Shown here: piece after piece, positions 1-64,000 of the stretch | Layout: the number at the start of each line of letters is the position of its first letter | Position numbering within the stretch: position 1 is the first letter of the stretch | DNA from: Pristiophorus japonicus | Lineage: Eukaryota | Assembly: GCF_044704955.1 (NCBI RefSeq) | Contig: NC_091980.1 | Span: 117,304,001 to 117,368,000 of the forward strand | Direction: 5' to 3' | Length of the DNA stretch: 64,000 bases | Notes under the pieces: generated by a model | What the model saw: the letters and a program-made list of their open reading frames with translations, nothing else | Databases searched by the model: none | Told to the model about the DNA's origin: nothing | Made by a program: the position numbers and the translations under genes

Positions 1-67
1 TTGTGGGTGAGTTGTGTGTGTGTGGGATGTGTTTGTGGGTGGGTATATGTGCGTGGAGGTGTGGTGT
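1..67. repeat. GT-rich low-complexity tract (continues at 793-990 on the other side of a CR1 insertion)
   Basis: Degenerate (TG)n/TGGG runs on both sides of the CR1 fragment. Confidence 0.85.
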
Positions 68-792
68 GAAACATAGAAACATAGAAATTTGGTGCAGGAG
101 CAGGCCATTCGGCCCTTCAAGCCTGCACCGCTGTTCAATAAGATCATGGCTGATCATTGAACCTCAGTACCCCTTTCCTGCTTTCTCTCCATACCTCTTG
201 ATCCCTTTGGCTGTAAGGGCCATATCTAACTCCCTTTTGAATATATGTAACAAACTGGCCTCAACAACTTTCTGCGGTAGAGAATTCCACAAGTTAACCA
301 CTCTCTGAGTGAAGAAGTTTCTCCTCATCTCGGTCCTAAATGACTTACCCCTTATTCTTAAACTGTGACACCTTGTTGTGGAACTCCCCAGCAACGGGAA
401 CATTCTTCCTGCCTCTAACCTGTCCAATCCCATCAGAATTTTATATGTTTCTATGAGATCCCCTCTCATTCTTCCAAACTTCAGTGGATACAAGCCCAGT
501 TGATCCAGTCTCTCCTCATATGTCAATCCTGCCATCCCAGGAATCAATCTGGTGAACCTTCGCTCTACTCCCTCAATAACAAGAACGTCCTTCCTCAGAT
601 TAGGGGACCAAAACTGAACACAATATTCCAGGTGTGGCCTCACCAAGGCAATGTACAACTGCAGTGAGGCCTCCCTGCTCCTATACTCAAATCCTGTAGC
701 TATGAAGGTCAACATGCCATTTGCCTTCTTCACCACCTGCTGTACCTGCATACCAAACTTCAATGACTGATGTACCATGACACTCAGGTCTT
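68..792 (-). mobile_element. CR1 LINE, 5'-truncated 3' fragment
   Basis: (CATAGAAA)n tail at 68-88; ORF2 C-terminus LVRPHLEYCVQFWSP...FFTQRVVNLWNSLP in ORF 164..994. Confidence 0.95.
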
Positions 793-1216
793 GGGGATAT
801 AGGTTGGGTTTATGTGTGGGTGATTGTGTATGGTTTATGGATGGCGTGTGTTGTTGGGCTGTGGATGGGTGTATGTGTGTTTGTGGGGTGAATGTGTGTG
901 AGTGGGTGTGCATTGGGTTTGTGTGTGAAGTGTGTGGGATGTGAGTGTTTGGGTAGCGTGTACGTATGTGTGGGCAGGGTGGGGGGTGGGGCATAACATA
1001 CCAGTTATCAGTAACCTAAGTCCCTTGAAAATATCCCAGGGAACAATCTTACAATCTGCAGAGGTTTGTGATTTCAGGGAAGACATGTTCTCACCTGTGG
1101 AGGGTTAAATCTGAAAATAAACTGAAAGAGCAGGAAATCAGTGTCACAATTTGGATTGAATTACATTCATTTACACGGAGCAGCATTATAACATGAATAT
1201 GATTTACACAGAGAGA

Positions 1217-1858
1217 GGGGTCGAAATTCGTTTCTTACGCCGCCTGTTACCGCCGGAGAGGGGCGGCTAACGGGCGGCTAAGTGCTTACCGTCAGCGGCG
1301 ACCGGGTTCCTCAGATCTCGGAAAATTTAGTTGGGCGGTTGGGGTGGCGCCAAGATGTACCGCTGCGCGCTCGGCCGCCACCCACATGATGACGTCGAGC
1401 GTGCAACACCCCCTTGCTGCCGCCACTGCAAAATTAGGTGAATACAGTGGCCTTACCGACAGGCATCCGTACAGCCTGGGAAAGCTGGTGGGGCATCGTG
1501 GATCCTGGGGGCAGTAGCGTCCAGAGATCAAGCTAAGTGATTATGTTTGTTTTTTTTAGGATTTATGTATTAATGGGACCAATGGGGAAGTGTCGGTGTG
1601 GGTGAGGGAAATTGTCAAACTTTTTTTTCCTTTCTCTTCCTCTCGCATGCCGACAGCTTACCGTCGGGAAATTCAGTAGGCCTCCTGAGATGCCGCAGCA
1701 TTGGCCCCCAAGGACGAGTGTGCAACGGCACTTTTAGCGCTGCTCTCTCACCTTTGGGCGGCAAAACTGAATTTGTGGCAACACCTACCGCCTGCCGTTA
1801 AAATCAGGACTCAGCCGGTGTCACCGTCTCAAAAATGGCGGGACCAAATTTCGACCCC
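1217..1858. mobile_element. Non-autonomous PIF/Harbinger-type MITE
   Basis: Perfect terminal inverted repeat GGGGTCGAAATT...AATTTCGACCCC (extends to 14 bp, 1215-1228/1847-1860); GC-rich non-coding interior. Confidence 0.75.
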
Positions 1859-2094
1859 TCAATGGATAGACATTGAATTAGAGCTGTGCAGACTTTAGGA
1901 AATCTGCAGTAAGTGCTTCCTTATTCTGTAATGTTGAGTTCCAATATTTACCTCTCTGGGCAGGTTAGATTACAGACACCACACACCACCCAAAAAAAAA
2001 CAATTTCCAATAAGGAATACCTATTACACTATTTATTATTTTATACCCCTGGTACCTCTGCCCTGCTTCAATAGAAATCTGTTGTCTCCTTTAG

Positions 2095-2241
2095 CTGTAT
2101 TTGAAGCAGTGAAGACCGGCGGAGCCCCAGGGACGACGGTTCTGCTGTGGATTGTTGCTGTTGTGGGAGGCCTGCTTTTAATTATTGCTGTCGTTATTCT
2201 CATCTACAAGAAAACCACTTCTTCCTCCCGCACCAAGATCG
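2095..2241 (+). CDS. Transmembrane exon of a type I membrane receptor (host gene; upstream exons not identified in this window)
   Basis: Acceptor ctcctttag|CT and donor ATCG|gtaag, phase 1/1; encodes AVFEAVKTGGAPGTT-VLLWIVAVVGGLLLIIAVVILIY-KKTTSSSRTKI (TM plus basic stop-transfer). Confidence 0.85.
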
Positions 2242-2638
2242 GTAAGATTGGCTTCACTGCTCGCCTGCTCTCACTCTCATATATATGTGAAATCTTGCCA
2301 CTAAGTAATACCTATGGATAAATCTTTGTCTTTATCGTCACCTATGCTGAACACAGAGAGGAAAATCGGGAGGGGAGAAACACACATCCCCAACAGAACC
2401 TCATGCTTTTCTTTCCTTGTAAATCAACGGAAGGAAAATGGGACGGGTTCTGTCTAGTTTTGCCTTCTGCGCTCCCCCCCAATGTGCTGTTTAAAGAAGG
2501 AAATCCAGCCCACTGTTCTGAAATGTAATTCTGTGGACAAAGTTACACCAACATAAATTATTGAAACAATATCCAAATGAATGGGATAGAATGAAACACT
2601 CTATGATACAGAGCTCATGTTTCTGTTCTTTGATGCAG

Positions 2639-2723
2639 CAAATTTGAGGGAAAATCTGAGTCTGGACATCAGAGTGGAATCCGCTTATGAAAACGTCTAT
2701 TACAAGGCACATGAACAAGAGCG
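2639..2723 (+). CDS. Cytoplasmic exon with ITIM-like motif SAYENV
   Basis: Acceptor ttctttgatgcag|CA and donor GCG|gtatg; phase 1 matches the upstream exon; reads ANLRENLSLDIRVESAYENVYYKAHEQER. Confidence 0.8.
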
Positions 2724-2856
2724 GTATGTTTAGATTGCAAGTATCACCCTGGGAAGTCTATCTATTGGTTTACATCCATGTAAAGTAGAGATCCTCAAAT
2801 CCTTCACTGTTGACACCAACAGTAGTGAAGCTCTTGGAGACACCACTGAATCATCA

Positions 2857-3175
2857 TTGATGGGTTTTTATAAAGTAGATCGGGAGCGACCGTTTCCACT
2901 TACAGGAGGGTTGGTAACCAGAGGCCACATATTTAAGATAATTGGCAAAAAAATTCAGAGGTGGCATGAGGAGAATTTATTTTATGCAGTGGGTTCTAAT
3001 GATCTGAAATGCACTGCCTGCAAGGGTGGTGGAAGCTGATTCAGTAGTAATTTGAAAAAAGGAATTGGAGAGGAGAAATTTGCATGGCTATGGGAAAAGT
3101 GCCAATTGGATAACAGCACAGACATAATGGGCTGAATGGCCTCCTTCTGTGCTGTATGATTGTATGATTCTAACT
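2857..3175 (+). mobile_element. Old CR1-type 3' fragment (intronic)
   Basis: KVDRERPFPL...TRGH motif and atgggctgaatggcctccttctgtgctgtatgatt tail. Confidence 0.75.
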
Positions 3176-3279
3176 GTAGACTAGGTGAGAATTCTCTCAC
3201 TGCTACACTTCCAGTGTGTTTGTAAATAAAACCAGTTGTTGGTTCAGAATCTGATGAACAGTCGGTTGACAGTTTCTTG

Positions 3280-4175
3280 ACCCCTCCATGGTCTCTAAAT
3301 TGTCAGACTGCTTGTCGGACATCCAGTTCTGGATGAGCAGAAATTTTCTCCAATTAAATATTGGGAAGACCAAAGCCATTGCTTTTGGTCCCCGCCGCAA
3401 ACTACGTTCCCTAGCCACCGACTCCATCCCTCTCCCTAGCATCTGTCTGAGGCTGAACCAGACTGTTCGCAACCTAGGCATCATATTTGACCCTGAAATG
3501 AATTTCCGGCCACATATCCGCGGCATAACTAAAACCGCCTATTTCCACCTCCGTAACATTGACCATCTCCGCCCCTGCCTCAGCTCTTCTGCTGCTGAAA
3601 CCCTCATCTATGCCTTTGTTACCTCTAGACTTGACTACCCCCAACCCACTCCTGGCTGGCCTCCCACATTCTACCCTATGCAAACTTGAGGTCATCCAAA
3701 ACTATCCTAACTCTTCCCAAGTCCCGTTTACCCATCACCCCTGTGCTCGCCGACCTACATTGTCTCCTGGTGAAGCAACACCTCGATTTCAAAATTCTCA
3801 CCCTTGTTTACAAATCCCTCCATGGCCACACCCCTCCCTATCTCTGTAATCTCTTTCAGCCCCATAACCACCCGAGATATCTATGCTCCTCAAATTCTTC
3901 CCTCTTAAGCATCCCTGATTATAACTGTTCAACCATCGGTGGCCATGCTTTCAGCTGTCCTAAGCTCTGGAACTCCCTCCCTAAACCTTTCTTTCTTCCT
4001 TTAAGACACTCTTTAAAACCTACCTCTTTGACCAACCTTTTGGTCATCTGCCATAATTTCTTCTTATGTGGCTCGGTGTCAAATTATTTTTTTTGTTGTA
4101 TAAAACTCCTGCGAAGCATCTTGGGGACATTTTACGATGTTAAAAGCGTTATATAAATATAAGTTGTTGTTGTTG
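3280..4175 (+). mobile_element. L2 LINE 3' fragment (intronic)
   Basis: WMSRNFLQLNIGKTK, VRNLGIIFD, AFVTSRLDY, ITPVLADLH, KLWNSLP; (TTG)n tail. Confidence 0.9.
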
Positions 4176-4273
4176 TAATCAGTTCACTTTTGGAATAGAA
4201 GAACATCAGGAGGTGGCATGTGATACCTTCTAGCCAAAATAAGGTCCTCTGTTACTCTCTATTGTTTACTTAG

Positions 4274-4379
4274 ATATAATGCAAGGAGAGATACACTCCA
4301 AATTATAGGGAATGTGAGGACTACTTACAGAATCTCCAGTGATGCTGAACCTCAGAAAATAATTTACGTAAAAACGTGA
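4274..4379 (+). CDS. Probable terminal coding exon of the same receptor
   Basis: Acceptor tgtttacttag|A, phase 2 matches the previous donor; reads (R)YNARRDTLQIIGNVRTTYRISSDAEPQKIIYVKT*; AATAAA follows at 4443. Confidence 0.65.
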
Positions 4380-4442
4380 CAGCCGTCATATGCTTATGTT
4401 GCTGACAAAAGTTTCCAATTTTTTTTAAAAGTTAGTTTTAAT

Positions 4443-4448
4443 AATAAA
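4443..4448 (+). promoter_or_regulatory. Candidate polyadenylation signal of the receptor gene
   Basis: AATAAA about 60 nt after the predicted stop; AT-rich context, so it could be chance. Confidence 0.45.
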
Positions 4449-4489
4449 ATATGCAAATATAATTGGTATTGATACATTTTTCAACCTTT

Positions 4490-6940
4490 ATAAGAACATA
4501 AGAACATAGGAGAAGGTGTAGGCCCCTTGAGCCTGCTTTGGCATTCAATAAGATCATGGCTGATCTTCTACCTCAACTCCACTTTCCTGCACTATCCCCA
4601 TATCCTTTGATTCCCTTAATATCCAAAAATCTATCGATCTCTGTCTTGAATATACTCAAAGGCTGAGCCTCCACAACCCTCTGGGGTAGAGAATTCCAGA
4701 GATTCACCACACTCTGAGTGAAGATGTTTCTCCTCATCTCAGTCCTAAATGGCCAACCCCTTATTCTGAGATTGTGACTCCTGGTTCTAGACTCCTCAGC
4801 CAGAGGAAACATCCTCCCTGCATCTACCCTGTCAAGCCCTGTTGTAATTTTGTATGTTTCGATGAGATCATCTCTCCTTCTAACAAACTCTAGAGAATAT
4901 AGGCCTAGACTACTCAATCTCTCTTCACAGGACAATCCCCCCCATCCCAGGAATCAGTCTGGTAAACCTTCATTGCACTTCCTCAATGGCAAGTATATCC
5001 TTCCTTAGGTCCCTATATAATTGCAGTAATTACTCTTATACTCAAATTCTCTTGTAGTAAAGGTCTACATACCATTTGCTTTCTTAATTGCTTGCTGTAC
5101 CTGCATGTTAACTTTCAGTGATTAGTGTACAAGGACACCCAGGTTCCTCTGAACACCAACATTTCCCAATCTCTCACCATTTAAAAAATACTCTGCTTTT
5201 CTATGTTTCCTATCAAAGCGAATAACATCACATTTCTCTACACTATATTCCATTTACCATGTTCTTCTCCACTCACTTAGCCTGTCTACATCCCCTTGAA
5301 GTCTCTTTGCATCCTCCTCAACACTTATTATCCCACCTAGCTTTATATCATCAGCAAACTTGGATATATTACATTTGGTCCCCTCATCCAAATCATTGAT
5401 ATAGATTGTGAATAGCTGGGACCCAAGTGGGACCCACCGATCCTTGTGGTATCCCACTAGTTACAGCCTGTCAACCTGAAAATGACCCGTTTATTCCTAC
5501 TCTCTGTTTTCTGTCCGTTAACCAATCCTCAAACCCCCCAATCCCATGAGCCCTAATTTTGTTCAATAACCTCGTGTGTGGCATCTTATCAAATGCCTTC
5601 TGAAAATCCAAATACACCACATCCACTGGTCATCCCTTATCTATTTTGCTAGTTACAACCTCAAAAAACCCTAACAGATTTGTCAAACATGATTTCCCTT
5701 TCATAAATCCATGTTGACACTGCCCAATTCTATTATTATTTTCTAAGTGCCCTGTTACCACGTCCTTAATAATAGATTCTAGCATTTTCCCTACCACTGA
5801 TGTCAGACTAACTGGTCTGTAGTTCCCCATTTTCTCTCTCCCTCCTTTCTCAAATAGTGGGGTTACATTAGCTACCTTCCAATCTGCAGGAACCGTTCTA
5901 GAATCTATAGAATTTTGGAAGGTGACCACCAATGCCTCCACTATCTCTATAGCCACCTCTTTCAAAACCCTAGGATGTTAGCCATCAGGTCCAGGGGATT
6001 TATCGGCTTTCAGTCCCATTAATTTGTCCAGTATTATTTTTTTACTAATACTAATTTCTTTCAATTCCCCATTCTCGCTAGACCCCTGATACTCCACTAT
6101 TTCTGGGAGGTTTGTTGTGTCTTCTTCTGTGAAGACTCATACAAAGTATTTGTTTAATTTCTCTGCCATTTCCTTATGCTCCATTATAATTTCTCCTGTC
6201 TCTCAGCCTGTTGGTGACCCGCATTTACTTTTGCTAATCTTTTCCTTTTTACATACCTATAGAAGCTTTTATAGTCTGGTTTGATGTCTCTTGCTAGTTT
6301 ACTCTCATATTCCATTTTCCCTTTCTTTATCAATTTCTTGGTCCTCCTTTGCTGAATTCTAAAATCCTCCTAATCCTCAGGCTTACTGCTCTTGATGGCA
6401 ATATTATAAGCCTCGTTCTTTCATCTAATACTATCTTTAACTTCTCTTGTTAGCCATGATTGGATCACTTTTCTTGTGGGGTTTTTGTGCCTTAAAAGAA
6501 TGTATGTTTGTTGTAAATTATGTATTTAAATGCTAGCCATTGCTTGTCTACTGTCATACCTTTTAAAGCAGTTTCCCAATCTACCTTAGCCAACTCTCCC
6601 CTCATACCTACGTAGTTTCCTTTGTTTAGATTTAAGACCCCAGTTTCGGATTTAACTAAAGCACTTTCAAACTTAATATAAAATTCAATCATATTATGGT
6701 TACTCTTTCTTAAAGGCCCCTTTATTAAAAGGTTATTAATTAACGCTTTCTCATTATACAATTCTAAATCTAAAATAGCCCGCTCTCTAGTTGGTTTCTC
6801 AAAATACTGATCTAGAAAATCATCTTGTATACATTCCATTAATTCGTCCTCCACACTGTTACTGCATATTTAGTTTGCCCAGTCTATATGTAGATTAATG
6901 CCCCCATGATTATTGTATTACATTTGTTACATGCACCTGT
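4490..6940 (-). mobile_element. CR1 LINE, degenerate, 5'-truncated
   Basis: (CATAAGAA)n tail; broken EN and RT fragments (NYRPVSLTSVVGKMLE, SKFADD). Confidence 0.93.
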
Positions 6941-7827
6941 GAAATTAATCAGAAAATGCTGGAAAAAAGCAGTAGGCCATCCACCATTTATAAAAGAGAA
7001 GTCAGGTTCATGTTTTGGGTGTTTCAGTATCCTAGGAACTCAGACCCGATCTGACTTTTCTCTTTATGGTGACTGACCTGCTGTGTGTTTCCAGCATTTT
7101 CTGTTTTTATTTCAGATTTAAAAAAATCTCTGCAATAACTATTGTGTACTTCTAAAGATCTTTCTTTTATTTCAGTGAAACTGATTAGAGGGAACAGTGA
7201 AGGATGGAGTGACTTTGCCTGCAATCATATTTCGCAAATACACTGCTAGAATTTCCTCTCAAATCGCCCAGTTACTGCCCAGTTACTGCCTGTTTTCATA
7301 GAAAATGGAAATTACCGCCCATTACCACTCCCAATTAGCAGTAATTTGGGCCTACCATTACCGCTGGCGCTGCTGCAAATTGCCCGCCCACTTTGGAGTT
7401 CAAAAAAAGTCAGAAAATTGCCTCCCAGCCCTAGGTTCCATTAAAATCCATTTTTTAAGGCCCACTACTGCCCGTTAACGCTGCACTGGATATCGCCCGT
7501 TTCTGGAGTACTTACCTGACTTGGGCCCAGCCCTATGACTCCCTCCATTTTGCTTGCAGCTTCACAATGGTCCAAAAGATCGTGGCTAATGATGAAAAGT
7601 CATTTTTGATGCAAGTGTAATGATATGTGCTGTACATATTAACAGACATGTGAGGCTTCGACAACATGACCACCACTACCATACTTAAGTGATTCTATGC
7701 AGAAAATGAACTTTTGTATCATTTGAATGTGATTGGGAGAATTGGGGGAACCTTTTGTTCAGTAGGCTTTGGGCTGACATATATGCTGAGTTTCTGCTAT
7801 AAATTGGTTCTGTGTTAGCTGATAATA

Positions 7828-7925
7828 AGAACATAAGAAATAGGAACAAGATTAGGCCATACGGCCCCTCGAGCCTGCTCCGCCATTTAATACGATCATG
7901 GCTGATCCGATCATGGACTCAGGTT
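7828..7925 (-). mobile_element. Short CR1 3'-tail insertion inside the Harbinger element
   Basis: taagaacataagaaatagga...gatcatggctgatc matches the 3' ends of the other CR1 copies. Confidence 0.75.
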
Positions 7926-8211
7926 CACAGATTGACACTTCGACTCTGTGGTGGACTGGAACATCACCTCACCAACGTGCAAACATTGTATCAGGAAGTC
8001 TATGAAGGATTGTGACCTGTAAAAGCCTTGCAAATGATTGGATTGTGTAATAAAAAAGTTCTCCTATTCTAACGGGTATTCAAAGAGGCTCATTGTCTTA
8101 GACACACACCAGGCACTGCATTAACTCCCAGTACAGGATTACAGAGAGAAAGGGGCTCACTGTCTCACACAGAAGGGAGAGGGGTTGTGTCCATGCAATG
8201 GGGCCTCATCC

Positions 8212-8412
8212 ATGTCACTGTGTGTACATAACGACCTGAAGAGGGGGAGGTGGGGGGGGCGGGGGGGAGAAGAGAGTCAGTCAGTGGGTGTACAAGGAGA
8301 CCTGAGGGGGGGAGGGGGGAGAAAGGGAGTCAGTCACTGGGTGTACAAGGAGACTTGAAGGGGGGGTGGGGGGCGGTGGTCGAGGAGTGAGAAGGGAGTC
8401 ACTAGGTGTACA
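8212..8412. repeat. G-rich degenerate tandem repeat (about 60-bp unit)
   Basis: GTCACTGGGTGTACA-like core recurs about 4 times, separated by G runs. Confidence 0.65.
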
Positions 8413-9287
8413 TCCAAGTAACCGTTCTTCACGTGGCTTGACAGTGTGGTTGTGGGGCTATTCAACTGTAGCAGGCATCACAACTGTAATGTATGCACCT
8501 GTGAGGATGCTCACAGGTTGGTAGAGCTGTTGCATTGTGAGTGGCTTACCCAGTTATGTGATGTTCACAAGACTCAAAAAAACCCCAGTCAGTTGGGTCT
8601 AGGTCATCCAAGATAAGGTATGCGTTTACAAGGGACACCGTCAATCACACATTTAAAGTTGTCTTTCCTAAAAGTTGTGAAATGGGATATATTTTCCCCT
8701 TCCCAGAAGTGAGAGAGACACAGTACAATAATGGTTTAGTTGAATAAAATTTTATATAAAAGTAGTAATTTTTAAAAATGTTAACAATGTAATAAAATAA
8801 AAAAATTTTATGAATACAAATTTTCACAACAAACATTATAAAGAACAAACAGCAACAACAACAACAACATCAACAACAGTATAAACAGCACTGAAAAGAC
8901 CCTGCACCCTCCCACAATTCTACCTCGGCCACCTTTCCCAATGCCTTTCCTCCTCAATCCCCCCCCGCACTCCCTTGGCCCTGACCCCTTCCTCCTTCCC
9001 CCGCTAACGAATTTGACAGCACACACCGAGCACACACATACATACGTACATACACAATATATTGGTATACATCCCCAGTTAACCGTCCCCCAGACCTTTC
9101 GTCAACAACTGCACAATTTAAGTTTTGTTAGATTGCAAATGTACACATGATGAACACATTAAAATGCAGAGGACTAAGACAATGAGATCGATGATGGGAA
9201 ATAAAAATGACACCAAGCTTTACAACATCGTAAAACATGTGATTAATCAGAGTAAATCGTCAATGCATGATAAAAGTTAGTACTTAC

Positions 9288-9533
9288 TCTCGCAGATCCA
9301 ACAATGTCATTCCACCGTTTGTGGCACTGGTTCGGCCTCCGCATCACGGGCACGACAGAGGAAACCGCCTCAGCGATCTCTCGCCATAACCGCTGATACA
9401 TAAATGGTGATGGTTTTCCTCGCCCACCCCGTGTTAACTCATGCCAACGGGCCTCCACTTCGCCCAGCATTGCCTCCTGGGCTTCCTTCGAGAAATGAGT
9501 GGCCCTTTTTCTCCCACCTAACTCCCTCTCCAC
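9288..9533 (-). pseudogene. Harbinger Myb/SANT-like DNA-binding protein, exon 1
   Basis: RKRATHFSKEAQEAMLGEV...LWREIAEAVSS...RRPNQCHKRWND, followed by a GTAAGT donor. Confidence 0.85.
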
Positions 9534-10174
9534 TTACATGGCTTGATTCTTCATTCTTTGCATATTGATTTGATATATATATACTTATTTTTCAATTTAA
9601 ATATTTATTTATTTATTATTGTTGTTATTATTATTTTTCAGATTTATTATTATTAGTTATATTATTAAATATATTCTTTTATAATATATAATTGTGAAAA
9701 TAGTAAAGAACCCTCAAAAAACCTGACAAATCCTCACAGCTCCTCTCCCACTGACATGCACTAACCTCTGCAGCCTCAAAATGTTGAGTGCTGTCCTTCT
9801 CTTCTCTGCGCATGTGCGGGGTCACCCTTGTTGCCGAAATCGTGGGAGAATGGCTGCTCATGCGCAGAGAAGCGTTTCCAGCCCTTTCAGACAATGGTTC
9901 AACTTTGCTTTATACAGGTAAGCTGATCACCGACTTTGGTCCCGCTTTGGCCGCCTGCTGCACTCTGCTCCCGCACCGCTTCGCTGCCGCCGACATGGAC
10001 CATCCGAAAACCTCGGGAGCACGCACCAGTGGTATTCTGGCGGTTGAAAAGGCACACCGTCAGAATACCGCCAAGGATTGGGCGGGGGCAATCTGCATGT
10101 AAATTCTAGCCCACTGTGTTTACCTGTTATTATGGGAACGAAAGAAATGTTTGCTGATTTCTTTTTGCCTAGAA

Positions 10175-10420
10175 AATAGAACATAGAAACATAGAAATTT
10201 ACAGCGCAGAAGGAGGCCATTTTGGCCCATCATGTCCACGCCGGTCGACAAAGAGCCACACGGCCCTCGGTCAGCAGCCCTGAAGGTTACATATAAACCT
10301 ATGAACAATGAACAATGGCGGATAGGTAAAGAGCATCCAGCCCAACCAGTCCGCCCCTCACAACTGCGACACCCCCTGCACCACAACATTCTGCACTCCA
10401 CCCCAACCGGAGCCATGTTG
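10175..10420 (-). mobile_element. CR1-tailed retroposon 3' fragment
   Basis: aacatagaaacatagaaatttacagcgcagaaggaggccat tail. Confidence 0.65.
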
Positions 10421-10763
10421 TTACTGCTCAGTTACTCATGTTATTGTTCAGGATATACACAGGCATTGATGGGCTAACACCCTGTTCTTGGATAATTTTG
10501 GATTTTTACATAGAATTACAAAGAATATAAAGCACAGAAACAGGCCATTCGGCCCAACTAGTCTGTGCTCCACATGAGTCTCCTCCCATTCCATCTACCT
10601 CACTCAGCTTTTCAAAATATCCTTCTTTTCATTTTTCTCTCATGCACTCATCTAATTTTGTTTTGAAAGCACCTAAGCTATTTGCCTCAACCACGTCCTG
10701 TGGTTTCTTTTCATATGTTAAAGAAAATCAGATTGCTTGTCCCCTCCTACCATCCAATGCTCT

Positions 10764-13700
10764 TGTTATGTATTTAAACCTTTGTAACCTGCATTACACC
10801 TGACCACTAGAGGGCCACCTGTTGGAGTCCCAAGGGATCCCAACATCCATTGGGAGCATAGTATATAAGCAGGCCACCCACGAGGTACCTGCACTCTGGA
10901 ATCTTAATAAGGGAGCTAAGGTCGCACTTGCTCATTACACACAGTACTCAGTCTCACCATTTATTATGAGTGTAACAATTTGCGATGAGGTAACGAACAA
11001 CTGCGCGAAAATGCAAAGAACAGTCGGCATCCTGGCAAAGTTCTCAGAAGAGGATGATTGGGAGGCCTTCATGGAGAGTCTCGACCAATACTTTGCAGCC
11101 AATCAGCTAGAAGGGGACGAGAACGCCACCAAACAAAGGGCAATCCTCCTAACTGTCTGTGGAGCAACAACCTATGGCCTCATGAAGAATCTCCTGGCCC
11201 CGGCAAAACCAACAGAGAAATCCTACAAAAAATTGTGTACGCTGGTCTGGGAGCACCTAAATCCTAATGAAAGCGTTTTGATGGCGAGATATCGGTTGTA
11301 CACGTGTCAACGATCGGAGGGCCAGGAATTGGCGAGCTACGTCGCCGAACTAAGGCGCCTCGCAGGTCATTGTGAGTTTGAGCGATTCCTAGAACAAATG
11401 CTCAGATGTTTTTGTACTGGGCATCGGACATGAGACAATCCTTCGCAAACTGTTGACTGTAGAAACTCCGAATCTGAGTAAAACCATAACGATAGCCCAG
11501 GCATTTATGTCCACCAGCGACAACACCAAGCAGATTTCACAGAACAAAGAAATTTCGACCAGTATTGTACATAAAGTAACGTCGGTTTTGAGCAGAAATG
11601 TACATGGCAGAATGTACACGCCGGCTGCTGTAGCCCAACCTCAATTGACCCAGAGTCCGCCATCATCTGTTAATGCGAGGCAGTTAACACCCTGTTGGCA
11701 TTGCGGAGGTGATCATCGGCCCCATCAATATGTGTACAATGGTTGCAGAACAATGGGACACCTCCAACGAATGTACAGATGAGCTGCAAACCCTGCAAAC
11801 CGTCACGTTGCAGAGGAACGATCCATAGTGGATCAGACTGAATTGGAAACTCGTACTGAGGAAGCAGAAGTGTACGGGGTACACACGTTCACAACGAAAT
11901 GCCCACCAATAATGTTGAAAGTTGAAGTGGACAGCATTCCAGTATCTATGGAACTGGACACGAGGGCAAGTCAGTCCATAATGAGTAAAAAGACCTTCGA
12001 CAGGCTGTGGGGAAGGAAGGCACACAGGCCCAAGCTCAGCCCCATTCACACCAAACTAAAGACTTACACCAAAGAACTAATCCCTGTAATTGGCAGTGCA
12101 GAAGTCAAAGTCTCCTATGATGGAGCAGTACATGAACTCCCGTTGTGGATTGTGCCAGTGGATGGCCCCATGTTGTTTGGCAGAAGCTGCCTGGGGAAAA
12201 TCTTCTGGAACTGGGACGACATCTGAGCACTTTCGTCCGTCGACAACGTCTCATGTACCCAGGTTCTAAGCAAGTTCCCATCATTATTCGAGCCAGGCAT
12301 TGGAAGCTTCTCGGGGGCGAAAGTGCAGATCCATTTGGTTCCCGGTACGCGTCCCATATACCACAAGGCTCAGGCAGTACCGTCCATGATGCGTGAAAAA
12401 GTGGAAATTGAGCTAGACAGGCTGCAACGTGAAGGCATCATTGCGCCGGTGGAATTCAACGACTGGGCTAGTCCGATTGTCCCGGTACTCAAGGAGGACA
12501 GTACGGTTACAATTTGCGGGGACTATAAAGTAACGATTAATCATTTTTCGCTGCAGGACTAGTACCCACTACCCAAGGCAGACGACCTATTTGTGACCCT
12601 GGCTGGAGGGAAGACGTTCACCAAGCTGGACCTGACCTCGGCCTACATGACGCCGGAGCTGAAGGAGTCTTCGAATGCCCTCACCTGCATTAACATGCAC
12701 AAAGGTCTGTTTATCTACAACCAGTGCCCATTCGGGATTTGGTCGGCTGCGGCGATCTTCCAGCAGAACATGGAGAGCCTGCTAAAGTTGGTTTCTTGCA
12801 CAGTGGTCTTCCAGGATGACATATTGGTTACAGGTCGGGACACCATGGAGCACTTGAAGAATCTGGAGGAGGTTCTTAGTCGGTTGGATTGTGTGGGGCT
12901 CAGGTTGAAACACTCGAAGTGTGTTTTCCTGGCACGGGAAGGAGAATCGCAGCAGACAGCATCAGACCCACCGACGCCAAGATGGAGGCCATTAAGAACG
13001 TGCATGACCACAGAACGTGACGGAGTTGTGGTCATTCCTGGGACTCCTTAACTACTTTGGTAATTTCCTAGCACCCTGCTAGAACCCTTACTGCGCAAGG
13101 GAGATGACTGAGTATGGGGGAATTCCCATACAAGAGGCTGCCTTTAAGAAAGCCACAAATTTATTGTGCTCTAACAAACTGCTTGTCCTGTATAACCCAT
13201 GTAAACGATTAGTGTGAGCTTGCGATGCATTGTCATATGGGGTCGGGTGTGTGTTACAACAGGCTAATGAATCGGGGATTTTGCAACCGGTTGTGTATGC
13301 ATCCAGGAGTTTGTCCAAGGCCGAAAGGGCTTACAGCATGGTTGAAAAAGAGGCTCTGGTGTGCGTTTACGGGTTAAAAAAAATGCACCAGTACTTATTT
13401 GGCCTCAAGTTCAAGCTTGAAACTGACCACAAGCCGCTCATATCGCTATTCTCGGAGAGCAAAAGGATTAATTAATACCAATGCCTCTGCCCGCATCCAA
13501 AGATGGGCGCTCACACTGTTGACATACAACTATGTAATCCGCCACAGACCAGACACAGATAACTGCGCAGATACTCTCAGTCGGCTACCATCACCCACCA
13601 CCGGGGTTGAAATGGCACAGCCAGCGGACTTGCTCATGGTCATGGAGGCACTTGAGGACGAGAAGTCCCCCGTTATGGCCCGCCAGATCAGGACCTGGAC

Positions 13701-15189
13701 CAGCCAGGATCCTTGGCAAAAAACTGTGTCCTCCAGGGGAGCTGGTCCAGTGTCCCAGTGGAGATGCAGGAAGCGATTAAGCCGTTCCACAGACACAAAG
13801 ACAAGTTGCCCCTGCAGGCGGACTGTCTTTTGTGGGGCAATCGTGTGGCCTTGCCCAAGAAAGGCAGAGACACATTTATTTGCGAACTGCACAACACCCA
13901 CCCAGGCATAGTAATGATGAAAGCCATAGCCAGGTCTCACGTGCGCCAGTGCAACACTTGCTCTCAGAGAGGCACCGCTAAGTTTGTGCTCATGGCCATC
14001 CAAACCATTGTCGAGGATCCATGTAGACTATCCGGGCCCATTCCTAGGCAAAATGTTTTTGGTTGTCGTGGACGCTTACCCAAAATGGATTGAATGTGCA
14101 ATAATGTCTGTAAGCACATCCACGACCACCATTGAAAGCTTATGAGCCATGTTTGCAACACACGGCTTGCCTGATGTCCTCGACAGTGACAATGGGCCGT
14201 GTTTCACCAGTGCTGAATTCAAGGAATTCATGACCCGCAACGGGATCAAACATGTCACATCTGCCCCGTTCAACCTCGCATCCAACGGCCAGGCAGAACG
14301 GGCAGTTCAGACTATCAAGCAAAGCTTGAAACACGTGTCGGAAGGCTCCCTGCAGACCCGATTGTCCCAAGTGCTGCTCAGCTACCGCACCAGACCCCAC
14401 TCACTCACCGGGATTCCCCCAGCTGAGCCGCTCATGAAAAGGGTGCTTAAAACAAGGCTCTCTCTTGTCCACCCTGATCTCCATGATCACGTGGAGGGCA
14501 AGCAGCTTCAACAAAGTGTGTACCATGACCGCGCAAATTTGTCACACGATATTGAGATCAACGATCCTGTGTTTGTGCTGAATTATGGACAAGGTCCCAA
14601 ATGGCTCCCTGGCATGATCACAGCCAAAGAGGGGAGTAGGGTGTTTCAGGTCAAACTGACCAATGGACAAATGCACACAAAACATTTGGACCAAATCAAA
14701 TTGCAGTTCACCAACAGCTACGAAATACCCGAAGAGGACACCACCAAATTTGACCTTGCAACACACACACAAGTGGCAACTGACATCATAGTTGACCACG
14801 AAACTGAACTCATCATCCCCAGCAGACCAGCAAGGCCGGCTGCCCAACAACCCAGTGAAGAACTGACCAACCTACGCACACCAGCATTTGTATCGAGATG
14901 ATTGACAAGGAAGCGCGAAGCCCCAGATCGTCTCACCTTGTAAATAAGTGTACTGTTGACTTCATGGGGAGTGATGTTATATATTTGACCCTTTGTAACA
15001 TGCATTACACCAGGCCACCAGACGGCCCACCTGTTGGTGTCCCAAGGGATCCCAGCATCCCTTGGGAGCACAGTATATAAGCAGGCCACCCACGAGGTAC
15101 CTGCACTCTGGAATCTTAATAAAGGAGCTAAGGTCACACTTGTTCGTTACACACAGTACTCAGTCTCACCATTTATTATGAGTGTAACA
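10764..15189 (+). mobile_element. Full-length, decayed Ty3/Gypsy LTR retrotransposon
   Basis: LTRs 10764-10977 and 14975-15189 (TG...CA); 5-bp TSD GCTCT; PBS-like TTGCGATGAGG; PPT GGGGAGTGA; gag, protease (ELDTRAS), RT (FQDD), RNase H, integrase (SDNGPCF). Confidence 0.96.
11011..14943 (+). pseudogene. Gypsy gag-pol pseudogene (multiple stops and frameshifts)
   Basis: Consecutive ORF fragments from 10822 to 14901 in gag-PR-RT-RH-IN order. Confidence 0.9.
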
Positions 15190-16604
15190 GCTCTAATTAG
15201 CTCATTGTAAATATATCAAGCCAGGGGACCAACCATAGCTCAATGAGGAGTACAGAAGAGCATGCCAGGAGCAACACCAAGTATACCTAAAAATGAGGTG
15301 CCAACCTGGGGAGGCTGCAACACAGGACTACATGCAGGCTAAACAGTGGAAGCAGCATGTTATAGACAGAGCTAAGCGATCCCTCAATCAACGGATCAGA
15401 CCAATGCTCTGCAGTCCTGCCACATCCAGTTGTGAATGGTGGTGTGCAATTAAACAACTAGTGGGAAGAGGAGGCTCCATGAATATCCCCATCCTCAATG
15501 ATGGTGGAGCCCAGCACGTGAGTGCAGAAGACAAGGCTGAAGCGTTTGCAACCATCTCCAGCCAGAAATGCCAAGTGGATGATCCATATCCACCTCCTGA
15601 GGGGCCCACCACCACAGAAATCAGTTTTCAGCCAATTCGATTCACTCCACGTGATATCGAGAAATGACTGAGTGCACTGGATACACCAAAGGCTCTGGGT
15701 CACAAAGACATCCGAGCTGCAGTGCTGAAGATTTGTGCTCTAGAACTAGCCTGCCTCTAACCAAGCTGTTCCAGTACAGCTACTGGCATCTACTCGACAA
15801 TGTGGAAAACTGCCCAGATATATCCTGTCCACAGAAAGCAGGACAAATCCAATCCGGCCAATTACCGCCAATTACTCTCAATCATCAGCAAAGTGATGAA
15901 AGGTGTAGGTGACAGTGCTATTAAGTGGCTCTTACCAATAATCTGATCACCAATGCTCAGTTTGGATTCCACCAGTACCACTCGGCTCCAGACTTCATTA
16001 TAGCCTTGATCCAAACATGGACAAAAGTGCTGAATTCCAAAGGTGAGGTGAGAGTGATTGCCCTTGATATCAAGGCAGCATTTGAACGATTGTGACATCA
16101 AGGAGCCCTAGTAAAATTGAAGTCAATGGGAATCAGGGGGAAAACTCTCCACTGGCTCAAGTCATTCCTAGCACAAAGGAAGATGGTTGTGGTTATTGGC
16201 GGTCAAACATTTCTGCCCCAGGACATCGCTGCAGGAATTACTAAGGGCAATACCCTAGGCCCGTCATCTTCAGCTGTTTCACCAATGACCTTCCCATCCA
16301 CCATCTTAAACAATCACTCCCTCCACCATTGGCGCACGATGGCAGTAGTGTGTGCCATCTACAAGATGCACTGCAGCAACTCACCAAGGCTTTTTCGGCA
16401 GCACCTTCCAAACCCGCAGCCTGTACCACCTAGAAGGACAAAGGCAGCAGGTGCATGGAACACCATCCCCTGCAAGTTCCTCGCCAAGTTAGATCCTGAC
16501 TTGAAAATATACTACTGTTTGTTCATCGTCGCTGGGTCAAAATGCTGGACTTCTCTCCTTAACTGCACTGTGGGAGTACCATGTGGGTATTCAGAAGTGG
16601 GGAT

Positions 16605-16789
16605 TGTTATGTATGCAACACCTTGTAACCAGCATTCTAGCACCACCAGAGGGCGCATCTGTTGGGAGCACTGCATATAAACAGGCCTCCCATGCTGTGC
16701 CAGCACCCTGGAGTCAGAATAAAGAGACCAAGGTCACACTTACTCAAGTCTACAGTACTCAGTCAGATTGCTTTATTTGAGACATAACA
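16605..16789 (+). mobile_element. Gypsy-type solo LTR
   Basis: TGTTATG...CATAACA termini, 5-bp TSD GGGAT, TATA and AATAAA; resembles the LTRs of the 10764 element. Confidence 0.9.
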
Positions 16790-17483
16790 GGGATGTTTGT
16801 TGATGATTGCATAGTGTTCAGTTCCATTCACAACTCCTCAGATAATGAAGCAGTCCACATGCAACATGATCTGGACGACATTCAGGTTTGGGCTGATAAG
16901 TGGCAAGTAACATCCCCACCAGACAAGTGCCAGGCAACGACTATCTTCAACAAGCGAGAGTCTAACCGCTGCCATTGACATTACCACCACTGAATCCCCA
17001 GCCATCAACAACCTGGGCATCACCATTGACCAGAAACTTAACTGGATCAGCCACTTAAATATTGTAGCAATGAGTGGGTCAGAGGCTGGGTATTCTGCAG
17101 TGAGTGTCTCACCTCCTGACTCCCCAAAGCCTTTCCACCATCTACAAGGCACAAGTCAGGCATTAGTTTCGAATACTCTCAACTTGCCTGGATGAGTGCA
17201 GCTCCAAGAACACTCAAGGAGCTCGACACCATGCAGGACAAAGCAGCCCGCTCGATTGGCACTCCATCCACCACCTTAAACAATCACTCCCTCTACCATC
17301 GGCATACCGTGGCTGCAGTGTGTACCATCTACAAGATGCACTGCAACAACTCTAAAAGGCTTCTTCGGCTTCAACTCCCAAACCTGCGGCCTGTACTACC
17401 TAGAAGGACAAAGGCAGCAGGCACATGGGAACACCATCTCCTCCAAGTTCCCCTCCAAGTTACATTCAATCCTGACTTGGAAA

Positions 17484-17934
17484 TGATGTGGATTATGACA
17501 AAGACACTCAACACAGGTCTGTTGTGGAGAAAATAATTGTTTAATTGCTTAATCAAGGAAGATACGGCTACTCCAATTCTTCAACTGGGTGCGTTCCCAA
17601 CCGTTCTCATCGAACACTTTAGGAGTTGCTCCTTTATACAGAATTCTTTGCAAAGTCATCATTTACCTTATCATTGGTCAGTCTTTCTACTGCATGACAA
17701 TCTTCGCTTTGTTACAGATTGTTTAATTTTAACTTTGCTGATTGTTCCAGAATGAACAGATGTATCCTGCATCCTGCCAACAACAGGTACCCACTCCCCA
17801 GACCCAAGACCCTAGTTCTGGCAGGAACTTACACCATTGTTCTGGGTTGCACCTGATAATTTTGCTACATCATCTTATTTTTTTTTTTTGCATGGCTAGC
17901 TTAAAGCACATTTAACTCTTTAATTGCCCCTTCA
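17484..17934 (-). mobile_element. Solo LTR, ERV-like (4-bp TSD)
   Basis: TGA...TCA termini with TSD GAAA; removing it restores the LINE sequence cttggaaatatat; TATA-like GTATAAAGG on the minus strand. Confidence 0.8.
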
Positions 17935-19124
17935 GAAATATATTGCTGTTCCTTCATCGTCGCTGGGCCAAAATCCTGGAACTCCCTCCCTAACAGCACT
18001 GTGGGAGTACCTTCACCACAAGGACTGCAGTGGTTCAAGAAGGCGGCTCACCATCACCTTCTCAAGGGCAATTAGAAATGGGCAATAAATGCCGGCCTTG
18101 CCAGCGATGTCCACATCCCAGGAACAAGTAAAAAAAAGACTGCTTGCTTCATTTTTTCTGAAACCCTTGGTTCTGAAGTGCCAGTTTGTTTCAGTGTTTC
18201 ATTGTCTGCTTTTTCATAATAATTTTACAATAAAGAGATGCTTGGTGAACTGCTACAAAGCTCGAGTTATGTGTTTTATTATGTAAATAAAGCAGTTTAA
18301 AAATCTAGAGCAATCTGTAGACTGCAAGAGCCAGGCCTGAGAAGTAATCAGTGAAATGTGGGAGGAACAGCCTCAGTGCTGGAAATAATCCATCAGACCC
18401 CAGTGTTTTCTGATGCGGTGTAATTAATATTGTCCCATAATCCACTAGCGTCCATTCACAATGCACTGTCTGTGTCTGTAGGGAGTAAAAAATATCGTAG
18501 AAGCTTTTAAATATAATTTTTCTGTGTGCTTAAACAGCAATCCCTCGGTACAGAAGGCCAAGGGCATCATAAATGTGCTAAAGAAGCATTTCCAGCATTT
18601 TCTGTTATCATGTTGCAGTAGCATTGATTTTTGGGGACAGGATTTTTCCCATTGCTACTAATTATATCAGCTGTCCTATAACACTCTGGGCTAGAACCTC
18701 CACTTTTGTGCTTATCGCCCAAAAATGGGCGTTATTTCCGGTGTGGGCGGTAAAAAGGGTTTTCAGATCGCCGGCTTCTCGCCCATTCTCAAAGCATCTA
18801 GTCTCCATTTTTGAAAATGGGCGTTACCGCGAATGATATGAAATGGGCGGTAGCGTTAAATTTTTTTGACCTTCTGCCGTAAAGTGTGGCCATCCTTAGC
18901 AACGGCATGGCAGTGCTCGATTCCCGCGATTCAGGAGGTCAAGGGTCATCATGACATGTGCAGAAGAGGAGAAAGAGAGTGAGGGAGCTCAGAGGGACTG
19001 AAGGCGTGGTTGGGTGTGGTGTGGCTGCTTTGGGAAGAAGGAAGGAGACGTTAGGGTTTCACAGCAAGTAGGCAAATAAAAATTAGCTGCTACCAGCCAC
19101 ATATTTGCCCAAATTTGGCCTATA

Positions 19125-20877
19125 ATGGAGAGAGAGGAGGAGGCATCACAGTACGCTGTGGAGACTGATGCTGGAGAGAGCAATGAGGTGGGAGAAGAGC
19201 ACATTGGAGGACGCAAAAGAGCCAGGAGGTTCTCGGACGAGGCAACTGCCTCCCTCCTGCAGGAGGTTGAGTTATGCTGGAGTGATTTGACACAGGGTGG
19301 GCGTGGGAAGCCCACCCCAAAGGCATACCAGAGGATATGGACCGAGATAGCAGAGGTGGTCTCGTCAGCGACCAACTAATGCCGCAAACGATGCAACGAC
19401 CTTGTGGGATCCGCAAGAGTAAGTATTACTTTGATTTACATGTGATTATGTATTTATATAATTTGATTTGTAACAGTCATGAGTGACTATCAACAGATGT
19501 GAGGTCTTTCACTTTTACCGGGAAAGTTTTACTCAAAGCCTGCGTCACGGTGTACGTCTTTAGGTAAAGAATGATAATTTTCATAATAATCATGATTACA
19601 TCTGTAGGTTATGTGTTGTATCAGTCTCTGTGACAGTATCTAGAAATGATATCACGCAATGATCTCATGCCATGTCGTTCTGTCACCTTTTACAGAAGAA
19701 GCTATTGACGATGAGGTCCATGCAGAGGTGAATGGGTGGGGGGCCACCAGTCACCAGCGGCATCACTGAGATGGAGGAGCAGGTGCTCGCACTCATGGGG
19801 AAGCACCCCGGGACAGTCACGGACATCTGCAGACCCTGAAGTGACGCCACGTGAGTAAAGTTTACACCATTGTATGATATAAAGTCAATAGATGCCACAC
19901 CCACTCATATCCGAACAATCATATATGATAGATGATTTCTAAAATTGTCATAGAAATAATGATGGTCTAATGAAAATCATTGCAATGCAAATGTGTTGAT
20001 CGTTATGAAATGTGATGTCTGCGATGATTTTGATAGTGGTGGTGCTTTTGTCGTGCATATGCTGTATGTAGCGCTGGACTCACCTTGTGACCCGTGCACC
20101 CCCTTCTCCTCTAATAACCTCATTTGTGTTTTGCAGCTCAGCCAGCAGCACTTCCCAAGGCAAGACCACAAAGGCCAGAAGGTGGGTGTGCGGGGCCCGA
20201 CTCTCCGGACGGTCCTACATCTGCTGCTTAGGAGCTCTGATTCTTGCCCGTCAATGTGCTGGGTCTGTTCTCCATGGATTAGAGCGTGGACTCCGAGGAA
20301 CCTGCATCGCCATGCTCCAGAAGCCATTCCACCCCAAGGCCATCTCGTGCTCCTCCGGTCATTCCCGCCTCCACTCTGGAGGTACCGGCCGCAAGCACCT
20401 CGCCACAGGGCACCCCATTTGTCCCTTGGACGGCGCCGACACCGTGGAGGTCTCGTGGACGTGGCAGGTCTGTTCCATGAGCGCCACATGAGAGCGGAGA
20501 GATGGTACAGTTGTCCAGGAGGACTTTAGACATTGGTGACCAGCTCATCGAAGCATTGGGGGGCATATCCCGACAGCTGGCCACCATGACCGAGTACATT
20601 CCGCGGATGGCGGAGGCCCTAGATGCAATAGTCAGGAACATTGCTGGCACAGGCCTCCCAGTAGTCCGCGAGCGCATCTCCACCCCTAGGTTTTGCACCA
20701 CCACTGCGAACGACAGATGAGCATAAGGATCAAGATCCTGCTTCTGCATCAGAGAATGTTGCCCCCTCGGCACCCCCCGCTCCCAGACCCGTGCAACGAC
20801 CGCATCTGCCTTCATCCCCCCCAATGAGGGAAGGGGTAGAGGTGGGGAGAAGAAGGGGAGGGGGGAAGGAAAGTGAG
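19125..20877 (+). pseudogene. Harbinger Myb/SANT-like protein gene, 3 exons (19125-19418, 19696-19850, 20137-about 20877), disrupted
   Basis: RKRARRFSDEATASLLQEV...IWTEIAEVVSS; canonical GTAAGT/TACAG and GTGAGT/TTGCAG junctions; premature stop at 19377. Confidence 0.8.
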
Positions 20878-21285
20878 GTGCATGTCTACAGGTGATGGCT
20901 GTATTATATCTCCATCTGGGTGTATGCAATTTGTTGTAATGTATGAGGCTGGGGACCACCCTCCTGCTTTGCCTTTGTATTCTGTGTTGCTGGACATGTT
21001 GAACATTTGATTGATGTCAATGGTGGAAAAAGTGGGGTGTGGGTGGGGATTGGATGTTATTGCCTGTGATACTTATGATTTCAGATCAATGTTGGGAACA
21101 TTTTCTCAGATAGCTGGACCGTTACACATTGGGGATTCCTTAACATGAAAGGGTTAAATACAACTTAACATCAATCAACGTAAACTTTAACTGGCACCAA
21201 GGTAATGGCCACCATTGATGTCTGAGCTGCACTCACATAGCAGTGTGTCAGCGTTGTCACTCACATCAACGCTCTTTCAGGCAAA

Positions 21286-21590
21286 TCATTCAGATATCAG
21301 CTCCTCACGTAAGAGTCTTGCAGCTATATAGCCACCACGGGCCCTTTCCTGCTGTCTGGAGGGGGTCGTGGGCATGGTTGCATAGCCAGCCTGATTGTCT
21401 GCCGTTAGGTCAGCGTCCAGCCCCTTGTCGTCCTCTTCTTCTCTCTCCTGAGGTGGAGCATCAGTGCCTTCTGGCAATTCTTGGCCCCTCATGATAGCCA
21501 GGTTGTGCAGCATGGAGCACATGACCACGAATTTACCTACTTGCTCAGGGTTGTATTGTAGCTCCCCTCCTGAGTGGTCAAGACATCTCA
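21286..21590 (-). pseudogene. Harbinger (HARBI1-like) DDE transposase C-terminal remnant
   Basis: RCLDHSGGELQYNPEQVGKFVVMCSMLHNLAI...ARLLREELI. Confidence 0.9.
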
Positions 21591-22904
21591 ACATCATAGG
21601 CGGTCCCTTGAACGAGGATGCACTCTATTTCTTTATTTTCTCTCTCAAGACATCTGAAGCGCTGATTAAGCACAATTATTGTTTGGTGGCCCCATTGCAT
21701 TGAAAGTATAATAGCGATTGATCAGAAATAATGGTTTCCTCACTAAAATACACCTGGAGTAAAGCCCCAATAGTCCAGAGTCTGAAAATATGTCTGTTGA
21801 GATGTTCACTCACCTGAGAAAAACTCCAGAGTCAATGCAAATGCCCCCGAAGTTGAAGCAGCCTTTTGAATGAAGCGACCTGCGATTTTAAAAATGCCAG
21901 CCACACCACTGCCGTTCGTTCAGAACAGTTCCATTTTTTTCTGGGTGGTTTTTTGGGCGATATGTGTACAAGGTGGTGAAAGTGACCGTGGGCGATCTCC
22001 TGGGCGTTAGTGTCGCCAAATGTTCTCTTTATGACAAAAAAAAGTGGGCGGTCGGTATGATTGAATCTCAGCGTTAATTCTGTGCGGATAGTAACACTGG
22101 GCAATATTATGGGTGTTGATTTCGCCCATTCTGATGATTCCGCCCAAAAAAAGTGGGCGGGCGATAATATTTTTTCCCGCCGTTAAGCACATGTGGAAAG
22201 TAACGCTCGGCAATAAGTTTCCTAAAAATGCCCGTCAGTTTCTATTTTGTGCCAAAAGTGGGCGATAAATGGGCGTTATACGTCATTTCAGCGGTAAAAT
22301 GGGCGTTAAGTGGACGTTGGGCTTGCAAAAATAGTGGAGGTTCTAGCCCATTGTGTTTGTACATTGCATTTGTTTAAATAAAATGGAATGGTTCAAAGGT
22401 GACCTTTCAATACATTATGAACGAACAAAAATCCATGAAGTACTGCACCTGATTGTGTGCAACTCAGATTGGAATCATATCATAAAATGAGAGCACAGCA
22501 GTCCTCAGAAGACCTGGTCTGAACTATAAAGACGAAACTGAGTTAGAATCGCAGAATGCTACAGCTTAGAAAGAGGCCATCGGGCCCATTAAGTTTGCAC
22601 TGGTGTTTTTCTCTACATGAATACCTAGTCTAATCCCACTTTCCTGCTCACTCTCCTTTAATATTCCTCTTTTTCAAGTAGCTATCTAACTCCCTGTTAA
22701 AAAGAATTTATGGACTTAGTTTCAATAAAGGTTTGTCGCTGAGAGTTCCATATTCTAACCACCCCTTCTAAAGAACTTTTTCTAACCTCTTTAATTCATT
22801 TTGTGATTGTCTTAAATTTGTGTCCCCTCATTCCCATCTTACTGACCAGCGCAAACAATCTATCACGATTTACCATATCATAATCCTTCAGCTTTTGTCT
22901 GTCT

Positions 22905-24330
22905 CTCCAGAGACTTGAGCATGTAATCTAGGTTGACACTTTAGTGCAGTACTGAAGGAGTGTTGCACTGTCAGTGGTGCCACCTTTCGGATGAGACGGT
23001 AAACCAAGACGTCTGCTCTCACAGGTGGACTGTAAGCGGTTTTGATCCTAGCTCAATGGCTAGATGGACATTTCGAATCGCCCCCGCCTTATGAGAATTC
23101 TATACCCGGGGATTATTATTCAGAGTGTAAATGGAATAAGTCACGGACAGGAATGCTTCGGTGAAAAATCGCACTTATTTATTTGGTCTAACATACACTG
23201 GCTAAAACATGCACTACTAAAGAAAATCACTGTCTCTGTGGAGAATAAGATCCAGATTAAAACAACATACAGTACAACACTGGGGTCCGGTGACATGCAG
23301 TCATTTCCTTGTTGCTATGGTGGAGTCTAACTCCCCCCTACCAGCAAATTACCCAGTCGCATGAAGCTCCCTCACCAGAATAGCCCAAAAAAGCTTCACT
23401 TCCAAGAAAACTCTGAGCCCTTTACACCCCAAACAGCTCGCCTGGCGCTCTGATTACCGGCTTGGAACACTCGCGACGTGCTCACCAGTTGGTCTCGATC
23501 GCTCAGCTGGTCCTTCGTCTTGTCACGTCGGTCTCGGTGGAGGGAGAGAGAGGGGGAACGCTCGAACACTCCAGAATGCTCCAGAGCACTAGAGAATGGT
23601 GGAAAAGAGTCTATCTGTAAAGGAGTCCTGCTGCCCTTATCTCTCCCGCCAATCTTTGAAATCCTTTTGCTTCTAAGTATCCAGTGCTTAGTCGGTGATG
23701 AGCCATCAAACCAATGTGTATTGGACCGATGGCCCTGGGTCTGGGACATCTCTCGGCTTTTGTGTAGGAAGAACTGGCCCCTCTTGGTCTGGCCAGGCTA
23801 GTAGGTCCATTGTTCTGCTTCTCTTCTGAGATGGAGGTGAGAAGTGCCTTCGCATATTAGATTGGTTTTCCAATAGTTTATGCATGCCTCAGATATCTGA
23901 ACCCCTTTTCTTTTGCTAGGGCGAACTCGTACATTCTGAATGACTGACAGTTCTTTGTCATGGCCATCTGCCATGCGGTCTCTGGAGTTTTAACAAACCA
24001 GCCTTTTCACATATCTGCACAGGGTGATCCCATCACAGGGAAAGTACCCTCAGAGAAAAAAACCCCATAAAGTCCACAAAACATTCTCGACTGAGTCCAT
24101 TCTTTAAACAGAGACTTTGCGATCTCTTCAGGACTTAAACGATCCCATGACATTATTTGTAGAAGAGCAAGGGAGGTCTACCCATTTTCCTGACCAATAT
24201 TTATCCCACAAGCAACATCAGATTATCTGGTCATGATCTCATTGTTTTTGTGGGATCTTGCTGTGCGCAAATTTTCTGCCGCATTTCCATTACAACAGTG
24301 GCTACACTTTAAAAGTACTTCATTAGCTGT
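22905..24330 (+). mobile_element. Deu-domain SINE (SacSINE1/AmnSINE1-like), split by a solo LTR
   Basis: agtgcagtactga...gatgagacggtaaacc...caggtggac|...gatcccatg...gaagagca core. Confidence 0.85.
23031..24130 (-). mobile_element. 1.1-kb solo LTR, ERV1-like (4-bp TSD)
   Basis: TGTAAG...CTTCA termini, TSD GGAC, minus-strand AATAAA near 23177; the SINE rejoins when the insert is removed. Confidence 0.85.
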
Positions 24331-24462
24331 CAAGTGCCATGGGACTCTTGAAACTTCTCCTTAAAACCTATGTGTTTGACCAATCTTTGTGTTACCTCCC
24401 CCAGCCACCTTCTTCCAATTCCTATTGGATGTCTGTTACCTCTTCCCTTTGCAAAATACTTT

Positions 24463-24757
24463 GGGTGGGTTTGGCTTGGGTGTGAAGAAAAAAATGTAAA
24501 AAATGTCAAACCTGAACTCAACCTGCTTTGACTCCGCCCACTTCCGGTTTTAGCAGCGTTGGACGTGGGGGCAGGCGACCAACTCGCTCCCAGGCTTTTA
24601 ATGAGTCTGTGCACCTCAGATTTTCCTCTGCTTCAGCTTTAACACAGGCCGGCTGGGTTTCCTGGGCCTCTCAATCTGGCTGGCTGTGGCCGGGAAATGC
24701 AGTCCAAAATTAGTCCAAAAATTCGGCAGGACCTCACGTGACCGCAAAACTTGCCCC
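24463..24757. mobile_element. Possible degenerate Harbinger-type MITE inside an L2 tail fragment
   Basis: Imperfect GGGTGGGTTT / AAAACTTGCCCC ends, GC-rich interior. Confidence 0.35.
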
Positions 24758-25079
24758 TCACTCCCTCCCTGCCTTTTTACTATTGGGTCCATTGGGACAT
24801 TTCACTATCATAAAGGCTGTGCATAAATGTAAGTTCTTCTGTCAATTATTTAAATTCATACCCGAATAGATGAACACACATGGTTAGGGCTTAGGACTCC
24901 CTCTCGTAAACTGCTTTGGGTCTGCAGTTACTGCCTGGATTGGTAGGAACTGAATGAACTGCACTATTATGTCATACTTTTGTAAAAAAACAGTGATGTG
25001 TTTTTCACATACGTGCAGTGATTACCTTAAATTAGTCAAATCTATGCTGATCACTGTAGATGTGGTCAGATAGTCAAGG

Positions 25080-25590
25080 ATTATCAAACTATATATTGCT
25101 CTGGTCAGACTGCACATTGAGCAGTGCAATTAGCTGCAGTCACCAAGAGACTCATTCATGCACTCAAGGCAATGCCAAGAAGAGCTATGAGAATGATCCC
25201 CAGAGTCAAGGATTTTAGTTATGAGGAAAAATATGAGAAACTTGGGCTTTCCAGCCTAGAAAGGAAGTGCCTGGGAGATGATCTTTTGGATTTATATAAA
25301 ATTGTTAAGGGTCTAGAAAAAGTTAAGTCGGAATAACACTTTAAATTTAACTTTGGGAGCAGAGCGAAGAGACACTGGTTAAAGATCATTTTGGGACAGA
25401 TATCAGGAAATTTTTCTTCACACACAGAGTGATCAACATGCAGGATAAAATTCCAGTGAGAATAGTGGAAACAAAAATGCTGGAATTATTAAAGAAACAG
25501 TTGGATGCTACAATGTGGGGAATGTTAGGATCTTCTTGGGTGGATTAATTAAGATGAGCCCAATGGCTGTCCTCATCAGTAATTATCTTG
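25080..25590 (+). mobile_element. Old CR1 3' fragment
   Basis: RRAMRMIPRVKDFSYEEK...LGLSSLE...GDDLLDLYKI. Confidence 0.75.
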
Positions 25591-26059
25591 TGAAAATATG
25601 TTTAGGTAATCTAAGGCTGTAGTTCTGTTAAAATTACTAGTCTAATTCCTGTATTTCTGGATTGCGAGATGCAACTGGCAGATCTGAGTTATACTCCTAA
25701 TAGCGAATCATATTAGGTCCAAGAGAAAGGACCCTCTCATGCAATCTTGGAGGTGCACCTCACCACTTTCCCAAGGGACAGCTTGGCTGACACCAGCAAG
25801 TACTCATGGAAACAGTTTCCATTAAAAAAGTTAAGTAATTCTTGCAGAGTGGCTATTTCTCAGAAATTGGACAGAAATAAATATATATCCGTAAAGAAAC
25901 CGCAGCACATTTAGAAGTAGTGATTTTCTGAGCCGATGTCAATTACAAAAAGCTTGTTCCTCTCCCAAAATACTTCAAGAATTTCTCCCTTTATGTGAAA
26001 GTGATACAAAACAGTTACATTCACACCCAATACCAACTTTGTGCAAAGTCTTAGAAAGA

Positions 26060-26415
26060 AAGCCTTGCCTTTGTAAAGCACCTCTCACAACCTCAGGACA
26101 TCACAAAGCTCTTTACAGCCAATGAAGTACTTTTTGAGTTGTTGTCACTTTGCAATGTAGGAAACGCTGCAGCCGATTTGCGTACAGTAAGATCCCACAA
26201 GCAGCACTGTGATAATGACCCAATAATCTGCTTTAATGATGCTGGTTGAGGGATAATTATTGGCCAGGGCACCAAGGCGATCTCCCCTGCTCTTCTTTGA
26301 ATAGTGCTGTGGGATCTTTTACATCCATCTGAGAGAGCAGATGGGGCCTCGATTTAACTTCTCATCTGAAAGACGGCAGTGTAGCAATCCCTCAGTCTGT
26401 ATTATGGGGCTCAAA
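26060..26415 (-). mobile_element. Deu-domain SINE
   Basis: Reverse complement of the SINE core, with an L2-like tail. Confidence 0.8.
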
Positions 26416-26944
26416 TCTCATAGAGATTTAGGAGGCAAGTTTCAGGTGATCAGGAATCTGTTGTTTGATTTCAAGAAATTATGAGCACAAGGGAACTCTG
26501 AAGCTTCCTATCAGCAGCTCTATCTTTTTCATTTTTAGCAAATGCTTTTCTGTCAATCACACGTGACCAGTAACTATCATGGGTTATCACTTTAACAGCC
26601 AGTGAATCAGACTCTAGCAACCTTCCATCAGTATAGCTGCACCGATCACAAACTTTACGTCAATGGTTGTTCTTTGAAATATTTGCTTCTAACCATGGTA
26701 ATTTCCAGATGATACTTTAACTGCTTCTGACATCTGAAAACTAGCTCCCATATATAAAGCTTTTGGTCTTTCTGTCAATCAAAATAAAAAACAAATGCAT
26801 GTATATTAAAGAAGATTGTCTATGCTCCCATCCATAAGAGCAGCTTTTCCTCGTGACTACACCTGGAGATGGTGGGAAGGCTTGTGTGCTCATATGACCC
26901 TGATAACTATGCTGGTGTCACTATAGCCTGAGAGGTTATAGTCA

Positions 26945-29900
26945 GGAACGGTAGCATAGTGGTAACATCACTGAATTAATAATCCAGATGCCTGGACAAA
27001 TGATCCAGAGACATGAGTTCACAATCCTACCATGGCAGCTGGGAAATTTAAATTCAGTTAATTAAATAAATCTGGAATTAAAAAGCTAGTTGGGTTCACC
27101 AATGCCCTTCAGAGAAGGAAATCTGCCATCCTTACCCCATCAGGCCTACATGTAACTCCAGACACACAGCAATGTGGTTGACTCTTAAATGGCCCAGCAA
27201 GCCACTCAGTTGTACACAATCGCTATGAAAAACAATAATAAGAATAAAACCGAATGGACCATCTGGCACCAGCTACGGACACGGCAATGGTACACCCAGC
27301 CCAATTGACCCTACAAAGTCCTTCTCACCAACATCTGGGGGCTTGTACCAAAATTGGGAGAGCTGTCCCACAGACTAGTCATACTTACAGAATCATACTT
27401 TTCAACTAATGTCCCAGACTCCTCCATCGCCATCGGCAGGACAGATCCACCAGAGGTGGCAGCACAGTGGTATACAGTCGGGAAGCAGTGGCCTTGGGAG
27501 TCCTCAACATTGATTCCGGATACCATGAAGTCTCATGGCTTCAGGTCAAGCATGGGGAAGGAAACCTCCTGCTGATTACCGCCCTCCATCAGCTGATGAA
27601 TCAATACTTAACTTGAACACAACTTGGAAGAAGCACTGAGAGTAGCAAAGGCACAGAATATACGCTGGGAGGTGGGACCAGTGCAAACCGGATGGTCTGC
27701 ACCTGGGCAGGGCCGGAACGAGGGGGAGTGTTTGCTAGTGCTGTTTGGGAGGAGTTAAACTAATACGGCAGGGGGATGGGAACCTATGTAGGGAGACAGA
27801 GGGGAATAAAATGGAGACAGAAGCAAAAGATAGAAAGGGGAACAGTAAAAGTGGAGGACAGAGAAACCCAAGGCAAAAAACAAAAAGGGCCACTTTACAG
27901 CAGAATTCTAAAGGGTCAAAGTGTGTTAAAAAGACAAGCCTGAAGGCTCTGTGCCTCAATGCGAGGAGTATTCGGAATAAGGTGGACAAATTAACTGTGC
28001 AGATAGCAGTTAACGGGTATGATATGATTGGCATCACGGAGACATGGCTCCAGGGTGACCAAGGCTGGGAACTCAACATCCAGGAGTATTCAGCATACAG
28101 GAAGGATAGACAGAAAGGAAAAGGAGGCGGGGTGGCGTTGCTGGTTAAAGAGGAAATTAATGCAATTGTAAGGAAGGAAATTAGCTTGGATGATGTGGAA
28201 TCGGTTTGGGTGGAGCTACAGAATACCAAAAGGCAGAAAATGCGAGTGGGAATTGTGTACAGGCCACCAAATAGTAGTAGTGAGGTTGGGGACAGCATCA
28301 AACAAGAAATAATGGATGTGTGCAATAAAGGTACAGCAATAATCATGGGTGACTTTAATCTACATATTGATTGGGCTAACCTAACTGGTAGCAATGCGGT
28401 GGAGGAGGATTTCCTAGAGTGTATTAGGGATGGTTTTCTAGACCAATATGTCGAGGAGCCAACCAGAGAGCTGGCCATCCTAGACTGGGTGATGTGTAAT
28501 GAGAAGGGACTAATTAGCAATCTTGTTGTGCGAGGCCCCTTGGGGATGAGTGACCATAATATGGTAGAATTCTTTATTAAGATGGAGAGTGACAAAGTTA
28601 ATTCATAAACTAGGGTCCTGAATCTAAGGAAAGGTAACTTCGATGTTATGAGGCGCGAATTAGCTAGATTAGACTGGCAAATGATACTTAAAGGGTTGAT
28701 GGTGGATAGGCAATGGCAAACCTTTAAAGATCATATGGACGAACTTCAACAATTGTACATCCCTGTCTGGAGTAAAAATAAAATGGGGAAGGTGGCTCAA
28801 CCGTGGCTAACAAGGGAAATTAAGGATAGTGTTAAATCCAAGGAAGAGGCATACAAATTAGCCAGAAAAAGTAGCAAGCCGGAGGACTGGGAGAAATTTA
28901 GAATACAGCAGAGGAGGACAAAGGGATTAATTAAGGGGGGGAAAATAGAATACGAGAGGAAGCTTGCCGGAAACATAAAAAATGACTTCAAAAGCTTCTA
29001 TAGATATGTGAAGAGAAAAAGATTAGTGAAGACAAACGTAGGTCCCTTGCAGTTGGATTCGGGTGAATTTATAAAGGGGAACAAAGAAATGACAGACCAA
29101 TTGAACAAGTACTTTGGTTCTGCCTTCACAAAGGAAGACACAGATAACCTTCTGGATGTACTAGGGGTCCGAAGGTCTAGTGAGAAGGAGGAACTGAAGG
29201 ATATCCTTATTAGGCGGGAAATTGTGTTAGGGAAATTGACGGGATTGAAGACCGATAAATCCCCAGGGCCTGATAGTCTGCATCCCAGAGTACTTAAGGA
29301 AGTGGCCCTAGAAATAGTGGATGCATTGGTGATCATTTTCCAATTTAGTCTATCAACTCTCGATCAGTTCCTATGGACTGGAGGGTTGCTAATGCAACAC
29401 CACTTTTTAAAAAAGGAGGGAGAGAGAAAATGGGTACTTATAGACCAGTTAGCCTGACATCAGTGGTGGGGAAAATGTTGGATTCAATCATGAAGGATGA
29501 AATAGCAGCACATTTGGAAAGCAGTGATAGGATTGGTCCAAGGCAGCATGGATTTATGAAGGGAAAATCATGCTTGACAAATCTTCTGGAATTTTTTGAG
29601 GATGTAACTAGTAGAGTGGACAGGGAAGAACCAGTGGACGTGGTGTATTTGGACTTTCAAAAGGCTTTTGACAAGGTCCCACACAAGAGATTGGTGTGCA
29701 AAATCAAAGCACATGGTACTGGGGGTAATGTATGACATGGATAGAGAACTGGTTGGCAGACAGGAAGCAGAGAGTCGGGATTAACGGGTCCTTTTCAGAA
29801 TGGCAGGCAGTGATTAGTGGAGTGCCGCAGGGCTCGGTGCTGGGACCCCAGCTCTTTACAATATATATTAATGCTTTGGATGATGGAATTGAGTGTAATA

Positions 29901-32553
29901 TTTCCAAGTTTGCAGATGACACTAAACTAGGTGGCGGTGTGAGCTGTGAGGAGGACTCTAAGAGGCTGCAGGATGATTTGGACAGGTTAGGTGAGTGGGC
30001 AAATACATGGCAGATGCAGTATAATGTGGATAAATGTGAGGTTATCCACTTTGGGGGCAAAAACACGAAGGCAGAATATTATCTGAATGGCGGCAGATTA
30101 GGAAAAGGGGAGGTGCAATGAAACCTGGGTGTCATGGTTCATCAGTCATTGAAGGTTGGCATGCAGGTACAGCAGGCGGTGAAGAAGGCAAATGGTATGT
30201 TGGCCTTCATAGCAAGGGGATTTGAGTATAGGAGCAGTGAAGTCTTACTGCAGTTGTACAGGGCCTTGGTGAGGCCCCACCTGGAATATTGTGTTCAGTT
30301 TTGGTCTCCTAATCTGAGGAAGGACGTTCTTGCTATTGAGGGAGTGCAGCGAAGGTTCACCAGACTGATTCCTGGGATGGCGGGACTGATATGTGAGGAA
30401 AAACTGGATCGACTGGGCCTGTATTCACTGGAGTTTAGAAGGATGAGAGGGGATCTCATAGAAACATAGAAAATTCTGACGGGACTGGACAGGTTAGATG
30501 CAGGAAGAATGTTCCCAATGTTGGGGAAGTCCAGAATCAGGGGACATAGTCTTAGGATAAGAGGTAAGCCATTTAGGACTGAGATGAGGAGAAACTTCTT
30601 CACTCAGAGAGTTGTTAACCGATGGAATTCCCTACCGCAGAGAGTTGTTGATGCCAGTTCATTGGATATATTTAAGAGGGAGTTAGATATGGCCCTTGCG
30701 GCTAAAGGGATCAAGGGGTATGGAGAGAAAGCAGGAACGGGGTACTGAAGGAATGATCAGCCATGATCTTATTGAATGGTGGTGCAGGCTCGAAAGGCCG
30801 GATGGCCTAATCCTGGACCTATTTTCTATGTTTCTATGTTTCATGAGGGGGACTTCATTGTCTATCATCGGGAGTGGCTCAGTAACACCACTGCTGGCCG
30901 AGTCCTGAAGGACTGAAGACTGGGCCTGCAGCAGGTGGTTAAAAAACCAACACGAGGGTAAAACCTACTTGACCTTGTCCTCACCTGTCACAGCTGTCAC
31001 ATGCTGCATTGGTAGCAGCATCATTGTGAGATGAAGTCCCGTCTTCACACAGAGGCTGCCATCCATTATGTCATGTGGCACTCCCACCATGCTAACTGGG
31101 CATTAGCAGTAGCAGAATTGTATTCCATCATGATCTGTAACCTCAGGGCCCAGCATATCCCTCACTCTACTATTACCATGAAGCCTGGGGACCAACCCTG
31201 GATCAATGAAGAGTGTAGAAGAGCATGCCAGGAGCAGCACTGGCATACCTGAAAATGAGATGCCAACCTAGGGAAGCTGCAACACAGGTCTACATACATG
31301 TTAAAAAGTGGAAGCAGCATGTTATAGACAAGGCTAAGAGATCTCACAACCAACGGATCAGATTAAAGCTCTATAGTCCTGCCACATCCATTCGTAAATG
31401 GTGGTGGACCATTAAACAATTAACGAGAGGAGGACGCACCATGAATATCCCCATCCTCAATAATGGCGGAGCCCCGCACATGAGTGCAAAAGACAAGACT
31501 GAAGCGTTTTGCAACCATCTTCAGCCATACGTTCCTGAGATTCCCACCATCACAGCAGTCAGTCTTCAGTCAATTTGATTCACTCCACGTGATATCAAGA
31601 AAAGGCTGAGCGCACTGGATACAGCAATGGCTATGGGCCCCGATATCATTCTGGCTGTCATGCTTGTGCTCCAGAATTAGCCGCGCCTCTAACCAAGCTG
31701 TTCCAGTACAGCTACAATACTGACATCTAACCGACAATGTGGAAAACTGCCCAGGTATGTCCTGTCCACAAAAAAAAGGACAAATCTAATCCGGCCAATT
31801 ACCACCCCATCCGTCTACTCTCAATCATCAGCAAGTGGTAATTACTCACCAATAACCTGCTCACTGATGTCCAGTTTGAGCATTACCATCACCGAATCCC
31901 ATCCTGGGGGGGGGTCACCATTGACCAGAAACTTAACTGGACCAGCCACATAAATACTGTGGCAACACGAGCAGGTCAGAGGCTGGGTATCCTGCGGCGA
32001 GTGTTTCACCTCTTGACTCCCCAAAGCCTTTCCACCATCTACAAGGCACAAGTCAGGAATGTGATGGAATACTCTCCACTTGCCTGGATGAGTGCAGCTC
32101 CAACAACACTCAAGAAGCTCGATACCATCCAGGTCTAAGCACCCGCTTGTTTTGCACCTCATCCACCACCTTAAACATCCACTCCCTCCATCACCGGTGT
32201 ACCATGGCTGCAGTGTGTACCATCTACAAAATGCATTGCAGTAACTCGCCATGGCTTCTTCAGCAGCACCTCCCAAACCCGCAACCTCTACCACCTAGAA
32301 GTACAAGGGCAGCAAGCACATGGGATCACCATCACCTCCACATTCTCCTCCAAGTCACACATCATCCTGATTAGTTGCTGGGTCAAAATCTTAGAACTCC
32401 CTCCCTAACAGCTCTATGGGAGTACCATCACCACACGGATGCAGCGGTTCAAGATGGTGACTCACCACCATCTTCTCAAGGGCAATTAGGGATGGGCAAT
32501 TAATTCTGGCCTTGCCAGCGATGCCCACATCCCGTGAACGAATAAAAAAAAAC
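26945..32553 (+). mobile_element. CR1/L2-group LINE (second family) with 5' region, split by a CR1 insertion
   Basis: Endonuclease piece LVILTESY; resumes at 30843 (gggggacttca); same 3' end and poly(A) at about 32550. Confidence 0.82.
27670..30842 (+). mobile_element. CR1 LINE with ORF1 end and complete but broken ORF2
   Basis: ORF1 esterase DGLH motif; EN (LNARSIRNK, ITETWL, GDFN, SDH); RT (GVPQGSVLGP, FADD); (TTTCTATG)n tail. Confidence 0.96.
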
Positions 32554-33023
32554 ACTATCTCGTTCTCCACAGAATTGTTTGAAGAGGATTAGGACCAGTT
32601 TGATTTGTTCCTCATCCAATGTTGACCCAAGGGTCCGAGCCAGTCTCACTAGTATGGCCTTGCTGACTAGGCAGCAAAGCCATGCCAAGCTGATGAGTCA
32701 GCAGCAACACTCAATATCAACCTTGAGTTCATCCCATTGTACCAGGATCACAACAAGATCGTCAGATGTTCAGTCGATTACAGTAGCTACACGTACTCAG
32801 ATGAAGCCAACATAACTCTGCAAGTGAAATGTAAGTCACCGGCCAAAAGTACTTTCAACAACAAAAACAAACAACATCTTGGATTTCTCCAGTGCCTTTA
32901 ATGCACGGCACTTTACGGAGTCGTGAGGAAAAAGAGATGTTGAGCGAAAGAAAGAGATATTAGGAGAGAGTGCAACCAAAAGTTTGATCGAAGAGTTGGA
33001 TTTTAGGGAGGGTCTTAAAGAAA

Positions 33024-33316
33024 GACTTGCATTTATACAGCACCTTTCATGACCTCAGGACGTCCTGAAGTGCTTCACAGCCAATGAAGTATTTTTGAAG
33101 TGTAGTCAGTGTTGTAATGTAGGAAACGTGGATGCCTATTTGTGCACAGCAAGCTCCCACAAACAGCAATGAAATAAATGACCAGATAATCTGTTTTAGG
33201 TGTTGGTTGAGTGATAAATATTGGCCAGGATACTGGGACAACTCATTGCTCTTCTTTGAATAGTGTCATGAGATCTTTTCCATATACCTGAGAGGGCAGA
33301 CGGGGCCTCGGTTTAA
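33024..33316 (-). mobile_element. Deu-domain SINE
   Basis: Same SINE family as 26060. Confidence 0.8.
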
Positions 33317-33709
33317 CAAAGGAAGAGAGGTGGGTGGAGGGCTTTAAAGGAGGGACTTCCAGAAAGTGGGACTGTGGCAATTAAGGGCACGACCACCAAT
33401 GGAAGGGCAAAGGGAATGGAAGATGCACAAGAGGCCTAAGTCAGTAGAATAGAGAGTTCAAGTAATCTCAGATTGTGTATAAGCTTTGCAGCTTTTCTTT
33501 GATGAGATCTTTAATCGCATTAAATGGAGAAGTCCATTCCAGAATGAATTATTTTTACAAACAAGTGACCAATAAGTTTGTTGATAGACCACGTGGCCAG
33601 TATCAATAGGACACATATCAACAGGCCAGAAATATTAGGGCTCCTCAGTCTATGTATGAAGAATGGATCATTGAATCTGCCACATGAGTTGTTAATGATC
33701 TTGGTAACT

Positions 33710-34259
33710 GTCTCCTCAAGATCCTACATATCCCCTGGGAAGACAGACGCACCAACGTTAGCGTCCTCAACCAGGCCAACATCCCCATCATTGAAGCACT
33801 GACCACACTTGATCAGCTCCGCTGGGCAGGCCACATTGTTCGCATGCCAGACACGAGACTCCCAAAGCAAGCGTACTCGGAACTCCTTCGCGGCAAATGA
33901 GCCAAAGGTGGGCAGAGGAAATGTTATAAGGACACCCTCAAATCCTCCCTGATAAAGTGCAACATACCTACTGACACCTGGGAGTCTCTGGCCAAAGACT
34001 GCCCTAAGTGGAGGAAGTGCATCCGGGAGGGCGCTGAGCACCTCGAGTCTCATCGCCGAGAGCATGCAGAAATCAAGCGCAGGCAGCAGAAAGAGCGTGC
34101 GGAAAACCAGTCCCACCCATCCTTTCTCTCAACGACTATCTGTGTCACCTGTGACAGGGACTGTGGTTCTCGTATTGGATTGTTCAGCCACCTAAGGACT
34201 CATTTTTAGAATGGAAACAAGTCTTCCTCGATTCCGAGGGACTGTCTATGATGATGATG
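33710..34259 (+). mobile_element. RTE-clade LINE 3' fragment
   Basis: QLRWAGHIVRMPDTRLPKQ, terminal CxxC...H zinc knuckle, (GAT)n tail. Confidence 0.9.
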
Positions 34260-34276
34260 TCACTATAACCTGGTCA

Positions 34277-36480
34277 ACATAGAAACATAGAAACATAGAA
34301 AATAGGTGCAGGAGTAGGCCATTTGGCCCTTCGAGCCTGCACCACCATTCAATATGATCATGGCTGATCATGCAACTTCAGTGCCCCATTCCTGCTTTCT
34401 CCATACCCCTTGATCCCTTTAGCCGTAAGGGTTACATTTAGCTCACTTTTGAATATATCTAACGAATTGGCCTCAACAACTTTCTGTGGTAGAGAATTCC
34501 ACAGGTTCACACTCTCTAAGTGAAGAAGTTTCACCTCATCTCAGTCCCAAATGGCTTACCCCTTATCCTTAGACTGTGACCTCTGTTTCTGGACTTCCCC
34601 AACAACAGGAACATTCTTCCGACATCTAACCTGTCCAATCCCATCAGAATTTTATATGTTTCGAAAAGATCCCCCCTCATTCTTATAAATTCCAGTGAAT
34701 ATAAGCCTAGTCGATCCAATCTTTCTTCATATGTCAGTCCTGCCATCCCGGGAATCAGTCTGGTGAACCTTCGCTGCACTCCCTCAATAGCAAGAATGTC
34801 TTTCCTCAGATTACGAGATCAAAACTGTACACAATATTCAAGGTGTGGCCTCACCAATGCCCTGTACAACTGCAGTAAGATCTCCCTGCTCTTATATTCA
34901 ATTCCTCTCGTTATGAAGGTCAACATACCATTTGCCTTCTTCACCGCCTGCTGTATCTGCATGCCAACTTTCAATGACTGATGTACCATGATACCCAGGT
35001 CTCATTACACCTCCCCTTTTCCTAATCTGTCACCATTCAGATAATATTCTGCCTTCCTGTTTTTGCCACCAAAGTGGATAACCTCACATTTATCCACATT
35101 ATACTGCATCTGCCACGCGTTTGCCCATTCACCTAACCTGTCCAAGTCACCCTGTAGTCTATTAGCATCCTCCTCACAGCTCACACTGCCACCCAGCTTA
35201 GTGTCATCTGCAAACTTGCAGATATTACCTTCAATTCCTTCGTCTAAATCATTAATGTATATTGTAAATAGCTGGGGTCCCAGCACAGAACCTTGCGGTA
35301 CCCCACTAGTCATTGCTTGCCATTCTGAAAAGGACCCGTTTATTCCTACTCTTTGCCTCCTGTCTGCCAACCAGTTCTCTATCCACGTCAATACATTACA
35401 CCCAATACCATGTGCTTTAATTTTGCACACTAATCTCTTGTGTGGGACCTTGTCAAAAGCCTTTTGAAAGTCCAAATACACCACATCCACTCGTTCTCCC
35501 TTGTCTATTCTACTAGTTACATCCTCAAAAAATTCTAGAAGATTTGTCAAGCATGATTTCCATTTCATAAATCCACGCTGTCTTGGACCGATCCTGTCAC
35601 TGCTTTCCCATTGCGCTGCTATTACATCTTCAACAATTGATTCTAACATTTTCCCCACTACCGATGTTAGGCTAACCAGCCTATAATTCCCTGTTTTCTC
35701 TCTCCCTCCTTTTTTAAAAAGTGGAGTTACATTAGCTACCCTCCAATCCATAGGAACTGATCCAGGGTCCATAGTATGTTGGAAAATGACCACCAATGCA
35801 TCCACTATTTCCATGGCCACTTCCTTAAGTACTCTGGGATGCAGACGATCAGGCCCTGGGGATTTATCAGCCTTCAATCCCATCAATTTCCCAAACACAA
35901 TTTCCTGAATAATAAGGATTTCCTTCAGTTCTTCCTTCTCGCTAGACCCTCGGTCCCTTAGTTTTTCCGGAAGGTTATTTGTGTCTTCCTTAGTGAAGAC
36001 AGAACCAAAGTATTTGTTCAATTGGTCTGCCATTTCTTTGTTCCCCATTATAAATTCACCTGATTCTGACTGCAAGGGACCTACATTTGTCTTCACTAAT
36101 CTTTTTCTCTTCGCATGTCTATAGAAGCTTTTGCAGTCAGTTTTTATGTTCGCTGCAAACTTACTCTCATACTCTATTTCCCCCCTCTTAATTAAACCCT
36201 TTGTCCTCCTCCGCTTAATTCTAAGTTTCTCCCAGTCCTCAGGTTTGCTCCTTTTTCTGGCCAATTTATATTTCTCTTCCTGGATTTAATACTATCCCTA
36301 ATTTCCCTTGTTAGCCACGGTTGAGCCACCTTCCCCGTTTTATTTTTAATCCAGACAGGGATGTACGATTGTTGAAGTTCAGCCATGTGATCTTTAAATG
36401 TCTGCCATTGCTTATCCAGCGTCAATCCTTTAAGTATCATTCGCCAGTCTATCCTAGCCAATTCACGTCTCATACCATTG
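34277..36480 (-). mobile_element. CR1 LINE, 5'-truncated
   Basis: (CATAGAAA)n tail; 419-aa RT ORF 35005..36264. Confidence 0.95.
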
Positions 36481-36514
36481 GATTAGTGCCAGTCTGACAG
36501 TTGCCTAAAAGTCA

Positions 36515-36599
36515 TGGATACAACCAATACTATAGATGTAATGGCAGTTCCCCCCTTGGGTACAACCAATACTATGGATGTAATGGCAATTCCCCTCCT
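36515..36599. repeat. 42-bp tandem duplication
   Basis: TGG(A/G)TACAACCAATACTAT(A/G)GATGTAATGGCA(G/A)TTCCCC twice. Confidence 0.85.
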
Positions 36600-37581
36600 T
36601 GAAGCCCAGCTGGGATAGTAGATTTACAACTTGGAATTGGGGTTTGAATCTAGTCAGATTGACAGTCCTTAGCCTTTGCCATCTTTCAGAACCCTAAGTG
36701 GAATTAGTTAGGACAGACAAAATACACTCAATATGAGAATGCATCCACGACACACAATTGCCCATAACTGGCACTAAACTATCAATCCCTCTGAGAGAGC
36801 ACAAGGGAAGCTTTGGAAGAGAAAGGAAGATCATACTGATACATGGGGGTGCCACTCTGAGGTTGGGGCTGAGGCATATTAATGGAGCAGGGTAAAGAGA
36901 TTGTAATTAGGCTTCTCACTAGTGCTACACCTGAACGGGAAGTGATTGATGGAACAATGTAGAAGGAGCTTCACCTGACTTGGGAGTGTTGGATGGGACA
37001 CTGCAGGAGTATACCTCTGAATCTAACCCATGCTCACTGATTATACTAGGTACAAGCATGAGTATGCCCAGGCTATTCAACTGTAGGAACTATCAAACCC
37101 AAGCTCAATCTTTTTCTCATATTCTGCCTGGTCAGGTGTCACCGGATGGCAATCAGGTGGTAGAAATGTAGCTGATTATTGCCCTCCCAAGCCCAGACCC
37201 TTGAGGCCAATAGTACTACCTCTACTGATAGCTTCATTGGTTTTGAGTTTTTATCAGATAAGATTTTGCTTAACGTTATCCATTGAAAACTACCCTCGTG
37301 GATCAGTGAGCAAATGTACTGCCTGACATGAACCTGGGGGCCAGGTTTAATCCGTACTCTGTGCTGTTAGTTCTTCTCTGCCAGGGTGGTGGTTGGGCAA
37401 GATACAGTTGGTGGAAGGTTCTCTGTAGAAGGAAAGGAAAATAAATCAGCAAGGTTCCAGGCCCTGAAGGCTATAAATTGACTTCTCAATGAGCATTGGG
37501 TAAAGACAGGCTGAGACTTGGTGCTGATGGTTCCTGGGGCTTGTAACCTGCTGTTACTCATTGACTTGACTCAGACATTTA

Positions 37582-38123
37582 GGGGGAGAAATTTGGGTTG
37601 GATAACATGAAGGACCCTACAGTGCTACAGGGGCGCTAAAGGGTTAACACCTGTTAGCGCCGACATTTGCGCTGCCTGGCAAATTCAGTGTGCCAGTCGG
37701 GAGTGTAGTGCTGCCCCGCAGTGACTCCCCAGAGAAAGCTGGCATGCAGAGCTGTCCCGGGCAGTAAGGGAAGGAATGACTGCATGAGGTAAGTGCGATT
37801 GATTTTTTTTTTGCGATTTAACTTTATTTGGAGTGAGTAATGTACAGGGAATGTGTCTTGTATTTTTTGCTCCGATTCTTTTTTTTGCAGGAAGGCCTCT
37901 CTTGGGTCGCCATGAAGCTGGCTCTTTAGCACAGGATATTCAGTTGCGCACCTGGCCTAGTGCCCTAAGAGAAGTGCGGAAAGCTTCCCTTAGCGTTCCA
38001 CTCCAAGGTCAGGACGCAAAAACTGAATTTTGCTGTTCCGGTTGCTAAAACATTTCCGCCGTTAAATTTAGCAGCCGCCCGACATTAGCATCTTAAGGAA
38101 CCCTCCAACCACATTTCTAGCTC
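37582..38123. mobile_element. Harbinger-type MITE (degenerate TIRs)
   Basis: GGGGGAGAAATTTGGGTTG / CAACCACATTTCTAGCTC; architecture like the 1217 MITE. Confidence 0.5.
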
Positions 38124-41107
38124 TAGGAATGGCTCTTGAGCAAGGAATCAGAGTGTCAGGGCCTAAAGCTGTCCACCTAGACACGACACTGAGGTTAACA
38201 TTGGCTATACATGCCAATGTATACATTCACTAAGTAGCTCATTTAAGGATTGTGTGTTCTCCTGTCGATAAACCATATTTGAAAAGTATTTATTCTCAGG
38301 AGGTGGGCATCGCTGATATTACCCATCCCTAGTTTCCCTGAGAAGATGGTGGTATGGCTTCCGCTTGAAATAGAGGTTTTGATACAACTGACTAGCTTGC
38401 TAGGCCACTTCAGAGGGTGGTTAAAATTCAATCACATTGGTTTGGGGTCACATATAGGCCAGACCGGGTAAGGACGGCAGGTTTCCTTCTCAAATAGACA
38501 TGTGAACCAGTTGGATTTTTTCAACAATCCAAGAGCTTCGTGGTGACTTTTACTGCTCTCAGCTTTTTAATTCCAGATTATTTTTTAAATTGAATTCAAA
38601 TTCTCAAACTGCAATGTTGGGATTTAAACTTGAGGTACAGGAGGCCATTCAAGTGGGGGGAGTAAAAAAGAATGTGATAGCGGTAGGCGCCAGTATAGTC
38701 AGGAGGATAGATACTGTTCTCTGCAGTCGCGACAGGGAGTTCTTGAGGTTGTGTTGCTGGCCGGTGTTAAGGATATCTCGTCGCAGTTGGAGAAGAACTT
38801 GGAGTGGGATGGGCAGGATCAAGCAGTTGTGGTTCTTGAAGAAACCAACGAAATAGGTAAAACTAGGAATGATGTTCTGTTGAAGGAGTTTGAGGATCTA
38901 GAATCCAAATTAAAAAGTAGAACCTCAAATTGGCATAGGGACAAACAGATTAGAGGCTTAAAAGCGTGGCTCAAACAGTGGTGTGGGAGGAAGGGGTTTC
39001 AGTTCATGGGGCACTGGCACTGGGGAAAGAGGGAGCTGTTCTGTTGGGTCAGGCTCCACTTACGCTGGGCAGAGACCAGTATCCTGACAAACCAAATAAC
39101 TAGGGCAGTAGACAGGGCTTTAAACTAATGAAGGAGAGTGGGAGGATTCAGGAAAGAGTAAATTTAAAAGCAGCAAGAAAAATGTCAAGGCTCTACAGCA
39201 GAGTAGAGTTTGGGGTAAAAATATGCAGAGTGGGTCAGGAAGGGACAGAGAGAGCAGCAAAAGTAATAAGGTATCAGTGACTAAGGTGACATCAGGGAAA
39301 AATAGAAATAAGTCAAAACTAAAGGCATTATATCTGAATGCGCAAAGCAATTGAAACAAAATAAATGAATTAATAGTGCAGATGGAAATGAATAGGTTTG
39401 ATCTCATAGCCATTATGGAGAAGTGGTTGCAAAGTGGCTAAGGTTGGAAACTAAATATTCCAGAATACTTAACTTTTAGAAGACAGAAGCAAAATGGAAA
39501 AGGAGGATGAGTAGCCCTGATAATAAAGGATGGGATAAAGATAGTAGAGAGAAGGGATCTTAGCTCCAAAAATCAAGAGCAGAATTAGTTTGGGTGGAGC
39601 TACGAAACAGCAAGTGGCAGAAAACATTGGTGGAAGTTGTTTATAGGCTCCCAAACATTAGTTGTAATGTAGGGCAGAGTATAAATCAGGAAAATAGAGG
39701 TGCGTGTAACAAGGATAATACAGTAATTATGGGGGACTGGGAAAACCAAATTTGCAGTGATATATGGGATGAATTCTTGAAATGTTACGAGATAGTTTTC
39801 TCGATCAGTATGTTGAGAAACCAACTAGGGAACAGTCTGTTTTAGATCTAGTATTGTGCAATGAGAAAGTGTTAATTAATAACCTTGTAGTAAAGGGGCC
39901 TTTAGGGTTAGGGTTAGAAGACTGACCGTAATATGATAGCATTTTATGTTGAGTTTGTAAGTATTTAATTAAATCCGAAACTAGGGTCTTAAGACTAAAC
40001 AAAGAAAACTACATAGGTATGAAGGGCGAGTTGGCTAAGGAAAATTAGGAAACTACATTAAAAGGTATGATGGTAGACAAACAATGGCTAGCATTTAAAG
40101 AATTAATTCATAATTTACAACAAACATACATTCTTTTAAGGCACAGAAACCCCACAAGAAAAGTTATTCAACCGTGGCTAACAAGAGAAGTTAAAGATAT
40201 TATTAGATCAAAGAAAAAAGCTTACAATGTTGCCAAAAAGAATCATAAGCCTGAGCATTGGGAGGATTTTAGAATTCAGCAAAGGAGGACCAAAAAATTG
40301 GGAAAATAGAATGAGAATAAACTAGCAAGAGACATAAAAACAGACAGTAAAAGCTTCTATAGATATGTAAAAAGGAAAAGATTAACAAAAGTAAATGTGA
40401 GATCCTTAAAGGCTGAGACAGGAGAAATTATAATGGGGAATAAGGAAATGTCAGAGAAATTAAACAAGTACTTAGGGCCCGAACTTGGTCAATGCTAAGG
40501 CCTGCCTGTATTGTATGGGATTAATCACATACTGTTAATTATGATATTTAGTCATTTACAGTGTGTCTCTGTCCCATGCCCCGTAGAATGTTGTTGCTAT
40601 AGAGAGAGAGAGAAGTGACCTTGGGACGTACACCAGCTTGTTATGAGATGGTCGGCGCCTCAAGATCTCATGCTTTGTGGACAAGCATCTGGGGCCTTAC
40701 AGATTAGGAGTTGGCCATAAGCCACATGCACCCATGTTTTGTTCAATAGAATGTTTATTTGATAGTATAAAGGTACAGCACTGTCCCATAGCTGTACCTT
40801 GGACCTATTTTCTATGTTTCTATGTTTCTATGTGATTCGCGAGCGGTGCCGGGACCCCCAATGCTCCAGACCAGCCGTCGTTTGTGGAGTTCTCGACGGG
40901 TTGAAGGCCGTGAGCTTTGTTGCATCTTATCATACTTCTCTTTTCTTCGTAAACTGTATTATTAATGTTTCTTTTCTCTCAGTAAACGGTGTTTTATTCT
41001 TTACTTCATTTGTCTTGTCTCTTATTTAACATTCATCCGGATCCCGAACCTGGGTCTATTATTATTGATCCAAAACATTTTTGGTGTCACAAACAGGATC
41101 TGGTAAA

Positions 41108-42637
41108 ATGTTTAAGAGAAAAGACAAGAAGCAGTCTCCTTCTGCGGAAGAGAAGTATAGAATACCAGGGTGGGGCACGAGGGATGAGGGTTTTGGCTCT
41201 CTTGCCAAGGTGCTAGCCTGGTTTGGACCCCGGGATACGCCGTTATTGGAACAGAACAAAGATAAAGCCGTACCCCACGCAGTACTGTCTCTCCTGGAGG
41301 AAGCGGACTTCCCACAGGAGAAAAATAGTCCCCCACAAATGGGATGGATTTTGTTGATAGCCATAAGGGCGATGTGTAAACAACTGAAGGAAAGTGAGGC
41401 AGAAAACCGACAGTTAAAAACAGCTGTTAAGATTTTGGAAAGTCAAAACTCGACCCTGACTGAAGTGGTCCGCACTGCACAAGAACGGGCTGACAAGGTC
41501 AATGAACAATCAGAAACTTTAATATGCTGTCTGGCGACAGTACAAAATAAAAAGAAAGCTAGACGATGGAAATTACAGCTGGATTTGAAATATATCTTTT
41601 GTATTGCACTGATTTGCTGCTGCATGTGGTTTAGACTTGCTCAATTAGATCCCAGTGAGTGTTTAAAAGCCAATGCAAAATCATGTGGGGAAGGTCTACA
41701 AGCTGGAAAAAATGGAGAGGGGGGGAAACGGGAGGAAACTAAAGACGCTCCCCAATACGCTCCGAGCACGAAAGCTAGACCACTTATGACAAATAAGACG
41801 AAACAGCAAGATGGGGATCAGCCGGTAACCACTAGAGGGGTGCGTGACTTCACCACTAGTGAGCTACAAGAAATACTTAACCCCGAAGAGTTAATAAAAA
41901 TGGGGACTATGACTACGGACCACCATATCACAACAGTGCTAAGGAATGTCCAGGGCACATGTTCGCTATGGGACATGGTTACTATCAGGGTCCGGCAAAA
42001 ATATCCCTCTGCCGTTGATTGGGAAGGGGAGGTAAAACCTTGGAATACTATGGCGGAGGGTGCGATACAGTTGCGCAACATGGCAACACAGGGAGGATTA
42101 TATCACCAACCATATGGGGGGCCGGATCAGGAGCTCTTTACGGCAGGAATGCGGAGCAGGCTGATGAAGAGTGGCCCTCCTATGATGAGGGGTGCACTAC
42201 TCGCATTATTGGGACCAGCCCAAGGGCAGCGGTTGTGGCACACCTACCTATTGTTAGGGCAGTTAGAGGATGCAGAAGATAGTGTGTGAGAGTTGAGAAC
42301 GGCTAATGTAGAAGGGGATCGGGACCAACTACAAGGTTCGACCTCTGGGAACGGTACAGAGTCAGGAAAGACAAAAAAAAGAATTATGCGGAGGGACATG
42401 TTTGCGACTTTACTGAAGGCAGGGGTCCCCAAGGAAAAAATTGATGGAATCCCAACAGGAGCGATGTATTCTATGTGGAAGCAACACTGCGTCCCGGGAA
42501 CAGAGAAGGGTGAAAGGAGGAAGGTAAGGGAGACTAAGTCGGATAGCGATAAGTCTGCGGATGCGGAGAAACCACCTCCTGCTAGCCTATACCCCAACAT
42601 AGAAGAGCTGTGGAAGGCTAGTAATCCCCTCGACTAG
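41108..42637 (+). pseudogene. gag: ERV gag (ERV-L/Fv1-like), one internal TGA at 42287
   Basis: PWNTMAEGAIQLRNMA...PDQELFTAGMRSRLMKSGP resembles ERV-L-type capsid; the TGA is probably a CGA->TGA decay. Confidence 0.85.
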
Positions 42638-45600
42638 GGGTGTGGCTGGGACCCGGGAGTACCCCCCGTTAGAACCACATCAACCCAAGCTCCCGGGGAT
42701 CTGAGGCCACACATTCCGATTACGATACATTGGCGGCGGGAGGAACATACAAAGAGATGTTGCTTTACTAGACACAGGGGCAGAAGTTACTATTATCCAT
42801 GGAAATCCTAGGAAACACACAGGCACCCGTATGATGATTAATGGGTTCGGAGGGGCAGAAACGCCCCGCTGTCCGAACAACTATTAGAATGGCGTTGGGA
42901 AATGGGCCTCCGCGCTGGGTAACGGTCTTAATATCGGCAGTAAATGAACATATTATTGGGATGGACCTTTTAAAGGGAACCACACACAACACCTCATTCA
43001 GGCGATTCTCATTCGGGATACTGGCGATCACTGTGATTGCAGGGGAAGCAAAGTGGGAACCAGTGGTATTACCACGGCCCACGCGTATAGTGACTATGAA
43101 ACAGTACCGAATACCTGGGGGACACAAAGAAATAGGGGAAACCATACAAGGGCTCTTGGAGGCGGGTATCATTAGACATGCGGTGTCCCCCTACAATAGT
43201 CCTGTTTGGCCTGTGCAGAAACCCGACAAAAGTTGGAGAATGACTGTGGACTACCGACAACTGAACAAATTTGCCCCTCCCCTGGCAACTGCTGTTCCAG
43301 ATGTAGTAACTATAACAGAGCGGCTGTCTGAAGAAGGTGCGGAGTGGTATGCGGTAATCGACCTGGCCAATGCCTTTTTCTTCATTCCAATAGTGGAAGA
43401 ATCCCAGGACCAGTTTACATTCACTTGGGAAGGGAGGCAATACACGTTTAAACGCCTACCTCAGGGTTACCTACATAGTCCTACCCTATGCCACGGATTG
43501 GTGGCCCGGGACCTGGACATGTACACGTTGGCTCCTAATGTCTCACTGGCACACTACATTGATGATGTACTAATAAGGGGTCCTACCGAGGCAGTGGTGT
43601 CAGAAGCCCTAGCTACTTTAGTCCAACACATGCGAGACAGGAGCTGGGAGATAAATCCGAAGAAGATGCAGGGCCCTAGCCAGACTGTCCAGTTTCTGGG
43701 GATCCAATGGTCTCGGGGGGAGCGCATCATACCCGAGCCCGTGAAGAATAAAATTCAAGAATTGGCCACCCCATGAATAAAACTGAGACACAACGGTTCG
43801 TGGGACTATTGGGTTACTGGAGGAGACACATACCTCACCTCACGATGTTATTAAAACCGTTGTATGCCGTAACCCGAAGAAAGGCCCACTTCGAGCCAAA
43901 GATGCAGCCAAAGAAGCCGTAGCTCAAGCTTTACCCCTAGCCCCGCGAGTGCCTGGACAGCCTTTTGAGCTACAGGTATCCGTTACCAATGATACTGCAG
44001 TATGGAGTTTGTGGCAGGTTCAACATGGCATTCGTACACCGTTAGGGTCTGGTCTAGAAAATTGACAGATGCTGCTACTCATTACACTCCATTTGAGAAA
44101 CAGTTATTAGCATGTTATTGGGTTCTAACAGAAACAGAAGGACAGACAGGGGACAACAAAGTCAGTTTAAGACCAGACCTACCCATATTATCCTGGGTTC
44201 TCTCAGAAAATGAGACACAAAAGATCGGGCGAGCGCAGCAAATCTCCATAGTGCGCTGGAAATGATATATCGCAGACAGAGCAAGTAAAGGAAAAGAAGG
44301 AATCACCCGACTACATGAGCATGTGGCTGAATACCCACAAACAGCTGAGAGTGAACTTGCACAGTCATCTGTCAGTTTAACCCAAGAGTCACCGATCTCC
44401 TGGGGTGTGTCTTTGGAACAGTTAACACTGAAGAACGTAGCCATTCCTGGTTCACAGATGGCTCAGCAGTCTGGTGAAATGGCCTTCGGCGATGGAGAGC
44501 CGCTGCCTTCAATCCAAAAACCCAGACAATTGTGCATGATGAGGGCATGGGAGGCTCCAGCCAGCTCGCAGAACTAGCAGCTGTAGTCCTTCGTTAGAAG
44601 AGGAACAGCAACAAGTACACATATATACTGACTCATGGGCAGTAGCCAATGGCATGGCGAGCTGGATGCGAAACTGGCATGAATATAACTGGCAAATAAC
44701 AGGGAAAGACTTGTGGGGAAAGCACCTATGGTCCAAAGCCCAGAAGATGAAAATAACTGTATATCATGTGGACGCTCACATGAAAAACACTTCAAAGACC
44801 TCTGAATATAATAACATCGTTGATAATATAGCCCGGGTACGGGCTGTCAAAGAGGCGGAAGAGGAAGAATATTGCATAGGCAAGTGGGCCCACCACAAAT
44901 CTGGACATTTGGGCATTCAGGATACGATACAATCGGCACAAAATAGGGGGTTACATTTGACTACAGACGGTGTGAAACAGACCATAAACACTTGTGAAAT
45001 TTGTCAAAAGGTGAAGCATTTTCCCCTACAATGACGCCCATGTTAAGAGAGGGACTCAACCAATACAAATATGGCAAGTTGATTATGTAGGACCTTTACC
45101 ATTGCAACAATGGTTCCAATATTTGCTCACTGCTGTTGATACCTATTCTGGACTTTTGATAGCTTATCCAGTGACTAAAGTGAATCAACAAAGTACGATT
45201 AAAGGACTGGAGAATTTAATCACATACTACGGGGAGCCAGCAGAAGTACAGTCCGATAATGGGTCGCACTTCACAGGTCAAACAGTGCAACAGTGGGCGG
45301 TAGACAACGGGATCTTTTGGAAGTTTCACATACCTTACTATCCACAAGCTGCAGGGTTAATGGAATGCATGAATGAACTACTTAAGCAACAGATTAAAAT
45401 ATTAACTCCCACTAACACATTGCAAGGGTAATTAAAGGTCTTACCACAAGTAGTACGCAATCTGAATCACCAACCATTACGGGGGGGAGCGCCCATAAGC
45501 CACATGTTAGGCAAAGTTAGTTTCCCTACTATTGAAAAAGAAAATCAGACTCAGGACACAGTTTGTGAAGACAGAAAAGTGTGGGTGCAGTAGCCCAGAA

Positions 45601-45680
45601 ACCCTTACAAGTAGGGAAAATCTTAGCGAAAGGAGAAGGAAACACTTATGGGGTGCTTCTGACTGGTCAAGATATTCCTC
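42638..45680 (+). pseudogene. pol: ERV pro-pol (protease, RT, RNase H, integrase), disrupted
   Basis: LLDTGAE; NSPVWPVQKPDKSWRMTVDYR, IDLANAFF, LPQGYLHSP, HYIDD; WFTDGS, SSQLAEL, YTDSW; HHCC, WQVDY, SDNGSHF. Confidence 0.93.
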
Positions 45681-45761
45681 TCTGTGTTGACAAGGGTAAA
45701 TTGTCTAAACGATGCTGAAATTAATATAATTATGCTTCCTCCCACAGAAATTCTGCCAAAA

Positions 45762-46103
45762 ATGGTGACTTACCAACTCGTGCTGGCAAGTCTCTGTGTC
45801 TTGTTATCTGTGACTGTGCTCCTTCCATCCTCAAACACAGCATGGGATGGCCGTACAGGGTGGCGGTTAGTTAACACTGATCGTACGCAAGACAATCAAG
45901 GGTGGATTGTATTGGTGGGACATCTTTTACGGATGGTCCCCAAAACATCCGCCGCTTTGAAGCTATTAATACATCCTATCGTTGTTTTACTTATCGCGTT
46001 ATTACTGCTTGTATGTATTCTTAGGTGTAGATTGCGGGCGTTGCTTGCGCAGACTCAACGTGTAACTGATGCATTACACCTTCAACTTGATTATATTACT
46101 TAG
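45762..46103 (+). CDS. 113-aa mini-env remnant (signal peptide fused to TM anchor and tail)
   Basis: Env position; acceptor cttcctcccacag at 45747; Kozak AAAATGG; two hydrophobic segments. Confidence 0.6.
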   Translation: MVTYQLVLASLCVLLSVTVLLPSSNTAWDGRTGWRLVNTDRTQDNQGWIVLVGHLLRMVPKTSAALKLLIHPIVVLLIALLLLVCILRCRLRALLAQTQRVTDALHLQLDYIT

Positions 46104-47799
46104 AATGTCTAAATATCAAGGGTGGATTGTATTGTATGGGGTTAATCACATATTGTTAATTTACAGTGTGTCTCTGTCCCATGCCCCATAGAATGTTGTT
46201 GCTATAGAGAGAGAGAGAAGCGACTTTGGGACGCACACCATCTTGTTATGAGATGGTCGGCGCCTCAAGATCTCATGCTTTGTGGACAAGCATCTGGGGC
46301 CTTACAGATTAGAAGTTGGCCATAAGCCACATGCATCCATGTTTTGTTCAATAGTATGTTTATTTGATAGTATAAAGGTACAGCATTGTCCCATAGCTCT
46401 TTGAACTTCACCTTGGACCGTGATTCGCGAGCGGTGCTGGGACCCTCAATGCTCCAGACCAGTCGTCGCTTGTGGAGTTCCCGACGGGCGGAAGGCCGTG
46501 AGCGTTATTGCATCTTATCATACTTCTCTTTTCTTCGTAAACTGTATTATTAATGTTTCTTTTCTCTCAGTAAATGGTGTTTTATTCTTTACTTCATTTG
46601 TCTTGTCTCTTATTTAACATTCATCCGGATCCATAACCTGGGTCTATTATTATTGATCCAAAACACTGCCCAAGTGCCACACAAAGGACTGCTGAGAGAC
46701 CAAGCGGTATTTTGCCAGGAAGATTCCTCTAAAAGATCTACCATTACCGCCCGGCGGCAAAAAAACAACTAATGCCGTGAATCTGGCCAGCAGCGGGCGG
46801 GTGCTCCCAATCTCGGCAGGAAATGCAATCCTCGCCAAAGTGCCGCCAAGGATCGAGTCGGGCCCAGGGAGGGGGGAACAGATAAAAATAAAAATTTAGA
46901 CAAAAAAAAACACTGGAAAACCTTCAGGCAACATCATCCACCCAAATCACTGAAAATAAAAGAAGTTCACTAACCTTTTTTTGCAGGTCTTCTTACTTAC
47001 CGTTGGGGTTAGACCTGCCTTCACGCAGTGGTCCTTCCCCCTGCTGCCGCCGACTCCCACCCGGAGGACTCTGCCAGCTCGGTGGCCGGGAGGACACTTA
47101 CGCACCTTGCATGCTAGCGGCCATCAGCTGGCGGTTCCCAGCGGTCCTCCCCTCCTGCCGGCGGGAGGCCTAGAGGAAACTGGCACCGAGGGGAGACCGT
47201 CCAAAAAACACGGCAGCAGCCGACGCAGTGGGCGGTAAGGGCACCAAGTTCAGGCCCTTTGTGTCTGTCTTCATGGAAGAAGAGGCAAAATACTTCCTGG
47301 AAATATTGGGGAGCCAAGGGTCGAGCGAAAACAAGGACCTAACAGGAATTAGTATCAGTAAAAAAAAAAAGTACTGGAGAAATTAATGGGACTGAAAGCC
47401 AATAAATCCCCTGGACCTGATGGCCTATATCCTAGGGTTTTGAAACAGGTAGCTATAGAGATAATGAATGCATTGGTTGTCAGCTTCCAAACATCCATAA
47501 GGTTGGAATTTCCGGTCCTTTGCGCTCCGAGTTTGCCCCGGAGTGGTGTAAAAGGTAGCGTTCAGGTTTCCTGCGGTCCTTTGCAATCCTCCGGTCCATG
47601 TTTGCGGCGGCACTCAGTAGCACCGTCAGGAAGAGCTGTACCGGGTGTGCAACTCCTCTGGTTGCAAAACCGGCAGTACTTTGGCCTTTTGCCAGATCCT
47701 ACTGCCTGGAGGTATGCCCACAAAGACTGCCTGGGAAATCTGTGCAGTCCAGCCATGCCAGTGGCAGTGAGGAAGGTAAAGTACTCCGAAGTGAAAACA

Positions 47800-50700
47800 G
47801 CTGGAAATGATCAGGAAACACCAAGACTCGTTTGACGAGAACAAACAGGAGATCCAGGAGCTAATCTGTATGGGTAGAGCTGCGGAACACCAAAGGGCAG
47901 AAAATGCTAGTGGGAGTTGTGTATAGACTACCAAACAGTAGTAGTGAGGTTGGGGGATGGCATCAAACAAAAAATTAGGGATGCGTGCAATAAAAGTACA
48001 GCAGTTATCCTGGGTGACTTTAATCTATATAGATTGGTCTAACCAAACTGGTAGCAATACGATGGAGGAGGATTTCCTGAAGTGTATAAGGGATGGTTAC
48101 CATATGTCGAAGAACCAATGAGAGGACTGGCCATCCTAGACTGGGTAAGGTGTAATGAGAGAGGATTAATTAGCAATCTTGTTGTGCGAAGCCTCTTGGG
48201 GAAGAGTGACCATAAAATGGTAGAATTCTTCATTAAGATGGAGAGTGACACAGTTAATTCAGAGACTAGGGTCCTGAACTTAAAGAAAAGTAACTTCGAT
48301 GATATGAGACGTGAATTGGCTAGGATAGACTGGTGAATGATACTTAAAGGTTTGACGGTGGATAGGCAATGGCAGACATTTAAGGATCACATGGATGAAC
48401 TTCAACAATTGTACATCCCTATCTGGAGTAAAAGAAAATGGGGAAGGTGGCTCAACCATGGCTAACAAGGGAAATAGGGATAGTATTAAATCCAAGGAAG
48501 AGGCATATAAATTGGCCAGAAAAAGCAGCAAACCTGATGACTGAGAGAAATTTAGAATTCAGCAGAGGAGGACAAAGGGTTTAATTAGGAGGGGGAAAAT
48601 AGAGTATGAGAGTAAGCTTGCAGGGAACATAAAAAGTGACTTCAAAACTTCTATAGATATGTGACGAGAAAAAGATTAGTGAAGACAAATGTAGGTCCCT
48701 TGCAGTCAGAAGAAGGTGAATTTATAATGGGGAACAAAGAAATGGCAGACCAATTGAACAAATACTTTGGTTCTGTCTTCACTAAGGAAGACACAAATAA
48801 CCTTCTGGAAATACTAGGGGACCGGGAGTCTAGCGAGAAGGCGGAACTGAAAGAAATCCATATTAGTCAGGAAATTGTATTAGGGAAATTGATGGGATTG
48901 AAGGCCAATAAATCCCCAGGATCTGATAGACTGCATCCCAGAGTACTTAAGGAAGTGGCCCTAGAAATAGTGGATACATTGGTGGTTATTTTCTAACATT
49001 CTATAGACTCTGGATCAGTTCTAATTGATTGGAGAGTAGCTAATGTAACCCCACTTTTTAAAAAAGGAGGGAGAAAGAAAAGAGGGAATTATAGAATAAT
49101 TAGCCTGCCATCAGTAGTGGGGAAAATGTTGGAATCAATTATTAAAGATGTAATAGCAGCGCATTTGGAAAGCACTGACAGGATCGGTCCAAGTCAGCAT
49201 GGATTTATGAAAGGGAAATCATACTTGACAAATCTTCTAAAGTTTTTTGAGGATGTAACTAGTAGAGTGGACAAGGGAGAACCAGTGGATGTGGTTTATT
49301 TGGTCTTTCAAAAGGCTTTTGACAAGGTCCCACACAAGAGATTAGTGTGCAAAATTAAAGCACGTGGTATTGGGGGTAATGTATTGTCGTAGATAGAGAA
49401 CTGGTTGGCAGACAGGAAGCAAAGAGTAGGAATAAACGGGTCCTTTTCAGAATGGCAGGAAGTGACTAGTGGGGTACTGCAAGGTTCAGTGCTGGGACCC
49501 CAGCTATTTACAATATACATTAATGATTTAGACGAAGGAATTGAATGTAATATCTCCAAGTTTGCAGATGGCACTAAGCTGGGTGGCAATGTGAGCTGTG
49601 AGGAGGGTGCTAAGAGGCTGCAGGGTGACTTGGACAGGTTAGGTGAATGGGCAAATGCATGGCAGATGCAGTTTGATGTGGATAAATGTGAGGTTATCCA
49701 CTTTGGTGGCAAAAACAGGAAGGCAGAATATTATCTGAATGGTGACAGATTAGGAAAAGGGGAGGTGCAACGAGACCTGGGTGTCATGGTACATCAGTTA
49801 TTGAAAGTTGGCATGTAGGTACAGCAAGCGGTGAAGAAGGCAAATGGCATGTTGGCCTTCATTTCAAGAGGATTTGAGTATAGGAGCAGGGAGGTCTTAC
49901 TGCAGTTGTACAGGATCTTGGTGAGGCCACACCTTGAATATTGTGTACAGTTTTGGTCTCCTAATCTGAGGAAGGACATTCTTGCTATTGAAGGAGTGCA
50001 ACGAAGGTTCACCAGACTGCTTCCCGGGATGGCAGGACTGACACATGAAGAAAGACTGGATCGGCTAGACTTATATTCACAGGAATTTCGAAGAATGAGA
50101 GGGGACCTCATAGAAACATATAAAATTCTGACGCGATTGGACATGTTAGATGCAGGAAGAATGTTCCCGATGTTGGGGAAGTCCAGAACCAGGAGTCATA
50201 GTCTAAGGATAAGGGGTAAGGCATTTCGAACCAAAATGAGGAGAAACTTCTTCACTCAGAGAATTGTGAAACTGTGGAATTCTCTACCACAGAAAGTTGT
50301 TGAGGCCAGTTCATTAGATATATTCAAAAGGGAGTTAGATGTGGCCCTTACAGCTAAAGGGATCAAGGGGTATGGAGAGAAAGCAGGAATGGGGTACTAA
50401 AGTTGTATGATCAACCATGATCATATTGAATGGTGGTGCAGGCTCGAAGGGCCAATGGCCTACTCCTGCACCTATTTTCTATGTTTCTATGTTTCTAATA
50501 AGCCGCAAGCGCAAGGCATTTCTGAATTTAAAATAGCAACCCAACTCGAGAGCAAGAAAGTAGCTCTGCAGACAGCTGAAGGCCGAGGCCCAACAAAAAA
50601 CCCATGACCTAAAAAACAGATGGTGGATAGAGAAAGCACAGGAGATCCAGCAGTTAGCCGACAACCACAACGTGCATGGATTCTTCAGCGCAGTCAAGAC

Positions 50701-51357
50701 CACCTACTGCCCAAGCATCCAAGGCCCTATCCCACTGCTGGCGAAGAACTGTGAGGTACTCATCAAGGACAGAGAGGCAGTCAGTGCCCGTTGGAAGGAG
50801 CATTTAGAAGATCTCCTTAACCGAGACTTTGTCTTCGATGCAAGTGTCCTCGACTCCATTCTGCAGCATGCTACCCGACACCATCTCAGCACAACCCCAG
50901 CCCGGCACAAGGTAGAAAAGGCCATCCATCAGCTGAGGAATAACAAGGCAACAAGAGCAGATGGAATTCCCGCCGAAGCACTAAAGTATGGCGGAGAAGC
51001 ACTACTGGCACGAATACATGACCTAATTTCTCTTATCTGGAAGGAGGAGAGCATGCCAGGAGATCTCAGAGACATCGTAATCGTGACCACCTTCAAAAAA
51101 GGGGAGAAGTTCGACTGCGTTAACTACAGAGGAATCTCCCTGCTGTCAGCCACAGGGAAAGTCATCGCAAGAATCCTCCTCAATCGTCTTCTCCCTGTGG
51201 CTGAAGAGCTCCTCCCAGAGTCGCAATGTGGATTCCGTCCACTAAGGTGTACAACGGACATGATCTTCATTGTGCGACAACTACAAGAGAAATGCAGGAA
51301 ACAGCACCAACCCTTGTACATGGCCTTCTTTGACCTCACAAAGGCCTTTGACACTGT
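47800..51357 (+). mobile_element. RTE-clade LINE internal fragment, split by a CR1
   Basis: ARWKEHLEDLLNR, NYRGISLLSATGKV, PESQCGFR, AFFDLTKAFDTV; CTAAT duplicated around the CR1. Confidence 0.88.
47866..50497 (+). mobile_element. CR1 LINE, 5'-truncated
   Basis: EN/RT fragments and (TTTCTATG)n tail. Confidence 0.95.
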
Positions 51358-52825
51358 CCTCCTGACTGGGATCTCGCTAGACCGCAGCAGCTTCAGATAG
51401 GTCTGCATCTTTTTTCTCAGAAAGGAGAAACCGGGATTTCTGAGTCAACACTTTAGCAGGAGGCTTTATTTAGAGAAGTAGTTCTTTCCTGACCACGTGG
51501 GGTGTCACTTCCTCAAAAAGGTCAAGGGCGTTCATCAGTCCCACAAGGCTTGAACGCTTCCCTTATGCCTTGGTGATCGAAACTGAACACAGTCATCAGG
51601 GTGTGATCTAAGCAAGGCAGTTTTCGTATGACATCCTGCAACTGATATAAAACTAACGTTGCAATATAATCTGTGATGTATGTAGCACCCAAATCACTGA
51701 CTCCACACGGTCTGGTGCTGTAATAACTGCTGTGACCTTAGTCCTTTATTGTGTAACTCCAGAGTCCCTCTCAGGTGTGGTGGGCAGCCTTTTATACTCT
51801 GTCTTGCAGGTACTTTCAGGTCTCCCACCACAGCGCCCTCTGTGGCGCACCATTGTACTTATACATTTAATGTACCCAGACAATACATAACATCTCACTC
51901 CCCCCCCAGTTCCAAAGCCATTGTCGGTAACCTCGGCCTTTTCGTCCTGGTTGGTTTGTGAGTGTGAGTCCATGACCATCCACTTCCCTCTTCCCCCACC
52001 CCCCCCCATGTAGAGATTATGCTTGCGATCCGGTGCAAGCATGTGATATTTGCAGTCCTTACATGGGTGATGAAGTCACGAGTATAACCTCCAACAGAAA
52101 GCAGGTATACATAGACAGTACATTTGTATGGTACATATAATATGTGGTACAGATGTTATGTCAAAAGGTTGCAGGTGCACTGAACAGTTATTTAATCCCA
52201 GCTCCACTGGGTGAGGTACGGTGGCAGTATACTGCCCCTTTTCGCCTGAGGTAATGGGCTAGGCTGAGACAGGGTATCGCAACTAGTGCGTTGCCTCTGT
52301 TCTCAGTAGTCGCCTTAGCGGCTTATCTGCAGCCGCTGAACCATTGCAAGAATCACATAACATCAAAAATTGCATTGGCCCCTTAGGCATGTTAGTCACG
52401 GATCCATTAACCCTTTTACTTGTACCTCGTGGTATTAACTCTTCTCGTAAATCATTCATATCCATCATTTTAAACACAGTAACCATTCAGCATCAAAATA
52501 TCGACTCGTATCCTAAATCACTTCATCATACAAATCACTTTACACATTTAGACTCGCTCTTGCCTTACAAAAGTCTTTTTGTAGGGACCACCAACGGTGT
52601 AAGGCCCTTTTAAGGCTCCCGGGTGCATTTCCCTTTTAAGATGCCATCTTGTGGTTCCAATGAGGCTTCCCTTGGGCGCCGACATTTTAGTTGTACTGCT
52701 TGCTTTAGTTCTTTGTAGCCACGAGGCTCGCCACCATCTTGAGCTCGCTGGCCTGACGTATTGCTGCAGTTAAGAAGGAATAGAGGGGATAAAGAAGAGA
52801 AAAAAAAAGAAAAACGGCCACGAAC

Positions 52826-53043
52826 ATGACTGATACTGCAGCCGTATGCTGCAGCCGCCGGAACGGCTCCTCCTGCCGTCACCGCTCAAACCCAGGCTCC
52901 CAGCGAGAAGAGGAATGTGATGAATGGCTCCCTGAAGCAGATCAAGGGCACGGGCGCCTCGGGCTCATCCAAACCCCCTCGACGGATCCCCAGGGGAAAA
53001 TGGGAAAGAAGGTGAAGAAGCCAGCAGCCAAGAAATCTCCAGA
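52826..53043 (+). pseudogene. Captured, internally deleted linker histone H1 coding fragment
   Basis: MTDTAA..TAPPAVTAQTQAPS / KRNVMNGSLKQIKGTGASGSSK / GKMGKKVKKPAAKKSP; KGTGASGS is the H1 globular-domain signature. Confidence 0.85.
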
Positions 53044-53594
53044 GTTATATTTCTTGATATCACTGTCACTCAGAATCAGCGCTCCGTTTTTTAATTCTTC
53101 CCATCTGCCCAGTAGGGAGTATTTCAGACTTCTTGTAATTTACGTACTCACGTTTTAGGGGCCTAGCACCGCACATAACAGTTCGTTCTTGTTCTGTTCG
53201 CCATACTGGTAGAGCCGGCTGAGGATGGTGTGGAGCAGCCGCCCTTCGCACTCGCCCTCGCTGGGCCCGCTCTTCGCCCATCGCACAACACACCGCGCCG
53301 GCACCGGCAACTTCCTGGCGTCACAGGCGCACGTCCTACAGCTGGCTGCCTCCGTAGCCTCCTCTGCCGCTGTAGCCCCAGTAACTGCCGCCTCTCCTGC
53401 GGTCGCCGTAGCTGCCACCACTGCCACCTGACTTTTTCTGCGCACGGCACCCCCTCCCCGGTTTGCCGGCCGTCGATGGGTTTGCCATTCAACGCCTGCT
53501 CTTCCAGGGTCTGCTCGTCTGTGTGTGGCTTCTTCCTCCTCCAGCTCGGTCGGCGGTGCTCTTTGGAAACCCGGGGAACGGCGGTCTGTGGAGG

Positions 53595-54817
53595 AATGAA
53601 GTCTTCCCAGCTCCCACGGACCTTCTCCATCCACCTCCTGCCAAGAAGCGTCGGCCCATCGCCTGCAATGACCCACAAAGGTAAACCGTGCATCTCGCCC
53701 CCGTGAGATACCTGCACATCTGCTCTGCCGAGGACAGGAATCAGTTTCTTGGTGTAGGTACGCAGCTTTGCTGTGACCGGGACCAGCTTGGGTCATGCAG
53801 CTGGATTAATCCACAGTTTATCAAAAGTTCTCTGACTCATCAACGACAGACCCGATCCAGTGTCCACTTCCATACTCACTGGGACTCCATTAATCTTGAC
53901 CTCCATAATCACTGGAGCTGAATCGTCGGTGCACATATATAGTCCAAGCACCTCATCTTCTTCTGCCTGCTCCTCGCTGGATGGTGGATCATCTGCCATC
54001 TCCTCAGCCGCACGGTGAGTCAGGTTTCTTTTGCACATACGCTGAAGGTGGCCTTTCGTGTGGCAGGTATTGCACGTATACTCCGCAAGCCTGCACCGGT
54101 AAGCCCATGGCTTCCTCCACAGCGCCAGCATGGTGCTACTCGATTAGCCCCCCTCGGCAGACTCTGAGTTCCAAGACCCCGAGGTCCATGCTCTCTGTCC
54201 TGGGCAGAGCCACGTTCTGCAGCTTTGTCCGTGGTGGGCGCTATCCTGTGAATAGTACCTGCCGGGTTCGAGACCGTGTAGATCATCCGCTTGGTGCTGC
54301 AAGTCGAGGTCATAAATGCCCGGCTGATGGTGATGGCTTGCTTCAGGGTGACTGTAGGTTCATGGGATAGCAGCTTGTGAAGAAGCCCCTCATGGCCAAT
54401 CCCCATAACAAAGACGTCTCGCAAAGCCTCGTCAAGGTGTGTGTCAAAATCACACGGCGCCGCGAGTCTCCTGAGGTCCGCAGCATATTTGGTGACATCC
54501 TGGCCCTCAGGTCTGCAGTGGTGGTATAATTTGTGCTTGGCCGTGAGGATGCTCTCCTTCGGTTTCAGTTGGTCACGAATGAGTGCGATCAGCTCCTCAC
54601 ATGACTTGTCCCTCGCGCTCGCGGGTGCCAGCAAATCCCTGAAGAAACAGTAAACCTCATCACCACAACTGGAAAGTAATATCGCCTTACGCTTCGCTCT
54701 CATTGCATCCGTGTCCACCGTCAGGTCGTTTGCTGTGAAGTAGTACTCAAGCCTTTCCGTAAAGGCCTCCCAATCATTGCCCACCGTAAAATCCTTTAGC
54801 AAGCCCAGAGTAGCCAT
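53595..54817 (-). pseudogene. Gypsy gag and aspartic protease (frameshifted)
   Basis: DWEAFTERLEYYF, CWRCGG and CHTKGH knuckles, EVDTGSG, PTLLGRRW. Confidence 0.9.
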
Positions 54818-55364
54818 GGTTGCATGAAGCTCGTCCGTGTCCTTGTCACCAATGTGATGTATGTAGCACTCAAATCACTGACTCCACACGGTCTGGTGTT
54901 GTAGTAACTGCTGTGACCTTAGTCCTTTATTGTGTAACTCCAGAGTCTCTCTCAGGTGTGGTGGGCAGCCTTTTATACTCTGTCTTGCAGGTACTTTCAG
55001 GTCTCCCACCACAGCGCCCTCTGTGGAGCACCATTGTACTTATACATTTAATGTACCTGGACAATACATAACATAATCTAAAACCATTGTTGCATGTATT
55101 TATCAGATTGTTCTTACATAGCAACTGTTCAAATTCCCTTGTAATAATTGATCTCATTATTCGAGTATAAATTGATGTGTGACTGGTGGATGTGTAGTTG
55201 TCCAGTTTAGATTTCCCCCTTCCTTGTATATAGTTACTATGTTGGCTTGATTCCAATTGTTGAGGCAAAATCATGGGCACATCATCCACATTTTCCAGAT
55301 TCCATTGCCAATAGCCAAGGCTCCAGTCTTCGCCAATTAGGAATAATCAGCCCTTAGAAACCAC

Positions 55365-57476
55365 ATAGATGAACTACAACAATTGTACATTCCTGTCTGG
55401 CGTAAAAATAAAAAAGGGAAGGTGGCTCAACCGTGGCTATCAAGGGAAATCAGGGATAGTATTAAAGCCAAGGAAGTGGCATACAAATTGGCCAGAAATA
55501 GCAGCGAACCCGGGGACTGGGAAAAATTTAGAACTCAACAGAGGAGGACAAAGGGTTTGATTAGGGCAGGGAAAATGGAGTACGAGAAGAAGCTTGCAGG
55601 GAACATTAAGACGGATTGCAAAAGTTTCTATAGATATGTAAAGAGAAAAAGGTTAGTAAAGACAAACGTAGGTCCCCTGCAGTCAGAATCAGGGGAAGTC
55701 ATAACGGGGAACAAAGAAATGGCGGACCAATTGAACAAGTACTTTGGTTCGGTATTCACTAAGGAGGACACAAACAACCTTCCGGATATAAAAGGGGTCG
55801 GAGGGTCTAGTAAGGAGGAGGAACTGAGGGAAATCCTTATTAATCAGGAAATTGTGTTGGGGAAATTGATGGGATTGAAGGCCGATAAATCCCCAGGGCC
55901 TGATGGACTGCATCCCAGAGTACTTAAGGAGGTGGCCTTGGAAATAGCGGATGCATTGACAGTCATTTTCCAACATTCCATTGATTCTGAATCAGTTCCT
56001 ATGGAGTGGAGGGTAGCCAATGTAACCCCACTTTTTAAAATAGGAGGGAGAGAGATAACAGGGAATTATAGACCGGTCAGCCTGACATCGGTAGTGGGTA
56101 AAATGATGGAATCAATTATTAAGGCTGTCATAGCAGTGCATTTGGAAAGAGGTGACATGATAGGTCCAAGTCAGCATGGATTTGTGAAAGGGAAATCATG
56201 CTTGACAAATCTTCTGGAATTTTTTCAGGATGTTTCCAGTAGAGTGGACAAGGGAGAACCAGTTGATGTGGTATATTTAGACTTTCAGAAGGCTTTCGAC
56301 AAGGTCCCACACAAGAGATTAATGTGCAAAGTTAAAGCACATGGGATTGGGGGTAGTGTGCTGACATGGATTGAGAACTGGTTGGCAGACAGGAAGCAAA
56401 GAGTAGGAGTAAATGGGGACTTTTCAGAATGGCAGGCAGTGACTAGTAGGGTACCGCAAGGTTCTGTGCTGGGGCCCCAGCTGTTTACACTGTACATTAA
56501 TGATTTAGACGAGGGGATTAAATGTAGTATCTCCAAATTTGCGGATGACACTAAGTTGGGTGGCAGTTTGAGCTGCGAGGAGGATGCTATGAGGCTGCAG
56601 AGCGACTTGGATAGGTTAGGTGAGTGGGCAAATGCATGGCAGATGAAGTATAATGTGGATAAATGTGTGGTTATCCACTTTGGTGGTAAAAACAGAGAGA
56701 CAGACTATTATCTGAATGGTGACAGATTAGGAAAAGGGGAGGTGCAAAGAGACCTGGGTGTCATGGTACATCAGTCATTGAAGGTTGGCATGCAGGTACA
56801 GCAGGCAGTTAAGAAAGCAAATGGCATGTTGGCCTTCATAGCGAGGGGATTTGAGTACAGGGGCAGGGAGGTGTTGCTACAGTTGTACAGGGCCTTGGTG
56901 AGGCCACACCTGGAGTATTGTGTACAGTTTTGGTCTCCTAACCTGAGGAAGGACATTCTTGCTATTGAGGGAGTGCAGTGAAGGTTCACCAGACTGATTC
57001 CCGGGATGGTGGGACTGACCTATCAAGAAAGACTGGATCAAATGGGCTTGTATTCACTGGAGTTCAGAAGAATGAGAGGGGACCTCATAGAAACGTTTAA
57101 AATTCTGACGGGGTTAGACAGGTTAGATGCAGGAAGAATGTTCCCAATGTTGGGAAGTCCAGAACCAGGGGACACAGTCTAAGGATAAGGGGTAAGCCAT
57201 TTAGGACCGAGATGAGGAGGAATTTCTTCACCCAGAGAGTGGTGAACCTGTGGAATTCTCTACTACAGAAAGTTGTTGAGGCCAATTCACTAAATATATT
57301 CAAAAAGGAGTTAGATGAAGTCCTTACTACTAGAGGGATCAAGGGGTATGGCGAGAAAGCAGGAATGGGGTACTGAAGTTGCATGTTCAGCCATGAACTC
57401 ATTGAATGGTGGTGCAGGCTCGAAGGGCCGAATGGCCTACTCCTGCACCTATTTTCTATGTTTCTATGTTTCTATG
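55365..57476 (+). mobile_element. CR1 LINE, 5'-truncated, well preserved
   Basis: 532-aa open RT ORF 55383..56981; (TTTCTATG)n tail. Confidence 0.96.
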
Positions 57477-57780
57477 AGGCTGGAGTCAGAGGAACAAAGA
57501 GCTTGGGGGAAGTCAACCTTGTAGTGCTGAAGGACGTTACAGAGATAAGGAGAGGGGAGGCCAGAATTAATGGTGATAATAATGTGCATATAATCAAGAC
57601 GGTTTATAAAAAGGCTGTTGTGCCCCACACAATTTTCAAAAATGTGTTATGATTATACCAACAAGTGTTAGAATCAAAATAAGTGTTGGTTCCTGAGGTT
57701 TACACAGTACAAATCATCCCCTCCCTATCGCGAACATTCAAACCAGAAAAAGGTGGCCAGCACTGTCGAACAATCCATAG

Positions 57781-57990
57781 ATAGGCAAGGATATTAACCC
57801 CAGCCAATGGACAGGCATAGATAGCAACCCTAGCCAATAGGCAGGTAAGGAAACCAACCCCAGCCAATAGGGAGGTAAGGATAACAACCCCAGCCAATAG
57901 GCAGATAAGGATAACAACCCCAGCCAATAGGGAGGTAAGGAAACCAACCCCAACCAATAGGGAGGTGGGGAAAGTAACCCCAGCCATATA
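57781..57990 (+). repeat. 30-bp minisatellite, 7 units, CCAAT-containing
   Basis: Unit about GGAGGTAAGGATAACAACCCCAGCCAATAG in exact 30-bp register. Confidence 0.92.
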
Positions 57991-58104
57991 AGCAGTCAGG
58001 AGGCTAATGTGGTCCGGCTATTGAAAGGGACTAAGACACCCACCAGGCAGGTGACCTGCTTGCCCCCACAGCTTCCCACTTGGGTGTTAAACTTCACCCT
58101 TAAG

Positions 58105-60925
58105 TGGGACAGACCCACCAAAGGTGGCAGCACAGTGGTACACAGTTGGGACGGAGTGGGCCTGGGAGTCTTCTACATTGACTCCGGATCCCATGAAGTC
58201 TTATGGCATCAGGTCAAACATGGGCAAGGAAACTCCTGCTGATAACCACCTACCGCCCTCCCACAGCTGATGAAGCAGTACTCCTCCATGATGAACACTA
58301 CTTGGAAAAAGCACTGAAGGTAGCAAAGGCGTAGAATGTACTCTGGGTGGGGGATTTCAAAGTACACCACCAAGAGTGGCCCGGTAGCATCATCACTGAT
58401 CGAGCCGGCCGAGTCCATAAGGACATAGCTGCCAGACTGGGCCTATAGCAGGTGGTGAGAGAACCAACACGAGGGAAAAACCAACTTGACCTCATCCTTA
58501 CCAATCTACATGTCCCAGATGCATCTGTCCATGACAGTATTGGTAGAAGTGATCACTGCACAGTCCTTGTGGAGACAAAGTCTTGTCTTCACACTGAGGA
58601 TACCCTCCATCATGTTGTGTGGCACTACCACGTGCTAAATGGGATAGATTCAGAACAGATATAACAGCTCAAAACTGGGCATTCATGAGGCACTGTGGGC
58701 CATCAGTAGCAGCAGAATTTTATTCCATCACAATCTATAACCTCTGACACAGCTAATCCCTCACTTTACCATTAACATTAAGCCAGGTGACCAACCCTGG
58801 CTCAATGAGAAGTGTAGAAGAGCATGCCAGGAGCAGCACCAGTATCAATAAGGGAATTAAGGGTTATGGGGAGCGGGCGGGTAAGTGGAGCTGAGTCCAC
58901 GGCCAGATCAGCCATGATCTTGTTGAATGGCGGAGCAGGCTTGAGGGGCTAGATGGCCTACTCCTGTTCCTAATTCTTATGTTCTTATGTTCTTATGTTC
59001 TTATGTACCAGGGGCCAACTTGGGGAAGTTGCAACACAGGACTACATGCATGTTAAACAACGGAAGCAGCATGCTATAGACAGAGCTAACCGATCACATA
59101 ACCAACGGATCAGATCAAAGCTCTGCAGTCCTGCCACATCCAGACATGAATAGTGGCGGACGATTAAACAACTGATGGGAGGAGGAGGCTCTATGAACTT
59201 TTCCGTCCTCAACAATGACGGAGCCCAGCATGTGAGAGCAAAAGTCATATCTGAAGTATTTGCAACAATCTTCAGCCAGAAGTGCCAAGTGGATGATCTA
59301 TATCGGCCTCCTCCTGAGGTTCCCAGCATAATAGAAGCCAGTCATGAGCCAATTCGATTTACTCCATGTGATATCAAGAAACGGCTGAGTGCACTGAATA
59401 GACTAAATGCTATGGACTCGGACAACATCCCAGCTGTCGTGCTGAAGACTTGTGCTCCAGAACTAACTGCGCCTCTAGCCAAGCTGTTGCAGTACAGCTA
59501 CAACACTGGCATCTACCCAACAGTGTGAAAAACTGCCCAGGTATGTCCTGTTCACAAAGAAAACATGACAAATCCAATCCGATCAATCACCACTCCATCA
59601 GTCTACTCTCAATCATCAGTAAAGTGATGGAGGTGTTGTCGACAGTGCTATCAAGCAGCATTTACTCACCAATAACCTGATCAATGATGCTCAGTTTGGT
59701 TCCGCCAGGATCACACAGTTCCAGACCTCATTACAGCCTTGGTCCAAACATGGACAAAAGAGCTGACTTCCAGAAGAGTGACTTCCCTTGACATCAAGGC
59801 AGCATTTGACTGAGTGTGGCATCAAGGAGCCCTCGTAAAACTGAAGTCAATGGGAATTACGGGAAAAACTCTCCACTGACTGGAGTCATACCTAGCACAA
59901 AGAAAGATGGCTGGGGTTGTTGGAGGACAATTATCTCAACCCCAGAACATCGCAGCAGGAGTGCCTCAGAGCAGTGTCCTAGGCCCAACCATCTTCAGCT
60001 GTTTCTTCAATGACCTTCCCCCCATCATGTCAGAAATGGGGATGTTCGCTGGTGACTGCACAGTGTTCAGTTCCATTCGCAACACCTCAGATAATGGTAA
60101 GCAGTCAGTGCCCACATGCAACAAGACCCGGACGACTTTCAGGTTTGGGCTGATAAGTGGCAAGTAACATTCGCCTGACAAAAGTGCCAGGCAATGACTA
60201 ACTGCAACAGGAGAGCTTCTAACCACCGCCCCTTGACATTCAATGGCATTACCATTGCCGAATCTCCCAAAATCAACATGGGGTCACCATTGAGCAGAAA
60301 GTTAACTGGACCAGCCACATAAATACTGTGGCTACAAGAGCAGGTCAGGGGCTCTGTATTCTGTGGTGAATGTCTTACCTTCAGACAAGGCACAAGTTAG
60401 GAGTGTGATGGAATACTCTCCACTTGCCTGGATGAGTGCAGCTCCAACAGCACTCAAGAAGCTCTACACCATCCAGGACAAAGCAGCATGCTTGATTGGC
60501 ACCCCATCCACCACCTTCAACATTCACTCCCTCCACCACTGGCGCGCTGTGGCTGCAGTGTGTACCATCTACAAGATGCGCTGCAGCAACACGCCAAGGC
60601 TTCTTTGGCAGTACCTCCCAAACCCGCAACCTCTACCACCTAGAAAGACAAGGGCAGCAAGCGCATGGGAACAAGATCACCTCCAAGATCCCCTTCAAGT
60701 CGCACACCATCCTGACTTGGAAATATATCGCTGTTCCTTCATTGTCGCTGGATCAAAATCCTGGAACTGCCTCCCTAACAGCACTGCGGGAGGACCTTCA
60801 CCATACGGATTGCAGCGGTTCAAGAAGGCGGCTCACCACCACCTTCTCAAGGGCAATTAGGGATGGTCAATAAAGGCAAGCCTTGCCAGCATCACCCAAA
60901 TCCCAGGAACGAATTTAAAAAAATG
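58105..60925 (+). mobile_element. CR1/L2-group LINE (second family), degenerate EN-RT
   Basis: EPTRGKNQLDLILTN, GRSDH, GVPQSSVLGP, KAQVRSVMEYSPLAW; family 3' end. Confidence 0.88.
58843..59006 (+). mobile_element. Short CR1 3'-end insertion
   Basis: aagggttatgggg...gatcagccatgatc...(TTCTTATG)n tail; the host LINE resumes after it. Confidence 0.85.
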
Positions 60926-61589
60926 TCTCCTCATAACTATCTCGTCCTTGAGTCTTTTCAAAAATCTCTGGACTTTCCTTTACGGAATAAAGAACTTGCA
61001 TTTATATTACATTGGTATCTCGGTGGACGATCTACATGCTCAGGTCCCATCTTCCATCCTCTGTCTGCATTAAACAGGATGCGCAACAGTTGGGCGCCCT
61101 AACTTACCACAGTGCCCTTGGGTGAGGGAAGGGAAGAAGAATTAGCCAGCAGCACTACTATAGATTACTATCAAAAGATAACAATTGGGCTTAGCTGTGA
61201 CCCTGTACCTCCCCCACCCTCCCTCCCATGGTCAAACAGTCTGCTGACACTCACTGTCTAGACTCGCAGATGACAATTGGATAAGGTATTGGAGGACTGC
61301 CAGTGCCCATGGAAATGGGGCCCAGTGAGCCTCGCCAACATGACTGAGAAGGAAGGGAAGTAAAGGAGAGAAAACTGACAATCTGCGATTTACCGCGGTT
61401 CAATTTCTTCCTGCAGACAAACCTGTTGAAGTAAAGATGAGCCGAGCCGGGGTAAGCTTTAGTTGCATTGCCAAAGCCAATCTTCTGGCACAAGTTACAT
61501 GGAACCACAAGGGCAGTGTCATGCCAGTGATCAATGGCACTTGGACCAGCAGCACCCTGACCCTGCAAACAACATTAAGCATGTGTGTT

Positions 61590-62760
61590 TCGTGTTAACC
61601 GCAGGATAAGCATGGGTTTCGGAGAAAGTACCCCTCGCCCCGATTGGGGGCGGTAAGCTTTCGGGGCCGGGATTTCTTGCGCCTGGCCCAGAAGTCCCGC
61701 CCCGATGCGGAATTGGGCCGTACGCCCCTCAAAGGAAGAAGAGCACTGTCTCCAGTGCTCTGCTTCTTTTGAGGGGGGCTCCCGGGTTGGTAGCATGAGA
61801 GCAGCCATTGTCTCAAAGCCACCAGACATGACAGCAGTAAGACGCTCCGTGGCCTATTGCCCAGAGTGCATAAGAGCATTCTGAGCTTCCAGAGCCGCGG
61901 CCATCCTCTCCAAACGTTCGTTCTCTTGTGCCTGTGCTGTAACGGCAGCTACAACATCCCCAACGAGTCACAGCATCACAGCTGGATTCGCACGGTCTCT
62001 CTGGGAGTCCACCATCGCCTGCACACTTACAATGATGGGCTCCATGGAGTTCGCAGAACTGTCGACAATGCAGGAGGTGGACTCCTCCACACTCCTGACC
62101 ACTTCCGACAGCCTCTCCGACACCCTTGCCACTGCCCCAACATCTGGGAATGCATGGCCTCCACCCTTCTTTCATAAACCACAACATCGATGGGCCCGTC
62201 TGAGTCTTCTTCAGCAGAACTCCTGTGCGCACTCGCGCCCCCAGAGAGATGGCACCCAAGGTTCCCTTTGCCCGTCACCATGCTGCAGCCCACTAGGCCC
62301 CAGTGCAACACCCAGTACAGACCCCTCTGCTTTGTCTAATAGGTCTGATCGCGTACTCCCAGTGTCTGAGCTGGCGCATGTGACGGTAGGAAGCAGTGAC
62401 ACGGTGTTGCTAGCAGTTTTGCCCTCTTCCTCCACCTCATCTGACAGGGTACCAACAGATAGAATGGGCTCCAGGGTGTCATCCAGGCTCGCGCCCCCAA
62501 TGCCCTCCAGGGTGTCGGGATGACCATGGCTGTCATTGTCCTCTTGGCAGTCCTCCAGGTTTTGCCTCTCATTATCCACATCAGCCTCTCCCTGGCCTCG
62601 GCTGCCACAGCCCTCAAGGCTGTTGTCCTGCCTTGCCCTCCCACTTGCACCAGCGCTAGTACCCTCGCCTTGGCTCTCACTTGGCCTGTCGTCTGCAAGC
62701 ATAAATGGCACAAGGGCTGCCATGAGGTGGAGGTCGGGAATTGACACATGAAGGCTGCAA
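61590..62760 (-). mobile_element. Probable Harbinger fragment (last exon of the Myb-type ORF plus GC-rich subterminus)
   Basis: Acceptor atgcttgcag near 62695, acidic/low-complexity coding similar in style to 20137-20877, GC-rich end. Confidence 0.45.
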
Positions 62761-62769
62761 CTTGCACAC

Positions 62770-63080
62770 TTTCAGGGTCTTGTAAACAGCAATGTGGTAA
62801 TAACCAAATACTCTGCTTTACTGATGTTGGTTGAGGGATAAATATCGCACAGAATACCGGGGCAAACTCCCCTTCCATGGGATCTTTTACGTCCACTTGA
62901 GAGGGCAGATGGGGCCTTAAATTATTGTTTATTGGAAGACGGCACCTCTGACAGTGCAACACTCTCTCAGTACTGTACTGGGGTGTCAACCTGGATTATG
63001 TGCTCAAATCCCTGGAGTGGGACTTGAACCCACGACCTTCTGTCAGAGACAAGAGAGCTACACAGCGAGCCTCGGCTGAC
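62770..63080 (-). mobile_element. Deu-domain SINE including its tRNA-like 5' part
   Basis: SINE core plus B-box-like GGTTCAAGTCC on the minus strand. Confidence 0.85.
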
Positions 63081-63164
63081 AGGGTCATCCTGTTTTTTTT
63101 AAGGAGAAAAGCCAGAATGTGATTCGCAACAAGTCCTCCACAATGCAGTGCAGGACCCACAAGA

Positions 63165-63262
63165 AAGAAAGACTTGCATTTATATAGTGCCTTTCGCGAC
63201 CACCGGACATCCCAGAGCGCTTTACAGCTAATGAAGTACATTTGGAATGCAGTCACTGTTGT
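63165..63262 (-). mobile_element. SINE 3' tail fragment
   Basis: gacttgcatttatatagtgcctttc tail. Confidence 0.7.
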
Positions 63263-63809
63263 AGGTTTGTGAAGGTGTCGTTAAATTAGGTACACATTCC
63301 TCCCGATAATTTAGTTGGCTTCTTGGAAAGAATTATTTGGAGAGGGGCTAAACTGTGAATCAGCTGCATGCTTGGTATGGAAGTGGTCATGTATAGCTCA
63401 CTGCCGTTTCACCTGCGGCCCTCAGTAGTCTTACTGCTTCATCTGTGCCTTGCCTTCCACTCACCTTCATAGTGCGACTAGAGCTAGCATATTTGTACTG
63501 TTTCCTTTCCTCCTGTTGCTGTCCAACAGCCCGCCTAAGGACCACGAATAGAAAGTTATCCCTGTACCCCAAGTGTGTCCATTCCTCTTGTGCTCAATTT
63601 ACAACATGGCCACCGAGAACATGTGCCCATTCCCTCGTCACATTTACAACCCATTGACTTTTATTTTGGACCCGCAGTAGTTAGGGGCAAAATTAACAAC
63701 TGTCAGCTTTGGGCTCATTCATTTCCATGATTTTGTTCAATTTACACCTCTCCTGGTTATGGAAAATTGGGCCATTAATGTTTGATATTAATGCCATTCA
63801 ATCACCAAC

Positions 63810-64000
63810 AAACTTGCATTTATATTGTGCCTTTCATGTCCTCGGAATTTGAAAAGCACTTTGTAGCCAACTAATTACTTTTACGTGTAGACACTGTTGT
63901 AATGTAGGGAAACGTAGTAACTCATTTGTACGCAGCAAGGTACCTAAAACAGCAGTGAGATAAGTGAGCATATAATCTGTTTTTGGTGATGTTGATTGAG
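63810..64000 (-). mobile_element. Deu-domain SINE 3' part (runs off the window)
   Basis: acttgcatttatattgtgcctttcatg tail and family body. Confidence 0.75.

What the first reader, a model, noticed from the sequence alone, without database searches (positions are those of the whole stretch)
51672..55073. Young gag-protease-only Gypsy element whose pol is replaced by foreign cargo
Seen: LTRs about 97% identical, with TSD, PBS and PPT intact and gag and protease present. RT, RNase H and integrase are absent; about 1.6 kb (51900-53550) is a mosaic of compositionally different segments. The matched LTRs and TSD are consistent with the cargo having been mobilised with the element. Established: LTR-mediated retroposition of host mRNA by template switching is known in other animals and in plants. 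Inference: a Pack-type LTR vehicle that shuffles host gene fragments.
Basis: partly seen in the sequence, partly recalled or inferred. Interest (0 to 1): 0.75.

Follow-up and report, generated by a model that had tools for sequence, protein, structure and literature searches.

The report
Shark retrotransposon carrying two captured genes
A dead shark jumping gene that lacks its copying enzymes carries scraps of two host genes (a histone and a ribosome-assembly factor) facing each other and seems to have multiplied with them, a known kind of gene capture with an unusual back-to-front twist.

Summary
The element is real: minus strand, 221-bp LTRs 96.8% identical, 5-bp TSD, PBS, PPT, broken gag-protease, and no trace of RT, RNase H or integrase. 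The '1.6 kb cargo' is two things. About 0.9 kb (51908-52770) is a tail shared by roughly 10^3 copy-equivalents of the family; it is not pol and its origin is unknown. Only about 570 bp (52815-53377) is low-copy cargo. It holds C1orf131/FSAF1 pieces in the element's sense, with two internal deletions, and a shark histone H1 piece in antisense, with one deletion. No flanking TSD or poly(A) tail was found. About 40 copy-equivalents share this copy's damaged H1 letters, while the insertion site is single-copy, so the cargo probably multiplied with the element. Best reading: reverse-transcriptase template switching onto two host mRNAs inside an already non-autonomous gag-protease Gypsy family, then mobilisation in trans. 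This is the mechanism of Tan et al. 2016 (PMC5131818). 'Young' is doubtful at shark mutation rates. New member of a known kind; the opposite orientation of the two donors is the one unusual trait.

The parts
51667..51671 (.). Target site duplication, left copy (TAATC)
51672..51892 (-). 3' LTR, 221 bp
   Evidence: summed depth 416,000-480,000 in X1
51893..51907 (-). Polypurine tract next to the 3' LTR
51908..52770 (-). Family-wide non-coding 3' tail, not pol-derived, origin unknown; upper boundary approximate
   Evidence: summed depth 12,000-76,000 per bin in X1, also covered in X5, X6 and in X8 of a second organism; no pol similarity; no pol family in Pfam, no Rfam match
52771..52814 (.). Purine-rich linker (pyrimidine tract on the element's sense strand, splice-acceptor-like); either H1 5' UTR or subfamily-specific element sequence
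   Evidence: depth about 1,200 at 52795, like the H1 piece and unlike the tail; assignment not settled
52815..53041 (+). Histone H1 fragment, antisense to the element: start codon at 52826, residues 1-22 joined to about 83-127, deletion between two lysine runs, a 13-bp insertion and a 1-nt shift
   Evidence: 18 of 18 hits are Pristiophorus japonicus histone H1-like, best E 5.6e-8; piecewise 6/6, 12/16, 20/22, 19/20 identical residues to P0004
53042..53051 (.). Short junction between the converging 3' ends of the two cargo pieces; an 8-bp inverted repeat spans it (53029-53036, 53049-53056)
   Evidence: such a repeat in 4 of 145 interior windows, junction windows included; a second copy with a deleted form of the same junction, joint 53019 to 53131 at depth 29.7
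53052..53136 (-). C1orf131/FSAF1 fragment, C-terminal piece, sense to the element
   Evidence: weak collinear second stretch to human C1orf131 residues 257-270; X6 contigs hold this piece with other sequence on both sides; the last residues rest partly on recall of the human protein
53132..53196 (-). C1orf131/FSAF1 fragment, middle piece (human residues 192-213)
   Evidence: Pfam FSAF1 E 1.3e-4, 22.7 bits, under the curated cut-off of 27; PDB 7mq8_NE E 6.4e-4; ESM Atlas first two clusters FSAF1, scores 0.88 and 0.86, a lead only
53197..53377 (-). GC-rich piece, probably the 5' UTR and N-terminus of the same FSAF1 mRNA
   Evidence: an X5 contig of 500 nt, depth 262.6, holds exactly 53197-53377 (21 other letters, 1 gap) at one of its ends, with 314 nt of other sequence on the downstream side; the gene assignment rests on position and a recalled motif, and Pfam and PDB searches of this piece found nothing
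53378..53600 (-). Element-derived linker behind the protease, not RT
   Evidence: P0019 shares its first ten residues, then differs; depth 12,680 at 53567; one contig joins 53387 to 52145
53601..54817 (-). Gag (zinc-knuckle-like motifs) and aspartic protease of a Gypsy element, broken by one frameshift and one stop
   Evidence: 81% and 77% identical to P0019
54840..54851 (-). Primer binding site, one base behind the 5' LTR; tRNA-Ser-like (recalled, no tRNA compared here)
   Evidence: variants in other copies table 5c
54853..55073 (-). 5' LTR, 221 bp
55074..55078 (.). Target site duplication, right copy (TAATC)

Best explanation
A dead copy of an abundant shark Gypsy family that encodes gag and protease only and is mobilised in trans by an autonomous partner's RT and integrase. 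In one sub-branch, during reverse transcription in the particle, the RT left the element template and copied parts of two co-packaged host mRNAs before returning. C1orf131/FSAF1 was taken in the element's sense, as a minus-strand jump gives, with two further skips inside the mRNA. Histone H1 was taken in antisense, which needs an antisense or cDNA template or, most likely, a jump of the growing plus strand onto H1 mRNA, which it copied towards its 5' end with one skip between lysine-codon runs. Because LTRs, PBS and PPT stayed intact, the chimera transposed again, to some tens of copies. Shown: anatomy, absence of pol, identity and orientation of the H1 piece and of the FSAF1 middle piece, deletions, relative depths. 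Inferred: mRNA templates, template switching, order of events, trans-mobilisation, plus-strand jump.
For: Intact cis signals and TSD around the whole unit. No pol relic against shuffles and a positive control. H1: 18 of 18 hits, best E 5.6e-8. FSAF1: Pfam E 1.3e-4, PDB E 6.4e-4, Atlas lead. No direct repeat of 6 bp or more that flanks a whole cargo block at its ends, and no poly(A) at either 3' end; both pieces keep their 5' side and lose their 3' side, the reverse of LINE-type insertion. The H1 deletion joins two lysine runs; the second FSAF1 deletion sits at a 5-nt shared word if the donor keeps the conserved Tyr-Lys codons (table 7 plus inference). At 52969, 674 of 961 depth units in X1 carry this copy's Phe-to-Ser change in the H1 globular domain and 287.5 carry the H1 letter; at 52975-52980 all 674-784 carry this copy's letters; the flank contig is at 16.6, so about 40 copy-equivalents. 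Another contig links the H1 piece to the FSAF1 piece across a different deletion (table 5). The same set of traits defines LTR-mediated retrocopies in PMC5131818 (abstract, first two of eight parts, passages).
Against: No genome was available, so no second full-length cargo-bearing element with its own LTRs and TSD was seen; no laid contig spans the cargo and an LTR. Summed contig depth is, by the tool's own warning, not a copy number. The exon structure of the shark FSAF1 gene was not available, so loss of introns is not shown; H1 is intronless (own knowledge) and cannot show it. Microhomology at the outer element-mRNA junctions was not tested. The FSAF1 Pfam score is under the curated cut-off, and its 5' piece got no database hit. 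A faint nucleotide likeness of 53219-53366 to the neighbour's pol (z 2.6-2.9 in 2 of 11 interior windows; E 5e-4 in an off frame) remains, though the same stretch is held by the X5 contig in another context.
Confidence: 0.72

Rival explanations
1. Capture by template switching removed pol itself: an autonomous element with this tail as its 3' UTR lost RT, RNase H and integrase in the same event that brought in the cargo.
For: Gag-protease depth (108,000-573,000) is several times the tail depth (12,000-76,000), so family members of other builds exist. Replacement of internal ORFs is the rule in PMC5131818.
Against: The non-RT sequence right behind the protease is itself high-copy (12,680 at 53567) and is shared with P0019, whereas gag-pol relatives run on into RT there. 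The cargo is one to two orders of magnitude rarer than the tail.
Confidence: 0.12
2. The H1 and FSAF1 pieces were inserted into a resting element by LINE machinery or DNA repair, and the element then transposed with them.
For: CR1-like and other LINE fragments flank the element. Microhomology at deletions also arises in end joining (own knowledge). Opposite orientation of the two pieces is easier to explain at the DNA level.
Against: No TSD and no poly(A) at the cargo ends; the A9 run at 52800 lies upstream of the H1 start. Both pieces are 3'-truncated and reach their start codons or beyond.
Confidence: 0.12
3. The interior is heavily decayed pol.
For: Faint likeness of 53219-53366 to the neighbour's RNase H-integrase linker.
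Against: Best 22.3 bits, the median of 30 shuffles, against up to 164 for the control; gag and protease of the same copy align well, so pol of the same age would too; two host genes identified instead.
Confidence: 0.02

Closest known systems
LTR-mediated retrocopies of animals (Tan et al. 2016, Genome Res 26:1663, PMC5131818; abstract, first two of eight parts and passages read)
   Same: Partial host mRNA between the two halves of one LTR element, both LTRs kept, no poly(A) or own TSD, two parental genes in one unit (as CG4799_CG11924_r), further transposition as a non-autonomous element.
   Different: Host is a shark (the word shark does not occur in that paper); the two donors face each other (the words orientation and opposite do not occur in its main text; its supplements were not read and may hold such cases); internal skips inside each donor; tens of copies; the vehicle seems to have lacked pol beforehand; no in-frame fusion survives.
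TR-GAG non-autonomous LTR elements of plants (Chaparro et al. 2015, PMC4350172; start of abstract and passages read)
   Same: Under 4 kb, LTRs, PBS, PPT, 5-bp TSD, gag kept, RT, RNase H and integrase absent, multi-copy.
   Different: TR-GAG is defined without a recognisable aspartic protease, the type element is Copia-related and from plants; this element has a Pfam-level protease, Gypsy relatives, an animal host and host-gene cargo.
Mag lineage of Ty3/Gypsy (as described for Culex in PMC3286476; passages read)
   Same: Short LTRs of about 200 bp, 5-bp TSD, PBS of tRNA-Ser type (the tRNA match is recalled), no env.
   Different: Lineage is assigned on RT, which this element lacks; Mag is a resemblance only.
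Maize Bs1 and Pack-type DNA transposons (Bs1 as cited in PMC5131818; Pack-MULE and Pack-TIR from the search listing of PMC8277862)
   Same: Mobile unit carrying fragments of several unlinked host genes.
   Different: Bs1 is a plant element; Pack elements are DNA transposons. A diverse cargo population has not been shown for this family.

Membership tests
Ty3/Gypsy LTR retrotransposon | Two direct LTRs with TG...CA ends, TSD, PBS, PPT | tested here: met
Ty3/Gypsy LTR retrotransposon | Gag and protease related to elements with RT-RNase H-integrase order | tested here: met
   12 relatives, 10 of 12 with the RT family PF00078; P0022 aligns in order along the full-length neighbour at 11023-14940
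Ty3/Gypsy LTR retrotransposon (autonomous) | RT, RNase H, integrase | tested here: not met
Mag lineage | RT phylogeny | not testable with these tools
   the element has no RT
Mag lineage | PBS for tRNA-Ser or tRNA-Leu | tested here: inconclusive
   PBS read; match to tRNA-Ser is recalled, no tRNA gene in the window to compare
LTR-mediated retrocopy (Tan et al. 2016) | Host gene fragment between 5' and 3' parts of the same LTR family, both LTRs present | tested here: met
LTR-mediated retrocopy (Tan et al. 2016) | No L1-type hallmarks (poly(A), own TSD, 5' truncation) | tested here: met
LTR-mediated retrocopy (Tan et al. 2016) | Intron loss: exon-exon junction in the copy | not testable with these tools
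   no genome; no exon map in PMC11203618 passages
LTR-mediated retrocopy (Tan et al. 2016) | Microsimilarity at element-mRNA switch points | tested here: inconclusive
   seen or inferred at two internal deletions and as an inverted 8-mer at the H1-FSAF1 junction; outer junctions lack donor and empty-element sequence
LTR-mediated retrocopy (Tan et al. 2016) | Element discontinuous at the cargo (replacement, not interruption) | not testable with these tools
   needs a cargo-free sister element; only a partial joint 52145 to 53387 seen
LTR-mediated retrocopy (Tan et al. 2016) | Further transposition of the chimera | tested here: inconclusive
   about 40 copy-equivalents share derived H1 letters against a single-copy flank, but no second insertion site was read
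TR-GAG | Under 4 kb, LTR, PBS, PPT, gag, no RT, RNase H or integrase | tested here: met
   3,402 bp
TR-GAG | No aspartic protease similarity | tested here: not met
   Pfam Asp_protease_2 above cut-off; criterion from PMC4350172

The most novel reading that the evidence does not exclude
Shark gag-protease-only Gypsy families act as a standing Pack-type vehicle that captures host mRNA on both strands of one reverse-transcription cycle, including histone mRNA by plus-strand mispriming, and the amplified subfamily, which transcribes about 215 nt antisense to histone H1, feeds small RNAs that act on the H1 gene cluster or on FSAF1.
Probability: 0.1. Interest if true: 0.72.

Novelty: new member of a known kind. 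Interest (0 to 1): 0.42.

Why it matters
It extends LTR-mediated gene capture to cartilaginous fishes with two named donors, and it preserves an arrangement (one donor sense, one antisense, 3' ends meeting) that the standard minus-strand template-switch model does not give. If the subfamily is confirmed in the assembly, it is a natural record of template jumps on both strands and a testable source of antisense histone H1 RNA. As it stands the copy is dead, and no new protein or function is shown. Two paper searches on sharks with LTR terms and two on capture with histone or antisense terms listed no description of such an element; the library lacks most subscription journals and Repbase.

Tried and rejected
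Decayed pol: rejected; the off-frame E 5e-4 match was the best of many tiny matches and is not seen with 12 other pol proteins. Rfam: 0 matches. The 96-aa Ala-rich frame 53155-53445: its 2 HMMER hits P0020 and P0021 are repetitive proteins with spurious matches; PDB none for 53158-53430 on either strand. The Gly-Arg-rich frame 53331-53465: no Atlas hit. Weak Pfam hits AFG1_ATPase, GLOD4_N, TMEM128, SSRP1_C (E 0.009-0.08) were taken as chance. A donor-like GTGAGT at 53153 was first read as a host exon end, then dropped because it lies inside the FSAF1 coding piece. No histone stem-loop motif in the element. Metagenome scan: 2 loci of 151 candidate stretches, distant or 13 residues only, not used. 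Expression: no RNA holder listed; X5, X6 and X8 are of unrecorded kind, so their depth is not used as expression. In X8 (second organism) all contigs over 52969-52980 carry H1-type letters; contigs cannot show absence, so no dating is drawn from it. Searches of earlier scan findings by sequence found nothing, nor did words for H1 or FSAF1.
Full report
Observation. The element spans 51672-55073 on the minus strand. The LTRs are 221 bp, begin TG and end CA, and differ at 7 of 221 positions, 6 of them transitions. TAATC flanks both ends, the PBS starts one base behind the 5' LTR, and a PPT abuts the 3' LTR. Gag starts at 54817 and is followed by zinc-knuckle-like motifs and an aspartic protease (Pfam E 2.8e-5). 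The frame is broken by a shift near 54100 and a stop near 53795. The closest named proteins are from the sawshark Pristiophorus japonicus, so the host is a shark. No genome was held for the window.

Pol is absent. All 12 gag-pol relatives align over gag and protease, and their alignments end at 53553-53628. On 51893-53590 their best match is 22.3 bits. The maxima of 30 local shuffles were 20.8-26.9, and an equal length of the decayed pol of a neighbouring element gave up to 164. At nucleotide level the neighbour gave z 5-25 over gag-protease and at most 2.9 over the interior. None of 49 interior frames scanned, of 51 listed, hit a pol family. One faint off-frame likeness at 53217-53354 (E 5e-4) is the only result in the other direction.

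The interior is two things. Contigs of four public runs were laid on 51450-54852 (25,350 pieces from X1, about 72% of that run read). The flank contig has depth 16.6. Summed depth is 416,000-480,000 on the LTR, 108,000-573,000 on gag-protease, 12,000-76,000 on 51906-52817, 1,500-3,100 on 52818-53045, and 220-1,100 on 53046-53387. Divided by 16.6 this is about 27,000, 19,000, 2,800, 140 and 34. The tool warns that these sums are not copy numbers, so I use only their order of magnitude. The 0.9 kb next to the PPT is therefore family sequence, also covered in a run of a second organism. What it once was is unknown; it could be very old cargo. The sequence right behind the protease is also shared: P0019, a 440-aa gag-protease model, has the same first ten residues there and no RT, and depth at 53567 is 12,680. 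So the vehicle most likely lacked pol before the capture described here.

Cargo 1, histone H1, antisense. 52826-53041 on the plus strand matches shark H1: 18 of 18 hits among 100 candidates are named histone H1-like, best E 5.6e-8. Piece by piece it gives residues 1-6, 7-22, 83-104 and 108-127 of P0004 at 6/6, 12/16, 20/22 and 19/20 identity. About 60 codons are missing between the lysine run after residue 22 and the lysine pair at 83-84, a natural microhomology. The piece begins upstream of the start codon and stops early in the C-terminal tail.

Cargo 2, C1orf131/FSAF1, sense. 53129-53200 on the minus strand matches Pfam FSAF1 (E 1.3e-4, 22.7 bits, cut-off 27) and human C1orf131 residues 192-213 in PDB 7mq8 (E 6.4e-4), followed at once by a weak collinear stretch at 257-270. 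The two best Atlas clusters are FSAF1 (0.88, 0.86; a lead only). C1orf131 is a small-subunit processome factor (PMC11203618, passages). Contigs support three pieces. X6 holds 53052-53136 with other sequence on both sides. X5 holds 53197-53377 at one end of a 500-nt contig and goes on for 314 nt where the window jumps. I read the GC-rich piece as the 5' UTR and N-terminus of the same mRNA; this rests on position and on a recalled motif, and direct searches of that piece found nothing. The second deletion sits at a 5-nt word shared by both ends, if the donor keeps the conserved Tyr-Lys codons (inference table 7).

Junctions. No direct repeat of 6 bp or more frames either cargo block at its ends (three chance-like 6-mers were found among six junction pairs), and there is no poly(A) at a 3' end. 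The 3' ends of the two pieces meet at 53042-53051, across an 8-bp inverted repeat; such a repeat occurs in 4 of 145 interior windows, junction windows included.

Did the cargo move with the element? At 52969, 287.5 of 961.2 depth units in X1 carry the H1 letter, and the other 674 carry this copy's Phe-to-Ser change in the globular domain. At 52975-52980 all 674-784 units carry this copy's letters, while X8 contigs there carry H1-type letters. One X1 contig (depth 29.7) joins the H1 piece to the FSAF1 piece across a different deletion. With a single-copy flank this points to about 40 copy-equivalents of the damaged chimera. No contig links the cargo to an LTR, so this is likely, not shown.

Age. 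K2P distance 0.033 gives about 2.3e7 generations at 7e-10 per site per generation, and 1.2e7-1.2e8 over that study's interval (PMC10587355, passages). The rate comes from another shark and there are only 7 differences, but 'young' is not warranted, and the broken gag-protease agrees.

Mechanism. A gag-protease-only RNA is packaged and copied by a partner's RT and integrase (inferred from established LTR biology). A minus-strand jump onto FSAF1 mRNA near its stop codon, two skips, run-off near the 5' end and return to the element linker explain the sense piece. The antisense H1 piece cannot come from a minus-strand jump onto H1 mRNA. A plus-strand jump onto H1 mRNA with run-off in the 5' UTR fits best; an antisense RNA or an H1 cDNA template are alternatives. 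I put the overall capture-and-amplify reading at 0.72 and the plus-strand step at about one half within it.

Comparison. This works like the LTR-mediated retrocopies of Tan et al. 2016 (PMC5131818), which include two-gene chimeras and re-mobilised units. Two defining features are met, two could not be tested (intron loss, replacement of element sequence) and two are inconclusive. It resembles plant TR-GAG in build but fails the no-protease criterion (PMC4350172). Mag lineage is a resemblance only (PMC3286476). Earlier unchecked notes of this scan describe ray and shark LTR families that carry SH3KBP1, RABEP1, CLIP1 or KMT2D pieces. They are leads, not support, and suggest that such capture is common in cartilaginous fishes, which lowers the surprise of this case. 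Supplements of PMC5131818 were not read and may hold antisense cases.

Verdict. A real, dead, non-autonomous Gypsy element with about 570 bp of cargo from two host genes in opposite orientation, probably amplified to tens of copies. New member of a known kind; interest 0.42.

Noticed in passing
window 10764-15189 (+): Full-length but decayed Gypsy relative with gag, protease, RT, RNase H and integrase in order, LTRs 85-95% alike and a very short 3' UTR; used as comparator and positive control.
   Followed up: partly
window 16605-16746 (+): Third, more distant copy of that neighbour's LTR, probably a solo LTR.
   Followed up: no
window 48388-50499 and 55347-57476 (+): Two LINE fragments about 85% alike, CR1-like by recall, ending in short tandem tails; another RT fragment at 50564-51400.
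   Followed up: no
window 57747-58016: Tandem array of 30-bp units behind the second LINE fragment.
   Followed up: no
window 52764-52815 (-): Strong splice-acceptor-like pyrimidine tract at the start of the family tail, followed by a YY1-like word at 52740 (motifs recalled). It could let the element splice out cargo or splice gag into the tail; untested.
   Followed up: no
window 52145-53387: One X1 contig (depth 27.2, 21 letters on the short side) skips 1,241 bp, a possible shorter family member without the cargo and most of the tail.
   Followed up: no
window 53539-53582: Contigs of X5 and X6 leave the window's sequence here, so the family has several different sequences behind the protease (table 7); these could be other subfamilies or other cargo.
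   Followed up: no
P0016, P0018: Two annotated shark H1 proteins have N-termini that match repeated pieces elsewhere in the window, probably gene-model artefacts from LINE sequence.
   Followed up: no

Follow-up and report, generated by a model that had tools for sequence, protein, structure and literature searches.

We found that a family of apparently non-autonomous LTR retrotransposons in the shark Pristiophorus japonicus carries a fragment of a linker-histone H1 gene in antisense orientation. We favor, with about even confidence, the reading that this fragment is a passenger acquired once through plus-strand priming on a co-packaged H1 mRNA and neutral since then. One copy of the element lies in the window, the 64,000-nucleotide stretch of DNA analyzed here (Table 1). 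A first-pass annotation, made from the sequence alone, had described an H1 fragment that begins at its ATG, contains a 13-nt duplication, reads as H1 peptides after that duplication and a one-base frameshift, has lost most of the globular domain in frame, and lies antisense inside an LTR element. All of this held up: the ATG is at 52826 on the plus strand, the duplication spans 52833-52858, the peptides read as quoted, and a 177-nt in-frame deletion removes host H1 codons 26-84, about 49 of the 71 globular-domain residues. The fragment is antisense to the element, whose gag, zinc-knuckle and protease coding runs along the minus strand. The start was placed correctly; at the far end, the H1 match stops at 53042 and not at 53043. 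Alignment to host histone genes, which the annotation had proposed as a check, is significant: against host H1 locus L094 the fragment matches at 87% over 52846-52915 (E = 3e-20) and at 93% over 52908-53042 (E = 6e-54). The local alignment score to H1 is 220, compared with a maximum of 34 in 500 doublet shuffles, and the Pfam Linker_histone model scores the remaining piece at E = 0.0007 and 20.2 bits, below the 22.4 cut-off.

Table 1. Features of the window copy and of the H1 fragment within it (window coordinates)
Feature	Position	Strand	Remarks
5′ LTR, 221 nt, TG..CA	54853-55073	-	7 differences from 3′ LTR (3.2%)
3′ LTR, 221 nt	51672-51892	-	7 differences from 5′ LTR (3.2%)
5-bp target-site duplication	left 51667-51671, right 55074-55078
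gag, zinc knuckles and aspartic protease, broken in window copy	53545-54817	-	Asp_protease_2 E 3e-5; zf-CCHC_2 E 0.014
CIRBP-like coding remnant	53348-53524	-	sense to element; fused to gag-protease end
Spliced FSAF1 (C1orf131) mRNA piece	53050-53349	-	sense; exon 3/exon 4 join kept at ~53161/53162
7-nt filler, FSAF1/H1 junction	53043-53049		absent from both donors at that point
Histone H1 fragment	52826-53042	+	antisense to LTR element; donor subtype is the cluster on G000:C2056
13-nt tandem duplication	52833-52858	+	hallmark of subfamily B
Join of 177-nt in-frame H1 deletion	52908-52915	+	short AAG-repeat microhomology; common to all counted H1-bearing copies
Element 3′ non-coding region	51893-52825	-	ends in purine tract before 3′ LTR

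The host element is 3.4 kb long and has gag-protease as its only coding content. It shows the direct LTRs with TG..CA ends, target duplication, gag and aspartic protease of Ty3/Gypsy elements and does not have their own reverse transcriptase (RT), RNase H and integrase, in that order; none of the three was found in the 3.4 kb. Relatives of its gag (34-37% identity) carry protease, RT, RNase H and integrase families, the named relatives in protein searches are sawshark records, and 5-bp target duplications flank most of 80 full-length copies. The element thus appears to be a non-autonomous derivative of a Ty3/Gypsy-type LTR retrotransposon, its class being assigned through gag relatives only, and RT and integrase would be supplied in trans by a partner. 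From the double zinc knuckle and 5-bp duplication, we presume that it may belong to the Mag-like clade. At L161 (G000:C6 near 3.88 Mb), a truncated FSAF1-bearing copy adjoins an integrase-like frame of 452 codons that belongs to a related LTR element, a possible lead to the autonomous partner.

Several further candidate features of the element were considered. Rfam gave no match anywhere in it, and a putative histone stem-loop at ~52600 was rejected, since the sequence there matched none of 30 linker-histone loci. Comparison of gag-protease between subfamilies gave no support for purifying selection, with ratios of 0.19-0.43 compared with 0.54 for private variants, and the tests on three subfamily pairs were non-significant (p = 0.07, 0.35 and 0.13). 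The idea that the antisense H1 frame is kept as a hydrophobic extension of the element protein fails because this frame lies behind the CIRBP stop in subfamily A. In only 8 of 80 full-length copies does the frame that begins with gag stay open for more than 380 codons, which counts against it as well; this reading-frame figure, like the microhomology and 8-mer figures below, comes from an analysis excluding L259 and L163. On the minus strand at 52630-52810, the element 3′ region, possibly another captured piece, has a pyrimidine tract ending in CAG and three motifs that resemble YY1 sites.

Other repeats surround this copy. CR1-type LINEs, 71-91% alike, fill much of the window (164-791, 4495-6938, 27989-30848, 34276-36478, 47863-50497 and 55351-57479). 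A separate retrovirus-like element occupies 40507-46665 on the plus strand. Its LTR-like repeats at 40507-41077 and 46128-46665 are 89% alike by BLAST and 95-96% alike where the alignment has no gaps. Pfam identifies broken gag-like, RT, RNase H and integrase frames in it, and a short hydrophobic frame spans 45663-46103. At 57747-58016, an array of about nine repeats of 30 nt, all containing a CCAAT box, precedes a TATA-like motif and looks like the promoter repeat of another element.

The H1 fragment recurs throughout the genome. The annotation had proposed a search for further copies. Such a search located the H1 deletion join at 94 places, 46 on the plus and 48 on the minus strand, and its reversed control gave none, so the fragment is not unique to the window copy. 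Eighteen of these places share variant letters, 13 of the 14 examined among them share one flank, and they are a single subfamily-B insertion that segmental duplication spread, together with its flank, to about 18 places, most of which lie on small contigs (L011, L012, L016, L018-L021, L023-L025, L028-L030). One locus carries the join twice. Corrected for both effects, about 76 independent H1-bearing insertions remain; the 2182 first-look candidates are not a count of H1 copies. At least 140 H1-free sister copies with CIRBP (control, 0) provide the empty site, and at least 234 junction places were therefore counted in the family, 94 with H1 and at least 140 empty.

Among 109 loci examined, 77 bear H1, all of them in antisense (77/77), with 53 in subfamily A and 24 in subfamily B, to which the window copy belongs. 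Subfamily A retains 11 nt of the H1 5′ UTR, an altered start codon and a longer tail; its junction with an ATG gave no exact match, and all 22 one-mismatch matches (22/22) have CTG. Since A and B each retain H1 letters lost in the other, they derive from a single common capture. A copy with undeleted H1 was sought with one exact gapped pattern, which gave no match. L161 and L162, in which FSAF1 is present and H1 absent, are secondary deletions or truncations. LTR divergence is 4.9% in A (n = 38), 5.8% in B (n = 17, one copy 17%) and 4.8% in H1-free copies (n = 25), the 109 loci having been reduced by L286, where no module matched, and by 28 loci without one full LTR. In no dated copy is it below 0.9%. 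By this measure, all subfamilies are of the same age.

To place the donor, we compared the element fragments with the linker-histone genes of the host, which has at least 150 such loci (150 scored among 291 candidates). Seventy distinct element H1 fragments have a mean identity of 0.885-0.899 to 13 genes of the C2056 cluster (2.4-6.8 Mb) and of 0.76-0.85 to 25 others, and they form one clade (support 0.83) that is sister to all 13 C2056 genes (13/13) among the 38 host genes. These results show a single capture from the C2056 H1 subtype. The host donor is intronless, so the H1 piece itself does not reveal whether the template was RNA or DNA. None of three isolated linker-histone matches inspected lies in this LTR element (0/3). 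One of them, L301:3236-3507 (G000:C1 near 46.587 Mb), is a 272-nt H1 piece that keeps an intact globular domain and is 94% identical to the C2056 subtype; it stands outside the LTR element and in opposite orientation to the CR1-type LINE end at its join.

The H1 fragment described in the annotation is real but is not the sole insert, since the window copy also holds CIRBP and FSAF1 pieces. The CIRBP-like coding piece, in sense, is joined to the gag-protease end upstream of H1 in the element sense. Copy L137 keeps the entire CIRBP RNA-binding domain, of which later subfamilies lost 69 nt and then 21 and 120 nt. The host CIRBP donors on C7 are intronless: five intronless CIRBP-like genes (L133-L136, L140) lie at G000:C7:219.41-219.77 Mb, and two intron-bearing paralogue exons lie on C18. 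In some copies (L003, L015, L017, L159, L161, L165), the captured glycine-arginine tail is expanded as an 18-nt tandem repeat of up to ~1 kb. Public shark proteins named RNA-binding protein 3-like (P0001, P0002, P0004) are element-CIRBP chimeras, P0001 being 99% to an element copy; several public "RBM3-like" shark proteins are thus not host genes, a warning for annotation.

In subfamily B, a sense piece of FSAF1 (C1orf131; PF15375), presumably a ribosome-assembly factor, stands between CIRBP and H1. It matches five host exons at C7:13.078-13.086 Mb, where the host introns have GT/AG ends. In L002, L017 and L145, exon meets exon exactly at three joins, one of which is left in the window copy; the fourth is an internal deletion. 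Exact joins in spliced FSAF1 show that the family copies host mRNA, that is, RNA templates. One end of the piece matches the element imperfectly, and the other carries the 7-nt filler.

A second antisense insert occurs in one H1-free subfamily, where a 49-nt insert in the CIRBP piece is found at 11 loci (L260-L267, L105, L106, L109; e.g., L267:3665-3713), flanked by a ~12-nt duplication. The whole insert aligns, in reverse orientation, with the metazoan SRP RNA model (positions 39-88), a weak match (E = 0.22, 10.3 bits against a cut-off of 70); searched with its flanks, it gave no SRP match. We regard it as probable antisense 7SL.

The junctions of the H1 insert indicate how it may have been acquired. 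In subfamily A, the same 9-nt element motif borders the insert on both sides and is single at the empty site; full-length A copies keep the entry junction in 37 of 38 cases and the exit junction in 36 of 38. At the start of the piece, the antisense strand of the H1 tail codons shares eight of the nine motif letters (the chance of at least 8 nt of microhomology is 0.000235, from 200,000 random junctions). The far H1 end matches the element upstream of the motif at five of six letters, with the H1 letter retained at the mismatch. CIRBP and FSAF1 are in sense and replace element sequence, whereas H1 is antisense and adds sequence with a 9-nt duplication. Of 2678 8-mers, element and H1 have 66 in common in sense and 69 in antisense, so sequence alone leaves the orientation unforced. 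The annotation had attributed the capture to an RT template switch. RT-based capture does operate in the family, given the FSAF1 joins and the microhomologies at the H1 ends, but the usual switch onto an mRNA yields a sense insert, and the antisense H1 therefore needs a plus-strand-primed or repair-type event.

We propose that an element-sense plus-strand DNA end annealed to H1 mRNA, copied it toward its 5′ end and then jumped back a few bases early; the template would have been RNA, the switch would have taken place inside the element particle, and the plus strand would have been the jumper. Nested junctions give the order sense CIRBP, deletions, antisense H1 and, in subfamily B, sense FSAF1. 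The FSAF1 piece arrived after H1, replacing the CIRBP tail and trimming the primed end of the H1 piece. The 7SL-like insert of the sister subfamily, for which the Rfam match is weak, has the same footprint as H1. We modestly prefer the particle route, since the two antisense inserts arose near each other in sister lineages and since, tRNAs aside, no host RNA is more abundant in retroviral particles than 7SL (PMC4997597).

A short duplication with microhomology at the primed end is also the footprint of a LINE- or repair-driven insertion into a chromosomal copy. In that case, a nick in a genomic element copy would have served LINE RT or break repair as the primer on H1 mRNA or DNA, and that copy would have become a master with a neutral passenger. 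The 9-nt duplication resembles a target-site duplication, CR1-type LINEs are plentiful in the window, L301 holds the same H1 subtype antisense to a CR1 end and ends in the same tail repeats, and twin priming is credited with opposite orientation in LINE-1 chimeras, where that orientation marks priming from the other strand (PMC13174262). However, poly(A), stem-loop and LINE sequence are all absent at the insert, which ends inside the tail codons, with the stem-loop of the host genes far downstream, and so does not have the 3′ end of a LINE pseudogene. Furthermore, two antisense inserts within ~300 nt of each other in sister lineages would imply two chance strikes on masters in a 5.9-Gb genome, and the 5/6 match at the far end is as expected of a return jump. 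We judge this route unlikely, if still the more credible of the two alternative routes.

Less probable again is a minus-strand template switch onto antisense H1 RNA, such as read-through from an element copy lying reversed in an H1 cluster. It requires no new chemistry, could use the 8-nt microhomology for the return jump and is compatible with the enzyme step behind both sense captures. Against it, the first jump would have had at most 2 nt of homology, and at positions where the donor differs from the element the product has the H1 letter. The cluster at C2056:2.4-6.8 Mb contains no H1-junction place (0/94; H1-junction copies only), and the antisense 7SL-like piece is left unexplained.

H1 contributes to transposon silencing, and the annotation had expected element transcripts to carry antisense H1 RNA, as they would from a layout that is antisense at 77/77 loci. 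Its further suggestion of a function against this chromatin repressor is unsupported, given neutral decay, no excess in copy number or youth, no escape in the donor genes and housekeeping co-captures. Under that suggestion, antisense small RNAs from the copies would lower one H1 subtype and loosen repression, like the Drosophila telomeric captures, a scenario we consider improbable. Consistent with it are the fixed orientation, the survival of the H1 piece in two subfamilies while CIRBP eroded, an identity of ~89-90% to the donor, within the Drosophila targeting range (PMC13534243), and the match of 90 of 190 28-mers of the window fragment to a C2056 H1 at up to two mismatches. Of 54 full-length copies (L259 excluded), 51 still share an identical stretch of 26 nt or longer with some host H1, so small RNAs, if made, could pair with H1.

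Nevertheless, H1-bearing copies are fewer (94 vs. at least 140) and no younger than H1-free ones, and their H1 part decays no slower than the rest of the element: rare non-CpG variants number 128/7425 in the H1 part and 1707/87590 elsewhere in subfamily A (p = 0.19), and 65/2657 and 817/35228 in subfamily B (p = 0.64), although such post-insertion variants are weakly informative on selection acting on few master copies. The donor genes change no faster in the captured part, in a small sample with eight loci lacking a usable frame: between C2056 and C9, change is 0.05-0.07 and 0.13-0.14 in the two captured parts and 0.10-0.11 in the uncaptured part, and within C2056 it is 0.009 and 0.027 vs. 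0.031. The host has its many linker-histone loci, and the larger C9 cluster is matched by only 39 of the 190 28-mers. A CpG decay of 8-19% points to methylation of the copies, and the other cargo is CIRBP, which is a cold-shock RNA-binding protein, FSAF1 and probably 7SL. Together with a histone that has hundreds of copies, this cargo reads as a sample of abundant RNA, and the H1 fragment is probably a passenger that brings the element no benefit, not a means of acting on the host. We see little prospect that the two routes, sense replacement and antisense insertion, combined with ~90 germline copies to form a small-RNA source that lowered one linker-histone subtype during the burst. If true, a retrotransposon of a vertebrate would be turning host sequence against chromatin repression.

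In the model of LTR-mediated retroposition published by Tan et al. (2016, PMC5131818), RT begins on element RNA, shifts to an mRNA packaged alongside it and then moves back. That model predicts sense inserts that replace element sequence without duplication, which CIRBP and FSAF1 fit and H1 does not. Like animal LTR-mediated retrocopies, maize Bs1 and mouse "Super" (PMC5131818), the shark elements hold partial host mRNAs between LTRs with internal genes replaced, and they resemble the retrocopies of that study in microsimilarity or filler joins, several parent genes per element and repeat retroposition. Element sequence is present on both sides, secondary amplification has occurred, and switch points show microsimilarity or filler (8 nt and 5/6 for H1); intron loss is seen for FSAF1, the H1 and CIRBP donors being intronless. 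The H1 piece differs from those retrocopies in being antisense and in lengthening the element, with a 9-nt duplication, where they replace part of it. The words "opposite," "inverted," "orientation" and "histone" are absent from the main text of PMC5131818. Maize Bs1 has one to five copies (PMC5131818), in contrast to the at least 234 junction places of the shark family, with resolvable stages.

Drosophila TART and its relatives, with fragments of nxf2, piwi and aub, likewise hold a 140-235-nt host fragment of ~90% identity in many copies (PMC13534243). Those, however, are LINE-type elements in which eight of nine captures are of piRNA-pathway genes and piRNAs are demonstrated; the capture families are the more numerous there, whereas shark H1-bearing copies are fewer than H1-free ones (PMC13534243). 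In Dothideomycete fungi, a histone H3 piece captured by a hAT transposon was amplified into many dead copies (PMC6710886), as here, although that case involves a DNA transposon, a core histone and fungal RIP, with no reverse transcription. LINE-1 antisense chimeras and retroviral patch repair, including that with 7SL (PMC13174262, PMC4997597), also copy host RNA in via microhomology; their partner is a LINE end or an exogenous retrovirus, whereas here an insert within an LTR element was amplified. Published cases already include LTR elements that captured several genes (PMC5131818) and a transposon that captured a histone (PMC6710886); the scale, the readable capture order and the two footprints are new. 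In the open-access literature searched, no report of the shark family or of H1 capture by an LTR element was found.

Most known cases of gene capture by LTR elements are retrocopies present once or a few times. In the shark family, the stages are preserved in hundreds of copies from a single burst, with three protein-coding captures and probably 7SL alongside empty sites, so that junction anatomy and capture order are directly readable in a vertebrate. The contrast between sense replacement and antisense addition with duplication is a testable signature of a second, plus-strand route, one that would let any retroelement gain antisense guides against host genes.
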